Sequence record: PZ445551.1
Length of the DNA stretch: 64,000 nt
Reading direction: 5' to 3' (one strand)
Source of the DNA: a phage
Shown: positions 1 to 64,000 of the stretch, piece after piece
How the letters are laid out: each line of letters opens with the position of its first letter
Numbering within the stretch: the first letter of the stretch is position 1
Program-made: the position numbers and the translations under genes
Notes under the pieces: generated by a model
What the model saw: only the letters and a program-made list of their open reading frames with translations
Databases searched by the model: none
Told to the model about the DNA's origin: nothing

Positions 1-115
1 AACAAGCAAAGAAACAACCGTTACCCGTGAGCGGGAAAATTATTGGTTATATATTGCAAGCATGATCGTAATCCTGGCAAAACAGCATAACGTGGCGTAA
101 TTAAGAGGAAGAAAC

Positions 116-253
116 ATGAACGCATCACAGCAGATCGAAAAATTCAACCGCAGCAAGGCGCGTAAAGATTGGAACGAAGAGATCACCAAAAAAGGCGACA
201 AGCGGAACAAAACAAAGAGAGATCGCAGCACAAAAAGATACTGGAACGAATAA
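116..253 (+). CDS. small basic protein (45 aa), not in ORF track
   Basis: ATG 116 after RBS aagaggaag; Lys/Arg-rich; followed by terminator hairpin. Confidence 0.4.
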   Translation: MNASQQIEKFNRSKARKDWNEEITKKGDKRNKTKRDRSTKRYWNE

Positions 254-259
254 CAAAAA

Positions 260-280
260 GGGCGCAATAAGCGCCCTTTT
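260..280 (+). terminator. rho-independent terminator
   Basis: gggcgc-aataa-gcgccc stem-loop followed by TTTT. Confidence 0.55.
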
Positions 281-370
281 AGCTTATATAGAGGCTTGTT
301 ACCCATAGGCAATGGTAACGCCAGGATAAGCCTATAAACCACGTTAGACAGCTTTACAGGAGCTTTAAAA

Positions 371-553
371 ATGAAATTAGACGAAATAAGCAAGGCACTA
401 GCCCAGGGGCAAAGGTTATGCGCCCGATATCGTGATCAATATGGCTTCATAACTAGCGGCGTGATCCTGGGGATTGAAGGCAATAAGATTTTTATTGACA
501 CGTTGAAAAACGTTGTATATAGTGACAATATAATCTCAATAAAACATATATGA
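371..553 (+). CDS. hypothetical protein (60 aa)
   Basis: track ORF; RBS caggag upstream. Confidence 0.5.
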   Translation: MKLDEISKALAQGQRLCARYRDQYGFITSGVILGIEGNKIFIDTLKNVVYSDNIISIKHI

Positions 554-561
554 GGCAAGAA

Positions 562-963
562 ATGAAAAAATTATTGATCGCTGGTTTAATCTCTTTTGGC
601 ATGGTTGGAACATCTAGCGCGGCGATATCCTCCACAGTAGCAGAATTAAGCGCCGTTGATGCAATGGAAAACGTCATGCTTATTAATAACGCGATCCCCG
701 ATGAAATCATGGAGGATTCACACATGATCGCTTATGGTGCTGTTACACAACTAACGGCAAAAATAGATAAATCTATTGTTAACGGCTTAAATGAAGATGT
801 GCCATGTGAAATTATTACCAGTGTGCTGACTACTCAAAATTTTACGCCGTGGTTAAAAAGTATTCAAAAAGTACACAGTACAGCCGCAGATCGTAGCAAT
901 GAAAAACTAGTGTCAGCACTTGCAACGTATACCCTAGCAAAATGCACCGAGATAAAAGATTGA
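562..963 (+). CDS. secreted/periplasmic hypothetical protein with signal peptide
   Basis: track ORF trimmed to MKKLLIAGLISFGMVGTSSA (signal-peptide-like); RBS gaggcaag. Confidence 0.55.
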   Translation: MKKLLIAGLISFGMVGTSSAAISSTVAELSAVDAMENVMLINNAIPDEIMEDSHMIAYGAVTQLTAKIDKSIVNGLNEDVPCEIITSVLTTQNFTPWLKSIQKVHSTAADRSNEKLVSALATYTLAKCTEIKD

Positions 964-1010
964 CAACATAGAAAGCACGTTATAAGATACACACAACAAA
1001 GGAGAACTAC

Positions 1011-1313
1011 ATGAACGGCATAGCTAAAACGTTTTTTCTTTTTTCTGGTGTAAATGATCCATCAATAAAAGTCGATAGTGTAAAAGAAAACAATACTATC
1101 ACCGCTAAATTGTTTCAAGATGAAACAAATAACGTGCTAATCATTAATCTTAAAGAAGTAACTAAAGGTTATTATACTATTGCTTACCATGCGATTTATC
1201 ATGCTGGTACTAGTGAGGAAGTGCAAACAAGCAACAACGAAAGCGCGGCGCTACCTGGTGATCTGGTGCTGGGCGTTATCAGTTTAATTGTCAATGATTT
1301 TTTTAAGGAGTAA
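1011..1313 (+). CDS. hypothetical protein (100 aa)
   Basis: track ORF; RBS aaggag 7 nt upstream. Confidence 0.55.
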   Translation: MNGIAKTFFLFSGVNDPSIKVDSVKENNTITAKLFQDETNNVLIINLKEVTKGYYTIAYHAIYHAGTSEEVQTSNNESAALPGDLVLGVISLIVNDFFKE

Positions 1314-1317
1314 AACC

Positions 1318-1413
1318 ATGCCCTATTTACATTTATTTTTCGGTATCTTATTGACAGGATCTTTTTTCTTCTGTATGCTTGTTTCTATTGTAAACCACGT
1401 TTTAAGACATTAA
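1318..1413 (+). CDS. small hydrophobic peptide (31 aa), not in track
   Basis: ATG 1318 after RBS aaggag; single predicted TM segment. Confidence 0.3.
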   Translation: MPYLHLFFGILLTGSFFFCMLVSIVNHVLRH

Positions 1414-1422
1414 GGAAACAGC

Positions 1423-1542
1423 ATGAAAATTATTCCCGTACAATATAGCGTAATAAATCCAGCATACGAGGAAGGAAGGAAAACAAGCATGGCTTTATGT
1501 TGTATTGCTACTATAGCCATGTTGTTATATATTGTGTTTTAA
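1423..1542 (+). CDS. small membrane peptide (39 aa), not in track
   Basis: ATG 1423 after RBS aaggaaac; hydrophobic C-terminus. Confidence 0.3.
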   Translation: MKIIPVQYSVINPAYEEGRKTSMALCCIATIAMLLYIVF

Positions 1543-1571
1543 TAGGTTTTATAGTTGTACGCTTTAAGGGC

Positions 1572-1627
1572 TTGACAATTTTTTGTTATGCTTTAAACTA
1601 TATCTTGAAAACGGCAAAGGCCGCAAA
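1572..1627 (+). promoter_or_regulatory. sigma70-like promoter (TTGACA-16-TAAACT) plus 5'-UTR hairpin cggc-aaag-gccg
   Basis: TTGACA at 1572-1577, -10 at 1594-1599, hairpin 1611-1627 upstream of ATG 1643. Confidence 0.4.
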
Positions 1628-1642
1628 CAAAAGGGTAAAATT

Positions 1643-1966
1643 ATGAAATCTGTGATCGGTGTTTATTTGGATAACTCTGATTTTTTCTATCATCGCGCTC
1701 GTTTCCTTGATGCGATTGAAATGATAGAATCAGGCTTTAAAGAGTATCGCCTTGCACATGATGACCTGGAAGCATTACAGGGCAATAGTGTTTTTACATT
1801 GCAAGCTAAAGCACTATGCAAAAGCCGGATCGACATTGCGAGCAAAAAGATAGAACGCGGCATGTCCTGGTTGCGCACCGCAGAAATCAACATGGGGCAA
1901 TGGTACGGCGAAAACTTAGAAAATAAACATACTTTTGTCAATGTAGAAAATATTGAAGATTATTGA
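1643..1966 (+). CDS. hypothetical protein (107 aa)
   Basis: track ORF 1583..1966 trimmed to Met with RBS aaaagggtaaaattATG. Confidence 0.5.
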   Translation: MKSVIGVYLDNSDFFYHRARFLDAIEMIESGFKEYRLAHDDLEALQGNSVFTLQAKALCKSRIDIASKKIERGMSWLRTAEINMGQWYGENLENKHTFVNVENIEDY

Positions 1967-2028
1967 TTGACAGCACACCTAACGGGTAGTATATTGTATC
2001 TCATAGAGCGGGGAAATGGTTTCCCCGC
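1967..2028 (+). promoter_or_regulatory. promoter + conserved 5'-UTR stem-loop cassette (PeSL-like), copy 1
   Basis: TTGACA 1967-1972, 17 nt spacer, TATATT 1990-1995; hairpin GCGGGGAAA-TGG-TTTCCCCGC 2008-2028. Confidence 0.6.
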
Positions 2029-2048
2029 CTTAAAAGAAGAGATAAGCT

Positions 2049-2333
2049 ATGAAGATCACAAAAGCACTTTCCAACTATGCAGCACGTCGCGGATTATGTT
2101 TAACCGTTGAAAATTTAGGGAAAGAAGATTTTTTGTGCTTTTGGGAGCTTGAGAATGATAATGAGTGGATCTTCTCTTATTCTATCTGCGAAGATCAAAA
2201 CGGTTGTTTATTAACCTGGCGCGGTAATATCTATTTACCGGAAGAAATCAAAGAAGAATTACCAGGCACGATCATGACTGAGAAACAGCTTAAGGAAGTG
2301 ATCAATTTTGTAGGGCAAAACATTAAAAAATAA
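2049..2333 (+). CDS. hypothetical protein (94 aa)
   Basis: track ORF downstream of promoter/hairpin cassette. Confidence 0.55.
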   Translation: MKITKALSNYAARRGLCLTVENLGKEDFLCFWELENDNEWIFSYSICEDQNGCLLTWRGNIYLPEEIKEELPGTIMTEKQLKEVINFVGQNIKK

Positions 2334-2334
2334 T

Positions 2335-2392
2335 TTGACACTAGGCAAACAACGTAGTAAAGTTTATCACATAGGGCGGCAATAGTGCCGCT
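2335..2392 (+). promoter_or_regulatory. promoter + conserved 5'-UTR stem-loop cassette, copy 2
   Basis: TTGACA 2335-2340, -10 TAAAGT 2358-2363, hairpin GGGCGGCAATAGTGCCGCTC 2374-2392. Confidence 0.55.
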
Positions 2393-2414
2393 CATAACAG
2401 AAGAGAAACAAATC

Positions 2415-2585
2415 ATGATCCCGACTATGTTTTATGTATCGCGCAAAGGTCACAATATTTTTTGGTCTGAAGATTTAAATGAAGCTATGACGTTTGCCCG
2501 TGATCGTGTCGCTATCGGTGGCGTTAACATCACTGTAACCGATGAAAACGGCATTGAATACTATAACGGCGACGATGAAGAGTAA
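2415..2585 (+). CDS. hypothetical protein (56 aa)
   Basis: track ORF 2385..2585 begins at GTG inside the hairpin; trimmed to ATG 2415 with RBS gaagag. Confidence 0.45.
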   Translation: MIPTMFYVSRKGHNIFWSEDLNEAMTFARDRVAIGGVNITVTDENGIEYYNGDDEE

Positions 2586-2592
2586 TCAACAA

Positions 2593-2610
2593 GGCGGGAT
2601 TAATCCCGCC
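2593..2610 (+). terminator. GC hairpin GGCGGGA-ttaa-TCCCGCC, terminator-like
   Basis: perfect 7-bp stem after stop of 2415..2585; weak T tract; stem sequence echoes the cassette hairpins. Confidence 0.35.
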
Positions 2611-2629
2611 TGTATTAAAGGGTAATATA

Positions 2630-2767
2630 ATGAAAACTTTCAACGCAACAGCCTCGACAATTGGTTATATTATTACAGTGCAAGCCGTTGACCTGGTAGC
2701 GGCAGCAAACAAGATTAAAAAGATGATCCCAACAGGCAGCGAATTTTCCGTTTGGGAAGTAAAATAA
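2630..2767 (+). CDS. small hypothetical protein (45 aa), not in track
   Basis: ATG 2630, in-frame stop 2765-2767; lies between two cassette units. Confidence 0.3.
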   Translation: MKTFNATASTIGYIITVQAVDLVAAANKIKKMIPTGSEFSVWEVK

Positions 2768-2770
2768 ATC

Positions 2771-2828
2771 TTGACAATAGTTTATTACTTGATAGAATGT
2801 ATTTCGTAGGGCGGCAATAGTGCCGCTC
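2771..2828 (+). promoter_or_regulatory. promoter + conserved 5'-UTR stem-loop cassette, copy 3
   Basis: TTGACA 2771-2776, -10 TAGAAT 2793-2798, hairpin GGGCGGCAATAGTGCCGCTC 2809-2828 (identical to copy 2). Confidence 0.6.
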
Positions 2829-2849
2829 ACAACTAAAAGAGAAATCATC

Positions 2850-3044
2850 ATGGCGCTTAAAAAATTAACAAGCAATACTCGTTGGGATGAAATCGACGGG
2901 GAAGTATACATTTTCGCCCGTAAACCAGGTGATCAAAAATGGTCAAAGGCTTTTACTTGCCACCCTGCAACAATAGATCTAATAAAAAGTAAAGGTTTAC
3001 GTGAAGCAGTAGCGAGAAGTTTACTGATCCCTTATAAAAAATAG
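2850..3044 (+). CDS. hypothetical protein (64 aa)
   Basis: track ORF trimmed to ATG 2850 after RBS aaaagagaaatc. Confidence 0.5.
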   Translation: MALKKLTSNTRWDEIDGEVYIFARKPGDQKWSKAFTCHPATIDLIKSKGLREAVARSLLIPYKK

Positions 3045-3107
3045 TTTGACAATATGCTGTTATCTGGTAAAGTGTACGACATAGGGCGGGGCAATAAGGC
3101 AACGCCC
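3045..3107 (+). promoter_or_regulatory. promoter + degenerate stem-loop cassette, copy 4
   Basis: TTGACA 3045-3050, -10 TAAAGT 3067-3072, GGGCGGGGCAATAAGGCAACGCCC variant hairpin. Confidence 0.45.
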
Positions 3108-3125
3108 ATTAATGAGGGTAGAATC

Positions 3126-3230
3126 ATGTTAGAGAAAATTTTCACGGTTGTAGTAGTTGGCCTGGCGTTATCGGTTGGATTGGTTGCAACTATGGCTAAC
3201 ATGATCCTATCTTCCCACGGTATTGGATAA
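3126..3230 (+). CDS. small membrane peptide (34 aa), not in track
   Basis: ATG 3126 after RBS gagggtagaatc; hydrophobic core VVVVGLALSVGLVATMA. Confidence 0.35.
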   Translation: MLEKIFTVVVVGLALSVGLVATMANMILSSHGIG

Positions 3231-3240
3231 GGTGAATCAA

Positions 3241-3456
3241 ATGATCACGAATAAGACAGGTAAAACAGAATTTTTACGCGGCTTGCAAATAGGTAAACCT
3301 GAGATCTGGCATTGCACTAAATCCGCGCATAATGAAATGAAAGATTTTACCGCTACTTTACAACGTGTTAAAATATCTATCACGCAGAAAAAAGCCTTGT
3401 TAGTAGTAGAAAACGAGATACCGCAAACCATTATTATTGTCGAGCGTACAGCATGA
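3241..3456 (+). CDS. hypothetical protein (71 aa)
   Basis: track ORF 3223..3456 trimmed to ATG 3241 with RBS aaggtg. Confidence 0.5.
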   Translation: MITNKTGKTEFLRGLQIGKPEIWHCTKSAHNEMKDFTATLQRVKISITQKKALLVVENEIPQTIIIVERTA

Positions 3457-3839
3457 AAACTGAAATCATTATTGAAATCATCAACGGTTATAAAGAAGCC
3501 TTTATTTTTGCTGAATCAGCCAGGGATCATGAAGGCTATTTTATTGATAACTTAGACGATTATGATTTTTCAGATCAAGCCCATCAGCGGATCATTCATG
3601 ACGTAGCGGCTTATTGTGATGCCAATGATGCTGCTATCTCTGAGGCAATGAGCGACGGCGCTACAGCAAACCAGATCGGGAATGATTTACATTTTACCCG
3701 TAACGGTCACGGCGTAGGCTTTTGGGATCGCCCTGAAATATACACTACTAACACCGCCAACCGCCTAACAAATGCAGCTAAATTAATGCCATCGGTGCAT
3801 GCTTACATTGGTGAAGATAATTTGATTTATATTGAATAA
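3453..3839 (+). CDS. hypothetical protein (128 aa)
   Basis: track ORF; ATGA start/stop overlap with upstream gene. Confidence 0.55.
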   Translation: MKTEIIIEIINGYKEAFIFAESARDHEGYFIDNLDDYDFSDQAHQRIIHDVAAYCDANDAAISEAMSDGATANQIGNDLHFTRNGHGVGFWDRPEIYTTNTANRLTNAAKLMPSVHAYIGEDNLIYIE

Positions 3840-3845
3840 AAAGTA

Positions 3846-3904
3846 TTGACACCGATCCCCCATATGGTATTATTTACCACGTAGGCGGGAAATGGTTTCC
3901 CGCC
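3846..3904 (+). promoter_or_regulatory. promoter + conserved 5'-UTR stem-loop cassette, copy 5
   Basis: TTGACA 3846-3851, -10 TATTAT 3868-3873, hairpin GGCGGGAAA-TGG-TTTCCCGCC 3884-3904. Confidence 0.6.
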
Positions 3905-3927
3905 AGGTAATCAAAAAGGTAAATACT

Positions 3928-4317
3928 ATGCGCAACCTGGTTTCTGTTTCTAACGTTGAAAAATTTCAATCCTTGCAGGGTATCGTTAACAACGTAGCGC
4001 CTTTTTTAGTCAATGGCTTGATTGCAAAGATGAAAAATAAACATCATGCGGCATGGTCTGCTTACTGCTTTGATAATGATGAAAAAGCGGCTGAAATGAT
4101 GTTAGATATGCTGTTAAATAGTGTAGAAACATCTTTACCGGAAAACATCGCAGAAGAGATCACCTATCGTTATAATATGGCGATCACTTACCAGGAGGTT
4201 GCGCAATTTAATATGATGGATGATGACGAACAACAGGATCAGGAAATGTTTTGGGAGTATGCAGATCGTCAATCGGCTTTTGATGAAAAGTTAGCGATGT
4301 ATTATAACGAATATTAA
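3928..4317 (+). CDS. hypothetical acidic protein (129 aa)
   Basis: track ORF 3892..4317 starts inside the hairpin loop; trimmed to ATG 3928. Confidence 0.5.
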   Translation: MRNLVSVSNVEKFQSLQGIVNNVAPFLVNGLIAKMKNKHHAAWSAYCFDNDEKAAEMMLDMLLNSVETSLPENIAEEITYRYNMAITYQEVAQFNMMDDDEQQDQEMFWEYADRQSAFDEKLAMYYNEY

Positions 4318-4333
4318 TACACGGTAAAAGAAA

Positions 4334-4357
4334 GGGGCGCACTAAGCGCCCTTTTTT
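4334..4357 (+). terminator. rho-independent terminator
   Basis: ggggcgc-actaa-gcgccc hairpin followed by TTTTTT. Confidence 0.65.
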
Positions 4358-4703
4358 GTATTCTTTTTTCACGATGGAAGTAACACGTAAAGAATAAACG
4401 TAAAAGGTGGTGTAAAACAGCCTAAAACCGATTATAACCGCTTAAACAAGGTAGTAATGACTAATCACCTTGCCAGGATGAAAAAGCTGTTATAAAGCTA
4501 TTTAGAGCGTTTAAAGCACATAGGAAATAATTTGCTTTTTATCTTGCCTTTTATCCTGCTTTTGATTATTATTATGGAACGGGCGGCACCTGGGGACAGG
4601 GGAAGGTAATCACCGGAAGATCCCGCTATATATTGATAGCTAATATCTATTAAACAACAAAACATCAAAGGAATAAACTATCAAATCTTTACAATTCTAC
4701 CTA

Positions 4704-4763
4704 TTGACACAGGATCACCCTTATAATAAGATGTATCCAGTAGGGCGGGAAATGGTTTCCCGC
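4704..4763 (+). promoter_or_regulatory. promoter + conserved 5'-UTR stem-loop cassette, copy 6
   Basis: TTGACA 4704-4709, 17 nt, TAAGAT 4727-4732; hairpin GCGGGAAATGGTTTCCCGC 4745-4763. Confidence 0.6.
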
Positions 4764-4782
4764 TTGATATAGGAATCATACC

Positions 4783-5016
4783 ATGATCGAACAAATTAAA
4801 AGCACTACACCAAATGTTAACGGCAATGTTTCACACTTTATCGGGGATAATGAAAGGGGTACACCATACGCCGCCGTAACCGTGCAACCTAATGGCGATT
4901 ATTGGTTTACCGTGTACGGATCATATTCTTTCGGACGCCCGGCACATGATAAGATCTTGCAAGCGGTTAAGCCTACTGGGAAGAATATCACAGCAGAAAA
5001 ATTTTATAAAAAATAG
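4783..5016 (+). CDS. hypothetical protein (77 aa)
   Basis: track ORF; RBS taggaatc. Confidence 0.55.
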   Translation: MIEQIKSTTPNVNGNVSHFIGDNERGTPYAAVTVQPNGDYWFTVYGSYSFGRPAHDKILQAVKPTGKNITAEKFYKK

Positions 5017-5091
5017 CTTGCTTTATAGTCTCTGTTAATTTATAGTTATCGTGTAGGGCAAACAATTTTAAACGGTAAACGAGGAATCACC

Positions 5092-5475
5092 ATGAGCAAT
5101 ATCAGCAACCTGGCGGCTACTGTAAACGGTAAAGATTTTAACGGCGCTGTAGATCGTGATCCTATGTGGTGCTTATCAGTGTTTAAAGGCGATCTGGTTG
5201 AAGTTAGAACAACCGAAGGGTATAGCGATGATTATAAATGCGAGATCCATTTACACAACTGGTACACGGGTAAAACTTATGCGCTGAATCATGCGTTTAT
5301 CGGCAAGGTTGAATATAGAGAAATGATCGACGAAGAAACGGGGCAAGATTTTAGCGAGCATGTTTATATTCGTTCCGAGACATTAGCCGAACGTTTGATC
5401 GAGAAAATGAAAGCAAAAAATAAAATTAATTTATCTCATTGGATTGATATAACAAACGATCCAGCTTATCAGTAA
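5092..5475 (+). CDS. hypothetical protein (127 aa)
   Basis: track ORF; RBS acgaggaatc. Confidence 0.55.
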   Translation: MSNISNLAATVNGKDFNGAVDRDPMWCLSVFKGDLVEVRTTEGYSDDYKCEIHLHNWYTGKTYALNHAFIGKVEYREMIDEETGQDFSEHVYIRSETLAERLIEKMKAKNKINLSHWIDITNDPAYQ

Positions 5476-5490
5476 ATAACATTTCATACC

Positions 5491-5516
5491 AGGGCGCACA
5501 AAGCGCCCTTTCTTTT
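5491..5516 (+). terminator. rho-independent terminator
   Basis: agggcgc-acaa-gcgccct hairpin followed by T-rich run. Confidence 0.6.
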
Positions 5517-5722
5517 TACCTAAATAAAGATGATAGCTTTTACCTATCAAAAACGTTCACCGAAAAAAGTGAATAGATCGCGGTATCGAGCTAATCAAGG
5601 AGCAGATGAACAACCATACCATGAAGATCATAAGGCGCTTACAACGTGTTTTAGACCGCTTATTTTTAATTTCTCAATGTAACTATCTGGCAAAAACAGC
5701 CTTTTTCTTGTCTTTCCTCTTA

Positions 5723-5740
5723 AATGATAATCATTCTTAT
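5723..5740. promoter_or_regulatory. Fur-box-like site AATGATAATCATTCTTAT
   Basis: near match to the enterobacterial Fur box GATAATGATAATCATTATC. Confidence 0.35.
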
Positions 5741-5780
5741 TTATAGCTGATTATTTATGCAATAAACTGAATAATGCAAT

Positions 5781-5797
5781 AATGATAATCATTCTTA
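5781..5797. promoter_or_regulatory. Fur-box-like site AATGATAATCATTCTTA
   Basis: second copy, preceded by ATAATGCAAT. Confidence 0.35.
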
Positions 5798-6090
5798 ACT
5801 TATGACCATCTAACCTATAAAATAATAAGTTATCTAACTAAATTAAAACTAATTATCTCACCTTTATTTATAACTTACTGTTACTATCTCATTGATAACC
5901 TTATATTAAACAACAATAACCAATATAAATCATTACTAAGCTAAATATAATCTATCTAACCTTTAAAACTATAACTATAATCTATCGAATTGTTGCACAA
6001 AGTAACTATTAAATTGTTAGTAACATTACTAAATAATTAATATCCTATCTATTTATGATCTAATCTTTATCTTCCTATCTATTACCTAAA

Positions 6091-6121
6091 TAATCATTTC
6101 ATACAGTAATCATTTCATACA
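6091..6121. repeat. tandem direct repeat AATCATTTCATACA x2
   Basis: two adjacent near-identical 15-16 bp units. Confidence 0.5.
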
Positions 6122-6157
6122 ATAATTATAACAAGAAATATAATTCGCAAGCGTATC

Positions 6158-6192
6158 ATTAGCAGCCTATGCCGGACACATAGGCGGCTAAT
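6158..6192. repeat. 14-bp inverted repeat ATTAGCAGCCTATG / CATAGGCGGCTAAT around 7-nt spacer
   Basis: one mismatch; GC-rich island in AT-rich context. Confidence 0.5.
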
Positions 6193-6663
6193 AATAACGC
6201 AACTACACACCCCACATAATAACCATCACCGATAGTTATTATTTGTGCTTATGTAGCTTGCAACAATTGCAAGCGCAACAATATACATGGTATATTGTAT
6301 CCCTTACATTGTTGCGGTGCGTTATTATTAGCTAATGTTTAGAACATTGGCTATAATATAAGCTAAGTAATAAGCTATGCAATAATAAACATGGTGAATA
6401 ATGACATTGATGATCATAATGCGCCACCTTCCAGGGGGCGCTATGTGAACACAAAGAAATCTTTCTTGTCAAGAAAAAATATTGCCATTATTGCGCAAAA
6501 TTATTTATATCTGAATAGATGATTTTTCATACTATTGCCCCATATAACATACCTCATTTGTTGAGCATAGTTATAGCCTATTTGTTGAGCCTACTTTCTT
6601 AAAAGCGCAATAAATCAGAATTATCTTGATTTTTAGTCTGTTTTATAGTATAGAAAGTATGCA

Positions 6664-6679
6664 AATGATAATCATTATC
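6664..6679. promoter_or_regulatory. Fur-box-like site AATGATAATCATTATC
   Basis: 16/16 identity to the 3' 16 nt of the Fur-box consensus. Confidence 0.4.
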
Positions 6680-6849
6680 AGCTATCTTCCACGGGTAGCA
6701 CTATTTCACGCCAGATCATTTCATTTGGCAAGGTGTATATAGATGTTTAGACTTGCCAAGCCATTGATTTACTTAGAATTTATCTGTTTTGTTGTGAGTA
6801 GAGCCTTTCTTGCTCAGAAAATAATCAAAAGTCTTATAAGTCATTGAAT

Positions 6850-6874
6850 GATAATGCAAATGATAATTATTCTC
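6850..6874. promoter_or_regulatory. Fur-box-like site GATAATGCAAATGATAATTATTCTC
   Basis: repeat of the ATAATGCAA-ATGATAAT unit seen at 5771-5797. Confidence 0.35.
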
Positions 6875-7236
6875 ATTGATATTTGAGGGGGACGGTCGGC
6901 AGAAATCGGGGGGCGCTGAAAATCGCGTTAAGCACCTCTCGCAAGCGAGCAGTATTTTGCGGCAAGTTATTGATATTATTGGCTTTACGCTTATGAAAAG
7001 GGGGTGTGTCGAAATAAATCGGGTATACCGGAAAATTTTTGTGGCATAGATATTTATTTGTCTATATTATGTACAAAAGGGTGTGTTAAAAATATTAGGT
7101 ATATATAGAATAATTGATAGGGAAATCCTATACTAATTCCTCCATTAATGATGTTTCTATGTTACTGTTCTTGTAACAGATGAAAAGACGCTGTATGATG
7201 TGTGGCATGAAACGTAAATTTATAAAGGAGTCTGAT

Positions 7237-7596
7237 ATGTGTGTTCCTCTTAGCAGTCCACTGCTGTTAGAATTTTACAAAGCATGGATGGAAGATCATT
7301 CCTCAATGCATCGTGAGAATGTTGGTTTGTGTAATTGCCTTATGGATTACCTGGCAACCACTATGTCAAAGAAAAAACCTACGGAAGAAGATATAGAATA
7401 TTTCAAGATGGTTCGTAGCAAAACGCTGGAAGAGATGAAACTGCAATTCACGTGTGCTGGGCTATCCTCCTTTCTACCCTTTAATTATGATCTTCTGTGT
7501 TATGAAGATGAAGGTAAGACACATTCTTGCCATACCAACCCAAAGAGATTGCAGTGGGTGAAAGATCGTATTGCCGATTCATGCAAGGGTGTGTAG
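7237..7596 (+). CDS. paralog family member 1 (LLxFYxxW...GLCxCL...QFxxAGL...LPFN...RxQWVxDRI)
   Basis: track ORF 7180..7596 trimmed to ATG 7237 after RBS aaggag; shares motif with 7743, 10034 and 11312 genes. Confidence 0.55.
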   Translation: MCVPLSSPLLLEFYKAWMEDHSSMHRENVGLCNCLMDYLATTMSKKKPTEEDIEYFKMVRSKTLEEMKLQFTCAGLSSFLPFNYDLLCYEDEGKTHSCHTNPKRLQWVKDRIADSCKGV

Positions 7597-7597
7597 A

Positions 7598-7753
7598 ATG
7601 TTGGAATTGATTGGGATAGTTTGGTTAATGATAAAAGCAGGTTTCGTCGGTTTCGGACTTCTTATAATTTTGTGTATGTTCCTTAGTGCAATACAGGCAT
7701 TCTTTTATCTGCTAGGTAGAATACTTAAGTTGGGAGGTGATAATGAAAAGTAA
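7598..7753 (+). CDS. small membrane protein (51 aa)
   Basis: track ORF 7571..7753 trimmed to ATG 7598; two hydrophobic segments. Confidence 0.4.
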   Translation: MLELIGIVWLMIKAGFVGFGLLIILCMFLSAIQAFFYLLGRILKLGGDNEK

Positions 7754-8111
7754 TATTCCGTTGAGTAGTGCAGCTTTAATACGATTCTATAAAGCATGGA
7801 TTGCCAACCATCCTGCAATGAATCGCACAACGAGTGGCTTATGTGGTTGTCTGGTAGATTATGTAGATGATTTTGTTGGTGAGATAACTAGAGAAGAAGA
7901 TAAAAGATGGCGTGATCGTTTGTTGGATAGTTTGAAATACGAAATGAGGAAACAATTTACATGTGCAGGACTGGACTACAATCTTCCGTTCAATGCAGAT
8001 TGCATGGATTACCTTTCAGAGTGTATAGACTTGGCGTGTCATACCAACACGTTACGTCTTCAATGGGTGAAAGACAGAATCGAAGATGCAAATAATGCTT
8101 GCATTGAATAG
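7743..8111 (+). CDS. paralog family member 2
   Basis: track ORF (GTG 7737) trimmed to ATG 7743 after RBS gggaggtg; conserved GLCGCL, QFTCAGL, LPFN, LQWVKDRI. Confidence 0.55.
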   Translation: MKSNIPLSSAALIRFYKAWIANHPAMNRTTSGLCGCLVDYVDDFVGEITREEDKRWRDRLLDSLKYEMRKQFTCAGLDYNLPFNADCMDYLSECIDLACHTNTLRLQWVKDRIEDANNACIE

Positions 8112-8181
8112 AAATGTCTGTACACTGTGTTCCATAAGATATACAATATCGCGCATAACAAACTACTAATGAGAGGTGTAA

Positions 8182-8640
8182 ATGAAAACTGTATCTTTGT
8201 ATCTTGCTAACACGGAGCGTGTACATAATCTTGTAAAAGAATGCGGTGTGAGTGTTCAATTTAATACAGGAAAGCCTTCCGTGGTGACAGGCAGTGAGAT
8301 ATGTGTTATTGATTTCCTCAATGAATATTTTCGTGGAAAACCTATTGCTCGTCACTTCATTCAAGAAATGCGAGATGTACTACAGGCTTATGAATTCTAC
8401 CCTGAAGTTTGTGAACGCTATGAAACGATTCTTAGCTCTGTAGAAGATCCAGATACTAGTGAAACAGGTGCTTCCCACTTGCTGTGGATGTTGAATGAAA
8501 TTCAGGATGGGTGTAATGGTATGTCTGAAACCAAACGCCATCGTTGGCTAGGCTATATTCAGGGTGTTATGGTTATGAAAAACCTTATTACAGTGAATGA
8601 TGAACGTAACGCTACACGCCCAGTCTTTAATGGAGCATAA
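8182..8640 (+). CDS. hypothetical protein (152 aa)
   Basis: track ORF; RBS gagaggtg. Confidence 0.55.
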   Translation: MKTVSLYLANTERVHNLVKECGVSVQFNTGKPSVVTGSEICVIDFLNEYFRGKPIARHFIQEMRDVLQAYEFYPEVCERYETILSSVEDPDTSETGASHLLWMLNEIQDGCNGMSETKRHRWLGYIQGVMVMKNLITVNDERNATRPVFNGA

Positions 8641-8641
8641 C

Positions 8642-8857
8642 ATGAAAAGCATTAGGGTGTGTATCGAAAATAATTGTGGTTATCTGGGGTTGACACACGT
8701 CGCTTTCCCTCTTATATTGGATGCCGATATAGCTTACAGCGGAGTTGCTTATGTGTCATTCAAAACAATGAGCCAAGTACCTGGCTGGAATTGGGAAGTG
8801 GTTGATGTTGTTGAAGGAGAAGACTATGTTTTCCTTCCACACGAATATACAGTTTAA
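8642..8857 (+). CDS. hypothetical protein (71 aa)
   Basis: track ORF 8597..8857 trimmed to ATG 8642 immediately after upstream stop. Confidence 0.45.
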   Translation: MKSIRVCIENNCGYLGLTHVAFPLILDADIAYSGVAYVSFKTMSQVPGWNWEVVDVVEGEDYVFLPHEYTV

Positions 8858-8871
8858 AAGAGGAAAAGAAG

Positions 8872-9048
8872 ATGGATAAACAAACTACTATGTACTTAGT
8901 AACAAAGAATACCCCAGGCTGGAGCCAATGCAGCACTGTTCCTTATAAGATCTGTGCAACATTAGAACTAGCACAACGTGCAGAAGCAGAAGTGAATGCC
9001 ATGCAATACAGCTATGGTGAAATCATTCCTTTTACTCTTGAACAATAA
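8872..9048 (+). CDS. small hypothetical protein (58 aa), not in track
   Basis: ATG 8872 after RBS aagaggaaaag; fills gap between track ORFs. Confidence 0.4.
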   Translation: MDKQTTMYLVTKNTPGWSQCSTVPYKICATLELAQRAEAEVNAMQYSYGEIIPFTLEQ

Positions 9049-9059
9049 GGATTTGTGTA

Positions 9060-9512
9060 ATGTTTGAAATTGGTAAAGTGTATCGTTTTAAGAACCCATC
9101 TTATATCCGTAAGTTTGCTAACGTGTCTGAGTGCAATAGCAGGATTGCTTCTTTCTTAGGTGATTCTTATTTTCGTGTATTAGATGTGGATGATTGGTAT
9201 GGTGTCACTGCTTTGCAATCCTTGGCAGGAGAACAAGAAATTATCGCTCAAAATGAAGGAGACTTTCTTCAGTGTTACACGTTGCTTGCAAAAAGTGAGT
9301 TTGAGTATTTTGTAGAAGTCTTAGAGGAAGCACCAAAAAGTAAACACGAAGAGAAATACCTGCTTGTAGTGGATGGAGTTCCGATCATGGAAACCATCTC
9401 CCGTGAGGAAGTTGAAAAAGAGGCGAAACGTTACAAACTGGATCGTACACAGAGTGTAGTTGAAATCTATTCTCTTGTTGGTGTTGCAGATATTAGTGTG
9501 AACATCGTATAA
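9060..9512 (+). CDS. hypothetical protein (150 aa)
   Basis: track ORF. Confidence 0.55.
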   Translation: MFEIGKVYRFKNPSYIRKFANVSECNSRIASFLGDSYFRVLDVDDWYGVTALQSLAGEQEIIAQNEGDFLQCYTLLAKSEFEYFVEVLEEAPKSKHEEKYLLVVDGVPIMETISREEVEKEAKRYKLDRTQSVVEIYSLVGVADISVNIV

Positions 9513-9515
9513 TAT

Positions 9516-9728
9516 ATGTGTAATGACAGATACATTCTCCGTGTATCTGATAAGTCTCCTATGTTTGACTGGCGGGGCTGGTGGCTACTAGCTCCGATGC
9601 AAGGTCTGACAGACGTGGAAAAGGAGGCTTATGTGTATACAAAAGAAGAGATAGAAGATAGCCTTTATTTGACAGATAACATTAAGAATGGTATCTTTGA
9701 GTGTAAATTGAAAGGAGAGGAAGAATGA
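9516..9728 (+). CDS. hypothetical protein (70 aa)
   Basis: track ORF; tight spacing. Confidence 0.5.
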   Translation: MCNDRYILRVSDKSPMFDWRGWWLLAPMQGLTDVEKEAYVYTKEEIEDSLYLTDNIKNGIFECKLKGEEE

Positions 9729-10024
9729 CTATTACAGAAAAACTGCGCTGTATTGCAAAGCAAAGTGGAGAAGGTTTATGGTTTCCTATTGAGGAAATTA
9801 TTCAGGACTGTTATGATCAGGCTAAGACTGGCAAATACTCCAAAGCATTTAAACCGTCTGTTTTCGGTTTGGATGACTATCCAAAAAATGAACAAGCAAA
9901 GAAACGACAAGTTGATTTGATTGATCTTGCTATGGAAGCACTACGAGAGCATGGGCTTAGTAAGGTGTATGCTTTAAACACCAAAGAGGGCTTTGTAGAT
10001 TCAGTGATCGTAGACTGGTATTAA
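9725..10024 (+). CDS. hypothetical protein (99 aa)
   Basis: track ORF; start overlaps upstream stop. Confidence 0.55.
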   Translation: MTITEKLRCIAKQSGEGLWFPIEEIIQDCYDQAKTGKYSKAFKPSVFGLDDYPKNEQAKKRQVDLIDLAMEALREHGLSKVYALNTKEGFVDSVIVDWY

Positions 10025-10033
10025 GGAGAAGCC

Positions 10034-10402
10034 ATGCAAGAAAATAATAAAGTGTGTAACATGAAAAGCAGCCCCTATTTGCTACAATTTTATGAGTGGT
10101 GGTTAGAACAAGAAGATACAAACTTTAGCAAAAAGCATTATGGTCTTTGCACGTGTCTTGTAGACTTCTTATACAATATTGCTTGGATAAAAGATGTTGA
10201 GAATGTAGCAAACCTCCAGTCCTCTGTACGAGAGGAAATGAAGGAACAGTTTAAGAAAGCAGGTTTGAACCATTTACACCCATTTAATACAGATTTCTCA
10301 CATTACTTTACGGAAACAGAGTTAGGCATTGCACACCTTAACAAAGAACGTGTACAATGGGTGATTGATCGTATTCGTGATATGGAGGAATATAATGGTT
10401 AA
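10034..10402 (+). CDS. paralog family member 3
   Basis: track ORF; LLQFYEWW, GLCTCL, QFKKAGL, HPFN, VQWVIDRI. Confidence 0.55.
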   Translation: MQENNKVCNMKSSPYLLQFYEWWLEQEDTNFSKKHYGLCTCLVDFLYNIAWIKDVENVANLQSSVREEMKEQFKKAGLNHLHPFNTDFSHYFTETELGIAHLNKERVQWVIDRIRDMEEYNG

Positions 10403-10604
10403 GTTTAAAACTTTCTGTGCAATCTCTGTTTGTCTTATTCTTGCATACGTGTTATTCTCTAGTATCATTCGTTTAGGTGAGTATATGGCAAGAGAAGCTC
10501 GTGAAAGTGAAGCTAAAAAAGAACAGTGCATCGTGTTAAAGCACCAAAGGGATGCTGAAAAATTTCTTGAACAGGATTGTGGGCGCTATGTGAATTATAA
10601 TTAG
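10395..10604 (+). CDS. small membrane protein; paralog of the 15393 gene
   Basis: track ORF 10365..10604 trimmed to ATG 10395 after RBS ggagg; N-terminal TM helix then KEQCIVLKHQRDAEKFLEQDC. Confidence 0.5.
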   Translation: MVKFKTFCAISVCLILAYVLFSSIIRLGEYMAREARESEAKKEQCIVLKHQRDAEKFLEQDCGRYVNYN

Positions 10605-10613
10605 GAGGGAAGT

Positions 10614-10862
10614 ATGTTAGATATTTTTACCTTTGATCGTGTTGGTACACCGATTACCGAAGAAGAACGTACCAAAATTGAACAAGAATTGGATGCTTTA
10701 CGTGCGTCTCTTACAGACACAGCCTCACTACAACGTGAAGCTGCACATCTCACAGAGATCACTGGTATTCAGTGGAGCACGGAGTGGGTTGTAATTACAA
10801 TTGAAGCGGATATTTGGGGACATGAAGAGACGCTACGTACCGGAGTAGTAACGGTTTGGTGA
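10614..10862 (+). CDS. hypothetical protein (82 aa)
   Basis: track ORF; RBS taggaggg. Confidence 0.55.
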   Translation: MLDIFTFDRVGTPITEEERTKIEQELDALRASLTDTASLQREAAHLTEITGIQWSTEWVVITIEADIWGHEETLRTGVVTVW

Positions 10863-10908
10863 TAGATGTTATTCTTTTGTGTTTCTTGATATATAAATAG
10901 GAGGGTTT

Positions 10909-11133
10909 ATGGTAAAACGTCTGGAATGGGATGCGTGTACTGCTCACGCTTGTCACTGTAATATTGTGGAAGATCCTAATGGAGAAATGGTGTATTATGA
11001 GGATTACGAAGCATTGCATAATGCTGTGATCGCTTTACTGGATGATATTAGCTCACGCTATCCAGGACAACAGTTTACGTGTCCACATATCCAACTATTA
11101 GCCAAACTTACGGAGTATCCAAGTGTTTCATAA
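10909..11133 (+). CDS. hypothetical protein (74 aa)
   Basis: track ORF; RBS taggaggg. Confidence 0.55.
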   Translation: MVKRLEWDACTAHACHCNIVEDPNGEMVYYEDYEALHNAVIALLDDISSRYPGQQFTCPHIQLLAKLTEYPSVS

Positions 11134-11134
11134 T

Positions 11135-11302
11135 ATGGGTGTCCCTGAACAACTCCTCTTTATTGTAGGATTAGTGGGCTTATTAGCGGCTGGAGCCAAA
11201 GCCGCTTCTCACACGCATCACATAATGTTAAGATTTCTGTTCCTACTCCCTTCTATCCTTGTATTATTAGTCATATTGATTGATAACATTTTTCACAATT
11301 AA
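11135..11302 (+). CDS. small membrane protein (55 aa), not in track
   Basis: ATG 11135; hydrophobic segments; weak RBS. Confidence 0.3.
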   Translation: MGVPEQLLFIVGLVGLLAAGAKAASHTHHIMLRFLFLLPSILVLLVILIDNIFHN

Positions 11303-11311
11303 GGAGAGGTT

Positions 11312-11896
11312 ATGAGTAAAATTATACCAAGCAGTTATGAATTATTGCAGTTTTATGTATATTACTTAGACTGGGTTAATAGATCGAATGTTAAAGACAA
11401 TGCGATGTTTAGTAAAAACATCTGTTTAACAGAAAGTATCTTCCGTTATTGGCACACAGGCAGAAAGTGTACACACAGTGAAGCTATGCGTATTGTAGGT
11501 GAATACCTGGAGCAATTGCAAAAAGCAGAACTTCCTGTCCTTCACCCATTCAACGAATCTAAAGAAGAATTAGAACAAGAGTGTAGAGAAGGTAAGTGCC
11601 ATTTAAATGAAAAACGTATCGAATGGGTGAGGCAACGTTTAGCCGATGCAGGAAAGACTCCTAGTGACTCTGACTATACGTGGTATGATGTAGAGGGTTT
11701 AGTTCAAGGTTTTGAGGCTTGTGCTATAGATAATACCAACTTTGCCAAAGTTTTATGTGAGGCTTATGATCTGGCAGATAAAATCCGAAATCACGGATGG
11801 AAACAAGAGCATAAAGAATCATATGAACGCCTTGACAAGATTTTCAAACAGATCTATTCTAACCACAAGAAGATGTTCCAAATGGAGGATGTGTAA
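11312..11896 (+). CDS. paralog family member 4 (extended C-terminus)
   Basis: track ORF; RBS aaggagagg; LLQFYVYYLDW, HPFN, IEWVRQRL. Confidence 0.55.
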   Translation: MSKIIPSSYELLQFYVYYLDWVNRSNVKDNAMFSKNICLTESIFRYWHTGRKCTHSEAMRIVGEYLEQLQKAELPVLHPFNESKEELEQECREGKCHLNEKRIEWVRQRLADAGKTPSDSDYTWYDVEGLVQGFEACAIDNTNFAKVLCEAYDLADKIRNHGWKQEHKESYERLDKIFKQIYSNHKKMFQMEDV

Positions 11897-12582
11897 TGAA
11901 AGAGATTATGTTTGAAGGGCATTGTTACGAAGTTCCAGACAATGCAAATTTCATGGCTCGTGATATCACTGGAGATGTGTTCTGGTTTGAAGATGAACCT
12001 ATGTTTTCTTCGAACAAACACTGGTTTTCACAACAATCTTCTTCGGAAAATATGACTTTTGGCTACGTAGAGTCTAAAGTACGTTGCAAAGCAGCTTCTT
12101 CTTTGGTAAAAATTTCCCAAGATGACCAAGAAAATACTCAAGATGTTGTTAGTGCGCTACTGAAGTACATTGCAGAACTTGAGAAGAAAATTAAAGAAGC
12201 AGAAACTAAGGTGAAAGCACGATCAGCAATCATCGAAACTATGTCTGAACGTATTTTAGAACTAGAAGATTTGTGTGGAGAGGCTTATCAAGTGGTTGGT
12301 GCGCTGGCGTGTGAAGCACAAATGTTTGAAACTTCAGAACAAGTTTCGCATATGTTAGATAATTTGAGTGAATGTAAAATGATTCATGATGATGTATTGC
12401 CATTTTGTTGCAATGTTAACAAAACAGAGCAAACACAAGATTCAGAAACAGTTTATGTTCCGCTAATGTGTGTTCCAGATCATCTAAAAGGTGTATTCTC
12501 TTGTAAATGGTCGCTGTTGAGCGTTACTAATTGTGGTGAAAACTATTCTGCCAACATTGAATTGCTAAAACACGTTAAATAA
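11896..12582 (+). CDS. hypothetical protein with central coiled-coil (228 aa)
   Basis: track ORF; ATGA overlap with upstream gene. Confidence 0.55.
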   Translation: MKEIMFEGHCYEVPDNANFMARDITGDVFWFEDEPMFSSNKHWFSQQSSSENMTFGYVESKVRCKAASSLVKISQDDQENTQDVVSALLKYIAELEKKIKEAETKVKARSAIIETMSERILELEDLCGEAYQVVGALACEAQMFETSEQVSHMLDNLSECKMIHDDVLPFCCNVNKTEQTQDSETVYVPLMCVPDHLKGVFSCKWSLLSVTNCGENYSANIELLKHVK

Positions 12583-12592
12583 GGAGAGTAAT

Positions 12593-12997
12593 ATGTGGTC
12601 TGTTAAAATCAAATATAATGCGCAGTATTATGGTGGAAAGCCTTACGAAGTTGTTATTTGTGATTGTATCTCTAAAGAAGTTGCACAGCTTTGTGGCGCT
12701 GGTGTTAGTGAAGCTATGAACAAAATGCATAACTCTACTGTGCGTTACTTGGATCAAGATATTCCAGAAGATGTAAATGACTATGCTTACGAAGTTATTT
12801 ACAGTGAAGGTAAGAAGCTCTCTATTGAAGATGCACTTAAAGCACTACCTGCTATGTGCAGCCCAACACCAAAAGCAGTTAAAGAGATTTTACCAGAATC
12901 CAACCCCGATGAATATGCTGCTATGGTTGCTTCGGACATGTGGAATCTCTGTCGAGAAACTATGATTAAAAATCTGGTGGAAATGGCGCATGAGTAA
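12593..12997 (+). CDS. hypothetical protein (134 aa)
   Basis: track ORF; RBS aaggagag. Confidence 0.55.
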   Translation: MWSVKIKYNAQYYGGKPYEVVICDCISKEVAQLCGAGVSEAMNKMHNSTVRYLDQDIPEDVNDYAYEVIYSEGKKLSIEDALKALPAMCSPTPKAVKEILPESNPDEYAAMVASDMWNLCRETMIKNLVEMAHE

Positions 12998-13208
12998 AAC
13001 GCACTTTATACATCCGTTTGATCCAAAGAACAAGGCGGTTATACACCGCCGTTGGACTGAAACGCGCATTACAAAATGTCCTGTGCCAGCAGCACAGGAA
13101 TATAACAAAACATATAAAGCAGAATTTGTGGAGTACACCTTTGTAAATAACAAAGGGAAGGAGGTTTATGTTCCAGAATACTGCCTTTGGATAAAATGGG
13201 AGGAATAA
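12990..13208 (+). CDS. hypothetical protein (72 aa)
   Basis: track ORF. Confidence 0.5.
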   Translation: MSKTHFIHPFDPKNKAVIHRRWTETRITKCPVPAAQEYNKTYKAEFVEYTFVNNKGKEVYVPEYCLWIKWEE

Positions 13209-13375
13209 TGCAAACATTTTTTATCGACAAGTTCAATAAAAGTATGAACACGTGGATGGCAACATTCACTATGCAATTTGCGTCATTTAAAGAAGCTCAA
13301 GAATGGTGCGATCAACACAAGGATTTTGATTTTTACTATCAAGTTAATGCAAACCTTTCTCCAGAGGAGAAATAA
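13208..13375 (+). CDS. hypothetical protein (55 aa)
   Basis: track ORF 13187..13375 trimmed to ATG 13208 after RBS gggagg. Confidence 0.45.
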   Translation: MQTFFIDKFNKSMNTWMATFTMQFASFKEAQEWCDQHKDFDFYYQVNANLSPEEK

Positions 13376-13376
13376 T

Positions 13377-13721
13377 ATGTTGGCTGATATTGAAATCCTT
13401 ATGTACCGACAAGGTATGATCAAAATGTGGCTAGATTCTTTTAGCAACATATACTGCACAGTACGATCAGCAGACGAGCGTAAAACGCTTATTTTATCTG
13501 CTATTGTTGATAAACAACGTTTCTTCAAAGAAATTTTGCAAACAGGCTTCTCCGATGCAGGAGTAGAGATTGCAACGCTTAGTCTTGGAGTGCTGTCTTA
13601 CTTGGAATCCGTTGTTTTATATGTCTTCTCTTTAGAAGAACACTTGCAATTTGAAGCATTAAAACTTATCTTAGATGCTGCAATTGACATAGAACAAAAT
13701 CGAATTGATTCTTTTGAATAA
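13377..13721 (+). CDS. hypothetical protein (114 aa)
   Basis: track ORF 13278..13721 trimmed to ATG 13377 after RBS gaggagaaa. Confidence 0.5.
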   Translation: MLADIEILMYRQGMIKMWLDSFSNIYCTVRSADERKTLILSAIVDKQRFFKEILQTGFSDAGVEIATLSLGVLSYLESVVLYVFSLEEHLQFEALKLILDAAIDIEQNRIDSFE

Positions 13722-13737
13722 AAATAAGGAGGAAACT

Positions 13738-14196
13738 ATGCAAGAGGTTAAACATTATCCACATGGTCGTAGTTTTGTAGCTGTATGGCATGTTCCTGCT
13801 CGTAATGAACTATTTTGCGCATCTTTTCATTACAAAGATGGACAATATTTCACCTATGACGAGACGATGGATGATTTCATCCCAGAGTGCGATCATGGGT
13901 ATACACCAATGTTCTTTAAACGTATGAAAGCTCGTTTCTTCGTTACAGATGTTGATGGTGAACCTACTTGGCACATCGAAGAAGATTGGCAAGATTCTGT
14001 GGATATTAAAGAAGCCCCAGAATGGGCTACATTACTGGTACACGTCAAAACCCCTACTCTTGACGTTATGGCGTGGGTTAATCATGATGATACCCATTAC
14101 CAATACATAAATGGTAGCACAGAGATTTCTGGTGAGATTATTGGTCGTTGGAAGCCTACGAATCAGGTTGCTATTGTCGGGTATAAGACAGTATAA
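13738..14196 (+). CDS. hypothetical protein (152 aa)
   Basis: track ORF 13705..14196 trimmed to ATG 13738 after RBS aaggagg. Confidence 0.55.
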   Translation: MQEVKHYPHGRSFVAVWHVPARNELFCASFHYKDGQYFTYDETMDDFIPECDHGYTPMFFKRMKARFFVTDVDGEPTWHIEEDWQDSVDIKEAPEWATLLVHVKTPTLDVMAWVNHDDTHYQYINGSTEISGEIIGRWKPTNQVAIVGYKTV

Positions 14197-14197
14197 T

Positions 14198-14392
14198 ATG
14201 AAAAATAGTGTAGATTGGGATGATTTATCCGATTTTGAAAAATGGTTCTTAGGTAGTGGTTGTTATGCAGATGGGGATCTCGAAAGAGATCCTTCTGGAA
14301 ACTACACTATGCCATTAACCCAAGGTTTTTATGAGTGCTGGTGCGCAGCACAAAACAACGTACTGAATAAGGAGACAACACAATGCAATTAA
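14198..14392 (+). CDS. hypothetical protein (64 aa)
   Basis: track ORF 14111..14392 trimmed to first non-overlapping ATG. Confidence 0.45.
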   Translation: MKNSVDWDDLSDFEKWFLGSGCYADGDLERDPSGNYTMPLTQGFYECWCAAQNNVLNKETTQCN

Positions 14393-14622
14393 ACATCGGA
14401 CAACCAATTTTTGATGCAGATACTGGTCAATATGCAGTGATTGTTGCTCGTATGAGCGGTGATGACCTTATTGTTTCAGAACTACTCGGATCAGATCCGC
14501 AACTGCGCGTAGTATGTGACCTATATCTTCGAGACGAAAGTGATCGCATTGCACTGAAAGAAGATGGTATGCTCTACTATACCTGGACTAGAGATCCTGG
14601 GGTAACGGAGGTAGAGGTATAA
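14383..14622 (+). CDS. hypothetical protein (79 aa)
   Basis: track ORF; RBS aaggagac. Confidence 0.55.
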   Translation: MQLNIGQPIFDADTGQYAVIVARMSGDDLIVSELLGSDPQLRVVCDLYLRDESDRIALKEDGMLYYTWTRDPGVTEVEV

Positions 14623-14921
14623 TGGTAAGGAATAGGGGTTTACATAAAAGAAGACACCTTACTTACTGGCATCGTAAAGTACATGAACCTGTATCAAAGA
14701 AAGAATGGCAATATCTGCCTTATGGGAAGGAGCGAAGAAAGTACCTGTTAGCTCACTTAAGGGTACATGGTTCTCTTCCTGTTAACAGTAAGTGGCAATT
14801 GCAAACAGCTTATGACGAAGATATGAAATATCTGTTAAAGAGAGGCATTATTTGCCTTGTTAAGATAGGACGATGGAAATCTCGTCAATCTTATATCGTA
14901 CTTAAACAGGAGAAACGATGA
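14622..14921 (+). CDS. basic hypothetical protein (99 aa)
   Basis: track ORF; Lys/Arg-rich. Confidence 0.5.
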   Translation: MVRNRGLHKRRHLTYWHRKVHEPVSKKEWQYLPYGKERRKYLLAHLRVHGSLPVNSKWQLQTAYDEDMKYLLKRGIICLVKIGRWKSRQSYIVLKQEKR

Positions 14922-15169
14922 ATATCAAAGATGTTGTAGCATACGTAGAAGATGAAGTTAAAAACCATACAAGTTTACTGAAAGTAATGGTTGTGGTTAA
15001 AGATGGTATTGGACAAGTAAACGTACAACATGTCTTATCTGACACTGTATATAATGTGTTTGAATGTAAAGAAACACCTCATGGAGTACGTGTGGTTTAT
15101 ATTGATAACAATTTCAAAGAATGTGTGAGACATACCTTAGAAAATGAACTAAGGATCACAATCTTATGA
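14918..15169 (+). CDS. hypothetical protein (83 aa)
   Basis: track ORF. Confidence 0.5.
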   Translation: MNIKDVVAYVEDEVKNHTSLLKVMVVVKDGIGQVNVQHVLSDTVYNVFECKETPHGVRVVYIDNNFKECVRHTLENELRITIL

Positions 15170-15339
15170 GTTATTATGTTGTACCTTATGCCAATAAGTG
15201 GAGAGTAAGAGAAACTTGTTTTCTATTCTCTTGGTGGGCTACGTTCGGAGATGGTTGTGGAAATGATACAGGAAAGCCTGTAGAGTACGACACAAAAGAA
15301 GAATGTGAACAGTGGATAAAATTAACACAAAGATGTTGA
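15166..15339 (+). CDS. small Cys/Trp-rich protein (57 aa), not in track
   Basis: ATG 15166 overlapping upstream stop (ATGA); in-frame TGA 15337-15339. Confidence 0.4.
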   Translation: MSYYVVPYANKWRVRETCFLFSWWATFGDGCGNDTGKPVEYDTKEECEQWIKLTQRC

Positions 15340-15392
15340 CACGATCTTAACTTCTTGTTAGTATCAATGTGTACTAACGATAAGGAGGGTTT

Positions 15393-15617
15393 ATGAAGTC
15401 TGTAAACAAGTTGCAACAATTTTTGTTATCAACAGCAATCTTTTTGCTTTTGTTAATTGGTATTCTGTATGGTGCATCTAACTTATACAATCTACATAAT
15501 GATGTAGAACAGAATAAAGAGAAGTGCATCATTCTAAAACACAAGAAACAAGCAGAAGATTTCTTAAAGAATAAGTGTTACAACTACATTGATTATGAGG
15601 AGACAAACAATGATTAA
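15393..15617 (+). CDS. small membrane protein; paralog of the 10395 gene
   Basis: track ORF; RBS aaggaggg; TM helix then KEKCIILKHKKQAEDFLKNKC. Confidence 0.55.
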   Translation: MKSVNKLQQFLLSTAIFLLLLIGILYGASNLYNLHNDVEQNKEKCIILKHKKQAEDFLKNKCYNYIDYEETNND

Positions 15618-15852
15618 AGAATTAGGTATGCGAGTATACAGTGAGTGGACTCCAAGCAATGGCCCAGGAGTTGTTGCAGCTAAATGTATCAATGGTCGTA
15701 TTGAGTACCTGGAAGGGTATGAAGATAATGAAGAGTTAGTAGATTATGCTAAATCTTTTATTGAAGATGATACAGACTTTATTGTATTATATGATACAGG
15801 AGAGTTAGAGTATGGGTATGATGGAGATGGGGATATCTTTGAACTTCAATAA
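15610..15852 (+). CDS. acidic hypothetical protein (80 aa)
   Basis: track ORF 15589..15852 trimmed to ATG 15610 after RBS gaggag. Confidence 0.5.
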   Translation: MIKELGMRVYSEWTPSNGPGVVAAKCINGRIEYLEGYEDNEELVDYAKSFIEDDTDFIVLYDTGELEYGYDGDGDIFELQ

Positions 15853-15872
15853 GAGTAGTAAGTAAGGTATAA

Positions 15873-15919
15873 AGAGTATATAGTTAGTTATAGAGTTAGT
15901 AACATTACATATACTCTTT
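15873..15919. repeat. perfect 11-bp inverted repeat AAAGAGTATAT / ATATACTCTTT flanking 25 nt
   Basis: read directly; loop contains AGTTAGT direct repeats. Confidence 0.55.
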
Positions 15920-16059
15920 CCATGTATAACATGGAATATTCTCTACCTCGCTATCGCTCGGTATATAAGATTAGGGTAGCATGTTTTTTACGAAAAGTAA
16001 AACTGTTTATACCGATTGATAGCAGGTTTTTAATAGATTCTATCTATGAGGAGTAGAAA

Positions 16060-16278
16060 GTGTACAAATTATATAAAGGAAAAGATAAGTTTACGGGTAA
16101 TACATCTGGTTTCTATGTAACACCACGTGGCGTTGCCGTATTTGATTGGATTCCTGGTACTCCAGATCGTGAAATGATCTCTCTTGTAAAACTGTCGGAA
16201 CAAGAGTACACTTACGGTGACATTACAACATTCTATTCTCGTGCAGAAAATCCAAAACTGATTGCGGAGTGGGAATAA
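16060..16278 (+). CDS. hypothetical protein (72 aa), GTG start
   Basis: track ORF; RBS gaggag 6 nt upstream of GTG 16060. Confidence 0.45.
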   Translation: MYKLYKGKDKFTGNTSGFYVTPRGVAVFDWIPGTPDREMISLVKLSEQEYTYGDITTFYSRAENPKLIAEWE

Positions 16279-16541
16279 TGGTTACACGATATGATTTAGA
16301 GGTGTACAGCCAAGGTGCTGCTGGTCAATGTGATATTGTACCAGATCCAGAAGGAGACTATGTTCTTCTTGCTGATTACAACAAGCTAGAAGAAAGACTT
16401 CTGGCTGTGTATGCTAAAGAGAACAAAACAATCTGTCCTTATTGCAATGGAATGGGTTGGGTGGTTGCAGATGTTGGACAAATGTATGAGTGTGTACCTT
16501 GTAAAACCACAGGCTTTATTGAAAAGGATACTGACAAATGA
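16269..16541 (+). CDS. hypothetical protein with CxxC...CxxC zinc-ribbon motif (90 aa)
   Basis: track ORF; CPYCNG ... CVPCKTTG. Confidence 0.5.
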   Translation: MGIMVTRYDLEVYSQGAAGQCDIVPDPEGDYVLLADYNKLEERLLAVYAKENKTICPYCNGMGWVVADVGQMYECVPCKTTGFIEKDTDK

Positions 16542-16786
16542 CTGTAGCAGATAAAATGAGAGAACTGGCAGAAAACGCAGAACTTAACAAAGCAAAGGAG
16601 AGTTTACAAAACATCTACGCGTATATTGAAAGAGCAGCTAAAGATGGAGACAGAGAAGCCGCTATATACACGCTTTATCCAACTTTTGTAAAAGTTAGTT
16701 TGGATGCTGAAGGTTTTTCAACTTTTATTGATACAGAAACATCTCATTACGATGAAAACTTTACTCGAATAGTTATTCGATGGTAA
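16538..16786 (+). CDS. hypothetical protein (82 aa)
   Basis: track ORF; ATGA overlap. Confidence 0.5.
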   Translation: MTVADKMRELAENAELNKAKESLQNIYAYIERAAKDGDREAAIYTLYPTFVKVSLDAEGFSTFIDTETSHYDENFTRIVIRW

Positions 16787-16891
16787 ATTTCTGATATTTA
16801 TGCGCCCTGGTTACCTGGGCGTAATAAATTCAGCTTATATTTGATCCGCGCCTTCGGCGCTTAGGCAAAGCCACGCCACACAGGAGAGTTT

Positions 16892-17302
16892 ATGTTCAAA
16901 TGGTTAAAAGAGTTTCTAACATCTTTGGTAGAACCTAAGCAAGACGTTATTAAAAGCTCTATCACAGGAAAACCGCTTGTTATAGTTACAGGCGGCTTTG
17001 GTCATGGGTTTTCTCTTAAACAAACAGATATAGGTTTACAGGGATCTTTGATTAGTTTTAGAATCACTCAATTAGGAGATAATAGACAAACAATCTTAGA
17101 CCTTTTCAATGGGGAATTTGATGACTATTTATCCAAGAGTGGTAAAGAACGTCTGATCGAGCATATAAAACACCGCTATGAGCATGGTGGTTACTACTTA
17201 GATACAAAACGTAATGCACAAGGTGATCTTGACATAGTTCGTATAGCGTGGGATAATGAATTTAAAACTAAACTTGGTAAACTTCTGGAGGAGTTATGGT
17301 AA
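16892..17302 (+). CDS. hypothetical protein (136 aa)
   Basis: track ORF; RBS caggagag. Confidence 0.55.
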   Translation: MFKWLKEFLTSLVEPKQDVIKSSITGKPLVIVTGGFGHGFSLKQTDIGLQGSLISFRITQLGDNRQTILDLFNGEFDDYLSKSGKERLIEHIKHRYEHGGYYLDTKRNAQGDLDIVRIAWDNEFKTKLGKLLEELW

Positions 17303-17478
17303 ATATTAAAACAGGTGATATTGTACGTCTTGCTAGTGAAGAAATGTTAATGACTGTAATGGTATCTACCTACGATACTTGCGAAGTGGTATGGTTTGAT
17401 GTTAATGAACAACTACAGAAAGCTACATTTGATAAACGTATGCTTCGTAAAGTTGAAGAAGTGAAGGAGGAAGAATAA
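17296..17478 (+). CDS. hypothetical protein (60 aa)
   Basis: track ORF. Confidence 0.45.
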   Translation: MVNIKTGDIVRLASEEMLMTVMVSTYDTCEVVWFDVNEQLQKATFDKRMLRKVEEVKEEE

Positions 17479-17479
17479 T

Positions 17480-17692
17480 ATGACAATGTTGCTTCGTATG
17501 TTTGTGTTTCTTATGTTCTGGATTATCGTTGGTAACGGTATTGTGTTTTTGATTTTTCCTGAAGTAATGACAGGTAATGAAAATAAGGCAGTGCCTTACA
17601 TTATGCTTATCGGTTACGGTATTGGTACACTCGGATTACTGTTTGCTGACTGGTTAGTCAATACTTTGTTCTCTAAGTACAGGAACAACTAA
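17480..17692 (+). CDS. two-TM membrane protein (70 aa)
   Basis: track ORF; hydrophobic segments. Confidence 0.5.
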   Translation: MTMLLRMFVFLMFWIIVGNGIVFLIFPEVMTGNENKAVPYIMLIGYGIGTLGLLFADWLVNTLFSKYRNN

Positions 17693-17693
17693 T

Positions 17694-17966
17694 ATGTCGG
17701 AAAAATTACCTAATGTTTTCTTTTGTTTTGTAGATTGTGTTACACAAGAAATTATAGTTGACGAAGAAGGTATGTTTACTTATTTTGCATCTGAAGAAGA
17801 GGCAAAACTGTCAGCTATGAAATGTATAAGCCAATTGTCAGTACCTGCTGTCAACAGGTTCGGTATTGCACAGGTGTATAAAACAGTAACAGAGTTTACA
17901 CCAGATCGAAAACTAACTTTTCTTAACGTTCACTTTGTTTGTAAGTTTAGTGAACTACGACATTAA
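17694..17966 (+). CDS. hypothetical protein (90 aa)
   Basis: track ORF. Confidence 0.5.
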   Translation: MSEKLPNVFFCFVDCVTQEIIVDEEGMFTYFASEEEAKLSAMKCISQLSVPAVNRFGIAQVYKTVTEFTPDRKLTFLNVHFVCKFSELRH

Positions 17967-17979
17967 ATCAGGAGTGAAA

Positions 17980-18579
17980 ATGAAAGAATATTGGAGTGGT
18001 GAGAAGGGCTTACTAAAGCCAGGAATGCTTTTGCGAGTGAAGAACATGTTGATCACACAAGATTACATAATGCCTAATCCTGGAGCATTAGTAGAATTCC
18101 TTACTGCGCGAGATCAACCTGGGGTTGGTGAAATGTGGATTGTAACGTGGATATCTCTCGATGGTAAATTGCGCGTTGCTCCTATTGACCCAAAACACCT
18201 AGAATCTCCTTACGCCAGTATTGATCCTCGGATCATAGATTTGGCTAGAGTTTATAAAGCTCGGACTGGTGTAGAATTAAATGTGGAAATTTTAAATCAA
18301 TGTATTGACTTCTTACCGGAAAAAGTGCATAATGCTCAACAAGAAGGTAACGGTTTAGAAGTTGTTCTTCTTAATGATGGGATGTTCTCTGGTTTGGCAT
18401 CCGTAGATTTTCCAATAACATTAAGATTGTTACCTGGAGAATATGTACTGGATGAAGATACTATTGCTATATCCTCTAAAATTTTAGAACTCATTCCAGG
18501 TGCAAGGTGTGTTGGTGATACATCTTCCTTGCTGTTTACTCTGAATGAAGAAGCCATTATAGTTAAAAAGGAGAAGTAA
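17980..18579 (+). CDS. hypothetical protein (199 aa)
   Basis: track ORF 17935..18579 trimmed to ATG 17980 after RBS caggagtg. Confidence 0.55.
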   Translation: MKEYWSGEKGLLKPGMLLRVKNMLITQDYIMPNPGALVEFLTARDQPGVGEMWIVTWISLDGKLRVAPIDPKHLESPYASIDPRIIDLARVYKARTGVELNVEILNQCIDFLPEKVHNAQQEGNGLEVVLLNDGMFSGLASVDFPITLRLLPGEYVLDEDTIAISSKILELIPGARCVGDTSSLLFTLNEEAIIVKKEK

Positions 18580-18684
18580 ATGATGACGTTTATTGTTGGT
18601 GTTGTTGTTGGTTATTTTGGTCACAAGTACCAGGATGTTATCATCGCTAAAGTTGACGAAGTAATCGAAAAATTTAAACACTAA
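18580..18684 (+). CDS. small membrane peptide (34 aa), not in track
   Basis: ATG 18580 after RBS aaggagaag. Confidence 0.3.
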   Translation: MMTFIVGVVVGYFGHKYQDVIIAKVDEVIEKFKH

Positions 18685-18735
18685 TTTTTTAAAAGGCTGT
18701 ACTGCTGTGCAGCCTATCTTTCAAAGGAGAGTAAA

Positions 18736-18909
18736 ATGTTCAAAGATACCAATTATAAATGTGTACATTGTGGTAAATCTTTTGGTGATCACAAAGCTAA
18801 AACATTCAATTGTCCACGAAAAGGGCGAGGTAGCTTTAAAGGTTTTAATCCATCCCACGTTTATTCTCCCAACTACGAGAAACCAGAAGAAGAAAAATTT
18901 GTAATCTGA
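18736..18909 (+). CDS. small zinc-ribbon-like protein (57 aa), not in track
   Basis: ATG 18736 after strong RBS aaaggagag; CVHCGK...CPRKG; preferred over track ORF 18707..18904 in another frame. Confidence 0.45.
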   Translation: MFKDTNYKCVHCGKSFGDHKAKTFNCPRKGRGSFKGFNPSHVYSPNYEKPEEEKFVI

Positions 18910-18918
18910 GGAGGCAAT

Positions 18919-19206
18919 ATGGAACTAGTGCAAGAAGTTTATGAAAAACTGAAAGAAGAGAATCTTGATTGGCCTGAACATGCTCTTATTGTCGTCAAAG
19001 ATACTAATGGTGAAATAAAATTCTCAAGTGTAAGTGAAGATGATGTTGTTTTAAGTCCTACAGGATATTATATGAGAGGTGTTACGTGTCTATTCAACAC
19101 CAAAGTGTATCCTGAAATTAAACTTAGTTACGGTGAACCTGATCATCCAGAAATCGTTACACGTAATGAATATGAAAATTATTATTTTGCTCGTGAAAGC
19201 AAATAA
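18919..19206 (+). CDS. hypothetical protein (95 aa)
   Basis: track ORF; RBS gaggagg. Confidence 0.55.
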   Translation: MELVQEVYEKLKEENLDWPEHALIVVKDTNGEIKFSSVSEDDVVLSPTGYYMRGVTCLFNTKVYPEIKLSYGEPDHPEIVTRNEYENYYFARESK

Positions 19207-19214
19207 GGAAAACT

Positions 19215-19538
19215 ATGCAAAAAATAAACACTGGTTCTCGTCCTAAACAGAAGCAAACAAAAGCAAGGGTATCTTATGTTGACAACTCTTGTTATAATTT
19301 CAAAAATGTTAAAGAAGTTATCATTGATGAAAAAGAAGGTTTGATTCACATTTCATCTGAACGTTTGAAAGGTAGTGTTACTCTTCGTGAGAATGTATCT
19401 ATACCTATGAAAGTTGTGGCTACACTCTGTGTTGATAAACCAGATGTTGTTAACTACTATGTGTTCCGTGATAGTTGTATTTCATTACATAATAAGATTT
19501 TTAAATCTTCGCACGTTAAAACAAAACACATTGTATAA
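19215..19538 (+). CDS. hypothetical protein (107 aa)
   Basis: track ORF. Confidence 0.55.
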   Translation: MQKINTGSRPKQKQTKARVSYVDNSCYNFKNVKEVIIDEKEGLIHISSERLKGSVTLRENVSIPMKVVATLCVDKPDVVNYYVFRDSCISLHNKIFKSSHVKTKHIV

Positions 19539-19544
19539 CACATA

Positions 19545-19567
19545 AACCCGCTTCGGCGGGTTTTCTT
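19545..19567 (+). terminator. rho-independent terminator
   Basis: cccgc-ttcg-gcggg hairpin followed by TTTTCTT. Confidence 0.6.
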
Positions 19568-19612
19568 GTATGTGTGTTTTTATTTGTCTTAGCATAAACA
19601 ATAGGAGGTATT

Positions 19613-19834
19613 ATGTCTGTAGTTGTAGAAGGTAGTATTGGCTTCTTAGTAGATAACCCTCACCCTTTCGTGGTTAAGGTTCATATTCAAGAAAAGGTAA
19701 GCAACAATACGTGGTTGTGCTTGTTAGATAGTAAGATACACTCTTACACAGAGGTTTATCTTCATACTTGGCAAATTGGTACGATAACAGCAGAGGATGA
19801 ATTGATAATTGAATTATATGAACGAGATCTATAG
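19613..19834 (+). CDS. hypothetical protein (73 aa)
   Basis: track ORF; RBS taggaggt. Confidence 0.55.
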   Translation: MSVVVEGSIGFLVDNPHPFVVKVHIQEKVSNNTWLCLLDSKIHSYTEVYLHTWQIGTITAEDELIIELYERDL

Positions 19835-19915
19835 ATGACTTTACTAGAGAGTATCGTAGTGTTAATCATCTTTATCATTGTTGTCATAGGATATTTTACA
19901 GAAGACTAAAATAAA

Positions 19916-19948
19916 GCCCCCTAGAAGCGATTCTAGGGGCTTTTGTTT
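19916..19948 (+). terminator. rho-independent terminator at end of plus-strand module
   Basis: gcccctagaa-gcga-ttctaggggc followed by TTTTGTTT. Confidence 0.6.
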
Positions 19949-20010
19949 GCATTAGATAGGGAAACGTATTACTAAAATAAAAAGTGCGTTAGAATGCGTT
20001 ACAGGAGGTT

Positions 20011-20268
20011 TTAGGAATGCATAAAATCTTCTTCAGGGCAGGTTGAGAGATAAGAGATGCACGTTGGGACAACAACAACATTATCTTTAAGGTTTGCAAC
20101 CAAGCCTTTTGTAATTCCAGCCACTGCCCCGTTAATATCTGCTTGACGGATACCAAAACCTTGTTGTGCGGATAGATAACAAAATCCCTCACCTTTCTGT
20201 TGATTATTATTGAAGTAATAAACGTAGTGCATCATAAAATGGTCTTTAACGATTTGTTCTGTGGTCAT
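20011..20268 (-). CDS. hypothetical protein (85 aa)
   Basis: track ORF; RBS aggag upstream on minus strand. Confidence 0.5.
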   Translation of the reverse strand: MTTEQIVKDHFMMHYVYYFNNNQQKGEGFCYLSAQQGFGIRQADINGAVAGITKGLVANLKDNVVVVPTCISYLSTCPEEDFMHS

Positions 20269-20283
20269 AATATTCTCCTATAA

Positions 20284-20306
20284 GAAAAAAGGGGCTTTCG
20301 CCCCTT
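20284..20306 (-). terminator. rho-independent terminator after Sir2-like gene
   Basis: minus strand reads GGGGC-gaaa-GCCCC then TTTTTT; same hairpin sequence recurs at 31572 and 45005. Confidence 0.6.
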
Positions 20307-20313
20307 GGTCAAG

Positions 20314-21126
20314 TTACTTAGTCAAATGATCTTCTATCATTTTTATGAAAGCAGGATTGCTAAAAGCATCTGCTGCCTTTTCTCTATAAACAAAGACTCC
20401 TCTATCTTCGTAAAGAAGAGTTTCTTCGTAATTAATTCCTGGGTTAACAACAATCATTTTTATACCCATAGTAAGTGCAGGGAATAATTCCCAATTAAAA
20501 TTGATAACTTGGTTTGAACATCCTACTACAACAACCAAATCTTGCATGGTCAAAGTATCAAACAAGTGAGCCATATCTGCATACAAAGGTGCAGCCTCAC
20601 CAAAAAATACAACATTAGGCTTCACCCAGTTATAATCATCTATGTTTATACTATTGTAACCAATGTCTACCAGTGTTTTGTAATCTCCAGGGTGCATACG
20701 GTAAACTACTTCAGGAAGATACCCGTGCACGTGAATAACAGAATCCCTGTCCACACCTGCTCGCTCTAGTAGATCATCAACGTTTGTTGTCAAGTTTACT
20801 ACTTGGTTAGGATATTCCTTAAACCACTTTGCTATTTGAATATGTGCAGCATTAGGTTGTACATCTTTAAGCTCAACACGTCTTTTGTTATAAAATTCGT
20901 GTGTTTTGGCATACAAGTCCATACCGTTCTCGTCTACACCACCGACCACTGGAAGATCTGGAGATGTTCTCACACGATAACCTGCTTGGAAAGCTCCAAT
21001 ATCGCAGACCTCTTCTAAATCATATTCTTCCCACAAGGCACGACCACTATCTGTGTCTGTTCGGAATGTTCGAATCCCACTGTCTGCACTTAAACCTGCG
21101 CCACTAACAAAAATTACTCTTCGCAT
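20314..21126 (-). CDS. Sir2-family (sirtuin-like) NAD+-dependent protein, no zinc-ribbon cysteines
   Basis: N-terminal GAGLSADSGIRTFR matches sirtuin GAGxSxxxGIPxFR; VIHVHG catalytic His; 270 aa. Confidence 0.7.
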   Translation of the reverse strand: MRRVIFVSGAGLSADSGIRTFRTDTDSGRALWEEYDLEEVCDIGAFQAGYRVRTSPDLPVVGGVDENGMDLYAKTHEFYNKRRVELKDVQPNAAHIQIAKWFKEYPNQVVNLTTNVDDLLERAGVDRDSVIHVHGYLPEVVYRMHPGDYKTLVDIGYNSINIDDYNWVKPNVVFFGEAAPLYADMAHLFDTLTMQDLVVVVGCSNQVINFNWELFPALTMGIKMIVVNPGINYEETLLYEDRGVFVYREKAADAFSNPAFIKMIEDHLTK

Positions 21127-21683
21127 TCAATATCCTCTTCGTAATCATCATCCCAAGAAGATGCGTCGTAACGCTCTTCCTCTTCGAAATCCCAATTAAT
21201 TTCTACTCCAAAATCTAAAAACAATTTAACAATGTTTTCTGTAGAGTAGTATTTATCATAAGCGTCAGCTAGTTCCCAATACTTGTCACTCAATTTTTTA
21301 TATTTAGGATCATTATAGTCATAATCTACTTTATAACCATAATCATACATCTCTTGTTCAGCTTTAAGCATAGCTTCTGGTGTAAGAAGATTAGGGAACG
21401 GACGATTTCTTTCTTTTAACTTAGAAACAATCCAGTTTGCAACATTTGCCACTTCACCATCTTGATTATCACCTAAACAACTTGCATAATCTCCATCTTC
21501 GTAAGTGCCTAAATCCCCACAGACCACATGTACAATACTTGAATACGATCCACACGTTTCACAATCTGAAAAAGTGTCTACTGTTGTAATATCAATAGAT
21601 AAAACTGGTAAAGCCATAGCTTCTTTCACACAAGCCTCCTCATATAATAACATATCATCAAAACCCATATATCCTCCACACAA
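21114..21683 (-). CDS. acidic hypothetical protein co-transcribed with Sir2-like gene
   Basis: track ORF; 13-nt overlap with Sir2-like start; very acidic C-terminus. Confidence 0.5.
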   Translation of the reverse strand: MCGGYMGFDDMLLYEEACVKEAMALPVLSIDITTVDTFSDCETCGSYSSIVHVVCGDLGTYEDGDYASCLGDNQDGEVANVANWIVSKLKERNRPFPNLLTPEAMLKAEQEMYDYGYKVDYDYNDPKYKKLSDKYWELADAYDKYYSTENIVKLFLDFGVEINWDFEEEERYDASSWDDDYEEDIECEE

Positions 21684-21687
21684 ATAA

Positions 21688-21708
21688 AGCCCCTGATTGG
21701 GGCTTTGG
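21688..21708 (-). terminator. hairpin terminator (agcccc/ggggct)
   Basis: GC hairpin between the 21723 and 21683 genes; moderate T tract. Confidence 0.35.
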
Positions 21709-21722
21709 TTAAGTTTTACGGA

Positions 21723-22331
21723 TTATACCAGACTTTTAAGGTACTTGTCAAGGGCTTCTTGATCACCTTGACAAACATAGCAACGGAAGTCTTGAGCAGA
21801 AGGTTCTTTGTCCTCGTCCCAATCCCAATAGACAGTACCTTTATAACGTGAGCCTGGGAACTCGAAATATGCTGTATGAGTAATATGATGTGGGCCACCC
21901 CAAAACTGTGTAAAAGTAAATTGAGGATACGCTGCTTTAACTGTATTTTCAAACCAAGTTTTACGATCTAATGCTTCGTTTATAAAATAAGCATGGCGTT
22001 CCATTTCATCCCAGTTTTTCCAAACGCATTTTTCATCCAGAGAAAAAACAAAATCTTCACTGTTGAATTCATCTGTATCTTCCAAAATATCATAATCATG
22101 TGCACTAGGTATCCACCATCCAGCTTCTAATAGTGCTTTCACGGGTACAAAACCTTTTTCAGCATATTGATCAAATTCTTTTACTCTACGTACAGTGCAG
22201 TATTCATCTTCACCACCAATGTCCAGTAGAAAAGCACCTTTGCGTCTTGCTGCAAGACCATGTGTATCAAAAACTACAACACTACCTTCACCATCTTCAC
22301 GATCTACTTGATATGCAACTTTTTGAGTCAT
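21723..22331 (-). CDS. hypothetical protein (202 aa)
   Basis: track ORF 21723..22487 trimmed to ATG 22331 so it no longer overlaps the methyltransferase gene. Confidence 0.45.
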   Translation of the reverse strand: MTQKVAYQVDREDGEGSVVVFDTHGLAARRKGAFLLDIGGEDEYCTVRRVKEFDQYAEKGFVPVKALLEAGWWIPSAHDYDILEDTDEFNSEDFVFSLDEKCVWKNWDEMERHAYFINEALDRKTWFENTVKAAYPQFTFTQFWGGPHHITHTAYFEFPGSRYKGTVYWDWDEDKEPSAQDFRCYVCQGDQEALDKYLKSLV

Positions 22332-22455
22332 ATTACCCCCCAATGTACATGGGAAATTAACCAAAAGATAAATTCCCAAAAACACCAACCAAGAAAAGTT
22401 AATGGAATTATAAAAGCTATCAGAGCAGTCTTCCAGCCTTTCCACAATGTTTCCA

Positions 22456-23445
22456 CTATTCCTCCATACATTTAAGAATATGTGCAATGACAGGTATAGT
22501 CCAACCGTTACCTAACATCTTATATGCTTGTGTGTTACTACTCACTTTAAAGTAATCATCTGGAACACCTTGTAAGCGGCAACACTCTTTAACCGTTAAC
22601 TTTCTATAATGTACGCCTTCACTCAATTTTTCAAAGGCATCTAGATATCTTCCAGGTGGAATGTAGGCTAATAGTACGTCTTTAGGCACAGTCGTGAGGC
22701 AACGAGTTTTTTCACTGTCCTGAACTTCCAAACAATGTACCAAACGATCAGTTTTAGATGTACTACGTTTGCCATTTTCATTAATTCTACGCCCATATAT
22801 TGCTGCCGGATAAAAAACCAGTTGTCTGCGACTCTTTTCAAAATACTGTTCTATATTACCACCTTTGGCATAATTTGCATCTATGCAATAAGCCTTATCT
22901 CTGTCTACAATACTATCATCTTCAATTATATCTTGCAACACTTCATTGGTAATCTCCCAGGGTTTTATTTCCCAGTTGCACCAGTATAAACGTTGTCTAT
23001 TCTGTGCCGTGAAATCTGCGGAGTTAATGAATACGGGATCAACACCTAAGTAACTTGTGATCACGTTTTCCCACTCCATTTTCATCTTAACGTTTTCAAG
23101 CATGAACTTAACATTAGGATTAAACTTTTTAATATGTTCAAGAATTTCAACATATTCGAAGAATAGCTTAGATCGTGGATCTTGAAAGTTCAAACCCTTA
23201 CCAGAAGAAGAGAAGCCTTGACACGGACTACCACCTAACAAAAGATCAATTTCTCCCCACGGGATATCCCATTCTCTCCATTTTGTAACATCACCTAACT
23301 GAATAATATCTGGAAAATTTGCTTGGCTTTCAGCTACGGCAAATTTGTCTAATTCTGAAGCGTAATATGTATCTACTTCAATACCTGCACTTTTTAGCGC
23401 AAGCATTCCTCCTGACATACCATCAAAAAGACTTAAAACTTTCAT
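22456..23445 (-). CDS. dcm: DNA (cytosine-5)-methyltransferase
   Basis: motif I LFDGMSGG, motif IV GGSPCQGFS, motif VI ENV; 329 aa. Confidence 0.85.
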   Translation of the reverse strand: MKVLSLFDGMSGGMLALKSAGIEVDTYYASELDKFAVAESQANFPDIIQLGDVTKWREWDIPWGEIDLLLGGSPCQGFSSSGKGLNFQDPRSKLFFEYVEILEHIKKFNPNVKFMLENVKMKMEWENVITSYLGVDPVFINSADFTAQNRQRLYWCNWEIKPWEITNEVLQDIIEDDSIVDRDKAYCIDANYAKGGNIEQYFEKSRRQLVFYPAAIYGRRINENGKRSTSKTDRLVHCLEVQDSEKTRCLTTVPKDVLLAYIPPGRYLDAFEKLSEGVHYRKLTVKECCRLQGVPDDYFKVSSNTQAYKMLGNGWTIPVIAHILKCMEE

Positions 23446-23447
23446 TA

Positions 23448-23858
23448 TTACTTCTTCTCCTTAACACTAGCTGGTAATTCTGCCTTGAGGCAGAAGTTTA
23501 AACGGTAAGCCTCATTCTCATTTAAAAGTACAGATTCACACGATAACCAGAACAAGAGATCCTCAATACCAGGACTGTTAAGCCAACAGTGCAGAAGAGA
23601 ATGTTGTTCTATATCAATGTAATTTAGTAACAAGGCTTGTAAGGCGTAACTAGTTCCTGTCGTTTTTGCTTTTTCAAGGATGATATTGTGTTTACTAACA
23701 ACTTTCTTCCTAAGACCAAACCATTTATTAACAACAACAGTCTCTTCTTGTAGTTGTTTTCTTATTTTCTCACATTCTTTAACTACAATCTGCATCTTAT
23801 CCACTGCTGATTGAAGTTGTTCTTTTGTTGGGTTTACAAAATAATCACTATAATACAT
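23448..23858 (-). CDS. hypothetical protein (136 aa)
   Basis: track ORF. Confidence 0.5.
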   Translation of the reverse strand: MYYSDYFVNPTKEQLQSAVDKMQIVVKECEKIRKQLQEETVVVNKWFGLRKKVVSKHNIILEKAKTTGTSYALQALLLNYIDIEQHSLLHCWLNSPGIEDLLFWLSCESVLLNENEAYRLNFCLKAELPASVKEKK

Positions 23859-23914
23859 GCTAAACTCCTCTTCTGTTTTTCTGTAGTCTATTCGAAAAAA
23901 CTGGTGTTGTCAAC

Positions 23915-23936
23915 AAAAAACCCGCCGAAGCGGGTT
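23915..23936 (-). terminator. bidirectional hairpin terminator
   Basis: cccgc-cgaa-gcggg flanked by A-run and T-run. Confidence 0.55.
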
Positions 23937-23940
23937 TATA

Positions 23941-24198
23941 TTATTCTACAGGAACTTCTTCACCAAGAGAAACTTCTAAACGGAATGCTTTACTTTCAAT
24001 ACATTCACTACCTTTTAGAAAATCAAATTGCACTATAGACTGACTTAATAGGATAGATAGAATCACATCACAATCTTCACTAGGAGCTAGATGTTTGTAT
24101 TCTTCCTTCAAGGTAACATCATAAAAACATAAATCCCCTACTCCTAGTTCATCCCATCCTTCCCACGCATCTACAAAGTTAAACTCTAAACCTTTCAT
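23941..24198 (-). CDS. hypothetical acidic protein (85 aa)
   Basis: track ORF. Confidence 0.5.
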   Translation of the reverse strand: MKGLEFNFVDAWEGWDELGVGDLCFYDVTLKEEYKHLAPSEDCDVILSILLSQSIVQFDFLKGSECIESKAFRLEVSLGEEVPVE

Positions 24199-24719
24199 AC
24201 AACCTCCTCGTAATTGTTATTGTGTTTTACTGTCTCAACATACAATAAAGATTCCATCTGTAATACATTACCAGAAATAATAAACCCATAAGCCATTTCA
24301 GATGTGTCTATATCATATGCCCCGTCTTCCGGTTTAGCAAAGTGTAAAACTATTTCATCTGGGTTTTCTTCATCCCATAGTTTAGAAATTTTCCGAACCA
24401 GAATGTTAGCTAAAATAGTTGACATTCGGGATAAAGCTGTATCCTCATATCTTTTAAAACCTAGCCAATAGAGGTTAAGAATTTCTACTTCTTCTTGTGT
24501 TAAGTTTTTGTCTAAAGTAATCAGATCTGTAGAGCACGGCGTTTTTGTTGAACCTACGGTTACAAAACCTGGAGTGTTATGAAAAACAATCTTAACTTTA
24601 TCACGTATAAAGTTTAAACCTTGTGCCTCAACTATATATTGTATTGTAGGTACAATATCGTTTGTTACATCAATAAAACTATCTTTAATGACGCTTATAT
24701 TATTTCTGGACAAGACCAT
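24195..24719 (-). CDS. hypothetical protein (174 aa)
   Basis: track ORF. Confidence 0.5.
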   Translation of the reverse strand: MVLSRNNISVIKDSFIDVTNDIVPTIQYIVEAQGLNFIRDKVKIVFHNTPGFVTVGSTKTPCSTDLITLDKNLTQEEVEILNLYWLGFKRYEDTALSRMSTILANILVRKISKLWDEENPDEIVLHFAKPEDGAYDIDTSEMAYGFIISGNVLQMESLLYVETVKHNNNYEEVV

Positions 24720-25278
24720 TCTCCTCTAAAATAGGCTTAATAAACTCGAAAATTTGTTTTTTACTTTTACCTCGAATATTAAAACAAGGAACATTAAACT
24801 TTTTAGCCAACATCCAAGCTGTTCTTGTACCACCTAAAGGATCTCCATTTTTATCTGTATTTGCACAAGCTAAAAGAAAACAAGATGGTTTTGGATTCTC
24901 AAGATCTCTTCCAAGAACTTGGTGAATATTTCTTTGATGTAATTTTTTAGAACCTTGAGATAATCTGTCCCAAGCTGGATGCAATTCTTTTGCATATTGC
25001 AAGGTTAGAGCATAGTTTACACTATCTGGTCTGTCAAGAACAATAACCTCTCCCTCTATTTCATTACCTTTAAACGAGAGCCAAGGGATGTATATTTCTT
25101 TCTTTGTATTGTTCCCACTATCATATACCCCGCATTCAAATGCGGAATCTGCACCTGCTGCTTTACCAGATCGCAAAATGAACCATGTAGATAACCATTT
25201 TGCAACAGATACCATAGTATCCCATTCTTCGTCTGTAATATCTCTGCTACCAACACCTGTGTAGAATAAATCGCTCAT
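24700..25278 (-). CDS. Rossmann-fold SLOG/DprA-like protein (192 aa)
   Basis: track ORF trimmed to MSDLF after RBS aaggag; YTGVGSR...RSGKAAGADSAFECG resembles the DprA/LOG/SLOG core. Confidence 0.4.
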   Translation of the reverse strand: MSDLFYTGVGSRDITDEEWDTMVSVAKWLSTWFILRSGKAAGADSAFECGVYDSGNNTKKEIYIPWLSFKGNEIEGEVIVLDRPDSVNYALTLQYAKELHPAWDRLSQGSKKLHQRNIHQVLGRDLENPKPSCFLLACANTDKNGDPLGGTRTAWMLAKKFNVPCFNIRGKSKKQIFEFIKPILEENGLVQK

Positions 25279-25288
25279 GGTTTTCTCC

Positions 25289-25609
25289 TTAACAAGTAAT
25301 ATTGGGAGTAACAATTGGATTAACAATTGGAGTAATAGGGTACGTAAACCAAGGGCTTCCAATTTCCCAAGGATTATAAGGTCTACGAGGATCAAATGGA
25401 GGAGTTACTTCAGGCTTTTTCCAAATCTCCGCTAGTTGTTTCTTCCATTTATCCCTTGCTGTCTCATTATCTTCATCCAACTGTTCATCATTATCTTTTA
25501 TTTCTGGTTTTGGAAATAAAAGCTCTTTGACTAACTCAACATCTTCCGTCTCAATAGTAGTTTCTTTCGTAAGTTCTCCTACTGTTTCTTTAATTGTGAT
25601 TTTATACAT
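25289..25609 (-). CDS. hypothetical protein (106 aa), Pro/Trp-rich C-terminus
   Basis: track ORF; RBS gaggagg; TAATG overlap. Confidence 0.5.
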   Translation of the reverse strand: MYKITIKETVGELTKETTIETEDVELVKELLFPKPEIKDNDEQLDEDNETARDKWKKQLAEIWKKPEVTPPFDPRRPYNPWEIGSPWFTYPITPIVNPIVTPNITC

Positions 25610-26355
25610 TAGTCCTCCTCTAAAGTAGAATAAAATTGTAACGTATTTGAATCATCAAAATATGCAAAGGTTAAATTACCATTGAAGCAAGATCCTGTGT
25701 CCATATATACCCTATTACTGCTAATCACAGGTTTAGGAACATAAGAATGCCCGTGAAATACATAATCTACTCCTGAAACCCTAGGGAGAAGAATTCCTTC
25801 AAGTGCGCAATCTATCATATCACGATCCCACATTAAAGATTCTGTGAATCGAGAAACTTGCTCTTTATTCATATTCAAACAAAATGGCAAAACTTCTGTC
25901 ACTGGTAAATGTTTCAAAACTGAAGGATACCCACCGTGAATAAAGCCTAGTTTCATATTACGATAATTGACAACAAGTACAACAGGTAAATCTTCTAGCA
26001 TCAAAGCAAGAGCAGTTGCACCCTCTTCTCCACACTCGTCTAGAACTGTATGGCCTCCGTTCTGAAACCAACATTCGTAATATCGTCTATCACCTTCTAG
26101 CAACCCTTTAATCATCATATCTTCATGATTTCCACGAATACCATAACGATTTAGCTTTCTGGTGAATTCAACAACACAACGAAAATTCTGCTTGCCGCGA
26201 TCTGTAAGATCTCCTAAAGATACAACAACATCTTGATCTCGGATACCTAAAGTATTAACACCTTTCTGGTACAAATCAAAGCAACCATGTAAATCACCAA
26301 TAATAAACAGGTCTTGATCATCTTTTACACTAATTTCTTGATATACTAGCATCAA
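25609..26355 (-). CDS. Ser/Thr protein phosphatase (PPP/lambda-phosphatase-like metallophosphoesterase)
   Basis: GDLHGC, GDLTDRG, GNHE motifs. Confidence 0.8.
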   Translation of the reverse strand: MMLVYQEISVKDDQDLFIIGDLHGCFDLYQKGVNTLGIRDQDVVVSLGDLTDRGKQNFRCVVEFTRKLNRYGIRGNHEDMMIKGLLEGDRRYYECWFQNGGHTVLDECGEEGATALALMLEDLPVVLVVNYRNMKLGFIHGGYPSVLKHLPVTEVLPFCLNMNKEQVSRFTESLMWDRDMIDCALEGILLPRVSGVDYVFHGHSYVPKPVISSNRVYMDTGSCFNGNLTFAYFDDSNTLQFYSTLEED

Positions 26356-26678
26356 CTCTCCTCAAAATCCATAAGTATAAAGATATTAACTTTACCTTCT
26401 ATATTATGTTCTACAACAAGATCTGCAAATTCTTTGTAGGCTTTTTCTTCTATTTGTTCAATGTGAGACGCTACATCTTTGTATATAGCGTCACCATCTA
26501 CTTTAACAAGGAGGAATAGAGATCTTACTTCAATCTCTTTATTTTTACGGGGTAGAAAATCGACGGCTTCTTGTATACGCCAGCCGAGATACCCTGGAGT
26601 CCTTTGAATATCCTCCAAATGACTTTCTAAGATTTCCCTTCCTTTGTCTATTAAAGCCTGTTCTGTCGTTATTTTCAT
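26352..26678 (-). CDS. hypothetical protein (108 aa)
   Basis: track ORF. Confidence 0.5.
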   Translation of the reverse strand: MKITTEQALIDKGREILESHLEDIQRTPGYLGWRIQEAVDFLPRKNKEIEVRSLFLLVKVDGDAIYKDVASHIEQIEEKAYKEFADLVVEHNIEGKVNIFILMDFEES

Positions 26679-26688
26679 CCCCTTCTCC

Positions 26689-27261
26689 TTAATGTGTTAA
26701 TGAAACTGCGTAACTAAACACAGGTTCAGATATTACATCGGCTACAGTAATAAAAACGTCTTCGTCTTGAGTTGTTTCTACACGACATACAGTTACACCA
26801 TTCACCACGAATTCAACGCAATGTGGAATATCTTCACAAACGAAGGTAGTGTAAGTAACACCCAAAGCATCATACAAAGATTTAACAGTGTTTGCAAGTG
26901 CCGCAGTTTCTTCTTTTTCTGAGACAATGAATGCTGTAACAACAAGATTGTTTGCATAGTTTAGACTGTCCTCTATAGCCAATGATTTACAAGGTAGTAA
27001 TGCAAAATATTTACCTGGTTTAATCAGACCTGCTTCCCATTGATTCAAAATTGCTTGGGATGGTTTAGTAATATAAAACAGATTTTCACTTGGGTTATCA
27101 ATATTACTTCTGGCGATACAACGTGAAGGATTATTAATATCAAACACATGATCAAAATCTACACAAACTGGTAAACTGAAAGGTGTGAATTTTTTACCTA
27201 ATAATCCTACTGCTGACAATATGTTTGCTGTGCTTATCTTCCCGTTAAAAGCTAAACGCAT
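26689..27261 (-). CDS. hypothetical protein (190 aa)
   Basis: track ORF. Confidence 0.5.
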   Translation of the reverse strand: MRLAFNGKISTANILSAVGLLGKKFTPFSLPVCVDFDHVFDINNPSRCIARSNIDNPSENLFYITKPSQAILNQWEAGLIKPGKYFALLPCKSLAIEDSLNYANNLVVTAFIVSEKEETAALANTVKSLYDALGVTYTTFVCEDIPHCVEFVVNGVTVCRVETTQDEDVFITVADVISEPVFSYAVSLTH

Positions 27262-27272
27262 ATTTAACTCCT

Positions 27273-27476
27273 TTAACTAGCAACCGTAACTTCCGAACTT
27301 TCTTCTTTCGTACTGTCTACGATATGCCTGGTGGCAATATACGAGACTTGCCAGTTACCATCTGGTGTAGTCTCAATAAGTACCCTATCTACTTCGAGAA
27401 AATGCAAAAATTCAACCATCGCTCGCTTCGATAGGAATTGTTTTTTAACAGTCTCCTCAAAAGATTGAACTGCCAT
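27273..27476 (-). CDS. hypothetical protein (67 aa)
   Basis: track ORF. Confidence 0.45.
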   Translation of the reverse strand: MAVQSFEETVKKQFLSKRAMVEFLHFLEVDRVLIETTPDGNWQVSYIATRHIVDSTKEESSEVTVAS

Positions 27477-27485
27477 GTTTCCTCC

Positions 27486-28148
27486 TTATTTAATATTCAA
27501 TTTTGCACAAAGACGTTGTACCGCTTTGGCATCGAACAAACTCCCACGAATAGTTCTCTTTCCTGATTCATTCAGATGTTTTGCAATCGTCATATATGGC
27601 GTTTTACAAGCTCTGTATGCAACTAAAGAATCTTTTAAAGAAAGCGCAAACTCTTTTGAGCGTTTTGCTTCTTCCGTTTTCGTATAATCTGTTCTTTTGT
27701 ATTTAGGGTTTGCTGCACCAAGAAGCGTTCCCTTCGCTTTTGCTACTTTAAGGCTCTTCTTAACACGATCAGATATTGCACGAGCCTCTTCTTCTGCCAG
27801 AACTGCTAAAATATTTATTATCATATTTTCAGCGGAGGGCATAGTTGCTATTCGTACATTAATCATCTCTAACAAGGTTGCAACAGAAGCTGTGTTACGT
27901 CCAAGACGGTCAACCTTAGCAACAACAAGTGTAGCACCTGTTTCTTTGCAAAGATTAACAGCTTTTACAAGCTCTCTACGTTGCTTCCAATCGCCTTTAC
28001 CCGAATAAAACTCTGCAAAGCTACCTACAATAGTATAATTTTCTTGTGAATCCAGGAAGCGTTGGATATCTGCTTCCTGTGATTCTATACCATACTGGTT
28101 GCCTTGTTGTTTCTTCTTAGAAAGTCGATGATACAGTACAAACTTCAT
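27486..28148 (-). CDS. serine recombinase (resolvase/invertase family)
   Basis: RLSKKKQ catalytic-Ser region, VVAKVDRLGRNTASVATLLE, AVLAEEEARAISDRVKKSLKVAKAKG, C-terminal HTH. Confidence 0.8.
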   Translation of the reverse strand: MKFVLYHRLSKKKQQGNQYGIESQEADIQRFLDSQENYTIVGSFAEFYSGKGDWKQRRELVKAVNLCKETGATLVVAKVDRLGRNTASVATLLEMINVRIATMPSAENMIINILAVLAEEEARAISDRVKKSLKVAKAKGTLLGAANPKYKRTDYTKTEEAKRSKEFALSLKDSLVAYRACKTPYMTIAKHLNESGKRTIRGSLFDAKAVQRLCAKLNIK

Positions 28149-28205
28149 AATACCCTCCTGTTCTGTTACAGGAAGTATGCACTACCTTAACGTTAAAGTC
28201 AACAG

Positions 28206-28421
28206 TTAAGTAGTGGTAATATCATCTTCTTGAATATCAGGATCAACTTCTGCAAAGATAGCTTCTACAGGAATTTCTTCACCTGCTATTCTAGAAAGAA
28301 GCACTGAACCAATAGCTTTTGCGTGTTCTTCGGATTCCGCATAAACATTAGTCCCTGTGTCTTTTTTCTTAGTTTCGTTAAAATATACCAGATAGTAATT
28401 GTATGCCATTATTCTTCCCAA
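28206..28421 (-). CDS. hypothetical protein (71 aa)
   Basis: track ORF. Confidence 0.45.
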   Translation of the reverse strand: MGRIMAYNYYLVYFNETKKKDTGTNVYAESEEHAKAIGSVLLSRIAGEEIPVEAIFAEVDPDIQEDDITTT

Positions 28422-28660
28422 TCGTTGTTACGAGCATTTTCAAGAACCTTGACAACTTCTGCATACTCTACAGCTAAACCAGCACACACTTCAGCTTGTT
28501 TTGCAATTGCTTGTTTAAAGAACATAGCGATTGCAACACTCTGTGTTGTGTGAATGTTATCTGCTTTAGTTGATACGTGAAGATCAAAATCTTCTTCATC
28601 AAAGGTGAGTTCCATAGTAACAATAAATTTCTCGGTCATAAAAATGCTCCTCTTAAACAA
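28409..28660 (-). CDS. hypothetical protein (83 aa)
   Basis: track ORF. Confidence 0.45.
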   Translation of the reverse strand: MFKRSIFMTEKFIVTMELTFDEEDFDLHVSTKADNIHTTQSVAIAMFFKQAIAKQAEVCAGLAVEYAEVVKVLENARNNDWEE

Positions 28661-29162
28661 AATAGAAAGGTTGAGTTAAACCCAGCCTGTTTTTTGGGTC
28701 GTAGACGTACCAAGCATATGCTGTCTTATCAGTACCACCTGCAACAAAAGATGGTCGTTCAGAAAGAACAATCAAATTTGTTGGTGGATTCTGTTTATGG
28801 AATTCCCTTCGTTTAATAGACTCTAGGAAACCAAGACGCAACAAGTATATGCAAACGTCTGCTTCTTTTAAGCTCTTTTGCAAGAACTCAAGTGCAAGTT
28901 TGAATGGGGGATTTGTGATTATAATATCCGGCTTAGTATGCCATTCGTGGTTAAAATAATCTTTCCCTTCTTCTAACTCACAATATTCTGATCCTTCTGG
29001 AAAATGTTGATAAATTGCAGCAGCAGCGCCTTTACACGGTTCTGCAAAAATAAAACCTTCTTCTTTAAGGTTATTAAAATCTATTACACTAAATAATGCA
29101 TTTATACATTTTTGTGGAGTAGGATAGTAATCAGTTGGTGGACGATCATACTTATTTGCCAC
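28653..29162 (-). CDS. putative N6-adenine methyltransferase (phage Dam-like, NPPF motif)
   Basis: DYYPTP and IIITNPPF motifs; 169 aa. Confidence 0.55.
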   Translation of the reverse strand: MANKYDRPPTDYYPTPQKCINALFSVIDFNNLKEEGFIFAEPCKGAAAAIYQHFPEGSEYCELEEGKDYFNHEWHTKPDIIITNPPFKLALEFLQKSLKEADVCIYLLRLGFLESIKRREFHKQNPPTNLIVLSERPSFVAGGTDKTAYAWYVYDPKNRLGLTQPFYFV

Positions 29163-29580
29163 TACTTAAAATCTCCTCTTTTGTGATTTCAGGGTCTTCT
29201 TCAAAAACCATAATATCTCTTAAGAACGTTAATTCTTCCATAGATACTGGTATTGTATCTTCTTCTGTTTTTCGTTTACATAAATCGTCAAGAAAGTTTT
29301 TAAAGTTTTCTGACAAATCGTAAAATTTCAACAGTTGATAATCACAGGAGGAGATCCTATCTAGTTCTAACATTCTTTCTAAGATATTTTCTGTGTTGCC
29401 ATACAGCACACGAACTTCTCCGAAAGGGTTGACTGAGTATTGTGAAGTTCTGAACCATCCCTTTTTAGATACAGTGTAACGCTGTTCTGCTAAACTTTCA
29501 ATAAAATTTTTAGCTCTTTTACAGTTTTGTTCTAAAGAGTAGTAGGCTTTTTCTACAAAGGTTACAGGTACTGGTAACAT
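29152..29580 (-). CDS. hypothetical protein (142 aa)
   Basis: track ORF. Confidence 0.5.
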   Translation of the reverse strand: MLPVPVTFVEKAYYSLEQNCKRAKNFIESLAEQRYTVSKKGWFRTSQYSVNPFGEVRVLYGNTENILERMLELDRISSCDYQLLKFYDLSENFKNFLDDLCKRKTEEDTIPVSMEELTFLRDIMVFEEDPEITKEEILSSGK

Positions 29581-29620
29581 ATCTCCTCCTAATAACCCCC
29601 TTGCGGGGGTTTATACTAGA

Positions 29621-30274
29621 TTAATTATCAGAGGACACTTTATCAAGTTTTTCAGAGACTGTCAATACTTTTTCTTGTGATTCTTTCATTTCTGCTAAAA
29701 TACTTTCAGCTTCATCACTATCAGGATCACCAGTCAACAGCATACTAATTAGTTGCTCCTTGCTGAAGTTCAGAATATCTTCCGCTGTTAGCTCCAGTTG
29801 TTCTTCGATCTCTTCAATAAAAGTTTCACCGCCGGAAAAAGCATCTCGTAGTTTTGCAACTTCCATCGCTTCTTCTGGAGTTGCCCCTGCATCTAAAGCT
29901 GCTAAAGCAAAATCTGCCCCACTACCAACAGCATAATAATCTTCAGTTAAAGGATATGCTCGCGTGGGATTATTACCCTCGTGCATATAAATTTTACCGT
30001 CTGGGTGAACAACCAATGCCACAAATTCTTCATCTTCTTTATCAGGATCTGACTGGATCACCAAACCTGGGATTGTCTCTTGTGCTGCTTGGCATTGTAA
30101 GTTTTGTTCGAACCAAGAAAAGAAAGTCAGGATAGAAGACAGACGTCCTGCACCACCAACAAGGTAGTCCCCAATTTTACGCACTTTCTTGAAATTTAAA
30201 GTGTCTACACGACTACCTACTGTTACTTTACCGTCAGACAGAATTTTGTTACGTGTTGCAATAATTGTTGTCAT
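29621..30274 (-). CDS. HslV-like Ntn-hydrolase (proteasome beta-type) protease subunit
   Basis: MTTIIATRN (Thr2), KVRKIGD, GGAG, AVGSGADFALAAL resemble HslV; acidic C-terminal extension. Confidence 0.6.
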   Translation of the reverse strand: MTTIIATRNKILSDGKVTVGSRVDTLNFKKVRKIGDYLVGGAGRLSSILTFFSWFEQNLQCQAAQETIPGLVIQSDPDKEDEEFVALVVHPDGKIYMHEGNNPTRAYPLTEDYYAVGSGADFALAALDAGATPEEAMEVAKLRDAFSGGETFIEEIEEQLELTAEDILNFSKEQLISMLLTGDPDSDEAESILAEMKESQEKVLTVSEKLDKVSSDN

Positions 30275-30765
30275 TGTACTTCCTCCTGTAGTGTTTTAAG
30301 GACTGCTTTACCACCGCTTACATATTTACGGAGGTAATCAATAGCTCTTAGTGTTTCTTTATCCACAAGAATTTTATTAGTTCTTGTTAGTGGATGATTT
30401 AGTAAATCACTGCAATTTCTTACTAACATAGATTTCTTGTGAAAGATACTGCTAAGAAAAAGAAGTTTAGAATCTTCTTCATCAATCAGGAGTAATTCTG
30501 AATTAGACCCAGCTATATTTATTATACACTCAAACAAGCCTTCTTGACTATCAGATAATTCCTGGTAATATTTAGTTAGCCAATCCTCGCCTTTTAACCA
30601 ACTAAAAAACATCTGAACTTTTTGCAAAGTTGTCATGTTCTCTAAACGAAGAGATATTTCTTTTTCAATCTTGTCAATATAAATCTGTCTAAACTCATTC
30701 GGCTTAACTAAGCCAGCTTGATAGCATTCATCAATACCATTGCGATCAATCTCAATTAGCGTCAT
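30271..30765 (-). CDS. hypothetical protein (164 aa)
   Basis: track ORF. Confidence 0.5.
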   Translation of the reverse strand: MTLIEIDRNGIDECYQAGLVKPNEFRQIYIDKIEKEISLRLENMTTLQKVQMFFSWLKGEDWLTKYYQELSDSQEGLFECIINIAGSNSELLLIDEEDSKLLFLSSIFHKKSMLVRNCSDLLNHPLTRTNKILVDKETLRAIDYLRKYVSGGKAVLKTLQEEVQ

Positions 30766-30801
30766 TTAACCTCCATAACAGGCATCCTTGCCTTGTAATT
30801 A

Positions 30802-31554
30802 TTAATATACTTCCGTGATGAACTGAGACAAACGGGAACGTTGGTTATCAGCAGTTGTCATTTCAACATAACCAATAAAATCCACAATAGCTTCCCTTTC
30901 TCCTTCTTCATTAATAGGAACAACACGATCTAACAAATCACCTAACCCGTTAGCTCTTCGTTTAATTGCATATGTTTGATTAACATCACCCATAATGACA
31001 ATACGTGTATTAAGACCTGCTCGCTCAAGGAGAAGTTTTACTGTATTTGGTGACATAAGTTGAACTTCATCAATAAGAATAATGCTGTTATCCCACGTAG
31101 CACCTAGTGCATAGTTTGGAATATTAAGTTCAATTTTGCCACTTGCAATATCGTTTTCCAATTTATTTGCAGTCATAAACTGTTGGAAAATTCTTTTAGT
31201 TGATTCGTAGTGTGCTGCTAGTTTATCAGTCTTATCTCCAGATAAGAAACCAATTTGATCATCACCTACTTCTGTCGGGTTTTTAAGGAAAATCAACTTT
31301 CTGAAATCACCAGCTTTAAGCATTTGCAATGCTTTCCACAGTGCTGTTGTCGTTTTTCCTGTTCCTGCTGGGGCATTAACAATGGTTAAATCATTCCAAA
31401 CCATGCTTCTTACAATAGCTTCTTGATTCCCAACAGGGGTAAATTCATCAAGACGGTAATCATCATTTCCTACTGCTTTAGCCGCATAACGACTGGCACG
31501 TTTGTCATCATTGGCTGCTGATTGACGACGAGCCTTTGCGGTTTTATTTCCCAT
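30802..31554 (-). CDS. phoH: PhoH-like ATPase
   Basis: Walker A NAPAGTGKTT and PhoH-like downstream region. Confidence 0.8.
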   Translation of the reverse strand: MGNKTAKARRQSAANDDKRASRYAAKAVGNDDYRLDEFTPVGNQEAIVRSMVWNDLTIVNAPAGTGKTTTALWKALQMLKAGDFRKLIFLKNPTEVGDDQIGFLSGDKTDKLAAHYESTKRIFQQFMTANKLENDIASGKIELNIPNYALGATWDNSIILIDEVQLMSPNTVKLLLERAGLNTRIVIMGDVNQTYAIKRRANGLGDLLDRVVPINEEGEREAIVDFIGYVEMTTADNQRSRLSQFITEVY

Positions 31555-31571
31555 GTTTGCACTCCTTATAA

Positions 31572-31590
31572 AAGGGGCTTTCGCCCCTTT
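31572..31590 (-). terminator. rho-independent terminator after lysozyme gene
   Basis: GGGGC-gaaa-GCCCC then TTTT on minus strand. Confidence 0.6.
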
Positions 31591-31592
31591 GT

Positions 31593-32093
31593 TTAGTTAT
31601 AAGCGTCTAATGTTCCAGTTTTAAGTACCTGAATTACACGCTCTGCGCGATTAGGCGTTTGGCGATACCATTTACTTTTACGTAAATTTATAGAGGCTTG
31701 AGTATAATATGAATTACTCACTAAAGTCAAGCTATTTTTGAAAGATTCTGCACCTTTCAATCCCATTTGAAATACCATATTGATAATAGCCATTTTACGA
31801 TTAGGACTTACTTTATCGTAAATAGGAGATAATATGGTACTTGAATGGATTTGTTGTATCGCTTTCTTTACGTCACTTTCAAAGATTCTTCTAGCTTCCG
31901 CTTCAGTAATAACTCCATTGGTTTTTCTACCTACTAAGTTATCAAGAATGCGTATAGCTTCTGCTTTATCTTTGAGTTTTGTCAGAAGGTGTCCAATACC
32001 AACTGTCCAATACCCTTCGGTATCAGGATATACAGTTAGCTTTAGTCCTTCATCAAAACGTAACATATCAAACACATCAACTACTTTAGCCAT
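31593..32093 (-). CDS. T4-type lysozyme (endolysin, GH24)
   Basis: MLRFDEGLKLTVYPDTEGYWTVGIGHLLTK matches the T4 e catalytic E/D/T region. Confidence 0.9.
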   Translation of the reverse strand: MAKVVDVFDMLRFDEGLKLTVYPDTEGYWTVGIGHLLTKLKDKAEAIRILDNLVGRKTNGVITEAEARRIFESDVKKAIQQIHSSTILSPIYDKVSPNRKMAIINMVFQMGLKGAESFKNSLTLVSNSYYTQASINLRKSKWYRQTPNRAERVIQVLKTGTLDAYN

Positions 32094-32105
32094 GTTTTCC
32101 TTATA

Positions 32106-32249
32106 TTAGTCGCCCTCCCCATGATCTAGCTCTTGAAACAGTAGGTGTTCAGGAGACATTTCACGTTTAGGCTTCGTCTTTTTAGTTTGGGACTTAAGCT
32201 CTGTTGCCAAAGCACGAGAAAAGATTTTACGTTTCTGTTTACCTTTCAT
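32106..32249 (-). CDS. small basic protein (47 aa), not in track
   Basis: ATG 32249 after RBS ggag; Lys-rich. Confidence 0.3.
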   Translation of the reverse strand: MKGKQKRKIFSRALATELKSQTKKTKPKREMSPEHLLFQELDHGEGD

Positions 32250-32253
32250 ATTG

Positions 32254-32520
32254 TTACTCCGCAATCTGAGCCATGAATTCACGTAGTTCAGAAAAACCTC
32301 CTACGTGGGTTAGCTGTTCACCATCTTCCACAAAAATCTGAGGAAATGTGCGTGGTAGAACACCTGTTTTCTCTAAAACCAGATTCTGAATCTGATCTAA
32401 AGAATAGTCTTCATCTAAGGTAAGGTATTTAAAATCCTGTTCACGCTGTTCTAGTAGAATCTTAGCGTTAGTGCAGAAAGGACAATTTGGTTTACCGTAG
32501 ATAATAAAATTCATTTTCAC
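32254..32520 (-). CDS. glutaredoxin/thioredoxin-like (NrdC/NrdH-type)
   Basis: CPFC active-site motif near N-terminus; 88 aa. Confidence 0.75.
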   Translation of the reverse strand: MKMNFIIYGKPNCPFCTNAKILLEQREQDFKYLTLDEDYSLDQIQNLVLEKTGVLPRTFPQIFVEDGEQLTHVGGFSELREFMAQIAE

Positions 32521-33347
32521 TCCTTGTTTAAAAGTATAGTTAAAGTTCTTACAATACCGCTATCAACACTTCGCGGATTTAAAGTAGGATCTGTTTTTAA
32601 ATAAGATGTTGCTGGTCTGACTGCTTTTGAATTATAGGTTGAAGCAGATACAGGATTAACTGTAACAGATAAATCTATAACAAGAAATATCTTTCGTGCA
32701 AAATCATACCAAGAAATATAATCTGCACCTGCATAGTGTACAATTTTACTATTTACACCATCTTTTACAAGTTTAAAAATTGTTTCTGCAAGATCAGGTG
32801 CATAAGTAGGACATGATAAATGATCACATACTACATTAAATTCTTTTTGACCACCGTTGTAGCGTTCCAACATAGTTTTCAAAAAGTTATGTCCAAATTC
32901 ACTATAAACAGAAGCTGTTCGGATAATAAGTGCTGTAGGACAAACTGTTTGTACTAAAGTTTCACCTAATTGTTTACTATAACCGTAGGTGTTCAAGGGG
33001 TTTGTTTTACTATCTTCTGTACCAGCAACATGCCCATCAAAAACATAGTCTGTTGAAATATGTACAAACTGTATCAGTAAATCATTACATGCTTTGGCAA
33101 TGTTTGTTGCACCGTATGCATTAACATTTATACAGGTGTTAACATCTTCTTCAGCTTTATCTACTGCCGTGTAAGCCGCACAATTCACAACAACATCAGG
33201 CACATGCTGTACAAGACTATTCATAACATCTTTAAAGTTGGTAATGTCTACATCACTTGCTTCAATCAAAATAACATCTTCGGGCGCAACTTTTGCCAAA
33301 GACTGTCCTAATTGACCTTTTGAACCAAAGACTAAAAATTTTGTCAA
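32517..33347 (-). CDS. rmlD: dTDP-4-dehydrorhamnose reductase
   Basis: N-terminal GxxGQLG Rossmann motif; position after rmlC. Confidence 0.75.
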   Translation of the reverse strand: MTKFLVFGSKGQLGQSLAKVAPEDVILIEASDVDITNFKDVMNSLVQHVPDVVVNCAAYTAVDKAEEDVNTCINVNAYGATNIAKACNDLLIQFVHISTDYVFDGHVAGTEDSKTNPLNTYGYSKQLGETLVQTVCPTALIIRTASVYSEFGHNFLKTMLERYNGGQKEFNVVCDHLSCPTYAPDLAETIFKLVKDGVNSKIVHYAGADYISWYDFARKIFLVIDLSVTVNPVSASTYNSKAVRPATSYLKTDPTLNPRSVDSGIVRTLTILLNKE

Positions 33348-33898
33348 AATATGATCTCCTTTAGTGTTTTGGCTTCCTGATCTTTTTGTGACAAGATAGG
33401 TTTAAAATTAATATCATTAAAGATTAAATCAAAACCCCAATCTATATTGATATCTGGATCATTCCACGCAAGACTACACTCTGAAGTCGGATCGTAATAT
33501 TCTGTACATTTGTATTCAAAATCAGCAATATCACTAATCACAACAAAGCCATGAGCGAAACCAGGAGGAATCCAAAATTGTGTTTTATTCTTTTCAGATA
33601 AGAGAACACCTACCCATTCTCCAAATGTTGGACTACCAACCCTAATATCTACAGCAACATCATAAACTTCACCACGAACACAGCGTACTAACTTCCCTTG
33701 TGGGTTTTTCTTTTGAAAATGAAGCCCACGTAGAACTCCTCGGATAGAACGTGAATGGTTATCTTGGACAAAGTTTTGTTTACCTATGTATTGATCATAT
33801 AAAGCCTGATTAAAACTTTCTAAGAAAAAGCCACGTTCATCTCCATAAACGTCAGGTTGAATGATCAACAAGTCTTCGATTTTTGTTGCTTGAATCAT
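33344..33898 (-). CDS. rmlC: dTDP-4-dehydrorhamnose 3,5-epimerase
   Basis: cupin-type RGLHFQ region; 184 aa. Confidence 0.8.
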   Translation of the reverse strand: MIQATKIEDLLIIQPDVYGDERGFFLESFNQALYDQYIGKQNFVQDNHSRSIRGVLRGLHFQKKNPQGKLVRCVRGEVYDVAVDIRVGSPTFGEWVGVLLSEKNKTQFWIPPGFAHGFVVISDIADFEYKCTEYYDPTSECSLAWNDPDINIDWGFDLIFNDINFKPILSQKDQEAKTLKEIIF

Positions 33899-33910
33899 TT
33901 AATTCCCCTT

Positions 33911-34780
33911 TTATTTTAATTTAAGTAAATACTTACCGTAGTCTGTTTTACTTAAAACCTCTCCAGAACTTTTTACAGAGTCTAAAGTAATCCATTCATT
34001 TTTAAAAGCAATCTCTTCCAGGCATGCAACCTTCATACCTTGTTGCTTCTCTATTGCATGAACAAATTGAGATGCTTCCATAAGACTTTCATGTGTTCCT
34101 GTATCCAGCCAAGTGAAACCTCTTCCTAGCTTACAGACACGTAAAGCCTTTTCTTTCCAGTACATCTCATTTATATCTGTGATCTCTAACTCCCCTCTAG
34201 CAGAAGGCTTAACGCTTTTAGCTTTCTGTATAACAGAATTATCGTAAAAGTACAAGCCTGTAATTGCATAGTTGCTTTTTGGTGCTTTTGGTTTTTCTTC
34301 AATACTTACCACTGTACCTTCAGAATCAAACTCAACAACACCAAATCTTTCAGGATCATTTACGTGATACCCAAAAATATTAGCTCCACCATTCTTTTCA
34401 ATATGTTCTTTAGCAGAATCTAAAATGCTACCAAAACTCTGACCAAAGAATAAATTATCACCTAGCACAAGTGCTACAGAATCTTCACCAATAAAGTTCT
34501 CACCAATAATAAACGCTTCTGCTAAACCTTTTGGGCTATCCTGTACTGCATACTGTAGGGAAATACCAAAAGAAGAACCGTCACCTAGAAGATTTACAAA
34601 ATTAATTTGATCTTCTGGTGTTGTAATTATTAGTATTTCCCTAATTCCAGAAAGCATTAGGACAGAGAGTGGATAATAAATCATAGGTTTATCGTAAATT
34701 GGTAATAGTTGTTTACTAACCCCTTTAGTAACTGGGTAAAGTCTTGTTCCACTACCACCTGCTAAGATAATACCTTTCAT
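33911..34780 (-). CDS. rmlA: glucose-1-phosphate thymidylyltransferase
   Basis: [19 protein letters not shown]-terminal signature. Confidence 0.85.
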
Positions 34781-34788
34781 ACTCCTCC

Positions 34789-35778
34789 TTAAACTTTATT
34801 TTCCCACCACTCTTTGTTATCTACATACCAATCAATGGTTGAATAAAGTTTTTCTTCAAATGTGCCTTTAGCTTTCCACCCTAATTCCTTTTCAATCTTA
34901 TAAGGATTCACTTCATATCTTAGATCATGCCCAGGCCTATCTGTAACCATCTCAATGAGGCTACAAGCATCTGTTTCAGATGGATATACCGCATCCATAT
35001 AATCACAAATCATATAGATTACATCAATATTAGTTCTAGGGTTTCTGCTCCCAATATTATATGTTTCTCCAGATTTGCCTTTAGTTACTACTAGGTGTAA
35101 TGCTTCTGCGTGATCGTCAACGTATAGCCAGTCTCTTACTTGAAGACCATTACCATAAACAGGGATTGGTTTATTCATTAAGATATTTGTTATCGTCTTA
35201 GGTATTAGTTTTTCTGGATGATGATATGCTCCAAAATTATTTGAACAATTTGTTATAACTGTCGGAATACCATAAGTACGATGCCACGCTCTTACCAAAT
35301 GATCGCTTGCAGCTTTAGATGCAGCATATGGACTACTTGGTTTATAAGGATTCTGTTCTGTAAACGGATAATCCCCTTCTTCCAGATCACCATACACTTC
35401 ATCTGTTGAAATATGATGGAACATTTTAAGATTTGATTTATCTCCCATTAAACGAACAGCTTCTAGAAGATTAAATGTCCCAACAATATTTGAATTTATA
35501 AAAACACTCGGTGATGCTATTGAATTATCTACGTGACTCTCTGCTGCAAGATGCATTATATAATCTGGATTAACATCTGCCACAATCTTAGCAGTTAACT
35601 GCGCATTTGTCAAGTCAACACGACAAAACTTTACATTAGGTGTTTCTGATAAATTCCTAGGGTCTGAAGCGTAACCCCATTTATCTATAACGTAAATATC
35701 ATTCTTAGTATTTTTAGCTAGGAAACGAACTACCGCACTTCCAATAAAGCCTAAACCACCTGTTACTAAGTATTTCAT
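34789..35778 (-). CDS. rmlB: dTDP-glucose 4,6-dehydratase
   Basis: TGGLGFIGS Rossmann motif, SDR YxxxK region. Confidence 0.85.
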
Positions 35779-35972
35779 TTAGTCTCCTTCCAATTATTCC
35801 CTTCAGTAAAAATAATACCTTCATAAAACAACCATCTGGAACCTTTTTCAACAGGAACAGGAAGCTCTTCTTCAGTAAAGTTATAAACCTCTCTAGCATC
35901 TTCTAAAAGTGATGCAAATGTTTTTGGACTTACTGTTACGCGAGGAGCATTGATCAGTTGATCTAGCATCAT
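35775..35972 (-). CDS. hypothetical protein (65 aa)
   Basis: track ORF 35775..36065 trimmed to MMLDQ after strong RBS aaggagg. Confidence 0.45.
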   Translation of the reverse strand: MMLDQLINAPRVTVSPKTFASLLEDAREVYNFTEEELPVPVEKGSRWLFYEGIIFTEGNNWKETK

Positions 35973-35985
35973 TCTACTATCCTCC

Positions 35986-36312
35986 TTACCAAACGTGTTG
36001 AGAAATAATAGTTTCCGTTTCAATGTTATATTTTTCAAGAAGTTGTGCATAGGCTTCTTTTGCATTTTTATTTAGTTGCTCAAGATCTACAGCTACACTT
36101 CCTTCGCCACCTTCTAAATAAATGCCATATATGCAATAAGATTCATCAGCATCATAGAAAGGAGAGATACGACTTAAATCAAGACCTTCTTGTAAGAACC
36201 AGTTAAAGTCTCCATCAAATTCTTCTTCAATTCTAGGATCTTCTCCTACAGCTTCTTCCCATTTATTAAAAGGTGCGCCCTGTAACATACGCCATTCAAT
36301 ATTAGTCCCCAT
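35986..36312 (-). CDS. hypothetical acidic protein (108 aa)
   Basis: track ORF. Confidence 0.5.
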   Translation of the reverse strand: MGTNIEWRMLQGAPFNKWEEAVGEDPRIEEEFDGDFNWFLQEGLDLSRISPFYDADESYCIYGIYLEGGEGSVAVDLEQLNKNAKEAYAQLLEKYNIETETIISQHVW

Positions 36313-36442
36313 TATCTTCCTCTTCTTCTTCAGTATGAACGAAACCTAAACCGTTACAATTCCAACAAGGAATAAATTGTTCCATACTAACAATAAAATT
36401 CCCAGTACCACCGCAGATAGGACAAATACTTACATCATCCAT
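36302..36442 (-). CDS. small zinc-ribbon protein (46 aa), not in track
   Basis: ATG 36442 after RBS gaggag; CPICGG ... CWNCNG. Confidence 0.35.
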   Translation of the reverse strand: MDDVSICPICGGTGNFIVSMEQFIPCWNCNGLGFVHTEEEEEDNGD

Positions 36443-36444
36443 TA

Positions 36445-36651
36445 TTAAAGCTCCTCAATCTTTTCTAACATCTGTTTTAACTCATTCTCTGTTAACAGAA
36501 TTTCTGTGATACCATCATAAGTTTCTACCATCAGAGTAAAACATTTCTCTCCATCTGAACACACAAAAGCACCACCTTCATCTTCTGTTAAGTCAGAATT
36601 AATATCTACATCAACAAAATCAATCATCTTTTTCTCCTTTGATAATTTCAA
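36445..36651 (-). CDS. hypothetical acidic protein (68 aa)
   Basis: track ORF; start uncertain. Confidence 0.4.
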   Translation of the reverse strand: MKLSKEKKMIDFVDVDINSDLTEDEGGAFVCSDGEKCFTLMVETYDGITEILLTENELKQMLEKIEEL

Positions 36652-36838
36652 ACTTGGCTACACCATTAACTATAATGTGACCGCAAGACATAACTCCTAG
36701 CCAATGATCACCATTCTTTTTTAAACGTTTACCGTAAACATCACAGAAACCATTCTGTAATTCGGAAGCCTCATAAGAGGCTCCCTTTTCGAAAACGTCT
36801 TTGAAGTCAGAAATTAATCCAACACAAAGTAGTTTCAT
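36620..36838 (-). CDS. hypothetical protein (72 aa)
   Basis: track ORF. Confidence 0.45.
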   Translation of the reverse strand: MKLLCVGLISDFKDVFEKGASYEASELQNGFCDVYGKRLKKNGDHWLGVMSCGHIIVNGVAKFEIIKGEKDD

Positions 36839-37923
36839 TAAAAGTCTAACTCCTCGTCATCACTTACATCTTTATTTGCTGAATTCAGTTTGTAAGCTGT
36901 AATTTGGATCTCCTGTGCTGCTGCTTGAATTTGATCTGGATTTAACCAAACATCCATCCAAGGCAGTGGACTTTTCTTCGGTGCACGGAATTTGTGTTTC
37001 ATTTTCAGTCTGCGATAGATAGGCGCAGCATTGAAGTAAACCCAAAGTTTGAACAACTCTGCGTTACCACCAACGATAATCCTTCCTTCACTAAACAGAT
37101 AGTCACACCAATCTTCCTCTTGTCCAACTACCGTGTCAAGAATTTCTGTCAGAACGTCGATATTATCTTCGTATACTTTTCTCCAGACAGGATCTTTCAG
37201 CAGTGCATCAATAATAGCATAATCCATTTTAACGTGCAATAGTTCATCCAACATAATTTTTTGAATGAGTTTAGCTGCACCTACAAACAGTTGCTGCTCT
37301 GCTAAGGCAAATGTTGCAGCAAAAGATGATATGAATTGAATGCCTTCCAGACCGATAAGTGCAATCATTCCTTTCAGAATCAGTAGACGAAGGTTATCAT
37401 CCTTCTCAATCAGACCTAGAGCATATTTATGCCCTGCCTCTGCCAGATCACTCATTATCTCTTCAACTATACCCATCCTCTGGAAGATTCTTTCGTTCTC
37501 CATAATCTGATCGATAACTTCATTTGGATTAGGGATACACTGACGAATAATTTCAGAATATGTCAAAGCGTGTAAAACTTCCATTTCTGATTGCTTCATC
37601 ATCATTGCACATGCTTCGTTGTTGCTTAAAAATGGTGCAAACAAAGTGATGATTGATTTAGCAAGTGAATCATTTTCCCACTGGAAAGATAGGTTTTTGA
37701 TCATAACATCATAGTTGCTTTTAGAACAAGCTACGAAATCTTTTCGTGTCTGATCTAAGTTTACTTCGTTTTCATCCCAGTCTTGCTGTTTTTGTAGTTT
37801 GTACAGACGATGCATTTCTGGGTATGTTACATTAATAGAATCAAAAATACCTAACTGTTCTCCCAAAAACACAGGGTAGAAACCTTCTTTGTAAGTGTCG
37901 TTGTATAAGTTAATTGCTGCCAT
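36838..37923 (-). CDS. nrdB: ribonucleotide reductase class Ia beta subunit
   Basis: ferritin-like di-iron protein of the right size (361 aa), adjacent to nrdA. Confidence 0.85.
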   Translation of the reverse strand: MAAINLYNDTYKEGFYPVFLGEQLGIFDSINVTYPEMHRLYKLQKQQDWDENEVNLDQTRKDFVACSKSNYDVMIKNLSFQWENDSLAKSIITLFAPFLSNNEACAMMMKQSEMEVLHALTYSEIIRQCIPNPNEVIDQIMENERIFQRMGIVEEIMSDLAEAGHKYALGLIEKDDNLRLLILKGMIALIGLEGIQFISSFAATFALAEQQLFVGAAKLIQKIMLDELLHVKMDYAIIDALLKDPVWRKVYEDNIDVLTEILDTVVGQEEDWCDYLFSEGRIIVGGNAELFKLWVYFNAAPIYRRLKMKHKFRAPKKSPLPWMDVWLNPDQIQAAAQEIQITAYKLNSANKDVSDDEELDF

Positions 37924-37945
37924 TTAAAAATTCTCCTCAATAAAA

Positions 37946-37965
37946 AGGGGCCGAAACCCCTTGAT
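37946..37965 (-). terminator. rho-independent terminator
   Basis: GGGG-tttcgg-CCCC then TTTTT on minus strand. Confidence 0.5.
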
Positions 37966-37967
37966 GT

Positions 37968-38624
37968 TTAGCCTTGGAACACTGTTTTTGTTTCTGCCAA
38001 GTGATAGTATAAATCTGCCTTGTTTATAAGAGTGTTGTATACCTCTTGACAAAAATGTTCTTCCTCTTTGTAACGATTCGCTGTTTCCCTGATCGACTTG
38101 GCTTTATCTTTTAACCAAGCGAAGTGTGCCTCTTCCTCTGTAGCGAAATAGCCTAAATGCTTGCTTTTGCTTCCAGAAGTTTTGGCATAAATCTTGCCAT
38201 CTTTCCTAATATGCGCTCCGAGTAAGTATTTCCTTTTATGTCTCTTGGCATAACTTAAAAGTGTATTGATATAGGGAGGAACAAACCTACAATATTCAGG
38301 ACAATAGACAGTATTTCCCTCAAGAACAAGATCTTTGTCTAAAACAAAACCTTCGACATTGTGTTCTTGATACCAATTATCAAAATTTGAAAAAGTAAAC
38401 CAAGCATCACAGACGGTAACATCTTTATACCCTGGTCTAATATCTTCCATCTTATATGCACGATGAAACATGCCTTTCCAAGCTGCATAGGAAGGGTCTA
38501 TGAATGTGTTAACCCTTTTCCCGTTGACAACGCCACCTTCCCACAATCTACGTTCAACATCCACAATCAAGGGGATTTCTCCCCTCTCTGTGAGAACAGT
38601 AACTTTACGTTTACCCTTCTTCAC
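37968..38624 (-). CDS. putative homing endonuclease with AP2-like DNA-binding domain
   Basis: HLGYFATEEEAHFAW AP2-like motif; free-standing between nrdA and nrdB. Confidence 0.55.
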   Translation of the reverse strand: MKKGKRKVTVLTERGEIPLIVDVERRLWEGGVVNGKRVNTFIDPSYAAWKGMFHRAYKMEDIRPGYKDVTVCDAWFTFSNFDNWYQEHNVEGFVLDKDLVLEGNTVYCPEYCRFVPPYINTLLSYAKRHKRKYLLGAHIRKDGKIYAKTSGSKSKHLGYFATEEEAHFAWLKDKAKSIRETANRYKEEEHFCQEVYNTLINKADLYYHLAETKTVFQG

Positions 38625-38632
38625 CTGTCCTC

Positions 38633-40897
38633 CTACATTTTACAGGCGCTACACCCCTCGTCTTCAGAATCTTCTTGAGCGAGTGAGGATGCCGATTTTG
38701 TTCTGCTATTTAGATAGTACAAAGATTTACCACCAAGTTTTGCAAACTGAAGAATATATTGCATTTCTGATTTAATGGATAAACGACCACCTTCCATCTT
38801 AGAGTAGTCAATCCACTTATCACATGATGCACCTTGATCTAAGAATTTAGTCAACAGGCCATATGCTTCAGCCATATCTTTATCTGGCGTATCCCAAGCC
38901 GATTGGTAAATATCTTTTAGTTTATCGTAATCTGGCACAATAAACAGAACATTACCTTTTTGGCTTTGTTTATAAACTATAGTATCACGTACAGGATACA
39001 CAGAGTTAGTCGTATTACTTACAAGACTACTGGACTCATTTGGAGCAATAGCTGCTAATACGCTATTTCGGATACCACCTTGTGCAATGATATCTTGTCG
39101 TAAACCTTCCCAATCCATTTTAAGTTTAAAATTGCCAATATCGTCTACAGCTTTAGCGTAGGTGTCAATAGGCAACCATCCTTCAGGCCATTTGGTTTTA
39201 TGCATCCATTCTGCATTACCTTTCTCTTTTGCCAAACGAAGAGAAGCTCTTGCTAACCAATAATAATGTCTTTCTGCTAATTCGTGAATTAGTTTTTTGC
39301 CGTAAGGATCTGAATAAGTAACAAAATTACTTGCCAGATAATGTGCAAGGTTTGTAATACCTACACCGATAGACCTACGTGCTTTAGCAGTGATTTCGTT
39401 ATGTTTAAACGGATACTGCATTGTTTCAATAACATTATCAATAGTCAGAACGGTATAATATGCAACATCTTCATATTCTTCTGGTGTAACACGACCAGCT
39501 ACAATAGAAGACAGGAAGCATAATGCCAATTCTTGATCTTCTGTATTCTCACCTGTGAAAAGATCAGTCATATTGTGAAATGCTTTCGTAGGTAAGAAAA
39601 TTTCTTGGCACAAGTTTGACTGGTAAATAACATCCTTAAACGGAGTATGTTTATTAGCATTATCCGCAAAGAACATATAAATACGTCCTGTCTCTGCTCT
39701 TTGTGTAATAATTTCTGCCAGAAGATCTCGTGCTTTTACAAACTTCTTCTTAATTCGTTTGCGACTAACTTTTTCATATACTTCTTCAAACTCTTCCTCG
39801 CTTTTATAAAGCGCCTCATAGAGTTCTGGTGCTTCGTCATAACTGACTAGCATCCAATCTTTACCTTTTGCTGCACGGCGCAGGAAAGCATTGTTTACTA
39901 CAATAGAGTAATCAAGTTTATCTACTCGTTTTTCACTAACAGTAGTTGGGTTTTTCAAACGTACCAGATCTTCAAAATCAGGTTCTAGTATTGTAAACGT
40001 TACTGTTGCACTTCCACCACGGCTTGCTTGTTTTGATGCTCCAACACTTGTTTCCATCCATTTCAGATATGGTAAAAGACCACCGTGAACGATACGGTTG
40101 TTCTTAACACCTTGTCCTGTAGCACGGGTTTGGAGGTTAACACCAATACCTGCATTATTCAATGTATATTCATGAGCAAGATAGTTAGCAATTGCTAAAG
40201 ATTCTGCTGTATCATCTGCTCTAAACAGGCAACAAGAAGCACTACCTTTAATCTTAGTACGCAAAGTTGTTAAATAAGGTGATGGTAAGTTAATCTTAAG
40301 ATCACTTACGTAGGTATATAGACGTTTAATGTCTTCTACTCTGCGATCTTTTGGTTGAATTTCCATTACCTTCATTGCTACACCAATGAATAAAAACTGT
40401 GGTGATTCAAAAACAACATCATTGATCGCATCTTTCACAAGATACTTATCAACCATCTGGCGCAGTACGGAATAACCATAAGTTAGGTTTTTATCGTGAT
40501 TGACAATTTTACCAATCTCAATAATTTCTTCTTCTGTATAATCCATTTTTCCCCAATAGCCTTTACTTACAGCCATATTGTAGAAATCCAGGAGGGAGGG
40601 GATATTATGATATCCCCCATGAGCCTGTTTATAAATCATACCAAGAAGTAACCGACCTGCCATATCACTATATGCCTGATCTTTCTTATCAATACATGCT
40701 GCTATCATAGCTTTATGTAAATCACGAGTAGGCACACCGTCGTAACAACGTTTAACAGCTTCAAGTTCAATTTCAGACCAATTTAATTTACCAGCAGCAA
40801 ACTCTGACCATTTACGAAGTTTTTCTGGATTAAATTCTTCTTTCTTGCCGTTTGTTTTTGTTACATAACGGATAGATTTGCTTAGATACTGAGTCAC
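38633..40897 (-). CDS. nrdA: ribonucleotide reductase class Ia alpha subunit
   Basis: 754 aa; conserved RNR large-subunit core with catalytic Cys and C-terminal CSAC. Confidence 0.9.
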   Translation of the reverse strand: MTQYLSKSIRYVTKTNGKKEEFNPEKLRKWSEFAAGKLNWSEIELEAVKRCYDGVPTRDLHKAMIAACIDKKDQAYSDMAGRLLLGMIYKQAHGGYHNIPSLLDFYNMAVSKGYWGKMDYTEEEIIEIGKIVNHDKNLTYGYSVLRQMVDKYLVKDAINDVVFESPQFLFIGVAMKVMEIQPKDRRVEDIKRLYTYVSDLKINLPSPYLTTLRTKIKGSASCCLFRADDTAESLAIANYLAHEYTLNNAGIGVNLQTRATGQGVKNNRIVHGGLLPYLKWMETSVGASKQASRGGSATVTFTILEPDFEDLVRLKNPTTVSEKRVDKLDYSIVVNNAFLRRAAKGKDWMLVSYDEAPELYEALYKSEEEFEEVYEKVSRKRIKKKFVKARDLLAEIITQRAETGRIYMFFADNANKHTPFKDVIYQSNLCQEIFLPTKAFHNMTDLFTGENTEDQELALCFLSSIVAGRVTPEEYEDVAYYTVLTIDNVIETMQYPFKHNEITAKARRSIGVGITNLAHYLASNFVTYSDPYGKKLIHELAERHYYWLARASLRLAKEKGNAEWMHKTKWPEGWLPIDTYAKAVDDIGNFKLKMDWEGLRQDIIAQGGIRNSVLAAIAPNESSSLVSNTTNSVYPVRDTIVYKQSQKGNVLFIVPDYDKLKDIYQSAWDTPDKDMAEAYGLLTKFLDQGASCDKWIDYSKMEGGRLSIKSEMQYILQFAKLGGKSLYYLNSRTKSASSLAQEDSEDEGCSACKM

Positions 40898-40908
40898 TTC
40901 CTCTCCTA

Positions 40909-41169
40909 TTAATTATGCATATTTAGAACATCTACATCATAACCGCCACGCATCTCGTTATATAAGCCATTTGCGTATAGAAAACCTTCAAAATGATCTA
41001 TACCTTCAAAACCTTTTGCCTTTGCTTTGCGGTCTGCTTCTTGTCTTTTTGGAGATAATCTTTTAGATGTATCAAGGATAACTGTTACATTGCAACCTAA
41101 TGTTTCATCAAAATAGACTTCAATTTCACAGCCTTCATATTTATTACTTTCTGTCATTTGGCCTCTCAA
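40909..41169 (-). CDS. hypothetical protein (86 aa)
   Basis: track ORF. Confidence 0.5.
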   Translation of the reverse strand: MRGQMTESNKYEGCEIEVYFDETLGCNVTVILDTSKRLSPKRQEADRKAKAKGFEGIDHFEGFLYANGLYNEMRGGYDVDVLNMHN

Positions 41170-41580
41170 TTAGAATTCAGAATCATCATCTCGTGATGGA
41201 TCATGTTCATTTCCGAAGTCTTCCATTTTGATATGAGAGCTACCCCAACCTGTAAAATCTTCTTCTCCAAAGTGCAAAATATCCACACCTTGATAGATTC
41301 GTTTATATTTATAGTCTTGACGAACTGGGAAAGTATACAATGTAGTATTTGCAAACACCACACGTCGATTGTTGTTACTACGAATATTAACACCACGTTC
41401 TACTGTATAATGTCCATCGGTAGACATACCAAGCATTACTAATGCTGCTCGCAATGTAGTGTTATGATACTCGTGAGGAATTTTTCCTCCGTGCTTTTTA
41501 GCCATTTCTTTCCAGATCGGTGTAGCCTTAATGGTAGACATACTTACGGTCGCCCAAATGGTTGTATTAATTAGTGACAT
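41170..41580 (-). CDS. hypothetical protein (136 aa)
   Basis: track ORF. Confidence 0.5.
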   Translation of the reverse strand: MSLINTTIWATVSMSTIKATPIWKEMAKKHGGKIPHEYHNTTLRAALVMLGMSTDGHYTVERGVNIRSNNNRRVVFANTTLYTFPVRQDYKYKRIYQGVDILHFGEEDFTGWGSSHIKMEDFGNEHDPSRDDDSEF

Positions 41581-41677
41581 AAATTCTCCTTCTCTCTTTT
41601 AAGGAGAGCATAGCTCTCCTAACGTTAGCCTATACTACACGAATCTCAATTAAAAGTCAACTATAATTTTAAGTTGA

Positions 41678-42649
41678 TCACCATTTTGTATGGTTAGTCA
41701 AAAGTTGACGATGTTGAATCCAACCACAGAAGTTTCCACTCCACAAACGATGTTTACGATCCATATGTGTAATACCTTCTTCCCAAGAGGAAGGGAACGG
41801 AGGAATATTAATACCACCTTTCTGTTGTTTTAATCCTGACAAATCCATTTCTTTCATTGGCGTTGCCTGGTGTTCAAACGGAGATGCATGTACCTTTTGT
41901 CCAGACAGCAAACGAGAATAGATATCCAATGCTTTATCTTTAGTATCATTCAACTTACGATAACTTACCTGAGCGCAACAAGAAGCTGAAATAGCTTTTG
42001 CTTCATCTTCTGTCAACATTTTCTCGTTGGAGAAGGTTTCACCCAAGAAATAACGGATCATACCAGTTTCTGGATCTCGATCACGATTAACGTAAGGTGT
42101 ATGCCACTCCCCTGGGAAAAGAAGATATGGTTCAGAAGATTCATACAGTTTTTTAATTTCTTTAGCAAGAGCCTCAATAGTAGGATCTGCATCAGCATCT
42201 ACGCGCAACCACAAGAAGTTTTCTAATTCTGTAGTGGTTACTACAGTCTTCATACGCTGGAATGGTTCTAGTAGTCGGTTTGCAACCTGTTTATGATAAC
42301 CAGCAAGGGCAAACTCTTCTGCAAAACGTGCAGCACTTAGTGCAGCCAAGTCCCACCATTCTTTTGCAGTGTAACCTGCATCAATCAGGGCATCGTGATC
42401 TGTGCCTTTATCTTGCATACCTGGTTGGTTAGCACCAAAACGATAAGGACGTGCTGGAGATTGCCGTACCATTTCAATCAGGGTTTTAACAGGGATAGCT
42501 CGACTTGATGCGGCATTACGAGAAAACAAACGATGCGTCATCAACTCAGAGTGAATGATTCGAGGATATTCAAGTTCAAAGGTAACAATATCCTTACCTT
42601 CAGATGTTTGAGAGTGTGCAATAATTTTTGCTGAAATAGAATCTGTCAT
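41678..42649 (-). CDS. thyX: flavin-dependent thymidylate synthase
   Basis: ThyX signature HRLFSRNAASSRAIP (RHR...S motif). Confidence 0.85.
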   Translation of the reverse strand: MTDSISAKIIAHSQTSEGKDIVTFELEYPRIIHSELMTHRLFSRNAASSRAIPVKTLIEMVRQSPARPYRFGANQPGMQDKGTDHDALIDAGYTAKEWWDLAALSAARFAEEFALAGYHKQVANRLLEPFQRMKTVVTTTELENFLWLRVDADADPTIEALAKEIKKLYESSEPYLLFPGEWHTPYVNRDRDPETGMIRYFLGETFSNEKMLTEDEAKAISASCCAQVSYRKLNDTKDKALDIYSRLLSGQKVHASPFEHQATPMKEMDLSGLKQQKGGINIPPFPSSWEEGITHMDRKHRLWSGNFCGWIQHRQLLTNHTKW

Positions 42650-42658
42650 TGTTTCTCC

Positions 42659-43249
42659 TTAAGGTAGTAAAATACTTTCAATTTCTTCCCACTGATTATC
42701 TAAACCAGTGATAATTACATTAGGAAGTTTCTTTAACTCTTCCAAATATGGATCTTCGTAAATAGTGTTGAAATATATTTTCAACGTTTCATCTGGAAAC
42801 AGGACAAGATTTTCAGCCCTATCATCAATAGTTACGTCGCAAGGCAATAAGTATTTTTCTTTTGTTGCGAAAAAACCATTACCAGATGTTCTACTAAAAT
42901 CCACTTTATCTAAAGACCGTGTTACGTGTCTATATTTAGAACTAAGGTGTCCACCCTTAGTGTGGCTTGCTATAGATATATTAGCTCCATTTGCAATTAT
43001 ACGATGAACAACATCTGTACTATTAGGTACTACTCCCATAGTATCATATAGATGTTGGTTATCCCAAAAAGAGTAAGGATCAACACCAAATTGCTTTTTA
43101 AAATCAGGGAAATATTTCGTAATATCATAATGCACAGTTTTATGTGTATTATCAAATTTGATATTAGATCTACTTACCGCATTTAACCAATTTAACCACT
43201 CTATATCCGCAGGAGCTATTACTAAATCCCAATCACATACTAGACGCAT
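42659..43249 (-). CDS. HAD-family 5'(3')-deoxyribonucleotidase-like protein
   Basis: track ORF trimmed to MRLVCDWDLV after RBS aggag; DxDxV-like motif I and IDDR motif. Confidence 0.45.
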   Translation of the reverse strand: MRLVCDWDLVIAPADIEWLNWLNAVSRSNIKFDNTHKTVHYDITKYFPDFKKQFGVDPYSFWDNQHLYDTMGVVPNSTDVVHRIIANGANISIASHTKGGHLSSKYRHVTRSLDKVDFSRTSGNGFFATKEKYLLPCDVTIDDRAENLVLFPDETLKIYFNTIYEDPYLEELKKLPNVIITGLDNQWEEIESILLP

Positions 43250-43796
43250 TATTTCTCCTGTTATAACATTTTCTACACATTGTTTCGTAAATGTCTTCTC
43301 CCCCAATAACAATCTGTTCTTTAGAGTCGATAAGTCTAGCATTGAAAATAGCTTTTCTTCCACATTTACAAATGCTTTTCAATTCTGTAATTGAATCTGC
43401 TATGGCTAATAACCGTTCAGAACCTTCAAACAATTCTGTAGCAAAATCTGTTTTAAGTCCATAACAGAATACAGGAATATCGTAATTATCTACCACATCT
43501 CCAAGAATGTCAACCATATCTTTAGTTAGGAATTGTGATTCGTCCACAAATACTGCATCTACTGGATTTTCTTTAAGCTGTGTATAAATTTCCAGCATAT
43601 CTTCTTTTGTTTTAACTGGTTTTGCTTCCTCTTTAATACCTATCCTAGAAGCAATAGCACTACCAGATCTGGTATCTAAAGCTGAAGTTAAAAGAAGAAC
43701 TTTCATATTTCTTTCTTTATAGTTCCAAGCTGTTTGTAGAAGATGTGTGCTTTTACCACTGTTCATTGGACTATATCGGAAATAAAGTTTAGCCAT
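43233..43796 (-). CDS. tdk: thymidine kinase
   Basis: Walker A SPMNSGKST, CxxC zinc pairs in C-terminus. Confidence 0.85.
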   Translation of the reverse strand: MAKLYFRYSPMNSGKSTHLLQTAWNYKERNMKVLLLTSALDTRSGSAIASRIGIKEEAKPVKTKEDMLEIYTQLKENPVDAVFVDESQFLTKDMVDILGDVVDNYDIPVFCYGLKTDFATELFEGSERLLAIADSITELKSICKCGRKAIFNARLIDSKEQIVIGGEDIYETMCRKCYNRRNNASSM

Positions 43797-43841
43797 ATTT
43801 TCTCCTCTAACGCTCCCATTTGTGGGAGCGATAATACTTTA

Positions 43842-44417
43842 TTATTTCTCTTCGTCAAGAAGAATTTTTACTATCTGTTTTCTTCGCTTATTTACTGTAC
43901 TTTCTGGTGAAATTCCGCGCTTCGTTAGCCAATTTTTATCCTTTTTAGACTGGCACAAAGCTATCGCTTCCTTCTCCGCTTTTGCTTCCCTGAATGTCAT
44001 ATCGTGCTTGTCAGCATAAGCCAGGATAGCGTTACACTGCTTACAAACTACACGCAGGTCGTCTTCTGTTACATACAATAGGCGTAAAACAAAACTTGGG
44101 ATATCTTCATAACAGGTTAATGTACCTGCTGCATTAATATGGTCTACTTGAAAGTCTTTCATACCTCCTGTGTGTCCACACAATTCACATTTACAATTCC
44201 AAACCTGTTTCGGTTTGCCTGTTTTCTTATCTAAAACTATATTGCCATCTTTATCCAATCTATCGGCTTTAAATCGTACAGATTGGATCTTTTTTATCTT
44301 ATTCGGGTGTCTCACCCATGCTTTCCTTAAGCAACCCCTTAAATATGTATAAAAGGCTGCTTGAGTTTTCCAAGGTGTTCCATCTCCCCAAATAACTTTA
44401 GGTTCTTTATTTTCCAA
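43842..44417 (-). CDS. HNH endonuclease
   Basis: CKCELCGH...DHINA...CKQCN HNH/zinc motif. Confidence 0.65.
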   Translation of the reverse strand: MENKEPKVIWGDGTPWKTQAAFYTYLRGCLRKAWVRHPNKIKKIQSVRFKADRLDKDGNIVLDKKTGKPKQVWNCKCELCGHTGGMKDFQVDHINAAGTLTCYEDIPSFVLRLLYVTEDDLRVVCKQCNAILAYADKHDMTFREAKAEKEAIALCQSKKDKNWLTKRGISPESTVNKRRKQIVKILLDEEK

Positions 44418-44601
44418 TAGTGCTCACCTTTTTAGCTACATAATCTCCAGGTGGAATGTTATACTTAAAGAAAAGCATACGGTCTAAACCAGCCTTACAC
44501 ATGTTTTCTGGGATTGTGATTGTATATAAGAGTTTATCTCCACGTTTATTGTATATTTTATATACTTCACCCTCTCCGTATTGTTTACCGTGAGAAGCCA
44601 T
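44407..44601 (-). CDS. hypothetical protein (64 aa)
   Basis: track ORF. Confidence 0.45.
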   Translation of the reverse strand: MASHGKQYGEGEVYKIYNKRGDKLLYTITIPENMCKAGLDRMLFFKYNIPPGDYVAKKVSTIGK

Positions 44602-44986
44602 CTACACTCTCCTTCAATTGTTCAATAGCATCTGCTGCTTCAATGTACTTACCTTTATACATTGCTTTTAAAGCCTTACGAACAAGATCATCGTCTGTGT
44701 ATAAATCAATTAGCTGGTTAGCTAACTCAATTTTTACAGGGTTTTTTAGATTAGGGTAGGCTTCATACAACATATTGTAATACTTATCACTTAATTCTTT
44801 TTCAATATGAATAACGTGAATCGCTTTGTTTAGGTTGATCACACGATCACCTTTGTTTCGACAAGCATACTTAGCTAACTTAGTGAAACAAGGAGTTGCA
44901 CCAATTAGATATGCAAGTTCCAAAGGTTGCATACGCATACGTTTGTAGTGATCACCATCAATTTGAATATCCAGTGCTGTAGTCAT
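44585..44986 (-). CDS. hypothetical protein (133 aa)
   Basis: track ORF. Confidence 0.5.
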   Translation of the reverse strand: MTTALDIQIDGDHYKRMRMQPLELAYLIGATPCFTKLAKYACRNKGDRVINLNKAIHVIHIEKELSDKYYNMLYEAYPNLKNPVKIELANQLIDLYTDDDLVRKALKAMYKGKYIEAADAIEQLKESVDGFSR

Positions 44987-45004
44987 AAATCCTCCAAAAA
45001 TAAA

Positions 45005-45024
45005 GGGGCTTTCGCCCCTTTTTA
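45005..45024 (-). terminator. bidirectional rho-independent terminator
   Basis: GGGGC-tttc-GCCCC flanked by A-run and T-run. Confidence 0.6.
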
Positions 45025-45987
45025 TTAAATTCCAATAACAGTGTTTACACGCTTCTCTTTGCTACGCAAATTAACACGTCCACGAGACAGGCTATTACAT
45101 GATGTGCATCTTAGCACTTGGAATGTACTAACCGCTGTTGTGTAAACCTTACCAGGAACAACTTCAAGGTGCTCTTTACCGCAACGAGGACAACGAAGTT
45201 TTTCATCGTCATAGAATGCAGATACGTTAGGATGTTGTGGAATCCATGCACGAAGTTTGATGTAAAGATCTCTAAGAGAAACAACATCACCATCATTGTA
45301 TGTTTGCATACGGAAGAAGGCATGTCTATCTCCTTCACAACATGCTTTCCACAAAGGAAAACCTTCATTATCAAGTTTAAAGTTTTCTGTATCAAAATAC
45401 AAACACATTTCTTTAAGCGCATTAGAAGGTAGTGCAAACTGCTTCTTAGCTGCCTTGAGTGTATCAATTACAACATAATGTGATGGTGGCTCCATACCGT
45501 GAAAAGCAAAACGTTGGTTAATATAAGCCTTATCAAACTTAATACCATTGTGCGCGATCACAATATCTGCATCGTCAAGTAAGTGCCAGAGATCTTGACA
45601 TAATTCCCAATCATCTGTATGATCTATGTCAAACAAAGGGTAATTGCTAAGGTTCTTACCTTCTACTTCCCCTGTTTCTAAATCAGCAGATGAATAGGAA
45701 AGCAAGTAACCTCGACGAATAACTTGTTCAGGTGCAATAAAGGCTTTGAAACGTGAGAAGCTATACACAATCTCCGGTGCTGTCTCTACGTCAATAATTT
45801 TAATTACTGGCCCACCTTTATCTTGCGGAGCACCGCGATGTGGTGAATTTACACGAGCTAAGTAATCATTTACTGTGCTCTTCTTAGTAGAACTTCCCAA
45901 CACCTCTTGTGCAATCTTACGCGAAGAATAACCTTGTGCTTTCATAGATACAATCAAGGCTTTCTGTTCGTCTGTTAATTTACTCAA
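45025..45987 (-). CDS. DnaQ-like 3'-5' exonuclease with N-terminal HTH and C-terminal zinc ribbon
   Basis: IIDVETA and AHNGIKFD exonuclease motifs; CPRCG...CTSCN. Confidence 0.6.
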   Translation of the reverse strand: MSKLTDEQKALIVSMKAQGYSSRKIAQEVLGSSTKKSTVNDYLARVNSPHRGAPQDKGGPVIKIIDVETAPEIVYSFSRFKAFIAPEQVIRRGYLLSYSSADLETGEVEGKNLSNYPLFDIDHTDDWELCQDLWHLLDDADIVIAHNGIKFDKAYINQRFAFHGMEPPSHYVVIDTLKAAKKQFALPSNALKEMCLYFDTENFKLDNEGFPLWKACCEGDRHAFFRMQTYNDGDVVSLRDLYIKLRAWIPQHPNVSAFYDDEKLRCPRCGKEHLEVVPGKVYTTAVSTFQVLRCTSCNSLSRGRVNLRSKEKRVNTVIGI

Positions 45988-47018
45988 TGTTCCTCCTGCT
46001 CTGAAATATATGCTTGTAGCATACTTTCAAAAGTTGTTTCATCATTCGCCCAACGTTTCATATATACCAACTGAAAAATTGTCTCTATCCATTCATCAGT
46101 TGTCATTTCTACTTCTTCACCATCCCAAGAAGTAAATTTAACGCCATCTGGGAACCATTCATAATACTGATCTTTAACTGTCTGAAAAAGTTCAGCCTGT
46201 GTTTTACATTTGGAAATAAGATTAAAGCAAGTAATATCTCCAAACTTAACATCGAAATCTTGGTAAGGTCGAATACTATCTGTCTTATCGCCCATTAGCA
46301 TTTGATAAGCTAACCAGTAACTACCCCAACCCTTAATTTCTTTTTTCTTACCTTTTTCTACGATCCAGATATCACCGATAGATTCATCAATCAGAATAAT
46401 ACAAGGATTTTTATAAACACCATCCTCTTTATAAAAGTTAAAGAGTAAACTTGGTGTGTGCAAGCTATCTTTGTCGATAGATGCTACAATATGAGAAAAC
46501 TTACCAGTTTCCTTGTAGGCTTTATACCCTGCATATCCATAGATTTCTAAAGCATCATCTGCCTCAATACCAGTAACAACGTCACCGTTATGTTTTTCAA
46601 CTAGATAATCTTTAGTATCTGATAAATGGATTGGTCTTAAATCTGATCGTTCTGATTTATATTCTTTTGGCATTTTGAAAGAATGCCGGAAGGTTTTTCC
46701 TACCCCAATGACACCGCAATACTTTTGAAGTTTTAGGTGATCCATCATCTGGGTTATTTTTGTCTTTGCAGCTTGAAACGTAAAAGAAATATTATCTGGG
46801 ACTATTTGAACATCTTTTATTTCAAAATCTTCTCTAGAGAACAACTTCTTACCAGCAGCTTCGCGTTGCGCGTTAAGTGCTCCTAACCATCCTCCAATAT
46901 TTTTTGAAGATTTACCCCAAAAATCTGTTCTTGTTTCAAACTCTTTTACATTACCGGAAGCCTTGTGTACAGCGTGGATTTTTCTTTGTTCTAAAGCTGA
47001 AGACGCTTGGAACGCCAC
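45984..47018 (-). CDS. FEN-family 5'-3' exonuclease / RNase H-like
   Basis: GIEADDAL, SIDKDSLH, LMGDKTDSI motifs; divergent N-terminus. Confidence 0.55.
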   Translation of the reverse strand: MAFQASSALEQRKIHAVHKASGNVKEFETRTDFWGKSSKNIGGWLGALNAQREAAGKKLFSREDFEIKDVQIVPDNISFTFQAAKTKITQMMDHLKLQKYCGVIGVGKTFRHSFKMPKEYKSERSDLRPIHLSDTKDYLVEKHNGDVVTGIEADDALEIYGYAGYKAYKETGKFSHIVASIDKDSLHTPSLLFNFYKEDGVYKNPCIILIDESIGDIWIVEKGKKKEIKGWGSYWLAYQMLMGDKTDSIRPYQDFDVKFGDITCFNLISKCKTQAELFQTVKDQYYEWFPDGVKFTSWDGEEVEMTTDEWIETIFQLVYMKRWANDETTFESMLQAYISEQEEH

Positions 47019-47110
47019 TTGATCGTAGTCTATTGCAAGAATTGTGTTCTCGTCAACATATTTGTGCAGGTCTTCCGGTTGGATTAAAATGTAACCGCTA
47101 ATATTACCTC

Positions 47111-47323
47111 CTATTCATCATCTGAACTCTCTGTTGAGAATGTTCGTGTATAGGGACACTGACGACTTGCAGAAACCTCTATAACCTTGTCGTACATACC
47201 GTTAGAGTAAAAACAGTATTTTGTACTTCCAGAAACTTGTTCTCCAGAATTAATTAAAGTTATTTGACCAGCATAAGAATAAGAACTGATTACTAAAAGT
47301 AAACCGACAAGAAGTTTTTTCAT
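47111..47323 (-). CDS. small secreted protein with signal peptide (70 aa)
   Basis: MKKLLVGLLLVISSYSYA signal-peptide-like N-terminus. Confidence 0.5.
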   Translation of the reverse strand: MKKLLVGLLLVISSYSYAGQITLINSGEQVSGSTKYCFYSNGMYDKVIEVSASRQCPYTRTFSTESSDDE

Positions 47324-47397
47324 GGTGTGTCTCCTTAAAAGCCCACCTAACTAAGTAGGTAGGCATATTAACACATATTAAATTAGTAAGTCAAGTA

Positions 47398-48282
47398 TTA
47401 TTTTTGAATAGTTGACTTAATAAGGTCTTGCATAATACCACGGATTTCATTAAAGCACAGAAGAACAGATGCTTCAAAAGATCCTTCTTCATCGTTAAAG
47501 TATTTAGGGAATTTAATACCACTCAACTTAAATTCTTTATCAACAATAAAGTTAACGAAACCGTCATATTCCAGGCCAATGGCAACAACGTGCTTACCAT
47601 CTTCCATAAGTTCTACTGCACGAGATTCATAAAGGGATTCTTTACTCCATACAACCACACCTTCCGAATCTTCAAGTTTAATATAATTACCAAGGGTCAG
47701 TCGTTCAGCCTCATGTTCTTCTAAGATGGTGTCAAAACCTTTAATAATGGCTTCTTCGTGTACACTAAACGGCAGAACTGGGAAAGTACCCAACACCTCA
47801 CGAAGAAACACAGCAATATCTTCACTAATTTTCTTAGAACCATTAAGAACGTAGGTAATACTGTTTTCAGTGTCTACAACAACATAGTTATAGAAATCAT
47901 CTGCCTCTGTTTCTGGGAGCAGAGAAAACACGATATCAGCCTCAATTGCTTTTTTACTTTCTTTGTCCAGGAAGAATTCTTTAGTAGGGTTTGCAGCAAT
48001 AAACTCTTGTTCCATCTCCTGGAGTTTTTCATTAAGAATGCGTTTAACTTTTTTCTTGTTAACTTTCTTAACAGATTGCCCTACTTTAATAACCTCTAAA
48101 CCAGAGAACACTTTTACATAGGAGCCATCATCTTCAAAACGAACAAGACCAATGGTATGTGCTTGTTGCCCCTGTGCCACAACAAAATCCAGCGGTTTGT
48201 CTGTTACTGTGTTCAGTGCTGAAATAGACAGACCATCACCAGAAATCAGGGTTACGCAAGATTTGAAATTTTTAGCAAACAT
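47398..48282 (-). CDS. hypothetical protein (294 aa)
   Basis: track ORF. Confidence 0.55.
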   Translation of the reverse strand: MFAKNFKSCVTLISGDGLSISALNTVTDKPLDFVVAQGQQAHTIGLVRFEDDGSYVKVFSGLEVIKVGQSVKKVNKKKVKRILNEKLQEMEQEFIAANPTKEFFLDKESKKAIEADIVFSLLPETEADDFYNYVVVDTENSITYVLNGSKKISEDIAVFLREVLGTFPVLPFSVHEEAIIKGFDTILEEHEAERLTLGNYIKLEDSEGVVVWSKESLYESRAVELMEDGKHVVAIGLEYDGFVNFIVDKEFKLSGIKFPKYFNDEEGSFEASVLLCFNEIRGIMQDLIKSTIQK

Positions 48283-48292
48283 AGTTTTCTCC

Positions 48293-48571
48293 TCAAATAA
48301 TAACTACAAAATATTTTACACCATCATATTCGACAATATGATCAGGATATTTAAATCCTTTATAAGATTTACCAAACAGACTAACAGCTTCATTAGCTTT
48401 GTTTTGCGGATTACTCAACCACTGTTCTTCTGTGTAAAACTTAAACTCTGTTCTCTTACCTTCTTTTTCTAAACCAACAATTTCCTGTGTGATATCTTCA
48501 ATACCTGCATTCTTCAAGGATTTGATTACCTGACGCAAACCGTGTTTAAAGATATCTTCTGCTGTTAACAT
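48293..48571 (-). CDS. hypothetical protein (92 aa)
   Basis: track ORF. Confidence 0.5.
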   Translation of the reverse strand: MLTAEDIFKHGLRQVIKSLKNAGIEDITQEIVGLEKEGKRTEFKFYTEEQWLSNPQNKANEAVSLFGKSYKGFKYPDHIVEYDGVKYFVVII

Positions 48572-48607
48572 AATACCTCCAATAAGCCCCCGAAGGGGCT
48601 TTATTTC

Positions 48608-49330
48608 TTAAGCAATGATTGCTGCGATATTAGGTTTAACAAAGGTAGATGGTTTCATAATTTTACCTTTGTCATCAAAGAATACGTACACCTTTTGAAC
48701 TTCGTTATATACAGCATGTACCCCAGTATAAGAACCTTCTGCACGATCTTTGCTTCGCATCTCGATAGCATCGCATTCTTTTTCAAGAGCTTCAATAATA
48801 TCCTTAGTTTCCCAAATAGCCAGGATTTGCTTCTTGGTAGGATACTTGGACTCATTGCTATTCAACACTTCACGCATAACCTTCTTCTCGTTATAGACAG
48901 AACGTACCAAAGTATCTCGTGCCATACGTGTAAGTGTAAGAGACATTAGGGCAAATTGCAAGTCATTTTCTACCATTTTATCAAATTCAATGATAACATC
49001 GTAAATGTTTTCTGCCAGAACATCCCCTGTCGGCATTTCCAGAGCTTTATCAACACCTTCTTTACCAAAGAACATAAATGCCAGGTAGGAGGCTACCACA
49101 AAAATATCTGCTGCTGCATCAAGTAATTCAACGTGATCATTTTCCTGTGCTGCTGCTTGGAACTCTTTAAGTTCTTCTCGTACAAAAGAAAGTTGAGCTT
49201 CAAACATCTCTTGAGTAAATTCTGGAGTTACTCCACCACGTGCCTTAGCATTCCAAGCAACAATTTGATCGGCAGCTTTGATAAAGAAGCTATTGTCCAC
49301 TTTTACTTGTTTGAAAAAATTCTCGATCAT
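48608..49330 (-). CDS. MazG-like nucleoside triphosphate pyrophosphohydrolase
   Basis: EExxE...ELLDAAADIFVV metal-binding region. Confidence 0.55.
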   Translation of the reverse strand: MIENFFKQVKVDNSFFIKAADQIVAWNAKARGGVTPEFTQEMFEAQLSFVREELKEFQAAAQENDHVELLDAAADIFVVASYLAFMFFGKEGVDKALEMPTGDVLAENIYDVIIEFDKMVENDLQFALMSLTLTRMARDTLVRSVYNEKKVMREVLNSNESKYPTKKQILAIWETKDIIEALEKECDAIEMRSKDRAEGSYTGVHAVYNEVQKVYVFFDDKGKIMKPSTFVKPNIAAIIA

Positions 49331-49339
49331 TGTTTCTCC

Positions 49340-49546
49340 TTATTTAAAATATTGTTCTAACAAAACACTAATGCGAACTACAGATTCGCCCATATACGCC
49401 CCAGCACAGAGGAAAACAACAAATCTACAAAAATTGCAGTACCATTTGTCCACTGGAAACGACGCTAACATTATAATTGCAATAGCAATTAACATCATAA
49501 GAACTGTTACTAATACCATATTACCTCTTACTCTGCTGGTTCCCAA
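49340..49546 (-). CDS. small membrane protein (68 aa)
   Basis: track ORF; hydrophobic. Confidence 0.45.
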   Translation of the reverse strand: MGTSRVRGNMVLVTVLMMLIAIAIIMLASFPVDKWYCNFCRFVVFLCAGAYMGESVVRISVLLEQYFK

Positions 49547-50643
49547 GTACCTGGAATCATCTTACGTACACGTACCCCAACAGGCTTGGTAGGAATACCT
49601 TCATCTGAAAATTCTTCGTACTCAATTTCAACAAATTGACCAATAAGTGTCAAAGCATTTTCTTCTTTACGATAGTTAATGGTTTCATCTGAATCCTTAC
49701 GCATCAGGAATTCGACTACTTTACCATTTTCCATCTCGCCTGTCAATACCCCGTCACCATTTTTATCACGCTTTGCACTTACCACTTTAACTTCAAGCGT
49801 CTGCCGTGGTTTACGTTTAATAACATCATAAGAACGTTTATCAAACTCGTAAACACCTTGTGCATTACGATACACAACACCTTCCGCTTTCTCACGCAGA
49901 GCTTTTGCATAGAATTCATCAAACTGCTCTTGGTTTTCAATGTACTCTGTATGTACTACACAAATAAGTTCATCTAAACCTTTATCTTCAACAACGTCTT
50001 TTAGAGCAGCCAAAACTTCAACCCTCTTCTCAAATGGTACAGATGGCACAGGAACATCATATACATAGTATTTAAGAAGCGGAGTGTTAGCATTATGCTT
50101 TTTCCACGCACTATTAATTTGTTGAAGGCTAAGGACACCCAAACCAGCAAAAACTTCACCGTCAAGAGGATGACCAACTACTTCTTTAATGAAGGTTGGA
50201 ATTTCTTTCCAGTGAGGTGGAAGTTTATATACTTCCCCAGCTTTAGATAAACATTCACCTTGCATGTTAATCATTGAACGTAGACCATTCAATTTATATT
50301 GTGCATAACCTGGGAACAAAACACGATCAGCATAATCTTTATAATCCTGACATTTCATGGGTGTGGAAGGAACATGGTTTTCAGCTTCCTCTTTTGTTTT
50401 ATAATACCCATTCTTAAGTTGTTTTGTCCATTTGGCAAGAGCTTCTATTTCAGCTTGTTCTTCTGCTGTTGTTTCATTTGAGCGACCAATATTTTTAGGT
50501 TCTGCTGTATAAGATTTGCTAGTGATCTTTCCACCTAATTGACCATGAGCAACAGTTACAACACTACCTTCGGTATAGACTGACCACTGTTTAATTTTAC
50601 CTGTAGAAGTTTTACCATACAATGTAGGATTAGTTTGTTTCAT
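49528..50643 (-). CDS. ATP-dependent polynucleotide ligase-like nucleotidyltransferase (DNA ligase candidate)
   Basis: track ORF trimmed to MKQTNP after RBS ggagg; motif I KLNGLR, LDGEVF, EGVVYR, KRKP. Confidence 0.55.
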   Translation of the reverse strand: MKQTNPTLYGKTSTGKIKQWSVYTEGSVVTVAHGQLGGKITSKSYTAEPKNIGRSNETTAEEQAEIEALAKWTKQLKNGYYKTKEEAENHVPSTPMKCQDYKDYADRVLFPGYAQYKLNGLRSMINMQGECLSKAGEVYKLPPHWKEIPTFIKEVVGHPLDGEVFAGLGVLSLQQINSAWKKHNANTPLLKYYVYDVPVPSVPFEKRVEVLAALKDVVEDKGLDELICVVHTEYIENQEQFDEFYAKALREKAEGVVYRNAQGVYEFDKRSYDVIKRKPRQTLEVKVVSAKRDKNGDGVLTGEMENGKVVEFLMRKDSDETINYRKEENALTLIGQFVEIEYEEFSDEGIPTKPVGVRVRKMIPGTWEPAE

Positions 50644-50833
50644 CTTTAACCTCCAGTTGCGAAAGAACCCATTTAGCCATTTCAATTTCACCGTGTAGTC
50701 TGCCTAGTTCATAGGCATCATCAATATTACCACCAGTGTAATCATCCACCATAAAGTAAGGATCTTCACTACTGTTAGGCGCGTTTGCAATTCTCGTTAG
50801 TTCTTCAATAAATGTCATAGTTAACCTTACCAA
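50630..50833 (-). CDS. hypothetical protein (67 aa)
   Basis: track ORF. Confidence 0.45.
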   Translation of the reverse strand: MVRLTMTFIEELTRIANAPNSSEDPYFMVDDYTGGNIDDAYELGRLHGEIEMAKWVLSQLEVKDETN

Positions 50834-51051
50834 TTATACACAAGAGTTTGAATTTCTTCCATCAAGTCTTCAAGATCTGTATCAACATATTCAGAAGATG
50901 TTGCCATAAAGTATGTAATCATTGTGAACCCTTCAGAAGAAAGGGCATCAAGGATATCATTAAACATATCTTCCATTTCAGTATTCTCACCAAATGAAAA
51001 TAACATTTGTTGATCTTCGCTTACACCTTTAACATAGATAGCTGTACTCAT
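50827..51051 (-). CDS. hypothetical acidic protein (74 aa)
   Basis: track ORF. Confidence 0.45.
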   Translation of the reverse strand: MSTAIYVKGVSEDQQMLFSFGENTEMEDMFNDILDALSSEGFTMITYFMATSSEYVDTDLEDLMEEIQTLVYNW

Positions 51052-51054
51052 ATA

Positions 51055-51375
51055 TTAATCCTTAAGACGTTCATTTAAATCTGCAATAACATCACCTAAA
51101 TCTTCACATTCTAGGGTTAACTCTGAAACTTGTCCATTCAAATAACAAACTTCTTCATTTAGATCTGAAATAATGTTTTCTAATGAATCTACTTGGTCAT
51201 CATATGAACGTTTTGTTTCTTCAAGGTCTTCCATAAGACTATCAATCAAATGCAGCAAAGATAAGATATAGCCGTCTCCTGTCTCGTTCCTCCACTCACT
51301 TCCGTAGCGATAAATAATAATTTCACCATTATCGACTACTGTAAAATACTTACCTTCACCAGAATAAATTTCCAT
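51055..51375 (-). CDS. hypothetical coiled-coil protein (106 aa)
   Basis: track ORF. Confidence 0.5.
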   Translation of the reverse strand: MEIYSGEGKYFTVVDNGEIIIYRYGSEWRNETGDGYILSLLHLIDSLMEDLEETKRSYDDQVDSLENIISDLNEEVCYLNGQVSELTLECEDLGDVIADLNERLKD

Positions 51376-51384
51376 ACACTCTCC

Positions 51385-51789
51385 TTATTGTAGCTTAAGT
51401 GAACTGCGAAGACGTTTTTCTTGCTGATCACGAATATGTTTTGGAACCTCATGAATTGAATCGTTACCGTGCCTATTTTCAACTACTAAAGAGATAACTT
51501 GATAACCAAACTCTTCAGCAAGAGTTAAATAAGGTTTAAGTTCTTTCTCTGTGGTTGAAGTGTTAGAGACAATAATCTTTTTAATATTAGATGCCATAGC
51601 ATCACGAACAATACTCTGACACCATGCGTGTGCTTTACCTACATTCTCTGGCTTCCAATCGTAAACACCACTTTCTGTGTAATGATATTGATCTGCCTCA
51701 CAGATAGGCCAATAACCTTCAGAAATAATTTCTGCTACTGTAGATTTACCTGCACCTGAAACACCACGTAAGATGATAAGTTGTTTCAT
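51385..51789 (-). CDS. P-loop polynucleotide kinase-like protein
   Basis: Walker A GVSGAGKST; 134 aa; directly upstream-adjacent to the RNA ligase-like gene. Confidence 0.55.
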   Translation of the reverse strand: MKQLIILRGVSGAGKSTVAEIISEGYWPICEADQYHYTESGVYDWKPENVGKAHAWCQSIVRDAMASNIKKIIVSNTSTTEKELKPYLTLAEEFGYQVISLVVENRHGNDSIHEVPKHIRDQQEKRLRSSLKLQ

Positions 51790-52722
51790 TTAGCCTCCAA
51801 AGAAGTTTTCTATTTCTTTACGTCTCTCTTGTGGATCGAGAGCAGCCCATTGAGCCTTCGTAAATTTATTTCGAAGCCATTCTAGCAAAGTATAATATTC
51901 TTCGTCAACAATTTGTTTAGCATTGTTTGGGTTGTCCCAAATCATATCCCACTTCTTATTGCCACCACGCATAAGGAATTTCTTAGCAAGATAGTATGGT
52001 GACTTAATCTTTAACAGTAAGTTAAACGGGTAGTTTGTTTCACGAACAACAAACCCTTCGTGTTTACAATGTTTAGACATTTCAACAACATCTGAAAATT
52101 TAATCATCGGATAAACTTCAGGACGTTTAAACTTTGTAATAGATGCAATCCCATCAAGAACACCTTCAGGTAACATGAAACTTGTCCCATCAAGATTTTG
52201 AATTCTTGCTCCAATTAAGTATGCGCCTGGTTCTTCTTCGACAATATGTGGATCAGAAGGATCACAGATTTCAAAAAGAAAAGTTGCTTTTGCACTTTCT
52301 GTCCACTTAATGAAATACTCTATGTCGTCACACTCGGAAACAATACGGTTCTTTGCCATAATTGCAAAATCTGATTCTAGACTCCCTGTTGTTGATACAA
52401 CAAGTTTCCCTTTGTACACACCTACAGATGCCATAAAACCGTTTACTTTACGGACAGCATCTACAATTTCGTCTGCTGGAAGATCTGTACCATTTTCAAA
52501 ACGATTAAAGATTTTAGTAAAAGGCCAAATAACAACATTGTCTTCTGAGTCAACAACCAACCCACGACAATCTAAAAGTCGTTTGTCAACGTTCCACAAG
52601 TTATCCCAGAATACATTGTTTTTGTATTTAAGTACAGCAAGACCAGCATACTCTCCAGATTTAACTTCTTTTTTATGCACTAAACCTTTTGCAATCAGGT
52701 CATCACAATTGAACTTAGCCAC
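51790..52722 (-). CDS. RNA ligase-like nucleotidyltransferase (Rnl2-type candidate)
   Basis: motif I KVNGFM, EGFVVRE, KIKSPYY. Confidence 0.55.
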   Translation of the reverse strand: MAKFNCDDLIAKGLVHKKEVKSGEYAGLAVLKYKNNVFWDNLWNVDKRLLDCRGLVVDSEDNVVIWPFTKIFNRFENGTDLPADEIVDAVRKVNGFMASVGVYKGKLVVSTTGSLESDFAIMAKNRIVSECDDIEYFIKWTESAKATFLFEICDPSDPHIVEEEPGAYLIGARIQNLDGTSFMLPEGVLDGIASITKFKRPEVYPMIKFSDVVEMSKHCKHEGFVVRETNYPFNLLLKIKSPYYLAKKFLMRGGNKKWDMIWDNPNNAKQIVDEEYYTLLEWLRNKFTKAQWAALDPQERRKEIENFFGG

Positions 52723-52723
52723 C

Positions 52724-53275
52724 TTAATCTCCTTTGATTATCTTATGATGATCTACAACAATAATATCACGCTTATCCATAATAGAAATGATTTCGTCAA
52801 AATGCAAGATTTTCCCGTGTGCATCCCAACCAACATCCAACATTTTCCCATACAAATGATCAGGGAATGATCCGTGAGAGTGTCCGTGTAGCATGATTGA
52901 TCCATGCCCTTGTTTATTCCAGGCAGCCATAGGGTAATGACTTAAGACGAAGAACAGCTTCTGATATTTCACTTCGTCATAATACACAACTTCTCCATAC
53001 TCTGCAAGCACTTTTCTGTGTTTACTATAATCATGGTTCCCAACACAGTAAGTAATATCCCCTTGGAGACGGGAAGCAATCTTACGGGTATCTTCTTCAG
53101 TCCCGAAACAGAAGTCCCCAAGATGGTACATCTTTACTCCTGGTGTTGTGGCACATTTATTCCATGCTTCGATCAGTGCTTCTGTCATATGCTCCATATC
53201 TTCCCACGGACGATATTCAGGAGCAAACTCTCGGATACGTTTGTGCATAAAATGCAAATCACTTGTAATAAACAT
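52724..53275 (-). CDS. calcineurin-like metallophosphoesterase (candidate 2',3'-phosphatase)
   Basis: SDLHF, HLGDFCFG, VGNHDY motifs. Confidence 0.65.
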   Translation of the reverse strand: MFITSDLHFMHKRIREFAPEYRPWEDMEHMTEALIEAWNKCATTPGVKMYHLGDFCFGTEEDTRKIASRLQGDITYCVGNHDYSKHRKVLAEYGEVVYYDEVKYQKLFFVLSHYPMAAWNKQGHGSIMLHGHSHGSFPDHLYGKMLDVGWDAHGKILHFDEIISIMDKRDIIVVDHHKIIKGD

Positions 53276-53634
53276 TAGTATAATCCCTCGCTGAATAGTT
53301 CACTGTTGTGACCATTTCTTTCGTAGTTAATTTGTTTGGCGTTATCTGCAATGATATAAGCATCTTTGCGACTCCACCAGTTATAATACTGATCAATAAA
53401 CCCTTGATTATCAGGTAAGCAAAACAGTTTATCAATCAATCCTGCATCTTTTAAAACATTAAGTTGTGCAGATAGTACAGGATTTGCATGCCTAACACAA
53501 GGAATAATTAACTCTTCGCCATTATTGAGAATATACTTATTCGCAGCGCAGACTATAACACGTTGAGCATAGTGATCCTCACCAAGCCAAGTAAGAGGTT
53601 GGTAACAAATATCATGTTGATTAGTAGCGCACAT
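53275..53634 (-). CDS. hypothetical protein (119 aa)
   Basis: track ORF (TTG 53637) trimmed to ATG 53634. Confidence 0.5.
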   Translation of the reverse strand: MCATNQHDICYQPLTWLGEDHYAQRVIVCAANKYILNNGEELIIPCVRHANPVLSAQLNVLKDAGLIDKLFCLPDNQGFIDQYYNWWSRKDAYIIADNAKQINYERNGHNSELFSEGLY

Positions 53635-53792
53635 CAATTTTCCCCATACTCTTTTAATCTATCAGCGAAAAAACTGTAATCAGGAAGTAAAAGATCATTA
53701 CTCGTATCGCTACAGTTTTCTTCCTCTTTATAGATAAAATGCCCTTCATCCTCTTCTTGCTCTGACCAAACTGAGTAATGCATAATACCTAC

Positions 53793-54134
53793 TTAATAGT
53801 TAACACGTTTAATTTCAACACCATAGGATGAAATAAAATTTTCCTTAGCTAACATATATTTACCAGCAGCAGAAGGATTTGATGTATGAACATAGATAGT
53901 TTTAAGAGCATCCCATTCACCCGCGTACAACATACATTCTACGTCTAAGAACGCATGATATCCTTCTTGATCTTCTCCAAGATCATTATCGAAGTGTATC
54001 TCTGAGATATTATTGAAATTATCTTCATCTGAAACAAAAGATAACCAATCCTCAAAAGATTTTAACCAAATGGCATCCTCATAACCATAATCTTTAGGAT
54101 CTCTTAAATCGTCTAACCAAAGAATTTTAGCCAC
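53793..54134 (-). CDS. hypothetical acidic protein (113 aa)
   Basis: track ORF. Confidence 0.5.
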   Translation of the reverse strand: MAKILWLDDLRDPKDYGYEDAIWLKSFEDWLSFVSDEDNFNNISEIHFDNDLGEDQEGYHAFLDVECMLYAGEWDALKTIYVHTSNPSAAGKYMLAKENFISSYGVEIKRVNY

Positions 54135-54137
54135 TAT

Positions 54138-54329
54138 CTACCCCCCTTCCTGTTTCTCTTCTTTCCAAGTTTTACCATTATCTACCAACTTCTTAGAAAC
54201 AGCAAATCTTTCTCCATTGATATAAAACAAATAAAGAATAAAGGATTTTCCTATAGTTACAGTATCTGCTACTTCTACACGCTTTACACCTTGCATGTAT
54301 TTGGCTTTACCTGAATAAATAAGAAACAT
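54138..54329 (-). CDS. hypothetical protein (63 aa)
   Basis: track ORF. Confidence 0.45.
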   Translation of the reverse strand: MFLIYSGKAKYMQGVKRVEVADTVTIGKSFILYLFYINGERFAVSKKLVDNGKTWKEEKQEGG

Positions 54330-54607
54330 TACTTATTCCTTTTGTTGTTGATCACATCTAAAGCTGTGTAAGGTTTGTTTGTACCGCTGTATTCAAGAAT
54401 AATTGGTACATATTCATAGACCAACTCAAAAGTGCCATACACAGAATCTGCAACTGAAATAAGCATTTCAGTGCCTTCGTCGTTCTTAATTAATGAAAAT
54501 CTTGCCCCTGGTTTATTGAGCACTTCATATTTCTTACCTGCTGTCAGCAAACCTGAATACCATTCATTTTGCACAACAGACAAACACTTCAGATAAGTTT
54601 TTCTCAT
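54329..54607 (-). CDS. hypothetical protein (92 aa)
   Basis: track ORF. Confidence 0.5.
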   Translation of the reverse strand: MRKTYLKCLSVVQNEWYSGLLTAGKKYEVLNKPGARFSLIKNDEGTEMLISVADSVYGTFELVYEYVPIILEYSGTNKPYTALDVINNKRNK

Positions 54608-54945
54608 TTCTTTTTGCTCCTTCTTTTAGGCTTCTCGTATAAACCTAACACAGCCGATTCTTTTGCACAAATAGGAACTGACTTCATTCCTCGTTTTTTA
54701 GCTTCTGGTAGATTCAAAACCCACCAGCCAAACCAGTACAATTCATCTTCTGTGAAAGGATCTGCCATAGGATCTGCATCACGTGCTTCAAATTTAGCAA
54801 GAGCTTCTTCTATCTTTTCTATTGGAGTATCAAAGACAAAAGCCTCTGTGTCAAATTTTTGTTTCTTAGGAGCGGCTTTTGCCGCCCCATCTTTAGATGC
54901 GCGCTTTGTTACGGATCGCTTCTTCGGTGTTTTCGCCATCAACAA
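54604..54945 (-). CDS. hypothetical protein with Lys-rich N-terminus (113 aa)
   Basis: track ORF; KKRSVTKRASKDGAAKAAPKKQK tail. Confidence 0.5.
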   Translation of the reverse strand: MLMAKTPKKRSVTKRASKDGAAKAAPKKQKFDTEAFVFDTPIEKIEEALAKFEARDADPMADPFTEDELYWFGWWVLNLPEAKKRGMKSVPICAKESAVLGLYEKPKRRSKKK

Positions 54946-55132
54946 CCTCCATGCGGTGTAAGAAATCTTGCTGGAATCGCCAATACTGTTGACCAGTCCT
55001 TACATCTTCGTAGATCACAACAGGATCAAATACTTTAGATACACCCGCTGGTTTAGGAAAGCCAACTACACGATATAAACCGCCTTTGCTAATACAAGAA
55101 TATGTTACATCAGTTAAAATTTCTTTTTTCAT
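54893..55132 (-). CDS. hypothetical protein (79 aa)
   Basis: track ORF; overlaps downstream gene by about 50 nt. Confidence 0.4.
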   Translation of the reverse strand: MKKEILTDVTYSCISKGGLYRVVGFPKPAGVSKVFDPVVIYEDVRTGQQYWRFQQDFLHRMEVVDGENTEEAIRNKARI

Positions 55133-55326
55133 TTCTTAATAAACTCCAATACAGGTACGTGATCAGCAGTTAAAGTTACACAATTGTAACTCACCTTTTC
55201 AACTTCAGAGAATGCTTCAACCCAAAGCAAGAAATTCTCTTTAGCTTCTTCATAATTCAATGTTGACTTAACAACATGGAACTCACCAAGGATGACTCTA
55301 TAGATTGTTTGCATAGTTTGATTCAT
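55129..55326 (-). CDS. hypothetical protein (65 aa)
   Basis: track ORF. Confidence 0.45.
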   Translation of the reverse strand: MNQTMQTIYRVILGEFHVVKSTLNYEEAKENFLLWVEAFSEVEKVSYNCVTLTADHVPVLEFIKK

Positions 55327-55392
55327 TTATTTTTCCTTTGTTTAAAATGTGTTAAACAATCGCAAATGCTTGTGACGCACTTTGTGATCCCA

Positions 55393-55761
55393 CTAATTAA
55401 TGTCAGCACTATGATTGTTGAGAGTATAGGATACTCCATCGCCCAAGTCAACATGAATCTCAACTCCTAACTGTCTTTCTAATGGTAAACGTTTTGAGAA
55501 TTGATAATTACAAAGTTTACAGTCTAAGTCAAGCAATTCATGTTTGCTTAAACCTAGGATGATAACTTTGCTTCCCACTGTCCACTCAATACCTTCAAAG
55601 TTATCTCTTCTTTTCAAAATGTCAAGTAAGAAGATGATTTGTTGCCATTCCGTAGACAAGTCTTCTTCATAGAACGCAGAACAAAAAGTTTTATCATCGT
55701 AGAAAGCATACATTATGCCTCCATCTATTGTTTCACTTCTAACGTAACGTGTGACCCTCAT
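55393..55761 (-). CDS. hypothetical protein (122 aa), first gene of the minus-strand module
   Basis: track ORF; RBS aggagg upstream. Confidence 0.5.
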   Translation of the reverse strand: MRVTRYVRSETIDGGIMYAFYDDKTFCSAFYEEDLSTEWQQIIFLLDILKRRDNFEGIEWTVGSKVIILGLSKHELLDLDCKLCNYQFSKRLPLERQLGVEIHVDLGDGVSYTLNNHSADIN

Positions 55762-56102
55762 TATTTCCTCCTGTACGGCTCTGTAACGAGCTAATAGCCT
55801 CTAAGATATGCAATCACCTTACCTCACAGTAAAACTCGTTACAATCGTTTTTAGGAGGTTTAGGTTGTACTTAAAAATAATCTAAAAAGGTGTTGACAAA
55901 CGCAAAAAAGTATGCTACCCTAACCCCCGAAAAACGCCGAGCGCAGCGAGGGGGTGTTATCTAATCTTGTGATACATGATCTAACAGACAACTGAGTAGT
56001 CTACATATAGCACTATGTTATGTCTATAATACTAACATACATACTCTATACTAACAATAGATTCTTTATTAATTTTATTATTAATTAAATAATAAATATC
56101 TA

Positions 56103-56131
56103 TTGACTTTAGATCTATCTGTATGTAGAGT
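56103..56131 (+). promoter_or_regulatory. sigma70-like promoter TTGACT-17-TAGAGT
   Basis: read directly upstream of the Prs-like gene. Confidence 0.5.
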
Positions 56132-56170
56132 AGAGAACATAAAGTCCTAACTCAACTAAGGAGATAAACA

Positions 56171-57064
56171 ATGAAAGTTAGTATTCTACATGGTGTTGAC
56201 TGTTATGTTACTGATGTAGACGTTAAAGTCTTTACATTCTCTGGTGGAGAACAACATGTTCAACTAGATACGAATCTATCAGGTTTCAATCATGCTACAG
56301 ACAGAATCTTACTCTCTTTAGAAGTAAGATCTGCTAAAGACTTGATGACTTTGGTTATGACTAAGAATGCATTGGACAATATGCTATATCATAAACCATA
56401 TTGTGTTGATTTACTCATGCTGTATGTGCCATATGCACGACAAGACAGAGTGTGTGAACCTGGGGAAGCATTCGGAGTTAAAGCATTTGCTTCTATAATT
56501 AATTCATTAAATTTCTCACGTGTTATCGTTGCTGATCCACATAGTGATGTTACTCCAGCAGTGTTTGACAGACTCTGTGTAATACCTCAAGAAGAGATTG
56601 CTTACGAAACTTTAAAATGGAAGTTACGTATGGAGAATTTTGCTCTTGTTAGCCCTGATGGTGGTGCTCTTAAGAAAATATTTAAATTATCTAAGAAAAT
56701 GTCTTTAGATGTGTTCTGTGCAGAGAAGGTTAGAGATACCGCAACAGGTGCTATTGTTCGTACAGACATTTCTGTACAGGATTTCAATAAGCGTAACCTG
56801 ATGATCGTAGATGATATCTGTGATGGTGGTAGAACTTTTATCGAATTGGCTAAAGTGCTACGTGCTCGTAACGCAGGTAAGATTGAGTTATATGTTACAC
56901 ACGGTATCTTTTCTAAAGGTCTTAAAGAGTTAAGTGAGCACTTTGACTGCATTCATTCTCTTAATGTGTGGGAAGATAACATCCAAGAAGATTCCGGTGT
57001 TCTTGTTAAGAATCAGTCAGATTTGCAACAACAAATTGTATCTCCATACGTGTGGAATTTTTAA
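56171..57064 (+). CDS. ribose-phosphate pyrophosphokinase (Prs) family protein; candidate ADP-ribose pyrophosphate synthetase (Adps-like)
   Basis: VPYARQDR, VSPDGGA, MIVDDICDGGRT, VTHGIFS motifs of the PRPP synthetase fold. Confidence 0.75.
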   Translation: MKVSILHGVDCYVTDVDVKVFTFSGGEQHVQLDTNLSGFNHATDRILLSLEVRSAKDLMTLVMTKNALDNMLYHKPYCVDLLMLYVPYARQDRVCEPGEAFGVKAFASIINSLNFSRVIVADPHSDVTPAVFDRLCVIPQEEIAYETLKWKLRMENFALVSPDGGALKKIFKLSKKMSLDVFCAEKVRDTATGAIVRTDISVQDFNKRNLMIVDDICDGGRTFIELAKVLRARNAGKIELYVTHGIFSKGLKELSEHFDCIHSLNVWEDNIQEDSGVLVKNQSDLQQQIVSPYVWNF

Positions 57065-57074
57065 ATAATAAGTG

Positions 57075-57103
57075 TTGACAACAGGGAGTATGCTTAGTAA
57101 GAT
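57075..57103 (+). promoter_or_regulatory. sigma70-like promoter TTGACA-17-TAAGAT overlapped by 7-bp inverted repeat GGGAGTA/TACTCCC
   Basis: read directly upstream of the NAMPT-like gene. Confidence 0.5.
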
Positions 57104-57135
57104 ACTCCCACACTAACAAACAAGGAGACATAACT

Positions 57136-58884
57136 ATGAATATTTTTGCACCTTTTGCTACTGATTGGTATAAACCTGGTCACAAGCAGATGTACAACCA
57201 AAATACAAAACTCATTTTCTCTAATTTAACTCCTCGTAATGATAAAAACTTTGCACACTATGCAGATCGTGAAGCACGTGGTGTGATTGTTTTAGGTATT
57301 CGTCGAGCAGTCACCGATGCCCTTGTAACTATGTGGGACAGCTTCTTTAAAATGTCTCGTAGTGCAGCAGTAAATAAATTTTATCGTATGTCTAAAAATG
57401 CATTAGGTGCTTCTGCTCCTTCTGCTGAATGTTGGGGAGAATTGCACGATTTAGGTTATCTTCCGCTAGAAGTTCGATCTCTGCCAGAAGGTGTTTTGTG
57501 TCCTATTGGTGTTCCTGTGTTTACTGTGCATAACACTTTAGAAAAATTCTTTTGGTTAACTAACTATGTGGAAACACTATTGTCAGATGAAACTTGGAAG
57601 ACAATGACTAACGCCACAGCAGCTTTTCAGTATAAGCGTATCGCTATGGCGTATGCGATGGCAACGTGTGATAACATTGATCACGTTAATTTCCAGTGTC
57701 ATGACTTTAGTCTACGTGGCTTAAGCAATATCGAAGATGGTTATAAGAGTGGTATCGCTCATTTGGCATCTTTCACAGGAACAGATAATATTCTGGCTAT
57801 TGAAACTGTGCATGATTACTATGGTATTGATTATGATCAATTTGTTGCAGGTTCTATTCCGGCAACAGAACATTCAGTAGCAACGACTAACATTGGAGCT
57901 ATTGTTGAAGATCTGAAGAAACATTTCCCACATCTTAAAGATGATGTTGATGGGCTTCGTTATGTAGCAGAGAAAGAGTTTCTTCGCCGCTATATTGAAG
58001 AAATTGTCCCAGAAGGTTTTTGTTCATATGTAGCAGATTCTTATGATTACTGGGCTGTCTTGACTCGCATTCTGGTAGAATTGAAAGAGTCCATTATGTC
58101 ACGAAATGGTCGTCTTGTTATTCGTCCAGATTCAGGAGATCCGGTTAAAGTTGTTGCAGGATACAATGTTGAATCTTTTGATAACTATGAAGACCTTTTA
58201 AATAATGGTATTGCTACAGCCACTGAAGTAGTACATTTGGCTGATGTTAATAAGTATTACAATGTTCTTCAGGATTGCAGTGTTGCTGATTGTATCGATG
58301 AAACTTATGAGATTCCTTATTGTGAAGCAGTAGGTTCTATTCAAATCCTTTGGGAAGTGTTTGGCGGTACTATCAACCGAAAAGGCTACAAGGTTCTTGA
58401 TCAGCACATCGGTATGATTTATGGTGATTCTATTACTGTTGAACGAGAACACGAAATCTTACGCCGACTGAAGAAGAAAGGCTTTGCTGCTTCCAATATT
58501 GTATTTGGTGTTGGTAGTTATACTTATCAGTTCAATACACGAGATACTTTTGGTTTTGCTGTTAAAGCAACAGGTAGTATCATCGGTGAACACGAAATTT
58601 TGGTAAGTAAGGAGCCTAAAACTGATCCTGGTAAACGCTCTGCAAAAGGTTTTATTAAGGTTGTTAAGGATACAAATGGTAAACTTTCTCTTGTGGATAA
58701 TCTTTCTTTTAAAGATATCCAAGATGAAGACAATGAGTTAAAAGTTATCTTCAGGGATGGTACGGTTATTACACCACAAGTAGAAGGACGTGATGAAACA
58801 TTTACTGATATCCGTAACCGTGTTGATGTAGAGGTTCTTCGTACTATGGGAACCATCCAGGTTGACTACATAAAAACTTCGTGA
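57136..58884 (+). CDS. nicotinamide phosphoribosyltransferase (NAMPT/NadV) family protein; candidate nicotinamide ADPR transferase (Namat-like)
   Basis: N-terminal TDWYKPGHKQMY matches the NAMPT TDSYK.TH motif; 582 aa. Confidence 0.75.
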   Translation: MNIFAPFATDWYKPGHKQMYNQNTKLIFSNLTPRNDKNFAHYADREARGVIVLGIRRAVTDALVTMWDSFFKMSRSAAVNKFYRMSKNALGASAPSAECWGELHDLGYLPLEVRSLPEGVLCPIGVPVFTVHNTLEKFFWLTNYVETLLSDETWKTMTNATAAFQYKRIAMAYAMATCDNIDHVNFQCHDFSLRGLSNIEDGYKSGIAHLASFTGTDNILAIETVHDYYGIDYDQFVAGSIPATEHSVATTNIGAIVEDLKKHFPHLKDDVDGLRYVAEKEFLRRYIEEIVPEGFCSYVADSYDYWAVLTRILVELKESIMSRNGRLVIRPDSGDPVKVVAGYNVESFDNYEDLLNNGIATATEVVHLADVNKYYNVLQDCSVADCIDETYEIPYCEAVGSIQILWEVFGGTINRKGYKVLDQHIGMIYGDSITVEREHEILRRLKKKGFAASNIVFGVGSYTYQFNTRDTFGFAVKATGSIIGEHEILVSKEPKTDPGKRSAKGFIKVVKDTNGKLSLVDNLSFKDIQDEDNELKVIFRDGTVITPQVEGRDETFTDIRNRVDVEVLRTMGTIQVDYIKTS

Positions 58885-58940
58885 TAAGATTAAGGTAAGG
58901 AGAGCCTGCAACTGCCCTGGATGGGCTTCACGAAGGATTT

Positions 58941-59162
58941 ATGAAACAACATAATTTTTATTTTCGTTGCCGAGCCTGTAACAGACACTTGACTAATCAC
59001 TCCCGTAGAGACAGGAATGGTAATATTCAAGAGTCGGATCTATGCTCGATTTGTACAAGTTTGGCATTCGACGACAGTCCCGAAAGGGTTTATCAACATC
59101 AAAGTGTAACTGATCTTCTTCTAAATTACACAGCACCAGAGGAGGAATTAGATTTCACATAA
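58941..59162 (+). CDS. small zinc-ribbon protein (73 aa)
   Basis: track ORF; CRACN ... CSIC. Confidence 0.5.
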   Translation: MKQHNFYFRCRACNRHLTNHSRRDRNGNIQESDLCSICTSLAFDDSPERVYQHQSVTDLLLNYTAPEEELDFT

Positions 59163-59175
59163 TTAAGGAAACAGT

Positions 59176-59286
59176 ATGTCTACAGAAATTATTTTTGGCT
59201 TATCTGTTTTTATTGCTCTTGTATCTTTTGTATGCGGTTATACACTAGGTTACAGATCAAGAAAAAATATTGTAAAAACTAGTTGA
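59176..59286 (+). CDS. small membrane peptide (36 aa), not in track
   Basis: ATG 59176 after RBS aaggaaacag; one TM segment. Confidence 0.35.
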   Translation: MSTEIIFGLSVFIALVSFVCGYTLGYRSRKNIVKTS

Positions 59287-59342
59287 CAACATAGCTAGTT
59301 ATTTGCTAAGATAAGCCCAAGTTAAACAAAAAGGAGAAAACT

Positions 59343-59609
59343 ATGACAGAACGTACTTATGGTAAAGAATTGATTGAGAAGCACGTATTGATTGATAATA
59401 AAGGTGGAGCAATCTTTATTTTTGAACCTGAATCAGTTCTTACTGAAAACGAAAATGGTAGCGTTAGCCTTAAAACAGAAAGTTTGGTAATTGACTTCCT
59501 TGCTCTTCTGGATGAAATGGGGCTTCCTCACGAAGAAGAAGCAGCTATTGCTTTGATTGCAGTTCTTCTGGAGAAACGCGAAGCTGGTGAAATGACCCAG
59601 TATGCTTAA
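59343..59609 (+). CDS. hypothetical protein (88 aa)
   Basis: track ORF; RBS aaggagaaa. Confidence 0.55.
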   Translation: MTERTYGKELIEKHVLIDNKGGAIFIFEPESVLTENENGSVSLKTESLVIDFLALLDEMGLPHEEEAAIALIAVLLEKREAGEMTQYA

Positions 59610-59616
59610 TATTCAA

Positions 59617-59692
59617 GGTTCCATAGCTCACTGACGAGAGCGCACACCTCATAAGTGTCGAGGGCAGGGATTGTAACCCTGGGGAACCTCCA
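59617..59692 (+). tRNA. tRNA-Met(CAT) (or Ile2), atypical T-loop ATTGTAA
   Basis: manual cloverleaf: acceptor GGTTCCA/GGGAACC, D-arm GCTC..GAGC, anticodon loop CTCATAA, CCA encoded. Confidence 0.6.
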
Positions 59693-59723
59693 TTTAAAAG
59701 GAGGTGCTATGCATCTCCTATAT

Positions 59724-59809
59724 GCAAGTGTGGTGGAATTGGTGATACACATTGTGCTTAAAACGCAACGCTTAAATGCTTGAGGGTTCGAATCCCTCCA
59801 CTTGCACCA
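59724..59809 (+). tRNA. tRNA-Leu(TAA), type II
   Basis: acceptor GCAAGTG/CACTTGC, anticodon loop CTTAAAA, long variable arm, T-arm GAGGG-TTCGAAT-CCCTC. Confidence 0.75.
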
Positions 59810-59824
59810 ACACCTAAAAATATC

Positions 59825-59853
59825 TTGACATTTACTTAGTTTTTTGTTATAGT
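59825..59853 (+). promoter_or_regulatory. sigma70-like promoter TTGACA-17-TATAGT
   Basis: read directly; 11 nt upstream of the tRNA-like element. Confidence 0.5.
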
Positions 59854-59864
59854 TACTATGAAAA

Positions 59865-59946
59865 CGGGGTGTATCTCACCTGACTTCTAATCAGGCGTTA
59901 ACCGAGTAATTGGAGTATGCAGGTTCGAATCCTGTCACCCCGGCCA
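59865..59946 (+). tRNA. atypical tRNA-Arg(TCT)-like element lacking a D-arm
   Basis: perfect acceptor CGGGGTG/CACCCCG, T-arm GCAGG-TTCGAAT-CCTGT, anticodon hairpin CCTGA-CTTCTAA-TCAGG, but only 7 nt between acceptor and anticodon stem and a 23-nt insert before the T-arm. Confidence 0.4.
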
Positions 59947-60009
59947 AAAAGTTTTAAAAACTACTTGACAAGCAAGATAGTTTTATGTTAGATTTAAAGT
60001 ATAATAACT

Positions 60010-60099
60010 GGAAGGTAGGGCGCAGCGGTGCGCAACCAGGTTTGAACCCTGGCCCATTGTAGCGATACGGTGATGGTTCGACTCCATTATCTTCCTCCA
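60010..60099 (+). tRNA. tRNA-Ser(TGA), type II
   Basis: acceptor GGAAGGT/ATCTTCC, anticodon loop TTTGAAC, long variable arm, CCA encoded. Confidence 0.75.
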
Positions 60100-60117
60100 A
60101 ATTCTCTTAGGAGCTTT

Positions 60118-60270
60118 ATGAATTATAAAACTATTGGACAGGTTGTTACCGGAGTTAAGATTGTAAATAATAAAGTTGTTTATGAGTATTCTAATCTTCA
60201 ACAATCTGAAGATGGTAAGAATATTCGTATGGTAAAAACAGAACAAAAAGATTCCGGTTGTTTTGAATAA
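60118..60270 (+). CDS. small hypothetical protein (50 aa) embedded in tRNA array
   Basis: track ORF 60070..60270 trimmed to ATG 60118 after RBS aggag so it no longer overlaps tRNA-Ser. Confidence 0.45.
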   Translation: MNYKTIGQVVTGVKIVNNKVVYEYSNLQQSEDGKNIRMVKTEQKDSGCFE

Positions 60271-60278
60271 TTAAAAAC

Positions 60279-60364
60279 GGTAGATTGGTGAAATGGTAGC
60301 CACAACAGTTTGCTAAACTGTCGTCGGAAACGGCGTGTAGGTTCAAGTCCTACATCTACCGCCA
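60279..60364 (+). tRNA. tRNA-Ser(GCT), type II
   Basis: acceptor GGTAGAT/ATCTACC, anticodon loop TTGCTAA, long variable arm, T-arm GTAGG-TTCAAGT-CCTAC. Confidence 0.8.
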
Positions 60365-60498
60365 AGTTATCTTTAATGTAGCTTGTAATCTTACTTTAGC
60401 AGAGTAAATCTTCGGCAAGTGGCGGTAACCACTTTACCGATACCCCAATACTTCATAGCTAAGTGCCGCAAACACTGGCTATTTTAAAGATAATTTAT

Positions 60499-60574
60499 AC
60501 ATCGTTAGCTTAGTTGGTAGAGCAAGGGGCTTTTAACTCCAAGGTCGAAGGTTCGAATCCTTCACGATGTACCA
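60499..60574 (+). tRNA. tRNA-Lys(TTT)
   Basis: acceptor ACATCGT/ACGATGT, D-arm GCTT..GAGC, anticodon loop CTTTTAA, T-arm GAAGG-TTCGAAT-CCTTC. Confidence 0.85.
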
Positions 60575-60579
60575 AACAC

Positions 60580-60666
60580 GTAGGTATCGCATAGCGGCAA
60601 TTGCTGGAGACTGTAAATCTCCTGCCCTTCGGGGCTTCGTTGGTTCGAGTCCAACTACCTGCACCA
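60580..60666 (+). tRNA. tRNA-Tyr(GTA), type II
   Basis: anticodon arm GGAGA-CTGTAAA-TCTCC, variable-arm hairpin GCCCC-TTCG-GGGC, T-arm GTTGG-TTCGAGT-CCAAC. Confidence 0.8.
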
Positions 60667-60673
60667 AATTAAA

Positions 60674-60758
60674 GATGGATTGGCCTAGTGGTTGGGCGAC
60701 GGACTGTTAATCCGTGAACGAAAGTTCTAGCAAGGTTCAAATCCTTGATCCATCGCCA
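60674..60758 (+). tRNA. tRNA-Asn(GTT) with unusually long (15-nt) variable arm
   Basis: acceptor GATGGAT/ATCCATC, anticodon arm ACGGA-CTGTTAA-TCCGT, variable hairpin GAAC-GAAA-GTTC, T-arm CAAGG-TTCAAAT-CCTTG. Confidence 0.7.
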
Positions 60759-60837
60759 AATAGTGCTTGTAGAGTTAATAGAAACCTCTAGAATTTTCTA
60801 GAATTGTAGGTATCAAATCCTACCAAGCAAATATTTT

Positions 60838-60912
60838 GCTCCTATCGTATAACGGCTATTACGGTTGCCTTGTAAGCAACTTATCAGGGTTCGAGTCCTT
60901 GTGGGAGCACCA
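60838..60912 (+). tRNA. tRNA-Thr(TGT)
   Basis: acceptor GCTCCTA/TGGGAGC, anticodon arm GTTGC-CTTGTAA-GCAAC, T-arm CAGGG-TTCGAGT-CCTTG. Confidence 0.8.
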
Positions 60913-60935
60913 ATTTTAACTCTAAAGGAGTGTAT

Positions 60936-61259
60936 GTGACAGAAAAAGAGTTAGAGAAATATTTTAATATCAATGTTTTCGATGGTTTTGATGATATTGA
61001 AGATGTTGAAAGATATTATGAAGTAGAGTTAGATAAGGATAACATTGTAATTCTTTCTGCCACTTATGATTGTGCATATTATGAAGGCGAATCTCACGTT
61101 TATTTTTATGATATGAAAACATCTTTGTTTTATGAAGTACACGCATATCATTGTTCTTGTTATGGCTTAGAAGGTCAGTGGGAACCTGAAGAAATAGGTG
61201 ATTTGGACTTTACTATTGCATATCTAAACAGACGTGGTTCATCTACTATTTTAAAATAA
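60936..61259 (+). CDS. hypothetical acidic protein (about 107 aa) embedded in tRNA array
   Basis: track ORF 60930..61259; likely GTG start at 60936, 5 nt after RBS aaggag. Confidence 0.5.
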   Translation: MTEKELEKYFNINVFDGFDDIEDVERYYEVELDKDNIVILSATYDCAYYEGESHVYFYDMKTSLFYEVHAYHCSCYGLEGQWEPEEIGDLDFTIAYLNRRGSSTILK

Positions 61260-61273
61260 ATATCAAAAGCCTC

Positions 61274-61303
61274 TTGACAAAGGGGCTAATAATATGTTAG
61301 AGT
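61274..61303 (+). promoter_or_regulatory. sigma70-like promoter TTGACA-18-TAGAGT
   Basis: read directly; about 12 nt upstream of tRNA-Gly. Confidence 0.5.
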
Positions 61304-61314
61304 AATATTATTAA

Positions 61315-61389
61315 GCGGGTATAGTGTTAATGGTAGCATATGAGGTTTCCACCCTCCAGGTGCAGGTTCAAGTCCTGTTACTCGCTCCA
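61315..61389 (+). tRNA. tRNA-Gly(TCC)
   Basis: acceptor GCGGGTA/TACTCGC, anticodon loop TTTCCAC, T-arm GCAGG-TTCAAGT-CCTGT. Confidence 0.8.
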
Positions 61390-61488
61390 AGATTATTTAA
61401 ATGGAATCGTTAGAGAAAATTTCTCTTTTCGCTCATGGTTTTCTCCTTCAAACTCTAGCGGTTCTTTTTAAGTGATTTTTTAGTTTAT

Positions 61489-61563
61489 TGGAGATTAGCC
61501 TAGTGGGAAGGCAACGGCCTTTGAAGTCGTGATGACTAGGTTCGATTCCTAGATCTCCAGCCA
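61489..61563 (+). tRNA. tRNA-Gln(TTG)
   Basis: acceptor TGGAGAT/ATCTCCA, anticodon arm ACGGC-CTTTGAA-GTCGT, T-arm CTAGG-TTCGATT-CCTAG. Confidence 0.8.
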
Positions 61564-61570
61564 ATATTTA

Positions 61571-61646
61571 CAGTGCGTAGCGCAGTTGGTAGCGTGGGAG
61601 CCTTGGACGCTTCAGGTCGCAGGTTCGAGTCCTGCCGCACTGACCA
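61571..61646 (+). tRNA. tRNA-Pro(TGG)
   Basis: acceptor CAGTGCG/CGCACTG, D-arm GCGC-AGTTGGTA-GCGT, anticodon loop CTTGGAC, T-arm GCAGG-TTCGAGT-CCTGC. Confidence 0.85.
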
Positions 61647-61651
61647 AATTT

Positions 61652-61726
61652 GCAGAGATAGCTGAGACGGATTAGTGCTACCCTGAAAAGGTAGAAAGGA
61701 TGGATCGTTACCATCTCTCTGCACCA
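61652..61726 (+). tRNA. tRNA-Phe(GAA), atypical T-loop ATCGTTA
   Basis: acceptor GCAGAGA/TCTCTGC, anticodon arm CTACC-CTGAAAA-GGTAG, T-stem GATGG/CCATC. Confidence 0.75.
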
Positions 61727-61803
61727 AATAACACCATCCAAGGAGTAGACTTGGTTAACTGTCAATAGCACATTGAGGCTTCTTACAGTGGTGTACTTAT
61801 TAT

Positions 61804-61888
61804 GGCTAAGTGGTGGAATGGTATACACGATACGCTTAGAACGTATTGCCCCAAGGGATTGTGAGTTCGAGTCTCACCTTAGCTACCA
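61804..61888 (+). tRNA. tRNA-Leu(TAG), type II
   Basis: acceptor GGCTAAG/CTTAGCT, anticodon arm ATACG-CTTAGAA-CGTAT, long variable arm, T-arm GTGAG-TTCGAGT-CTCAC. Confidence 0.8.
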
Positions 61889-61903
61889 AATTATTACAGA
61901 TTG

Positions 61904-61982
61904 TGCGGGATAGAGGAGTCTGGTCGTCCTCGCCAGTTTCATATGCTGGAGATCATCGGTTCGAATCCGATTCCCGCCTCCA
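61904..61982 (+). tRNA. tRNA-Met(CAT) (second CAT tRNA; elongator Met, initiator or Ile2)
   Basis: anticodon arm CCAGT-TTCATAT-GCTGG, T-arm ATCGG-TTCGAAT-CCGAT, acceptor with mismatched 1-72 pair. Confidence 0.7.
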
Positions 61983-62040
61983 ATAAATACCTCCCTTCTG
62001 GTGTAATGATTAAGTTACATTGACACTTCAAGGAACTCAT

Positions 62041-62123
62041 AGCCGGGTAGATTTAAAAGAGTATGGTACTCAATATGGCTCCAAACCATAGATCAAGGGG
62101 TTCGATTCCTCACCTTGCTGCCA
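62041..62123 (+). tRNA. atypical tRNA-Trp(CCA)-like element (possible pseudo-tRNA)
   Basis: anticodon arm TATGG-CTCCAAA-CCATA and T-loop TTCGATT present, but 11-nt insert between acceptor 5' strand and D-arm and imperfect acceptor/T stems. Confidence 0.3.
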
Positions 62124-62128
62124 ATTAT

Positions 62129-62204
62129 TGTGGTATCGTACAGATGGTTAGTACACTCGACCGATAATCGAGAAACAACGGTTCGACTCCGTTTACCACG
62201 ACCA
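62129..62204 (+). tRNA. tRNA-Ile(GAT)
   Basis: acceptor TGTGGTA/TACCACG, D-arm GTAC-AGATGGTTA-GTAC, anticodon arm CTCGA-CCGATAA-TCGAG, T-arm AACGG-TTCGACT-CCGTT. Confidence 0.8.
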
Positions 62205-62312
62205 AACTCCGTGCCAGCGGTGTCTTCGAAGAACAAGCCTAGTTCCTTCTGAGATGGAGGGGTGCGACTCCTTAACGCACATACTACTACTAAATACTTA
62301 TCAGGAGATATT

Positions 62313-62582
62313 ATGTATACTTTAAAAGTAATTCGCAAGTTTCCTCAAGAAGAGGAAGTAAGAATTTATAACACTGTCCCATTCGTAGTAAATGAAGAAG
62401 AATTCTTTTATTGCTTAGAAGATGAAGTGATTATTCAATATCATTGGGAAGGTTATGACAGACCAGATGGTGTTGTAGCTTCTGTGATTGCTGGTGAAAG
62501 AGTGTTATTCATTCACAAAACTGAATCAGCATATTTAATGAATGATAAAGGACAAACTGTTAAAGTAATTAACAGACCATAA
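62313..62582 (+). CDS. hypothetical protein (89 aa)
   Basis: track ORF 62262..62582 trimmed to ATG 62313 after RBS caggag. Confidence 0.5.
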   Translation: MYTLKVIRKFPQEEEVRIYNTVPFVVNEEEFFYCLEDEVIIQYHWEGYDRPDGVVASVIAGERVLFIHKTESAYLMNDKGQTVKVINRP

Positions 62583-62595
62583 AGAATTTTATAAA

Positions 62596-62619
62596 AGCCT
62601 CCTTTTTGGAGGTTTTTTA
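62596..62619 (+). terminator. rho-independent terminator
   Basis: agcctcc-ttttt-ggaggtt followed by TTTTTT. Confidence 0.65.
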
Positions 62620-62688
62620 TTATCTATAAAATAAAGATCTTTACAAAACGTATAAAATATGTTATCCTTAAGTAAGGAGGTGCATATT

Positions 62689-62979
62689 ATGCCTAAATTG
62701 AAAAGAGGTCGAGGTAGACCTACAGCCGAAATGCAACAGATTTATGCTATGGATGCTGCACAGGCGCAAGTAAAAGAAATTTTTGCTGGTCGTTATTTAG
62801 ATGCTATGCGTTACATTGCAGATCTTGTTGTAGATGAAAAGGCTTCTGCTAATATTAAGTTGACTGCTTCTAAGATCATCAAAGAACAAGTAGAAGAATG
62901 GCTGGAAGAACATTATGAATCTATGGAAGAAGAAGATATTCTTCCAGAAAATTCTCCCCCTCAAAAAATCGTTATCTAA
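62689..62979 (+). CDS. small protein with N-terminal AT-hook (KRGRGRP) and acidic C-terminus
   Basis: track ORF 62659..62979 trimmed to ATG 62689 after RBS aaggagg. Confidence 0.5.
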   Translation: MPKLKRGRGRPTAEMQQIYAMDAAQAQVKEIFAGRYLDAMRYIADLVVDEKASANIKLTASKIIKEQVEEWLEEHYESMEEEDILPENSPPQKIVI

Positions 62980-63026
62980 TTCTCCTCTCTTGGGAACTTT
63001 GTTCCCCCTCTCCTTGTTAATTAACA

Positions 63027-63056
63027 CCCCTTTCCGAAAGGTTAGGGGGTTTTTTA
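63027..63056 (+). terminator. rho-independent terminator
   Basis: cccc...ggggg hairpin followed by TTTTTT. Confidence 0.5.
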
Positions 63057-63116
63057 TTTATACCTATTGCTTTTATATATGTTTTTATGATATGATTAAT
63101 ACAGGAGGATTATAAA

Positions 63117-63290
63117 ATGAGAAACTATGTAGCTAAACACGATTTCAATAGGGCTTCTTATCACAGAGATAAGAAGAACAGTTATTCGCGTAAATGGGAT
63201 CTGGAGGAAGAGTTAGACTATGATTACAGAAGAACAATGGAAGGAGATTTTGGAGAATGCACAACCGATGGTAGTGAAGAAGATAGTTAA
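63117..63290 (+). CDS. small hypothetical protein (57 aa), not in track
   Basis: ATG 63117 after strong RBS caggagga. Confidence 0.45.
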   Translation: MRNYVAKHDFNRASYHRDKKNSYSRKWDLEEELDYDYRRTMEGDFGECTTDGSEEDS

Positions 63291-63325
63291 TAATTCACCA
63301 AGTCTCCCTAAAGTAAAATTTAAAG

Positions 63326-63757
63326 ATGATGATACTGACTATGTTAATAAACCTACTGAAGAATAAATGGGTTAGGTATTTTGTTCTTATTATAGCACTG
63401 TTTGGTGGTTTGTATGTTGGTTTAAACAAATTACACGATGACGTGTATGCACAAGGCTACAACGCAGGTGTTGCTAAACAAGAACAAATATTACAACAAA
63501 ACCAAATTAAAGCAAAACAGCAATTCGATATCTTACAAGCAAAAGCAGATGCAGAAAGATCTAAATTGAATGAAAAAATTCATTCATTAACGAAAGAAAG
63601 AAATGATCTTCTTACACAACTGGATAAGAAGAGTAATAACATAACACAAGAGAGAATAGATTATGCGAAAACATCTTCTGGCGCTATGTCTTGTTTTAGC
63701 CCTAATGATGACGGGTTGCGCATCATCAACAACAGCTTCCCAGCCTCTACTGATTGA
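63326..63757 (+). CDS. i-spanin (Rz-like): N-terminal TM anchor plus periplasmic coiled-coil
   Basis: hydrophobic VRYFVLIIALFGGLYVGL then Gln/Lys/Glu-rich helical region; o-spanin gene overlaps its 3' end. Confidence 0.55.
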   Translation: MMILTMLINLLKNKWVRYFVLIIALFGGLYVGLNKLHDDVYAQGYNAGVAKQEQILQQNQIKAKQQFDILQAKADAERSKLNEKIHSLTKERNDLLTQLDKKSNNITQERIDYAKTSSGAMSCFSPNDDGLRIINNSFPASTD

Positions 63758-63992
63758 GCAGTGTAAAGCTGTAGCAACACAACAAATAAAAGCCCCTGAT
63801 TCTGTCAGTATGGAAAAACCATCTACCCCTGTTTTATATACCCCTAATCAAATAAAAAAAGGAGTTACAAGATCAGAGGTAGTTGATAATCAAACTTTAA
63901 ATAACGCTTTGTGGGAGAAGGATAGGATAAAACTTATCAGTTTACAAAATTATATTAAAACATTACAAAGCGAAGGAATAATTTCTAATTAG
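63663..63992 (+). CDS. o-spanin (Rz1-like outer-membrane lipoprotein)
   Basis: lipoprotein signal MRKHLLALCLVLALMMTGC (lipobox MTGC); starts inside the i-spanin gene in another frame. Confidence 0.55.
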   Translation: MRKHLLALCLVLALMMTGCASSTTASQPLLIEQCKAVATQQIKAPDSVSMEKPSTPVLYTPNQIKKGVTRSEVVDNQTLNNALWEKDRIKLISLQNYIKTLQSEGIISN

Positions 63993-64000
63993 GAGGAGAT

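What the first reader, a model, noticed from the sequence alone, without database searches (positions are those of the whole stretch)
10395..15617. Second paralog pair: small single-pass membrane proteins with a shared KE(Q/K)CI(V/I)LKH motif
The 10395..10604 and 15393..15617 products both start with a transmembrane helix followed by KEQCIVLKHQRDAEKFLEQDC versus KEKCIILKHKKQAEDFLKNKC. Such duplicated small membrane proteins are candidates for superinfection exclusion or lysis timing functions.
Basis: seen in the sequence. Interest (0 to 1): 0.4.

Follow-up and report, generated by a model that had tools for sequence, protein, structure and literature searches.

The report
Two related tiny phage membrane proteins
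Two small early-region genes of a phi92-like E. coli phage encode diverged copies of a ~70-residue single-pass membrane protein with a conserved two-cysteine tail; the family is real and confined to this phage group, but its function is still untested.

Summary
The window is Escherichia phage VivaForever, a phi92-like Justusliebigvirus. Gene A (10395..10604) is the phi92 gp007 orthologue and gene B (15393..15617) is gp022. Their C-terminal 30 residues are 50% identical (E 1e-10). Subfamily profiles align over 63 columns (HHalign 99%, E 5e-18).

Both belong to a narrow family: 21 representatives among 1.84 billion proteins; where contig length is on record, the longest contigs are ~135-155 kb and look like Stephanstirmvirinae. 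Members are 61-83 aa, with one N-terminal hydrophobic helix, a variable charged stalk, and a 28-residue conserved end containing two invariant cysteines. AlphaFold2 models that end as a small helical hairpin, which matches no PDB fold.

Nothing in Pfam, NCBIfam, PADLOC or PDB sequences matches credibly, and the two PHROGs are "unknown function". Both genes lie a few kb from the genome's left end. B sits behind a sigma-70-like promoter that is almost invariant across seven genomes. pN/pS is about 0.1-0.6.

My best reading is an inner-membrane-tethered, periplasm-facing, disulfide-stapled mini-binder made early, possibly for superinfection exclusion. Topology and function are inferred, not shown. 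This is an ordinary but well-defined uncharacterised phage family, of modest interest.

The parts
10395..10604 (+). Gene A, 69 aa (orthologue of phi92 gp007 and phAPEC8 gp232; phrog_15662): MVKFK, hydrophobic helix, charged stalk, then KEQCIVLKHQRDAEKFLEQDCGRYVNYN
10384..10388 (+). Shine-Dalgarno GGAGG, 6 nt before the ATG of A. The ATG overlaps the stop of the upstream gene (ATGGTTAA).
10413..10469 (+). Hydrophobic transmembrane segment of A (residues 7-25, mean Kyte-Doolittle 2.5)
10518..10601 (+). Conserved C-terminal module of A (residues 42-69) with invariant E43, C45, K49, L58 and C62. AlphaFold2 predicts a helix-turn-helix hairpin.
10034..10402 (+). Upstream gene (phi92 gp006-like, phrog_2510) whose stop overlaps the start of A. 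The same adjacency is seen in phAPEC8 (gp233-gp232), but not in the other lineages examined.
15336..15364 (+). Sigma-70-like promoter TTGACA-17-TAGTAT with an upstream TG, in the 53-nt gap before B. The aligned 81 nt (end of the upstream gene, the gap, and the start of B) are identical in 7 genomes except one base.
15383..15388 (+). Shine-Dalgarno AGGAGG of B
15393..15617 (+). Gene B, 74 aa (phi92 gp022; phrog_23204): MKSVNK, hydrophobic helix, linker, then KEKCIILKHKKQAEDFLKNKCYNYIDYEETNND
15420..15476 (+). Hydrophobic segment of B (residues 10-28). The phi92 record annotates residues 1-27 as a SignalP 3.0 signal peptide.
15516..15614 (+). Conserved C-terminal module of B (residues 42-74): a basic hairpin (KNKC where A has EQDC) plus an acidic tail
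15610..15852 (+). Downstream 80-aa acidic protein (phi92 gp023, phrog_23012) whose start overlaps the stop of B (ATGATTAA). It probably shares a transcription unit with B.
15918..15936 (+). Weak terminator-like hairpin after the B-gp023 unit

Best explanation
A and B are two anciently diverged paralogues of a family of roughly 60-80-residue bitopic inner-membrane proteins. The family is restricted to phi92/phAPEC8-like (Stephanstirmvirinae-type) phages.

Each protein has four parts: a very short N-terminal tail, one transmembrane helix acting as a signal anchor (possibly cleaved in B), a variable charged helical stalk, and a conserved 28-residue helical hairpin.

I infer that the hairpin faces the periplasm and is stapled by a disulfide between the two invariant cysteines (C45-C62). 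I also infer that both genes are transcribed early by host RNA polymerase, with B from its own promoter.

The proposed mode of action is a membrane-tethered periplasmic mini-binder that acts at the cell envelope. The most likely job is blocking entry by a superinfecting phage, for example by binding a tail-tip or ejection component. In that case the two paralogues, which have opposite surface charge next to the second cysteine (EQD-C against KNK-C), would have different targets.

Shown: paralogy, architecture, family limits, purifying selection, conserved promoter-like sequence. Inferred: topology, disulfide, early timing, target and function.
For: - Identity and context: the window is 100% identical to phage VivaForever and about 98% to phi92. 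In phi92 the two genes start 2.7 kb and 7.4 kb from the left end of the genome, in the first block of small same-strand genes.
- Paralogy.
- Family limits: a profile search of 1.84 billion representatives gave 21 hits, of which 19 share the same 61-83 aa architecture and two (P0079, P0081) are compositional repeat matches. Only 4 loci turned up in IMG/VR. Phage-database hits are nearly all Stephanstirmvirinae-type records of about 130-160 kb.
- Invariant residues: both cysteines are invariant across 30 diverse trimmed sequences, and E, K, A, F and L are nearly so.
- Structure: AlphaFold2 on the full length gives pLDDT 80 with helix 2-50 and helix 54-59. The soluble part alone gives pLDDT 86 with the same hairpin. 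BFVD models of the A-type, the B-type and an ESCO13 family member superpose on it (TM 0.77-0.97).
- Topology: the net charge of the N-terminal flank exceeds that of the C-terminal flank in 48 of 50 members. Divergent members P0082 (MSKRKASHFSR...AIA|T) and P0076 (acidic ESEPDDD after the helix) give strong N-in/C-out signals. phi92 gp022 carries a SignalP 3.0 signal-peptide annotation.
- Expression: a promoter-like TTGACA-17-TAGTAT sits in the only gap before B and is essentially invariant in 7 genomes, although pS within B reaches 0.17.
- Selection: pN/pS is mostly 0.1-0.6 for both genes.
- Repeated duplication: A/B in Justusliebigvirus, two places reported in the ESCO13 record (a Phapecoctavirus-type phage), and a tandem pair in L007. 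This is typical of arms-race accessory genes.
- Precedent: T4 Spackle is an early, periplasmic, disulfide-bonded helical exclusion protein (PMC7677548).
Against: - No similarity in sequence or fold to any characterised exclusion protein.
- Orientation is not settled. A plain positive-inside K+R count favours the C-terminal side being cytoplasmic in 29 of 50 members, with 14 ties. A itself has an Arg directly after the helix.
- The disulfide is inferred. I could not read Cys-Cys distances from the models.
- Early timing rests on genome position and a consensus promoter match. The promoter scan as a whole is not enriched over shuffles (52 found against 45.9 expected). I found no transcriptome for this phage group.
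- No conserved partner gene or target can be named.
Confidence: 0.35

Rival explanations
1. Host-envelope modulator (works like MgrB). The tethered periplasmic hairpin binds the periplasmic or transmembrane part of a host inner-membrane protein, such as a sensor kinase, transporter, cell-wall or division enzyme, or a membrane-bound defence effector. It thereby reprogrammes or disarms that protein early in infection, rather than acting on other phages.
For: - The architecture matches MgrB: a small protein with one TM helix and two conserved periplasmic cysteines whose disulfide is needed to inhibit PhoQ (PMC12648545).
- The hairpin scaffold is conserved across phages recorded on E. coli and Klebsiella, which fits a conserved host target.
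- The genes sit in the block I infer to be early.
Against: - No sequence similarity to MgrB or any host small protein. Pfam gives no hit at E<=1, and the 1.84-billion representative search returns only proteins of this same phage-type family plus two spurious matches.
- Repeated duplication and divergence of surface residues is more typical of phage-versus-phage or phage-versus-defence conflict than of targeting a conserved housekeeping protein.
Confidence: 0.22
2. Cytoplasm-facing orientation (N-out/C-in). The helix is a membrane tether and the charged hairpin sits in the cytoplasm. There it recruits or sequesters a cytoplasmic partner at the membrane, possibly the products of the translationally coupled neighbours (gp006-like for A, gp023 for B). 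The cysteines would be reduced or would bridge a metal in a dimer.
For: - The K+R count is higher on the C-terminal flank in 29 of 50 members, and A has R26 immediately after the helix.
- N-terminal tails are only 2-9 residues long in most members, so they could be translocated.
- Start and stop codons overlap soluble neighbours. The gp006-like neighbour is kept in phAPEC8.
Against: - Net charge favours N-in in 48 of 50 members. Members with clear signals (P0082 with a +4 N-tail, P0076 with an acidic post-helix flank) point to C-out.
- An isolated invariant Cys pair with 16 residues between, on a 28-residue hairpin, is typical of a disulfide. It is not a zinc site, since no third or fourth ligand is conserved and His50 varies to Y, Q or K.
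- Neighbours are not conserved across the family.
Confidence: 0.15
3. Lysis-timing or membrane-damaging protein: a holin, an antiholin (like T4 RI), or a Hok/Gef-like pore former that depolarises the inner membrane. The periplasmic cysteines would mediate disulfide-linked oligomers.
For: - HokB is N-in/C-out, and its periplasmic Cys46 forms DsbA-dependent dimers needed for pore formation (PMC8309996).
- The holin of phi92-like phages is not securely identified. The BME3 paper reports no TM proteins next to the endolysins (PMC12210895).
- The profile's spurious hit to a coiled-coil repeat shows the motif region is helix- or coiled-coil-like, so self-association is plausible.
Against: - The genes lie in the left-end block inferred to be early, far from any lysis or structural genes. 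B has a host-type promoter.
- No Pfam hit to Hok/Gef or any holin family at E<=1.
- The BME3 authors' holin candidates are 61- and 81-residue proteins with holin topology II features, not the 69- and 74-residue proteins here.
- The periplasmic part, about 45 residues, is far too short for a spanin.
- Two constitutively early pore formers would be self-defeating unless tightly controlled.
Confidence: 0.12
4. Chance similarity, or non-functional ORFs.
For: The proteins are very short, and identity outside the C-terminal 30 residues is low in pairwise BLAST.
Against: - E 1e-10 pairwise and 5e-18 profile-profile.
- Strong Shine-Dalgarno sequences throughout the family.
- Conservation down to 26-40% identity with invariant cysteines.
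- pN/pS below 1.
- Annotated as coding sequences in every annotated record inspected.
Confidence: 0.02

Closest known systems
PHROG families phrog_15662 and phrog_23204 (both 'unknown function'); GenBank phi92 gp007 and gp022, phAPEC8 gp232, ESCO13_00050
   Same: These are the same proteins or their orthologues (E 2e-33 and 1e-49).
   Different: The databases keep them as two separate families with no function. This work shows they form one family (HHalign 99%) with a defined architecture and an invariant Cys pair.
Bacteriophage T4 Spackle (gp61.3), a superinfection exclusion protein
   Same: An early gene product of a virulent myovirus. It is exported to the periplasm, is small and all-helical, and contains one intramolecular disulfide (PMC7677548).
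   Different: Spackle is a cleaved, soluble 75-residue helical bundle that binds the gp5 lysozyme. Here the soluble part is about 45 residues and probably stays membrane-anchored. A PDB sequence-profile search at E<=10 and a Foldseek PDB search returned no Spackle match. No target is known.
MgrB (E. coli, Salmonella, Klebsiella), a small-protein inhibitor of PhoQ
   Same: A very small bitopic inner-membrane protein with one TM helix. Its short periplasmic tail has two conserved cysteines whose disulfide is needed for function (PMC12648545).
   Different: MgrB is host-encoded and 47 aa. There is no sequence similarity (no Pfam hit at E<=1), the cysteine spacing and motif differ, and the family here occurs only in phages.
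Hok/Gef type I toxins (for example HokB)
   Same: About 50 aa, with an N-in/C-out single helix and a periplasmic C-terminal extension carrying a functional cysteine oxidised by DsbA (PMC8309996).
   Different: No Pfam Hok/Gef hit, and no antisense-RNA or mok-type control is evident. Here an intramolecular pair is conserved rather than a single dimerising cysteine. The genes are expressed as ordinary phage genes, each with a strong Shine-Dalgarno sequence.
T4 RI antiholin (recalled from general knowledge, not tested beyond sequence and fold searches)
   Same: A small phage protein with an N-terminal signal-anchor-type helix and a helical periplasmic domain that binds another membrane protein's periplasmic domain.
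   Different: No RI match was returned by the PDB sequence-profile or fold searches, on the untested assumption that an RI chain is in those libraries. No link to a holin is known in phi92-like phages.

Membership tests
phrog_15662 / phrog_23204 (the phi92 gp007 and gp022 families) | Significant full-length match to the family HMM | tested here: met
   A: 2.3e-33 over residues 1-68. B: 1e-49 over residues 1-74. Reciprocal cross-hits at 6e-7 and 1.5e-8.
The single-TM / Cys-pair family as defined here | 61-83 aa, one N-terminal hydrophobic helix, and the C-terminal motif E-x-C-[IVAT]-[IVY]-x-K...A..F-L...C..[YFWL][VITM].[YWF], with both cysteines present | tested here: met
   Both window proteins carry every invariant column of alignments A2 and A3. 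The helix is predicted.
T4 Spackle (gp61.3) | Sequence or fold homology to the Spackle helical bundle | tested here: not met
   The PDB profile search at E<=10 returns no Spackle chain, and Foldseek against the PDB returns 0 matches.
T4 Spackle (gp61.3) | Binds and inhibits a tail-associated lysozyme, giving an exclusion phenotype | not testable with these tools
   This needs binding assays or a multimer prediction, plus plating experiments.
Hok/Gef toxins | Match to the Pfam Hok/Gef model | tested here: not met
   No such hit at E<=1 in Pfam-A.
MgrB | Match to the Pfam or NCBIfam MgrB model | tested here: not met
   No such hit at E<=1.
Holins / T4 Imm / other annotated phage membrane-protein families | Match to any Pfam, PHROG or NCBIfam family with that annotation | tested here: not met
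   Only unknown-function PHROGs match. The remaining Pfam and NCBIfam hits are insignificant and unrelated.
Known anti-phage defence proteins (PADLOC) | Match to a PADLOC model | tested here: not met
   0 families at E<=1.
C-type lectin domain | Full CTLD (~120 aa) with the EDC...WND..C...C pattern and a Pfam Lectin_C match | tested here: not met
   Only L-selectin hits, at E 0.008, over 37 profile positions and with a 2-residue gap. No other lectin-domain chain in the PDB is hit, and Pfam gives no Lectin_C hit. The domain here is 28 aa and is predicted helical.
Bitopic N-in/C-out membrane protein with a periplasmic disulfide | C-terminus in the periplasm and cysteines oxidised | tested here: inconclusive
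   Net charge favours N-in in 48 of 50 members, but the K+R count favours C-in in 29 of 50. The SignalP 3.0 annotation exists only for gp022. The disulfide cannot be measured here.
i-spanin (Rz-like) | A periplasmic coiled coil of roughly 100 residues or more, plus a partner o-spanin lipoprotein gene | tested here: not met
   The soluble part is about 45 residues. The sequenced neighbours show no lipobox partner, and none has a lysis annotation.

The most novel reading that the evidence does not exclude
The conserved 28-residue, disulfide-stapled helical hairpin is a new minimal periplasmic binding module. Tethered to the inner membrane early in infection, it would block a step of phage genome delivery or neutralise a membrane-embedded host defence or sensor. 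The two paralogues (an acidic face in A, a basic face in B) would cover different targets. If so, this would be a new mechanistic class of exclusion or anti-defence mini-protein in the therapeutically used phi92/phAPEC8 phage group.
Probability: 0.2. Interest if true: 0.6.

Novelty: new variant of a known kind. Interest (0 to 1): 0.3.

Why it matters
phi92- and phAPEC8-like phages are widely isolated for therapy and biocontrol, yet the block of small genes at the left genome end is almost entirely unannotated.

This work defines one compact family there. It has a clear architecture, an invariant cysteine pair and repeated duplication, which gives a small, cheap-to-test candidate for superinfection exclusion or envelope manipulation. 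That function matters when phages are combined in cocktails.

If the hairpin proves to be an autonomous disulfide-stapled binder, it would also be one of the smallest such modules known. As it stands, this is an ordinary uncharacterised accessory family, not a surprise.

Tried and rejected
- Function by homology: Pfam, NCBIfam and PADLOC give nothing credible, and PHROGs give only unknown-function families.
- PDB sequence-profile search: the only hits near significance are two L-selectin lectin-domain chains (E 0.008). I rejected these as chance, because no other lectin-domain chain was hit, Pfam gave no Lectin_C hit, and the module is predicted helical.
- Exhaustive representative search: the two non-family hits are a eukaryotic kinesin-like coiled-coil repeat (P0079) and a repeat peptide (P0081). 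Both are compositional.
- Fold searches: BFVD returns only the family itself, and the PDB returns nothing.
- Guilt by association: neighbours of family members in 9 divergent loci share no homology beyond the gp006-like gene upstream of the A-type in phi92-like and phAPEC8-like phages. None has a known function.
- Literature: searches on phi92 early genes, Stephanstirmvirinae and Justusliebigvirus transcriptomics found no study of these genes.
- Alternative start at 10365 (TTG): rejected as less likely than the ATG at 10395, on Shine-Dalgarno and family-wide evidence.
- Lipoprotein reading: no lipobox. The Klebsiella-type 'LVVC' is not canonical.
- Spanin reading: the periplasmic part is too short and there is no partner gene.
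- Topology from charge rules: the two rules disagree, so topology is left as inferred.

Full report
**What the window is**

Window 9000-17000 is 100% identical to Escherichia phage VivaForever (PP925843) and about 98% identical to phage phi92. VivaForever is a Justusliebigvirus in the subfamily Stephanstirmvirinae.

In phi92 the corresponding genes are numbered 001-031 and start just after the left terminal repeat. Gene A (window 10395..10604) corresponds to phi92 gp007, whose start lies 2.7 kb from the left end. Gene B (15393..15617) corresponds to gp022, at 7.4 kb. Both sit in a dense run of small same-strand genes, nearly all annotated "hypothetical".

**Checking the observation**

Both ORFs are present as described.
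- Each ATG follows a strong Shine-Dalgarno sequence: GGAGG at 10384-10388 and AGGAGG at 15383-15388.
- BLASTP aligns residues 39-68 of both proteins with 15/30 identities, E 1e-10.
- In an all-against-all search of the 377 window ORFs of at least 40 aa, the pair scores E 7e-8. It is one of about ten significant paralogue pairs.
- A belongs to phrog_15662 and B to phrog_23204, and each weakly hits the other's family.
- When the A-type and B-type subfamilies are compared as profiles, they align over 63 columns, including the hydrophobic helix and the linker, with 99% probability and E 5e-18.
- A six-frame HMM scan finds only these two copies in the window.

The alternative TTG start at 10365 lies inside the upstream gene and lacks the Shine-Dalgarno sequence that precedes the ATG. 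All 15 family genes I examined have a GGAG-type site before the annotated ATG, and every database record calls the 69-aa form.

**The family**

Word-indexed searches, followed by an exhaustive HMMER profile search of 1.84 billion representative proteins, recovered a very small family.
- There were 21 representatives at E<=1e-3. Two of them (a eukaryotic kinesin-like coiled coil and a repeat peptide) are compositional artefacts.
- IMG/VR holds only four loci.
- Where contig length is on record, the longest contigs are about 135-155 kb. Phage-database hits are nearly all Stephanstirmvirinae-type records of about 130-160 kb: Justusliebigvirus, Phapecoctavirus, and the Klebsiella phage phi1_175008 examined here.

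All intact members are 61-83 aa and share the same layout:
- a tail of 2-20 residues;
- an uncharged stretch of 15-31 residues (median 20);
- a variable charged linker;
- a conserved end, roughly K-E-x-C-I-V-L-K-[HYQ]-x-K-x-A-E-K-F-L-x-x-x-C-x-x-[YFW]-[VI]-x-[YW].

Both cysteines are invariant in 30 diverse sequences. E43, K49, A54, F57 and L58 are invariant or nearly so.

Clustering of the conserved module separates at least three lineages: the A/gp232/Klebsiella type, the B type (with one metagenomic relative, P0074), and a phiWec190/ESCO13 type. One metagenomic contig (L007) carries two members in tandem. Duplication has therefore recurred.

Among seven Justusliebigvirus genomes, pN/pS is mostly 0.1-0.6 for both genes. 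This indicates moderate purifying selection, although the counts are small.

**Structure**

AlphaFold2 with the family alignment models A as one long helix (residues 2-50), a turn, and a short helix (54-59), at pLDDT 80. The soluble part alone (residues 30-69) gives the same hairpin at pLDDT 86, exceeding 90 in the core.

BFVD models of the A-type, the B-type and an ESCO13 family member superpose on it (TM 0.77-0.97), and no other viral model matches. Foldseek finds nothing in the PDB.

C45 lies about 1.5 turns before the end of helix 1, and C62 lies just after helix 2. That geometry is compatible with a stapling disulfide. I could not measure the distance, so the bond is inferred.

**Topology**

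This point is not settled, and the evidence is mixed.
- For N-in/C-out: the net charge of the N-flank exceeds that of the C-flank in 48 of 50 members. Divergent members give clear signals, namely P0082 with four basic residues before the helix and an AIA|T site, and P0076 with ESEPDDD after the helix. The phi92 record annotates a SignalP 3.0 signal peptide (residues 1-27) on gp022. An isolated invariant Cys pair on a 28-residue module is most simply read as a periplasmic disulfide.
- Against: a plain K+R count favours a cytoplasmic C-terminus in 29 of 50 members, and A has an arginine directly after its helix.

I put N-in/C-out at roughly two in three.

**Expression context**

A's start codon overlaps the stop of the gp006-like gene (ATGGTTAA). 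The same adjacency is kept in phAPEC8 (gp233-gp232) but not in the other lineages examined.

B follows the only sizeable gap in its neighbourhood. That gap holds TTGACA-17-TAGTAT with an upstream TG. The aligned 81 nt around it are identical in seven genomes apart from one base, even though synonymous divergence within B reaches 0.17. That pattern argues for a constrained regulatory element.

B's stop overlaps the start of the next gene (15610..15852), and a weak terminator-like hairpin follows at 15918-15936. Host-type promoters and the left-end position suggest early expression. I found no transcriptome for this phage group, and the promoter scan as a whole is not enriched over shuffled sequence.

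**Function**

Nothing transfers by homology.
- Pfam, NCBIfam and PADLOC give no credible hit, and the PHROG families are of unknown function.
- The PDB sequence-profile search returns only L-selectin at E 0.008, matching KEDC..IYIKRNKDAGKWNDDAC. I judge this to be chance, because no other lectin-domain chain was hit, Pfam gives no Lectin_C hit, and the module is predicted helical.
- Neighbouring genes are unannotated and not conserved.

The best-supported mechanistic reading is therefore architectural: a membrane-tethered, probably periplasmic, disulfide-stapled mini-binder made early.

Precedents with this logic are:
- T4 Spackle, which is early, periplasmic, helical and disulfide-bonded, and blocks the incoming tail lysozyme (PMC7677548);
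- host MgrB, which has one TM helix plus two periplasmic cysteines and binds PhoQ (PMC12648545);
- HokB, which is N-in/C-out and whose periplasmic cysteine is oxidised by DsbA (PMC8309996).

The conserved residues are mostly scaffold: the hydrophobic core plus the cysteines. Exposed positions differ between the paralogues. Next to the second cysteine, A has EQD and B has KNK, and B adds an acidic tail. That suggests one scaffold with different partners.

Recurrent duplication and this surface divergence lean me towards a conflict function, either exclusion of other phages or neutralising a membrane-associated defence, rather than housekeeping. A lysis role is less likely given the location, though the holin of this phage group is not firmly identified (PMC12210895).

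**Verdict**

The pair is real, and it belongs to a well-delimited, phage-restricted family that databases currently split into two unknown-function groups. Its functional suggestion remains a reasonable but untested candidate. This is a new variant of a familiar kind of thing (small bitopic phage membrane proteins in an early-gene block), not a new category. Interest is modest at 0.3.

Noticed in passing
window 7180-7596, 7737-8111, 10034-10402, 11312-11896 (+): The gp006-like family (phrog_2510 / phrog_27059, unknown function) has four paralogues in this window, with pairwise E-values from 4e-32 to 5e-6. One of them is the gene whose stop overlaps the start of A.
   Followed up: partly
window 10909-11133 and 16269-16541 (+): A 74-aa protein gives a weak match to Lar-like restriction alleviation proteins (phrog_3592, E 6e-4). 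It is weakly similar (E 7.5e-4) to the 90-aa protein annotated in phi92 as having a DnaJ-like zinc finger.
   Followed up: no
locus L007 6001-6243 and 6243-6455 (Logan SRR13494276 contig): Two members of the TM / Cys-pair family (P0080 and P0075) lie in direct tandem in a related metagenomic phage contig. This shows that the family has duplicated more than once.
   Followed up: partly
window 10563-10601; loci L001, L009, L010 compared with L002, L011, L012: Protein A has two alternative C-terminal tails within the genus. FLEQDCGRYVNYN occurs in the window, EmilieFrey, PD06 and alia. FLALDCNRYVSYQMYE occurs in phi92, PHB05 and AMO3598. The first tail (or a near-identical one) also appears on P0032 and P0046, which have unrelated N-terminal helices, suggesting mosaic exchange.
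   Followed up: partly
window 10518-10580 (profile positions 22-58 of alignment A2): The family profile matches the C-type lectin segment of L-selectin (KEDCveIYIKRNKDAGKWNDDAC, E 0.008), including both disulfide cysteines of that segment. I judged it a chance match, but it is the only near-significant PDB hit.
   Followed up: partly
window 11123-11302 (+): Another very small predicted membrane protein (59 aa, apparently two hydrophobic segments; corresponds to phi92 gp009, which carries a SignalP annotation) lies between A and B. It has no PHROG or Pfam match.
   Followed up: no
window 59617-62204 (+): A cluster of 15 tRNA genes, including two tRNA-Met, two tRNA-Leu and two tRNA-Ser.
   Followed up: no
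window 19544-19563 and 19918-19939: Two strong bidirectional terminator-like hairpins sit at the point where GC skew and gene orientation switch from the + to the - strand, near 20 kb.
   Followed up: no
window 32517-33347 and 34789-35778 (-): A further paralogue pair on the minus strand (29% identity over 162 aa, E 2e-7), not examined.
   Followed up: no
GenBank MG065645, MG065689, MG065650 (hits H41, H42, H70): Records named 'Campylobacter phage A145 / A110a / B15' match this coliphage early region at the DNA level and carry these genes (protein A at 87% identity). The host attribution looks doubtful.
   Followed up: no

Follow-up and report, generated by a model that had tools for sequence, protein, structure and literature searches.

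A zinc-less, CobB-like sirtuin of Escherichia phage VivaForever and its small acidic cistron partner

In this work we have analysed a stretch of 64,000 nucleotides (the window) from Escherichia phage VivaForever, a phi92-like Justusliebigvirus. A 270-residue ORF in it encodes a genuine sirtuin, which belongs to the canonical deacylase lineage and is closest to E. coli CobB. The gene is already labelled Sir2 in the GenBank record of VivaForever and in those of many relatives; the sirtuin gene, its loss of zinc and the link to NAD salvage are already known, and the co-occurrence of zinc loss in phage sirtuins with NAD salvage was published in 2016 (Skliros et al.; PMC5107563). New here are the corrected structure of the operon, which is bicistronic, the rejection of a defence-effector role for the sirtuin, and the recognition of a small conserved acidic protein with a CxxC…C pattern as the lineage-specific cistron partner of the sirtuin. 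The features on which the argument rests, with their positions in the window, are as follows.

19918-19939: strong bidirectional terminator after the 85-residue gene
20011..20268, minus strand: gene for an 85-residue protein downstream of the sirtuin gene (phrog_15991)
20289..20306, minus strand: intrinsic terminator-like hairpin and T-run directly 3' of the sirtuin stop codon (-13.1 kcal/mol)
20314..21126, minus strand: sirtuin gene, 270 residues (Pfam SIR2, phrog_2162, CobB 1s5p, AF2 and Foldseek)
21114..21668, minus strand: partner gene, 184 residues from the ATG at 21668 (phrog_9509)
21686..21706, minus strand: hairpin and U-rich tail between the 202-residue gene and the partner gene (-13.3 kcal/mol)
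21722..21751, minus strand: sigma-70 consensus promoter, TTGACA-N18-TATAAT with a TG-extended -10 (12/12 match)
21723..22331, minus strand: gene for a 202-residue protein (phrog_8514)
22328-22456: 42-residue ORF between the methyltransferase gene and the 202-residue gene
22456-23445: C5 methyltransferase gene (PF00145, 2e-43)
53805-54125: cREC gene
56171-58884, plus strand: Prs-like/Nampt-like gene pair

Results

The sirtuin NAD-binding signature that the preliminary description had seen in the 270-residue ORF is present, with GAGLSADSGIRTFR at residues 9-22 and VIHVHG at residues 130-135, and the protein matches the Pfam SIR2 family PF02146 (E=1.3e-22, 81 bits against a cutoff of 24) as well as the profile of phrog_2162, the latter over 269 residues (9e-105). 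A phmmer search of the PDB gave CobB (1s5p) as the best match (1.4e-18). The AlphaFold (AF2) model (pLDDT 90.5, pTM 0.87) likewise lies inside the Sir2 fold and can be superposed, in its Rossmann fold and its small domain, on solved sirtuins. Foldseek placed CobB, Sir2Af1 and SIRT5 at the top of 278 PDB matches at E <= 0.001, the best 50 of the 278 being all sirtuins, and among the matches listed the top ones in both sequence and structure are all characterised deacylases, namely CobB, Sir2Af1/2, SIRT5 and Sir2Tm. The residues that bind NAD+ and carry out catalysis in sirtuins (GAGxS, FR, N-x-D and the general-base His) are in place, save that the Gln of TQNID is Thr114, a replacement found throughout the phage sirtuin clade. 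The key residues are G9-A10-G11, F21-R22, T114-N115-V116-D117, the catalytic H134, F174-F175-G-E177, G202-C203-S204 and N228. Across 57 homologues, the most distant of which are 55% identical, the GAG motif, S13, S16, F21-R22, N115, D117, H134, the FGE loop, G202/S204 and N228 are invariant, and most of these are also kept in the versions from T5, rV5-like, KVP40-like and jumbo phages.

CobB of E. coli/Salmonella (1S5P, 6RXJ) is the best structural match (Foldseek 6.8e-17, TM 0.72/0.85) and shares with the phage protein GAGxSxxSGIRTFR, FYNxRR (the YxxR motif), NxD, HxHG and FGE. The Tyr-x-x-Arg of class III sirtuins is found as Y79-N-K-R82 in FYNKRR, which aligns with FYNARR (Y92/R95) of CobB, and Y79, R82 and R83 are all invariant in homologues. 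These CobB residues, Y92 and R95, confer desuccinylase and demalonylase activity on class III sirtuins. SIRT5 (human/zebrafish), another strong structural match (E about 1e-13 to 1e-14), has the same motif, which recognises acidic acyl groups, but is only about 20% identical and has a four-cysteine zinc site. Identity to CobB is 26-38%, and the phage protein differs from it by the absence of the zinc cysteines, by TTNVD for TQNID, GCS for GTS and VINFNW for VYPAAG, and by an insert of ~21 residues in the small domain (about residues 51-71); the replacement of the VYP peptide-binding segment by VINFNW is specific to the clade. It is not a CobB orthologue by the NCBIfam equivalog models (NF040867, NF001755 and others), scoring far below their cutoffs (84.7 vs 320 bits and 83.7 vs 318), and it reaches 105.6 vs 243 with a subfamily model.

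The lack of zinc-ribbon cysteines, also remarked upon in the preliminary description, proved to be a property of the family. The protein lacks the two CxxC pairs of the structural zinc site in the small domain; there is no cysteine between His134 and VVFFGE (F174) in it or in 121 homologues, and the sirtuins of T5, rV5-like, KVP40-like and jumbo phages are also without zinc-module cysteines. The corresponding region, residues 135-172, is modelled as confident beta-strands (pLDDT 95-97 in AF2), so that the zinc-cysteine ribbon would here be replaced by a metal-free beta-ribbon. We dropped the idea that the partner gives the missing zinc ribbon in trans because of this predicted metal-free ribbon, and it is further disfavoured by the fact that most phages with a zinc-less sirtuin have no partner gene.

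Members of the family occur in 982 of 50,697 phage records, or ~2% of sequenced phages, and their carriers include T5-like, rV5-like, Phapecoctavirus and KVP40-like phages. The VivaForever protein belongs to the phage sirtuin clade (phrog_2162: T5 'cobb', rV5, Mydo, SP15 and KVP40-type), being 47-60% identical to the T5-like, rV5-like and Mydovirus proteins and sharing with the clade the zinc-less small domain, C41, TTNVD and GCSNQVINF. What sets it apart is that it lies outside the neighbourhood of RNA ligase, cREC and kinase genes and is paired with the acidic CxxC…C protein. The clade was defined by Iyer et al. 2022 (PMC9503650), who also proposed a role in RNA repair for it on the strength of gene neighbourhoods; our literature search for a biochemical assay of a clade member found none.

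The sirtuin gene had been placed in a three-gene operon with the acidic ORF and the 202-residue ORF directly upstream. Our results leave only two of these genes in the unit, because a conserved promoter and a conserved hairpin lie between the 202-residue and the 184-residue genes. The promoter (21751-21722), whose -35 and -10 hexamers match the sigma-70 consensus at 12/12 positions, is situated within the last codons of the 202-residue gene, and both TTGACA and TATAAT/TATAGT are kept in five diverged phages. The hairpin at 21706-21686 (-13.3 kcal/mol, z = -2.3) is kept in five diverged phages too, with differing loops and stem lengths, and is likely to end the methyltransferase unit and/or to form a stem-loop at the 5' end of the sirtuin transcript. 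The partner-sirtuin transcript is predicted from these signals to begin at the promoter 21751-21722, and, as had been proposed, the sirtuin and the acidic ORF upstream of it probably share one transcript. The terminator said to close the unit was found as well: a hairpin followed by a T-run at 20306-20289 (-13.1 kcal/mol, z = -3.4), of which phAPEC8 has an equivalent 3' of its sirtuin gene and which in phage Paula is annotated as a terminator. The 85-residue gene beyond it keeps its synteny with the partner-sirtuin pair in relatives (its L006 counterpart is 46% identical) and may be expressed by read-through past the sirtuin terminator.

The 202-residue ORF and the C5 methyltransferase gene do lie upstream of the sirtuin, at 21723-22331 and 22456-23445. 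They are tied together through the 42-residue ORF by TAGTG and ATGA overlaps, the ATGA being shared by the 202-residue gene and the 42-residue ORF, which in turn overlaps the methyltransferase stop. The 202-residue gene is thus a translationally coupled part of the methyltransferase unit and stands outside the sirtuin unit. Its product forms 23 clusters, all in the phage subfamily of VivaForever, has no match in Pfam, the PDB or PADLOC, and showed no relation to the partner when considered as its relative.

The partner most likely starts at the ATG at 21668, which stands behind a GGAGG Shine-Dalgarno sequence and gives 184 residues as in GenBank, and not at the TTG at 21683 of the longer ORF, which falls in the T-tract of the preceding hairpin. 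The length of 189 residues given before is therefore most likely to be corrected to 184, while the acidity of the product (pI 4.05, with 46 D+E vs 14 K+R) and the 13-nt overlap of the two genes (sirtuin ATG at 21126, partner TAA at 21114-21116) both hold. This overlap varies among relatives: in EmilieFrey and Paula the genes stand 11 nt apart, and in Phapecoctavirus-like contigs they share 16 nt. The protein contains an invariant CxxC (C36, C39) and a further cysteine, C64, and ends in an acidic tail that is disordered; its AF2 model has a pLDDT of 84.8, with the tail <50, and no fold match was found for it in the PDB. It is represented by six clusters in a database of 5.8 billion proteins and by nineteen representatives among 1.84 billion. 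Linkage of partner and sirtuin is confined to the phage subfamily of VivaForever, and the partner is absent from most phages that carry the zinc-less sirtuin. Strict linkage of the two is refuted by relatives of the partner in jumbo phages, which have no adjacent sirtuin. We also considered the ~21-residue insert as a docking site for the partner and rejected this, since 75 of 122 family members have the insert, among them T5-like phages that lack the partner.

As had been suggested for this virulent phage, the genome carries an NAD+ regeneration pair. The region 56171-57064 matches PF00156 and PF14572, and the adjacent gene at 57136-58884 matches PF04095 (2.6e-37). The Prs-like protein is 36-40% identical to those of Felix O1-type phages, a group to which the experimentally studied phage Bas63 presumably belongs. 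A Prs-like gene next to a Nampt-like gene is the arrangement of the NARP1 pair (Adps and Namat; preprint 10.1101/2024.02.11.579819). The connection drawn between this pair and the sirtuin is a weak one, since ~35 kb lie between them and they are spread very differently among phages (982 records with the sirtuin vs 1338 with the Prs-like gene, in differing host genera).

Discussion

Our preferred reading, which we hold tentatively, is that the VivaForever sirtuin may be an active class III enzyme of the CobB/SIRT5 type, a lysine deacylase that depends on NAD+ and in which the zinc ribbon has been replaced. It is supported by the fact that the top sequence and structure matches are characterised deacylases and that the catalytic His and the YxxR motif are kept. 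According to this model, host RNA polymerase would transcribe the partner and, as the second gene, the sirtuin from the consensus sigma-70 promoter, probably early in infection, and the enzyme would then remove acyl groups from host and/or phage proteins with release of nicotinamide and O-acyl-ADP-ribose. To judge from the YxxR motif, acidic acyl groups such as succinyl or malonyl could be among its substrates. As VYP is replaced by VINFNW, however, the enzyme may act on something other than an ordinary acyl-lysine peptide. The Thr in place of the Gln of TQNID, the scores far below the CobB cutoffs and the published case for RNA 2'-phosphates also count against this reading. Moreover, T4 and lambda are restricted by host CobB (PMC4271551), and it is not obvious what a phage would gain from a copy with the same function. 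The partner may be a lineage-specific accessory and could serve as regulator, adaptor or substrate.

Could the enzyme instead act on RNA? In such a role, ADP-ribose from NAD+ would be moved onto the 2'-phosphate at the end of a broken tRNA or mRNA and the phosphate would leave as ADP-ribose 1'',2''-cyclic phosphate, which is the job of Tpt1/KptA, with the sirtuin working alongside the phage RNA ligase, kinase, cREC and phosphoesterase. We consider this unlikely. The proteins that underlie the published prediction are the rV5-like, Mydovirus and T5-like sirtuins to which ours is 47-60% identical (PMC9503650), and in the rV5-like phage AlexBoehm the sirtuin gene is flanked by a cREC gene (PF20274, 4.3e-14) on one side and a MazG-like gene on the other and also adjoins genes for an RNA ligase, a kinase and a phosphoesterase. 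The window contains the same module (cREC at 53805-54125, phosphoesterase, Rnl1, kinase and MazG-like), and the anion-binding YxxR motif together with the catalytic His would fit a phosphate nucleophile no less well than deacylation. Yet RNA-end-healing genes do not surround the sirtuin locus; the module lies at 48.6-54.1 kb, ~27 kb away, the two are likewise separated in Phapecoctavirus, and the sirtuin has a promoter-terminator unit of its own, which it shares with an unrelated partner. Its immediate neighbours in T5 and KVP40-like phages are not RNA-repair genes either, and the FGE peptide-binding loop is conserved. Moreover, no sirtuin is known to use an RNA 2'-phosphate as its substrate. 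It is improbable, in our estimate, that the clade consists not of protein deacylases but of Tpt1 analogues, which would use imidate-type chemistry on RNA 2'-phosphates and in phi92-like phages and Phapecoctavirus would have been re-wired into a two-component unit with a zinc-knuckle partner, itself acidic-tailed, that would target or gate the sirtuin.

Still less probable, by analogy with SirTM and GcvH-L, is a mono-ADP-ribosyltransferase that modifies a host target, a nucleic acid or the 184-residue partner itself. The preliminary description had named such an activity, and the intact NAD+ site, the small conserved cysteine-bearing acidic protein encoded directly upstream and the translational coupling would agree with it. 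As in SirTM systems, an operon-encoded sirtuin stands beside a small acidic protein that is a candidate substrate, and a sirtuin substrate encoded in the same operon has a precedent (PMC4518038). SirTMs, however, have Gln for the catalytic His, retain the zinc domain and are linked to an adjacent macrodomain gene (PMC4518038), all of which is absent here: His134 is invariant, and we rejected a SirTM-like system since the annotation of the flanking 15 kb contains no macrodomain gene. Furthermore, most carriers of the sirtuin have no partner gene, and distant relatives of the partner occur without a sirtuin. We find it very improbable that the protein is an NAD+-consuming effector, a captured defence SIR2 or a catalytically dead decoy, as had also been put forward; it would then deplete NAD+, or imitate or titrate SIR2 defence components of the host. 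It is a SIR2 domain in a phage with a NARP1-type NAD+ reconstitution pair, the loss of the zinc cysteines could be taken as a sign of degeneration, and the defence NADases (ThsA, DSR1/2, SIR2-HerA, SIR2-APAZ) share with it the Rossmann-type NAD+ fold and the lack of a four-cysteine zinc ribbon. But the protein falls in the canonical family PF02146, its structural neighbours among the matches listed are all deacylases, with CobB, Sir2Af1 and SIRT5 as the best, and the His and class III YxxR are kept. The PADLOC scan gave nothing meaningful (best match PDC-S65, E = 0.0066 over 36 residues), on which ground we rejected a defence-SIR2 origin; the protein has no sensor or partner domains and there are no SLOG, HerA or pAgo genes near it. 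The different phage distributions of the sirtuin and the Prs-like gene point the same way. A dead decoy is contradicted by the catalytic residues, which are invariant in >100 sequences under clear purifying selection.

In itself the finding is a small addition, as the gene was annotated and its peculiarities published. Zinc-less CobB-like sirtuins nevertheless occur in T5, a model phage, and in many phages considered for therapy, and data on their function would show whether sirtuins can do without their zinc module. If the Tpt1-like role were true, no earlier sirtuin would have been shown to work on the ends of nucleic acids or to have a phage-encoded partner dedicated to it. To know whether these enzymes carry out deacylation, RNA repair or ADP-ribosylation would fill a gap in our picture of how virulent phages use NAD+.

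Fold and family of the sirtuin

The 270-aa Sir2-like protein encoded at 20314-21126 (-) is a known object, annotated in the same genome and treated in two papers. The region 19900-23500 is 100% identical to Escherichia phage VivaForever (PP925843.1; window position w is record position 94105-w, opposite strand) and has 97-99% identity to some 60 phi92-like phages (genus Justusliebigvirus, subfamily Stephanstirmvirinae), and the labels in that record and its relatives read "Sir2 NAD-dependent deacetylase", "sirtuin family protein" or "putative Sir2-like transferase" (Phi92_gp038). Skliros et al. 2016 (PMC5107563) described a KVP40-type phage Sir2/CobB which lacks zinc ligands, has the catalytic His, co-occurs with NAMPT/NMNAT and is common to T5 and SPC35. 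Iyer et al. 2022 (PMC9503650) called the phage sirtuins "a distinct clade" and predicted KptA/Tpt1-like RNA 2'-phosphate removal from their neighbourhoods in rV5, Mydo, SP15 and jumbo phages. A biochemical study of any member of this clade was not found in the literature. The matching record also annotates 15 tRNA genes clustered at 59724-62201 (+) (record 31904-34381; GenBank annotation), and the GC skew switches sign twice, near 20 kb, where the bidirectional terminator at 19918-19939 lies, and near 56 kb.

As the preliminary description had it, both GAGLSADSGIRTFR and VIHVHG of the sirtuin signature are present, and the match to Pfam SIR2 (1.3e-22) is far over the gathering score. E. coli CobB is the closest solved structure by sequence (1S5P, 1.4e-18), followed by Sir2Af1/2, Sir2Tm and SIRT5, and it also headed the Foldseek search of the PDB with our AlphaFold2 model (57 homologues in the alignment, pLDDT 90.5, pTM 0.87; CobB 6.8e-17, TM 0.72/0.85, then Sir2Af1 and SIRT5). 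All 50 of the 50 PDB matches listed were canonical sirtuins. Since the protein scores only far under the cutoffs of the NCBIfam CobB models, it belongs to a separate clade and is no CobB orthologue. The residues invariant in the 57 homologues, of which the most distant has 55% identity, are listed below.

Residues invariant in 57 sirtuin homologues
G9-A10-G11, S13, S16, F21-R22: cofactor loop
Y79, R82, R83: YxxR region
N115, D117: N-x-D residues
H134-G135: catalytic His of HxHG
F174-F175, E177: FGE loop
G202/S204, N228: further residues

Unlike canonical sirtuins, the phage clade has Thr at the Gln position of TQNID, GCS in place of GTS, and VINFNW where the VYP peptide-binding segment stands; Cys41 is clade-specific and invariant within it. 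The reported absence of the zinc cysteines also held, as a conserved Cys is missing from the zinc-module stretch in all 121 family members. These residues (135-172) were modelled by AlphaFold2 as confident beta-strands (pLDDT 95-97), and the two observations together suggest that the zinc ribbon is kept but metal-free.

Sirtuins of this family were detected by tblastn in 982 of 50,697 phage records: in phi92-like phages, Phapecoctavirus, Mydovirus, T5-like Demerecviridae (T5 "cobb"), rV5-like Vequintavirus, KVP40-like Vibrio phages and jumbo phages.

Transcription units

The 202-aa gene (21723-22331), the C5 methyltransferase gene (22456-23445; PF00145, 2e-43), the partner gene and the sirtuin gene are all encoded on the minus strand. 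With its end at 21114, the upstream ORF has the expected 13-nt overlap with the sirtuin ATG at 21126 (-). Its proposed length of 189 aa is almost certainly too great, since the TTG at 21683 falls inside the T-tract of the preceding hairpin. The partner almost certainly starts at ATG 21668, which GGAGG precedes, and has 184 aa as in GenBank. A predicted terminator follows the sirtuin stop as described (hairpin 20306-20289 with a T-run, -13.1 kcal/mol, z = -3.4).

The observation on the sirtuin is real, but the claim of a three-gene operon has to be corrected. A predicted sigma-70 promoter with 12/12 consensus positions (TTGACA-N18-TG-TATAAT, 21751-21722) lies within the final codons of the 202-aa gene and is followed by a G+C-rich hairpin of eight pairs with a U-rich tail (21706-21686, -13.3 kcal/mol), a Shine-Dalgarno site and the partner ATG; promoter and hairpin separate the 202-aa gene from the partner gene. 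Both hexamers and the hairpin are kept in EmilieFrey, phAPEC8 and two metagenomic Phapecoctavirus-like contigs, in which the loop and stem length vary and the encoded proteins have only 38-70% identity to those of the window. The 202-aa gene is tied instead to the methyltransferase by a 42-aa ORF (22328-22456, -) that overlaps both: its start with the methyltransferase stop (TAGTG), its stop with the 202-aa start (ATGA). This ORF is very hydrophobic (VETLWKGWKTALIAFIIPLTFLGWCFWEFIFWLISHVHWGVI) and probably encodes a small membrane peptide whose translation is coupled to that of its neighbours. The most economical reading of these sequence signals is two predicted units.

Predicted transcription units
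Promoter 23913-23885 (-): unit 1, with the 136-aa gene, methyltransferase, 42-aa ORF and 202-aa gene
Promoter 21751-21722 (-): unit 2, with the partner gene and sirtuin

Read-through may reach the 85-aa gene (20011-20268), ahead of a strong bidirectional terminator (19918-19939, -17.4 kcal/mol) where the plus- and minus-strand gene blocks meet. A repeated 20-nt hairpin, AAACCCGC-TTCG-GCGGGTTT, also like a bidirectional terminator, occurs at 19544-19563 and 23918-23937, the latter copy directly before a TTGACA promoter. The methyltransferase slot is exchangeable between phages: the window has a 329-aa Dcm-like C5 enzyme (22456-23445, -), and phAPEC8 and the Phapecoctavirus-like L006 an unrelated 227-aa protein annotated as DNA methyltransferase (1624-2307 in L011).

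The acidic partner

The partner is acidic, as described, and strongly so (pI 4.05; D or E at 17 of the 35 C-terminal residues). Its family is small: at 90% identity it makes up six clusters among 5.8 billion proteins, and a full HMMER scan over 1.84 billion proteins yielded 19 representatives. C36-x-x-C39, G59, C64 and the acidic tail are invariant in 16 members, down to 23% identity, and the closest relatives have a conserved C-terminal EEEC motif as well. In the AlphaFold model (pLDDT 84.8) an N-terminal beta-sheet bears the CxxC knuckle, the core is helical and the tail is disordered.

In phi92-like and Phapecoctavirus-like phages the partner gene always lies directly upstream of the sirtuin gene, overlapping or nearly so, within a syntenic block of the 202/217-aa gene, partner, sirtuin and 85/90-aa gene. 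Distant relatives in three jumbo phages have no adjoining sirtuin, and no gene of this kind accompanies the sirtuins of T5, rV5 or KVP40 type, so the pairing belongs to one lineage. It is possible that the two proteins are functionally coupled.

Distant partner relatives in jumbo phages
L013 3001-3528: pEa_SNUABM_12
L014 2977-3369: PBECO4
L015 2998-3387: RaK2

In RaK2 and pEa_SNUABM_12 the direct upstream neighbour of the relative is a gene annotated as 'starvation-inducible DNA-binding protein/transcriptional regulator'; in PBECO4 such a gene stands two genes upstream. In the Phapecoctavirus-like relatives (L006/L007/L008) an 89-aa Acb2_Tad1_hairpin (PF24729) gene is found at 1415-1684, some 3.5 kb upstream of the partner and sirtuin genes; a tblastn search found no homologue in the window. 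Proteins of this family are signal sponges that counter CBASS and Thoeris.

Possible functions

Tyr-x-x-Arg is the class III sirtuin signature and binds the carboxylate of succinyl- or malonyl-lysine; the phage FYNKRR aligns with FYNARR of CobB. The best-supported reading, which we hold tentatively as somewhat short of probable, is that the sirtuin would act as a class III-type, NAD+-dependent lysine deacylase and that a host-type promoter would drive its expression. The published prediction of RNA repair has a distinctly lower probability and stays a serious rival, because the conserved His and an anion-binding YxxR would also suit an RNA 2'-phosphate as the attacking group. In AlexBoehm (rV5-like) the sirtuin gene is flanked by a cREC gene (PF20274) and a MazG-like gene, with genes for RNA ligase, polynucleotide kinase and phosphoesterase next to them. 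The same kind of end-healing and sealing module is found in the window at 48608-54125 (-).

RNA-repair module of the window
53805-54125 (-): cREC homologue
52724-53275 (-): calcineurin-like phosphoesterase
51790-52722 (-): Rnl1-type RNA ligase
51385-51789 (-): AAA_33 kinase
48608-49330 (-): MazG/PRA-PH-like

Since the sirtuin is embedded in the module in AlexBoehm but lies about 27 kb from it here, this neighbourhood is real for part of the clade and not for the window; the neighbours in T5 and ValKK3 are different again. Less likely is ADP-ribosyl transfer, with the partner as a possible acceptor, because the sirtuin retains the catalytic His and SirTM does not (PMC4518038). A defence-type NADase or a decoy, the framing originally proposed, is unlikely: a scan of the PADLOC defence models gave no meaningful match, so that the protein is not a Thoeris-, DSR-, HerA- or pAgo-type SIR2, and canonical sirtuins made up its listed structural matches.

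The NAD+ pair noted earlier is present.

NAD+ gene pair
56171-57064 (+): Prs-like protein (PF00156/PF14572; GenBank: ribose-phosphate pyrophosphokinase)
57136-58884 (+): NAPRTase-family, Nampt-like protein (PF04095; GenBank: nicotinamide phosphoribosyltransferase)

An adjacent pair of the same kind in Bas63 rebuilds NAD+ from ADP-ribose and nicotinamide (NARP1) and counters SIR2-HerA and other NAD-depleting defences (preprint 10.1101/2024.02.11.579819), and the window genes are putatively this NARP1 pair (Adps and Namat). A dedicated link to the sirtuin is not supported, because the pair lies 35 kb away on the opposite strand and the distributions are very different: the Prs-like gene occurs in 1338 phage records, many from Pseudomonas, Vibrio and Mycobacterium phages, and the 982 sirtuin records are mostly from enterobacterial phages. 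NARP1 could nevertheless recycle the products of any sirtuin reaction, namely nicotinamide and, once deacylated, ADP-ribose. Host CobB restricts the growth of T4 and lambda (PMC4271551) and forms a stimulatory complex with Prs (preprint 10.1101/2020.12.09.417477); these are experimental leads and no evidence on the phage sirtuin.

The sirtuin thus belongs to a widespread family of zinc-less phage sirtuins, and its acidic, cysteine-bearing partner is lineage-specific.

Follow-up and report, generated by a model that had tools for sequence, protein, structure and literature searches.

Few accessory genes of phages are as common as those for orphan methyltransferases. DNA methyltransferases usually read sequence by means of a target-recognition domain (TRD). 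Gamma-class N6-adenine DNA methyltransferases such as M.TaqI, the MmeI methylase domain and HsdM, which are 380-1000 aa long, have a TRD or a specificity subunit. Motifs of the NPPF type also occur in N2-guanine RNA, N4-cytosine DNA and glutamine methyltransferases. Hia5 and Hin1523, Dam-like DPPY enzymes of 281 aa whose TRD region is divergent, are orphans of phage or prophage origin that confer protection although they have no classical specific TRD (PMC3299994). Orphan phage C5-cytosine methyltransferases fall under PHROG 116 and PF00145.

We analysed a phage DNA stretch of 64,000 nucleotides (hereafter the window) that encodes one C5-type enzyme of 329 aa and one NPPF-type enzyme of 169 aa. 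At 100% identity the window matches Escherichia phage VivaForever, which is a virulent phi92-like myovirus (Justusliebigvirus) infecting E. coli. Both ORFs proposed in the initial annotation were confirmed at their coordinates, on the minus strand and with the motifs ascribed to them (Table 1). They are real, intact, orphan methyltransferase genes, and both are intact in about 55 Justusliebigvirus genomes. Their general nature is already known: dozens of GenBank records annotate both, and public labels read “Dcm-like C5 cytosine methyltransferase” and “putative N6 adenine methyltransferase”. Our overall reading, to which we assign a probability of about 0.6, is that an orphan C5 enzyme and a minimal N6-adenine-type enzyme narrowly supplement the removal of restriction sites from the phage genome.

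Table 1 Features of the two methyltransferase loci (positions in the window)
Feature	Coordinates	Strand	Length	Basis or position
Terminator-like hairpin	21686..21706	-		Consensus scan; downstream of the unit holding the C5 gene
Orphan DNA (cytosine-5) methyltransferase gene	22456..23445	-	329 aa	Motifs, HMMs, fold
ORF136	23448..23858	-	136 aa	Separated from the C5 gene by 2 bases, on its upstream side
Sigma-70-like promoter TTGACA-17-TAGACT	23913-23885	-		Directly after the hairpin 23937-23918; score 10 of 12, intergenic
Terminator-like hairpin	23937-23918	-		Consensus scan; upstream of ORF136 and the C5 gene
Orphan minimal amino-methyltransferase gene (NPPF motif, no TRD)	28653..29162	-	169 aa	Motifs, fold, context
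ORF142	29152..29580	-	142 aa	11-nt overlap with the start of the small methyltransferase gene
Sigma-70-like promoter TTGACA-17-TAAAGT with TG	29637..29665	-		Upstream of ORF142 and the small gene; 10 of 12, intergenic

The absence of a partner endonuclease nearby, also noted initially, was borne out. None of the 20 neighbouring ORFs matched a nuclease in Pfam or PHROGs, and the eight of them scanned against PADLOC gave no match to a defence model. In the public annotation of the whole window the only endonucleases are two of the HNH homing type, accompanied by exonucleases of replication or recombination, each at a distance above 10 kb. A type II restriction-modification system was rejected, as no restriction endonuclease gene is adjacent and none is annotated in the window. 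Thus both genes are orphans.

Both genes belong to a long leftward block, putatively of early or middle genes, and are apparently preceded by promoters of the host type. ORF136 appears to share a transcript with the C5 gene. The consensus scan shows enrichment of terminator-like sites (17 versus 6.0 +/- 2.5 in shuffles) but none of promoter-like sites as a whole (47 versus 41.7), and therefore the call of the promoter upstream of ORF136 rests on its score and intergenic position. ORF136 belongs to PHROG 16551 and ORF142 to PHROG 15078, both of unknown function; neither ORF has a match in Pfam, NCBIfam or PADLOC.

The 329-aa ORF has an ATG start with an AGGAG-type ribosome-binding site upstream. 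All C5 landmarks that were checked (motifs I, IV, VI, VIII and X) are present in the protein: FDGMSGG of motif I at residue 7, PCQ at 74-76, ENV at 117-119, QNRQR at 148-152 and GNGW at 312-315. Residues P74, C75, Q76, E117, N118, V119, Q148, R150, R152, G312 and N313 are invariant across 48 homologues. The protein matches PF00145 with E=2e-43 and 149.5 bits (cut-off 22 bits), its residues 1-327 covering profile positions 1-322 of 324, and TIGR00675 with 141.7 bits (cut-off 100.65 bits). It has the two-domain C5 methyltransferase fold; the structural references were the DNMT3A/B catalytic domain, M.HhaI and M.HaeIII. By sequence and fold it is certainly a DNA C5-cytosine methyltransferase, as the initial annotation held, and it shares with orphan phage C5 enzymes the full-length HMM match, the monomer size and the lack of a partner endonuclease. 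An identity with Dnmt2, the tRNA (cytosine-38) methyltransferase, was rejected since neither its sequence nor its fold brings the protein nearer to Dnmt2 than to DNA enzymes. It is a SAM-dependent enzyme with a DNMT3-like catalytic core.

The enzyme is only 25-30% identical to solved C5 enzymes, and its target-recognition region (approximately residues 160-270) has no detectable similarity to enzymes of known specificity; the structure model is poor in this region, with pLDDT below 50 for residues 178-209. The protein is not an orthologue of E. coli Dcm: the Dcm subfamily model (NF007772) gives 30.1 bits against a cut-off of 710, over residues 280-328 only, and the alignment with Dcm and M.EcoRII (CCWGG) is restricted to the C-terminal motifs IX-X. 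The public label “Dcm-like” is generic and carries no claim on specificity. The sites CCWGG, GCGC and GCNGC are un-avoided in this phage, but equally so in the sister phage DE16, which has no C5 gene, and therefore site statistics give no C5 target. Among close relatives the gene occurs only in Justusliebigvirus, and the next homologues, approximately 50% identical, come from marine siphophages and jumbo phages. Most likely the enzyme acts on a single specific short sequence of the replicating phage DNA and would thereby make progeny genomes resistant to type II restriction enzymes cutting that sequence.

It might be proposed that C5 methylation instead opens a DNA hypermodification pathway, in which 5-methylcytosine is oxidised and then glycosylated by means of the dTDP-sugar genes and glycosyltransferases of the phage. 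The phage does encode dTDP-rhamnose pathway enzymes (at about 32517-35778 of the window) and four glycosyltransferases, and sugar modification of DNA in this phage group has been a subject of speculation by others. Yet the annotation of the genome, over the 144,104 bases examined, lists no TET/JBP-type dioxygenase, the sugar genes lie apart from the C5 gene, and the sister genus has the sugar genes without the C5 gene. Furthermore, EcoRI, EcoRV and EcoP1 cut the DNA of the relative Bas61 efficiently in vivo, and motif X retains its invariant Asn (G312, N313), which in our reading fits an ordinary SAM methyl donor. We consider such a pathway extremely improbable.

The second ORF has a GTG start with GAGGAG 10 nt upstream, and the N-terminus is conserved among homologues. 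The protein was described at the outset as a small NPPF-motif methyltransferase, and indeed NPPF occupies residues 84-87, with EPCKG at 41-45. The positions Y13-x-T15-P16, E41-P42-C43-x-G45 and N84-P85-P86-F87 are invariant or nearly so among 42 homologues. The order of motifs is that of the gamma class (X, I, IV), with both (D/N)PP(F/Y) and EPxxGxG. The structure model is confident, and essentially the whole protein is a Rossmann core. The protein is a minimal (D/N)PP(F/Y) amino-methyltransferase, a Rossmann core with the gamma-class order of motifs and no TRD. It thus differs from the gamma-class DNA enzymes in its length and in having neither a TRD nor a specificity subunit, and it scores below every curated HMM threshold of that class (N6_Mtase, Eco57I). 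It is also of another class and size than Hia5 and Hin1523.

The small protein has no sequence match in Pfam (E<0.01), NCBIfam or PDB. Its family, which none of the curated libraries models, is nevertheless very large: clustering at 50% identity gives at least 7,000 clusters, and there are 13,789 representatives, nearly all of them stand-alone and encoded by phages and prophages. Ten longer or extended members from the top 150 representatives contain no recognisable extra domain that could hint at the substrate. The idea that a conserved partner or specificity subunit is encoded upstream was also considered and rejected. Although an ORF of 140-160 aa adjoins the gene both here and in two distant contexts, BLASTP shows no relationship among the three, and ORF142 is unrelated to the ORFs upstream of distant family members.

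The fold is compatible with either DNA or RNA as the substrate. The 169-aa protein has the catalytic-domain fold of gamma-class N6-adenine DNA methyltransferases and is also similar in fold to METTL5 and PH1948, the matches to the RNA m6A enzymes (PH1948, METTL5) and to the gamma-class DNA m6A enzymes (MmeI, M.TaqI) being equally good. Thus the protein could be an RNA methyltransferase, making either m6A in the manner of METTL5/PH1948 or m2G in the manner of RsmC/RsmD, that acts on host or phage rRNA or tRNA instead of DNA. The RNA enzymes of both kinds are similarly small and also have no TRD. The top two structural matches are RNA methyltransferases, but the DNA m6A enzymes reach the same scores (MmeI 13.0, M.TaqI 12.8, M.BseCI 12.2, HsdM 12.1). 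One viral structural neighbour is labelled as a COG2263 RNA methylase, and 20 of the 42 family members weakly match the MTS small-domain family; the weak sequence matches favour, however, DNA adenine methyltransferase families. Below threshold, EcoRI_methylase is matched by 38 of the 42 members, Dam (PF05869) by 13, N6_Mtase by 12 and Eco57I by nine. These matches centre on motif IV, and the 169-aa protein itself passes none of the curated thresholds for DNA methyltransferase families in Pfam and NCBIfam. Membership in the phage Dam family PF05869 was rejected: the best E-value among the 42 members (0.0059) falls short of the cut-off, and hhalign of a PF05869 member with the family gave a probability of 8% over 29 columns around motif IV only. 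There is no significant sequence match to METTL5/PH1948 (COG2263), the family profile giving E of about 0.5 against METTL5.

Genomic context favours DNA. One metagenomic phage has the small gene in the company of three genes for Dam-type DNA methyltransferases, together with DnaB and ThyX. The commonest neighbour family in 25 bacterial loci is the C5 DNA methylase (five loci), and the remaining neighbours belong to replication and recombination in prophages (S24 repressor, integrase, RecT, RusA, YqaJ, DnaB_2). This context of phage DNA metabolism also distinguishes the enzyme from METTL5, whose partner TRMT112 has no conserved counterpart beside the 169-aa gene. The phage does invest in RNA functions, with 15 tRNAs and an RNA ligase. 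However, many of the phages and prophages with the neighbours listed above have no tRNA genes, and the family is also found in temperate phages without tRNA genes, which argues against a role on phage tRNA. We therefore regard action of this enzyme on rRNA or tRNA as unlikely, and it is very unlikely that the family as a whole consists of TRD-less amino-methyltransferases acting on RNA, e.g., at the tRNA anticodon loop or at an rRNA site, and not on DNA. If it did, the translation machinery could be guarded by RNA methylation against bacterial defences that target RNA, or be reprogrammed by it, and a class of phage counter-defence would be concealed under the routine label “DNA methyltransferase”. 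We take the 169-aa protein as a probable DNA N6-adenine methyltransferase, whose most likely activity is N6 methylation of adenine at a limited set of sites rather than throughout the DNA.

Data on restriction are available for a close relative. The BASEL phage Bas61 EmilieFrey carries the same genes, and the 12-kb region is 98.9% identical. In the published plating experiments Bas61 formed no plaques on hosts with EcoRI, EcoRV or EcoP1 and lost tenfold in plating on EcoKI, and the authors concluded that phages of this kind “lack any effective protection” against R-M systems. Full restriction by EcoRI, EcoRV and EcoP1 rules out broad or non-specific adenine methylation, and with it a Hia5-type non-specific adenine methyltransferase; any protection is therefore narrow. 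The plating is silent on the C5 enzyme, since six of the six tested systems are adenine-dependent. We found in the literature no methylome of phi92-like or rV5-like phages and no assay of a small NPPF phage methyltransferase.

Avoidance of restriction sites is extreme in the genome, from which twenty-two of the 64 six-base palindromes are absent. As far as can be seen in the sequence, site avoidance and not methylation is the main anti-restriction device. Methylation would be a narrow supplement, the main defence against restriction probably being the removal of restriction sites. The initial annotation took the two genes to fit self-methylation for anti-restriction. The genetic part of this proposal, two methyltransferase genes without a cognate endonuclease, stands; protection is not established, given the plating of Bas61 and the site avoidance. 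We infer the substrates, target sites and expression timing of both enzymes, and likewise their protective role, which is plausible.

Methylation could also serve purposes other than evasion of restriction. The enzymes might mark GATC in the manner of Dam, by which the phage would escape MutH cleavage or time its replication and packaging, or they might exert epigenetic control of phage genes. It is established that GATC is counter-selected in enterobacterial phages without a Dam of their own (Deschavanne and Radman 1991, as cited in PMC8541194). In this phage GATC is un-avoided (640 sites observed versus 632 expected), as it is in DE16, whose sole methyltransferase is the small one, and the high sensitivity of Bas61 to R-M systems would agree with a non-restriction role. 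However, host Dam alone could explain the tolerance of GATC, nothing links either enzyme to this site, and the above comparison with the PF05869 phage Dam aligns motif IV only. Such a role seems quite unlikely to us, and narrow protection by methylation of particular sites is still the preferred reading.

At face value the importance of two such genes is small; the residual value lies in the family of the small enzyme and in the balance between methylation and site avoidance. Thousands of genes would gain a functional assignment once it is established whether the small enzyme modifies DNA or RNA and at which site, and if the substrate is DNA, the 169-aa enzyme would define the smallest working DNA methyltransferase architecture. 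The division of restriction evasion between methylation and site avoidance is put to a natural test in this phage group, and this balance is useful for choosing or engineering therapeutic phages of broad host range.

Two further genes of the genome, both beyond the window, are labelled as DNA methyltransferases. One is a third such enzyme, of the beta class (DPPY...FSGSATT, 243 aa), whose gene adjoins that of DNA polymerase. The fourth “DNA methyltransferase” of VivaForever (25778-26257 of the record) is probably a mis-annotation, as better-curated relatives give it as a prohead protease or XkdF-like serine protease. The phage group has purged 22 of the 64 six-base palindromes and kept three methyltransferases, yet it is fully blocked by EcoRI and EcoRV.

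From 20000 to 32000 the window shows 100% identity to phage VivaForever (PP925843.1, 146,096 bp, reverse strand; record position = 94105 - p for window position p). The same stretch is 98.4-99.1% identical to many phages of the phi92-like group (genus Justusliebigvirus, subfamily Stephanstirmvirinae), including phi92 and the BASEL phage Bas61 (EmilieFrey). Both methyltransferase ORFs were confirmed on the minus strand at the positions given in the initial annotation, inside a long leftward gene block where GC skew is negative between about 20 kb and 56 kb. The VivaForever record labels both "DNA methyltransferase", and the hand-curated EmilieFrey record calls them "Dcm-like C5 cytosine methyltransferase" and "putative N6 adenine methyltransferase". 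The finding is an ordinary one, as public records already contain the sequence and annotate both genes, and the sole scientific point of remaining interest is the substrate of the small-enzyme family.

Features of the window and, where marked, of record PP925843.1 outside it
Feature	Position	Strand	Remark
Sir2-family gene	20314-21126		
Terminator-like hairpin	21706-21686	-	consensus scan
Sigma-70 promoter, perfect 12/12 consensus, extended TG	21722-21751	-	
C5 methyltransferase gene	22456-23445	-	329 aa
Promoter-like site TTGACA-17-TAGACT	23913-23885	-	upstream of a 136-aa ORF and the C5 gene
Terminator-like hairpin	23937-23918	-	directly before promoter-like site 23913-23885
"Histidyl-tRNA synthetase"-like fragments	26689-27261		
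Serine recombinase/DNA invertase	27486-28148	-	
Small-enzyme gene	28653-29162	-	169 aa
HslV-like peptidase	29621-30274		
Promoter-like site TTGACA-17-TAAAGT, extended TG	29665-29637	-	precedes a 142-aa ORF and the small-enzyme gene
dTDP-sugar (rhamnose-type) biosynthesis genes	32517-35778	-	
HNH homing-type endonuclease	37968-38624		public annotation
HNH homing-type endonuclease	43842-44417		public annotation
Ribose-phosphate pyrophosphokinase	56171-57064	+	as annotated
Nicotinamide phosphoribosyltransferase	57136-58884	+	as annotated
tRNA cluster	59724-62201		15 genes
CDS labelled "DNA methyltransferase"	25778-26257		PP925843.1, outside window
Sugar-gene locus listed together with 32517-35778	129644-132820		PP925843.1, outside window
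Beta-class methyltransferase	140148-140879		PP925843.1, outside window

The larger ORF carries the PCQ (residues 74-76) and ENV (117-119) motifs reported in the initial annotation, together with motif I FDGMSGG, QNRQR (148-152) and GNGW (312-315). PF00145 covers the entire protein (E=2e-43), TIGR00675 also matches above threshold, and the C5 methyltransferase assignment is secure. Its closest solved relatives by sequence are the DNMT3A/3B catalytic domains (E about 4e-23), M.HaeIII and M.HhaI, whereas Dnmt2 and Dcm match far more weakly. The catalytic domain is well defined in the AlphaFold model (48 homologues, mean pLDDT 79.4). Residues 178-209 form a low-confidence loop, yet K184, C187, A190 and K194 within it are invariant; this is presumably the DNA-reading element. 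The invariant G312-N313 of motif X is consistent with an ordinary methyl donor. The gene is intact in 55 phage records at at least 95% identity, every one phi92-like. The next relatives (about 52% identity) belong to Pseudoalteromonas and Vibrio siphophages, and homologues in the jumbo phages 121Q, PBECO4 and RaK2 are about 50% identical.

A third genuine methyltransferase, of the beta class (243 aa, DPPY...FSGSATT), adjoins the DNA polymerase gene and is called "Dam-like" in EmilieFrey. Phage DE16 (OP595145.1), representing the sister genus Phapecoctavirus, carries only the small methyltransferase; the C5 and beta-class genes are absent. A fourth CDS, between portal and scaffold genes, is probably mis-annotated as a methyltransferase: its counterpart is a "putative prohead protease" in EmilieFrey and an "XkdF-like serine protease" in DE16. 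This label likely explains why four methyltransferases have been reported in this genus.

The orphan status of both genes was borne out, with no restriction-enzyme match in the surrounding ORFs. Pfam and PHROGs scans of 20 ORFs in the interval 20011-30765 turned up neither a nuclease nor a restriction enzyme, and PADLOC defence models matched none of the eight of these ORFs scanned with them. The only nucleases in the whole-window annotation are two HNH homing-type endonucleases and replication/recombination exonucleases. In three unrelated contexts an ORF of about 140-160 aa lies directly upstream of the small-enzyme gene; a partner subunit encoded there was rejected, the three ORFs being non-homologous. 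Between the two methyltransferase genes lies a serine recombinase (PF00239 Resolvase, E=8e-22; PHROG 125 "DNA invertase"), in a phage regarded as virulent.

The small enzyme carries the NPPF motif as claimed (residues 84-87) and EPCKG at 41-45. It starts with GTG, with GAGGAG 10 nt upstream, and homologues share the start residue. It has no sequence match in Pfam, NCBIfam or PDB and matches PHROG 799, "DNA methyltransferase" (E=8e-57). Its numerous homologues are nearly all stand-alone proteins of 156-203 aa without a Pfam domain. An exhaustive profile search with the family retrieved 13,789 cluster representatives at E<=1e-3 (7,044 at E<=1e-10), almost all of 130-260 aa, and the 10 longer members scanned among the top 150 representatives contained no informative fusion. 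Invariant positions comprise motif X (Y-x-T15-P16), motif I (E41-P42-C-x-G), an acidic/aromatic stretch (E62, D68, Y69) and motif IV (I81-x-T83-N84-P85-P86-F87); the C-terminal stretch is conserved (R118, R136-P137-x-F139, D145, D155), and a subset of the family has a four-cysteine zinc-ribbon insert. The confident model (pLDDT 90.6, pTM 0.87) consists of little more than a Rossmann methyltransferase core. The protein is a real amino-methyltransferase, probably active, of an uncharacterised phage-borne family that lacks a target-recognition domain.

We estimate the probability that it methylates DNA at N6-adenine, its likeliest activity, at about 0.6-0.65. An RNA substrate, considered in the initial annotation, is less probable but still a serious alternative. 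The fold matches include both RNA enzymes (PH1948 13.3, METTL5 13.1, ErmC' 12.0) and DNA enzymes (MmeI 13.0, M.TaqI 12.8, M.BseCI 12.2, HsdM 12.1, CamA 11.9). Weak sequence hits below threshold tend towards DNA adenine methyltransferase families (EcoRI_methylase in 38 of 42 members, Dam PF05869 in 13, N6_Mtase in 12, Eco57I in 9), and MTS, a small RNA/protein methyltransferase domain, matches weakly in 20 of 42. Against a PF05869 member only motif IV of the family profile aligns (probability 8%). With one exception, a "COG2263 RNA methylase", the viral structural neighbours that bear a name are predicted to be DNA adenine methyltransferases.

The preference for DNA comes mainly from the genes found around the family, which is an association and not proof. 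Members are present in 557 phage records, with at least 95% identity in the phi92-like group, about 82-88% in Phapecoctavirus and about 47-52% in Vequintavirus and relatives; more distant members occur in Vibrio, Caulobacter, Listeria, Staphylococcus and other phages. In one metagenomic phage the gene stands amid three Dam-type DNA methyltransferase genes, DnaB and ThyX, and in a temperate phage its neighbour is a DnaQ-like exonuclease gene not far from an integrase. Across 185,579 species genomes, 125 bacterial loci in many phyla were found. Among 135 neighbouring ORFs from 25 of these loci, the commonest family was C5 DNA methylase (5 loci), followed by S24 repressors and integrases (4 each) and RecT, RusA and PDDEXK DUF3799 (3 each); DnaB_2, Rha, ANT, YqaJ and one N6_N4 methyltransferase were rarer, and no type II endonuclease family was among those listed. 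The family therefore behaves as a phage-borne orphan travelling with DNA replication, recombination and methylation genes.

At a limited set of sites the proposed anti-restriction role is plausible; plating data on the close relative Bas61 restrict it. Its raw plaque counts (experiment 1, hosts with R-M constructs) were 2.7e7 on the vector control, 3e6 on EcoKI, 2.7e7 on EcoCFT_I and 8e6 on EcoCFT_II, with none detected on EcoRI, EcoRV or EcoP1. Each of the six systems is blocked by adenine methylation of its own site; the counts bear on the adenine enzymes, not on the C5 enzyme. The phage adenine methyltransferases therefore leave GAATTC, GATATC and AGACC unmodified, which excludes non-specific activity of the Hia5 type. 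Wild-type K-12 MG1655, which carries McrBC, McrA and Mrr, was the isolation host of several phages that share this C5 gene; we infer that, if phage DNA is C5-methylated, these systems must tolerate the modified sequence.

Avoidance of restriction sites is a known general phenomenon in virulent phages (PMC6286503). Here it is extreme: the 144,104 bp of genome reconstructed lack 22 of the 64 six-base palindromes, and the window alone lacks 12. GAATTC and GATATC, cut by EcoRI and EcoRV, the two type II enzymes to which Bas61 fully succumbs, are un-avoided. A clue to the C5 target was sought among un-avoided cytosine sites by comparison with DE16: CCWGG, GCGC and GCNGC are equally un-avoided in DE16, so no target can be inferred. 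Avoidance is partly lineage-specific, in sharp contrast between this phage and DE16; four-base GTAC is more strongly depleted in DE16 (0.36) than here (0.76).

Word counts on both strands of the reconstructed genome against maximal-order Markov expectations
Word	Observed	Expected	DE16 observed/expected	Remark
AAGCTT	0	45.3	108/117	
AGTACT	0	21.2	normal	
CAGCTG	0	19.5		
GGTACC	0	19.2	15/11	
GGATCC	0	18.9		
CTGCAG	1	30.6		
GGWCC	0	45.7	69/78	
GGYRCC	2	47.5	38/49	
GRGCYC	0	18.8		
GGTCTC	0	14.6		
GGCC	40	126.8		
CCWGG	180	197		un-avoided
GCGC	149	136		un-avoided
GCNGC	264	241		un-avoided
GATC	640	632		un-avoided
GAATTC	34	35.6		un-avoided
GATATC	55	52.5		un-avoided

Between 19500 and 32500, terminator-like hairpins are enriched (17 against 6.0 +/- 2.5 in shuffles), and promoter-like sites overall are not (47 against 41.7). 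Consensus matches upstream of both genes would fit early or middle transcription by the host polymerase. The perfect sigma-70 promoter lies just upstream of a hairpin and of a gene starting near 21668, an unusual order.

Besides the dTDP-sugar genes the genome encodes, elsewhere, four glycosyltransferases, and glycosylation of the DNA has been a matter of speculation in the literature. The annotation of the 144,104 bp lists no TET/JBP-type oxygenase, and DE16 has dTDP-sugar genes without a C5 methyltransferase. One tRNA gene is typed "tRNA-OTHER" in the record. The adjacent pyrophosphokinase and phosphoribosyltransferase genes, seen together with the Sir2-family gene, form a pair that we take to resemble phage NAD+-reconstitution pathways countering NAD-depleting defences.
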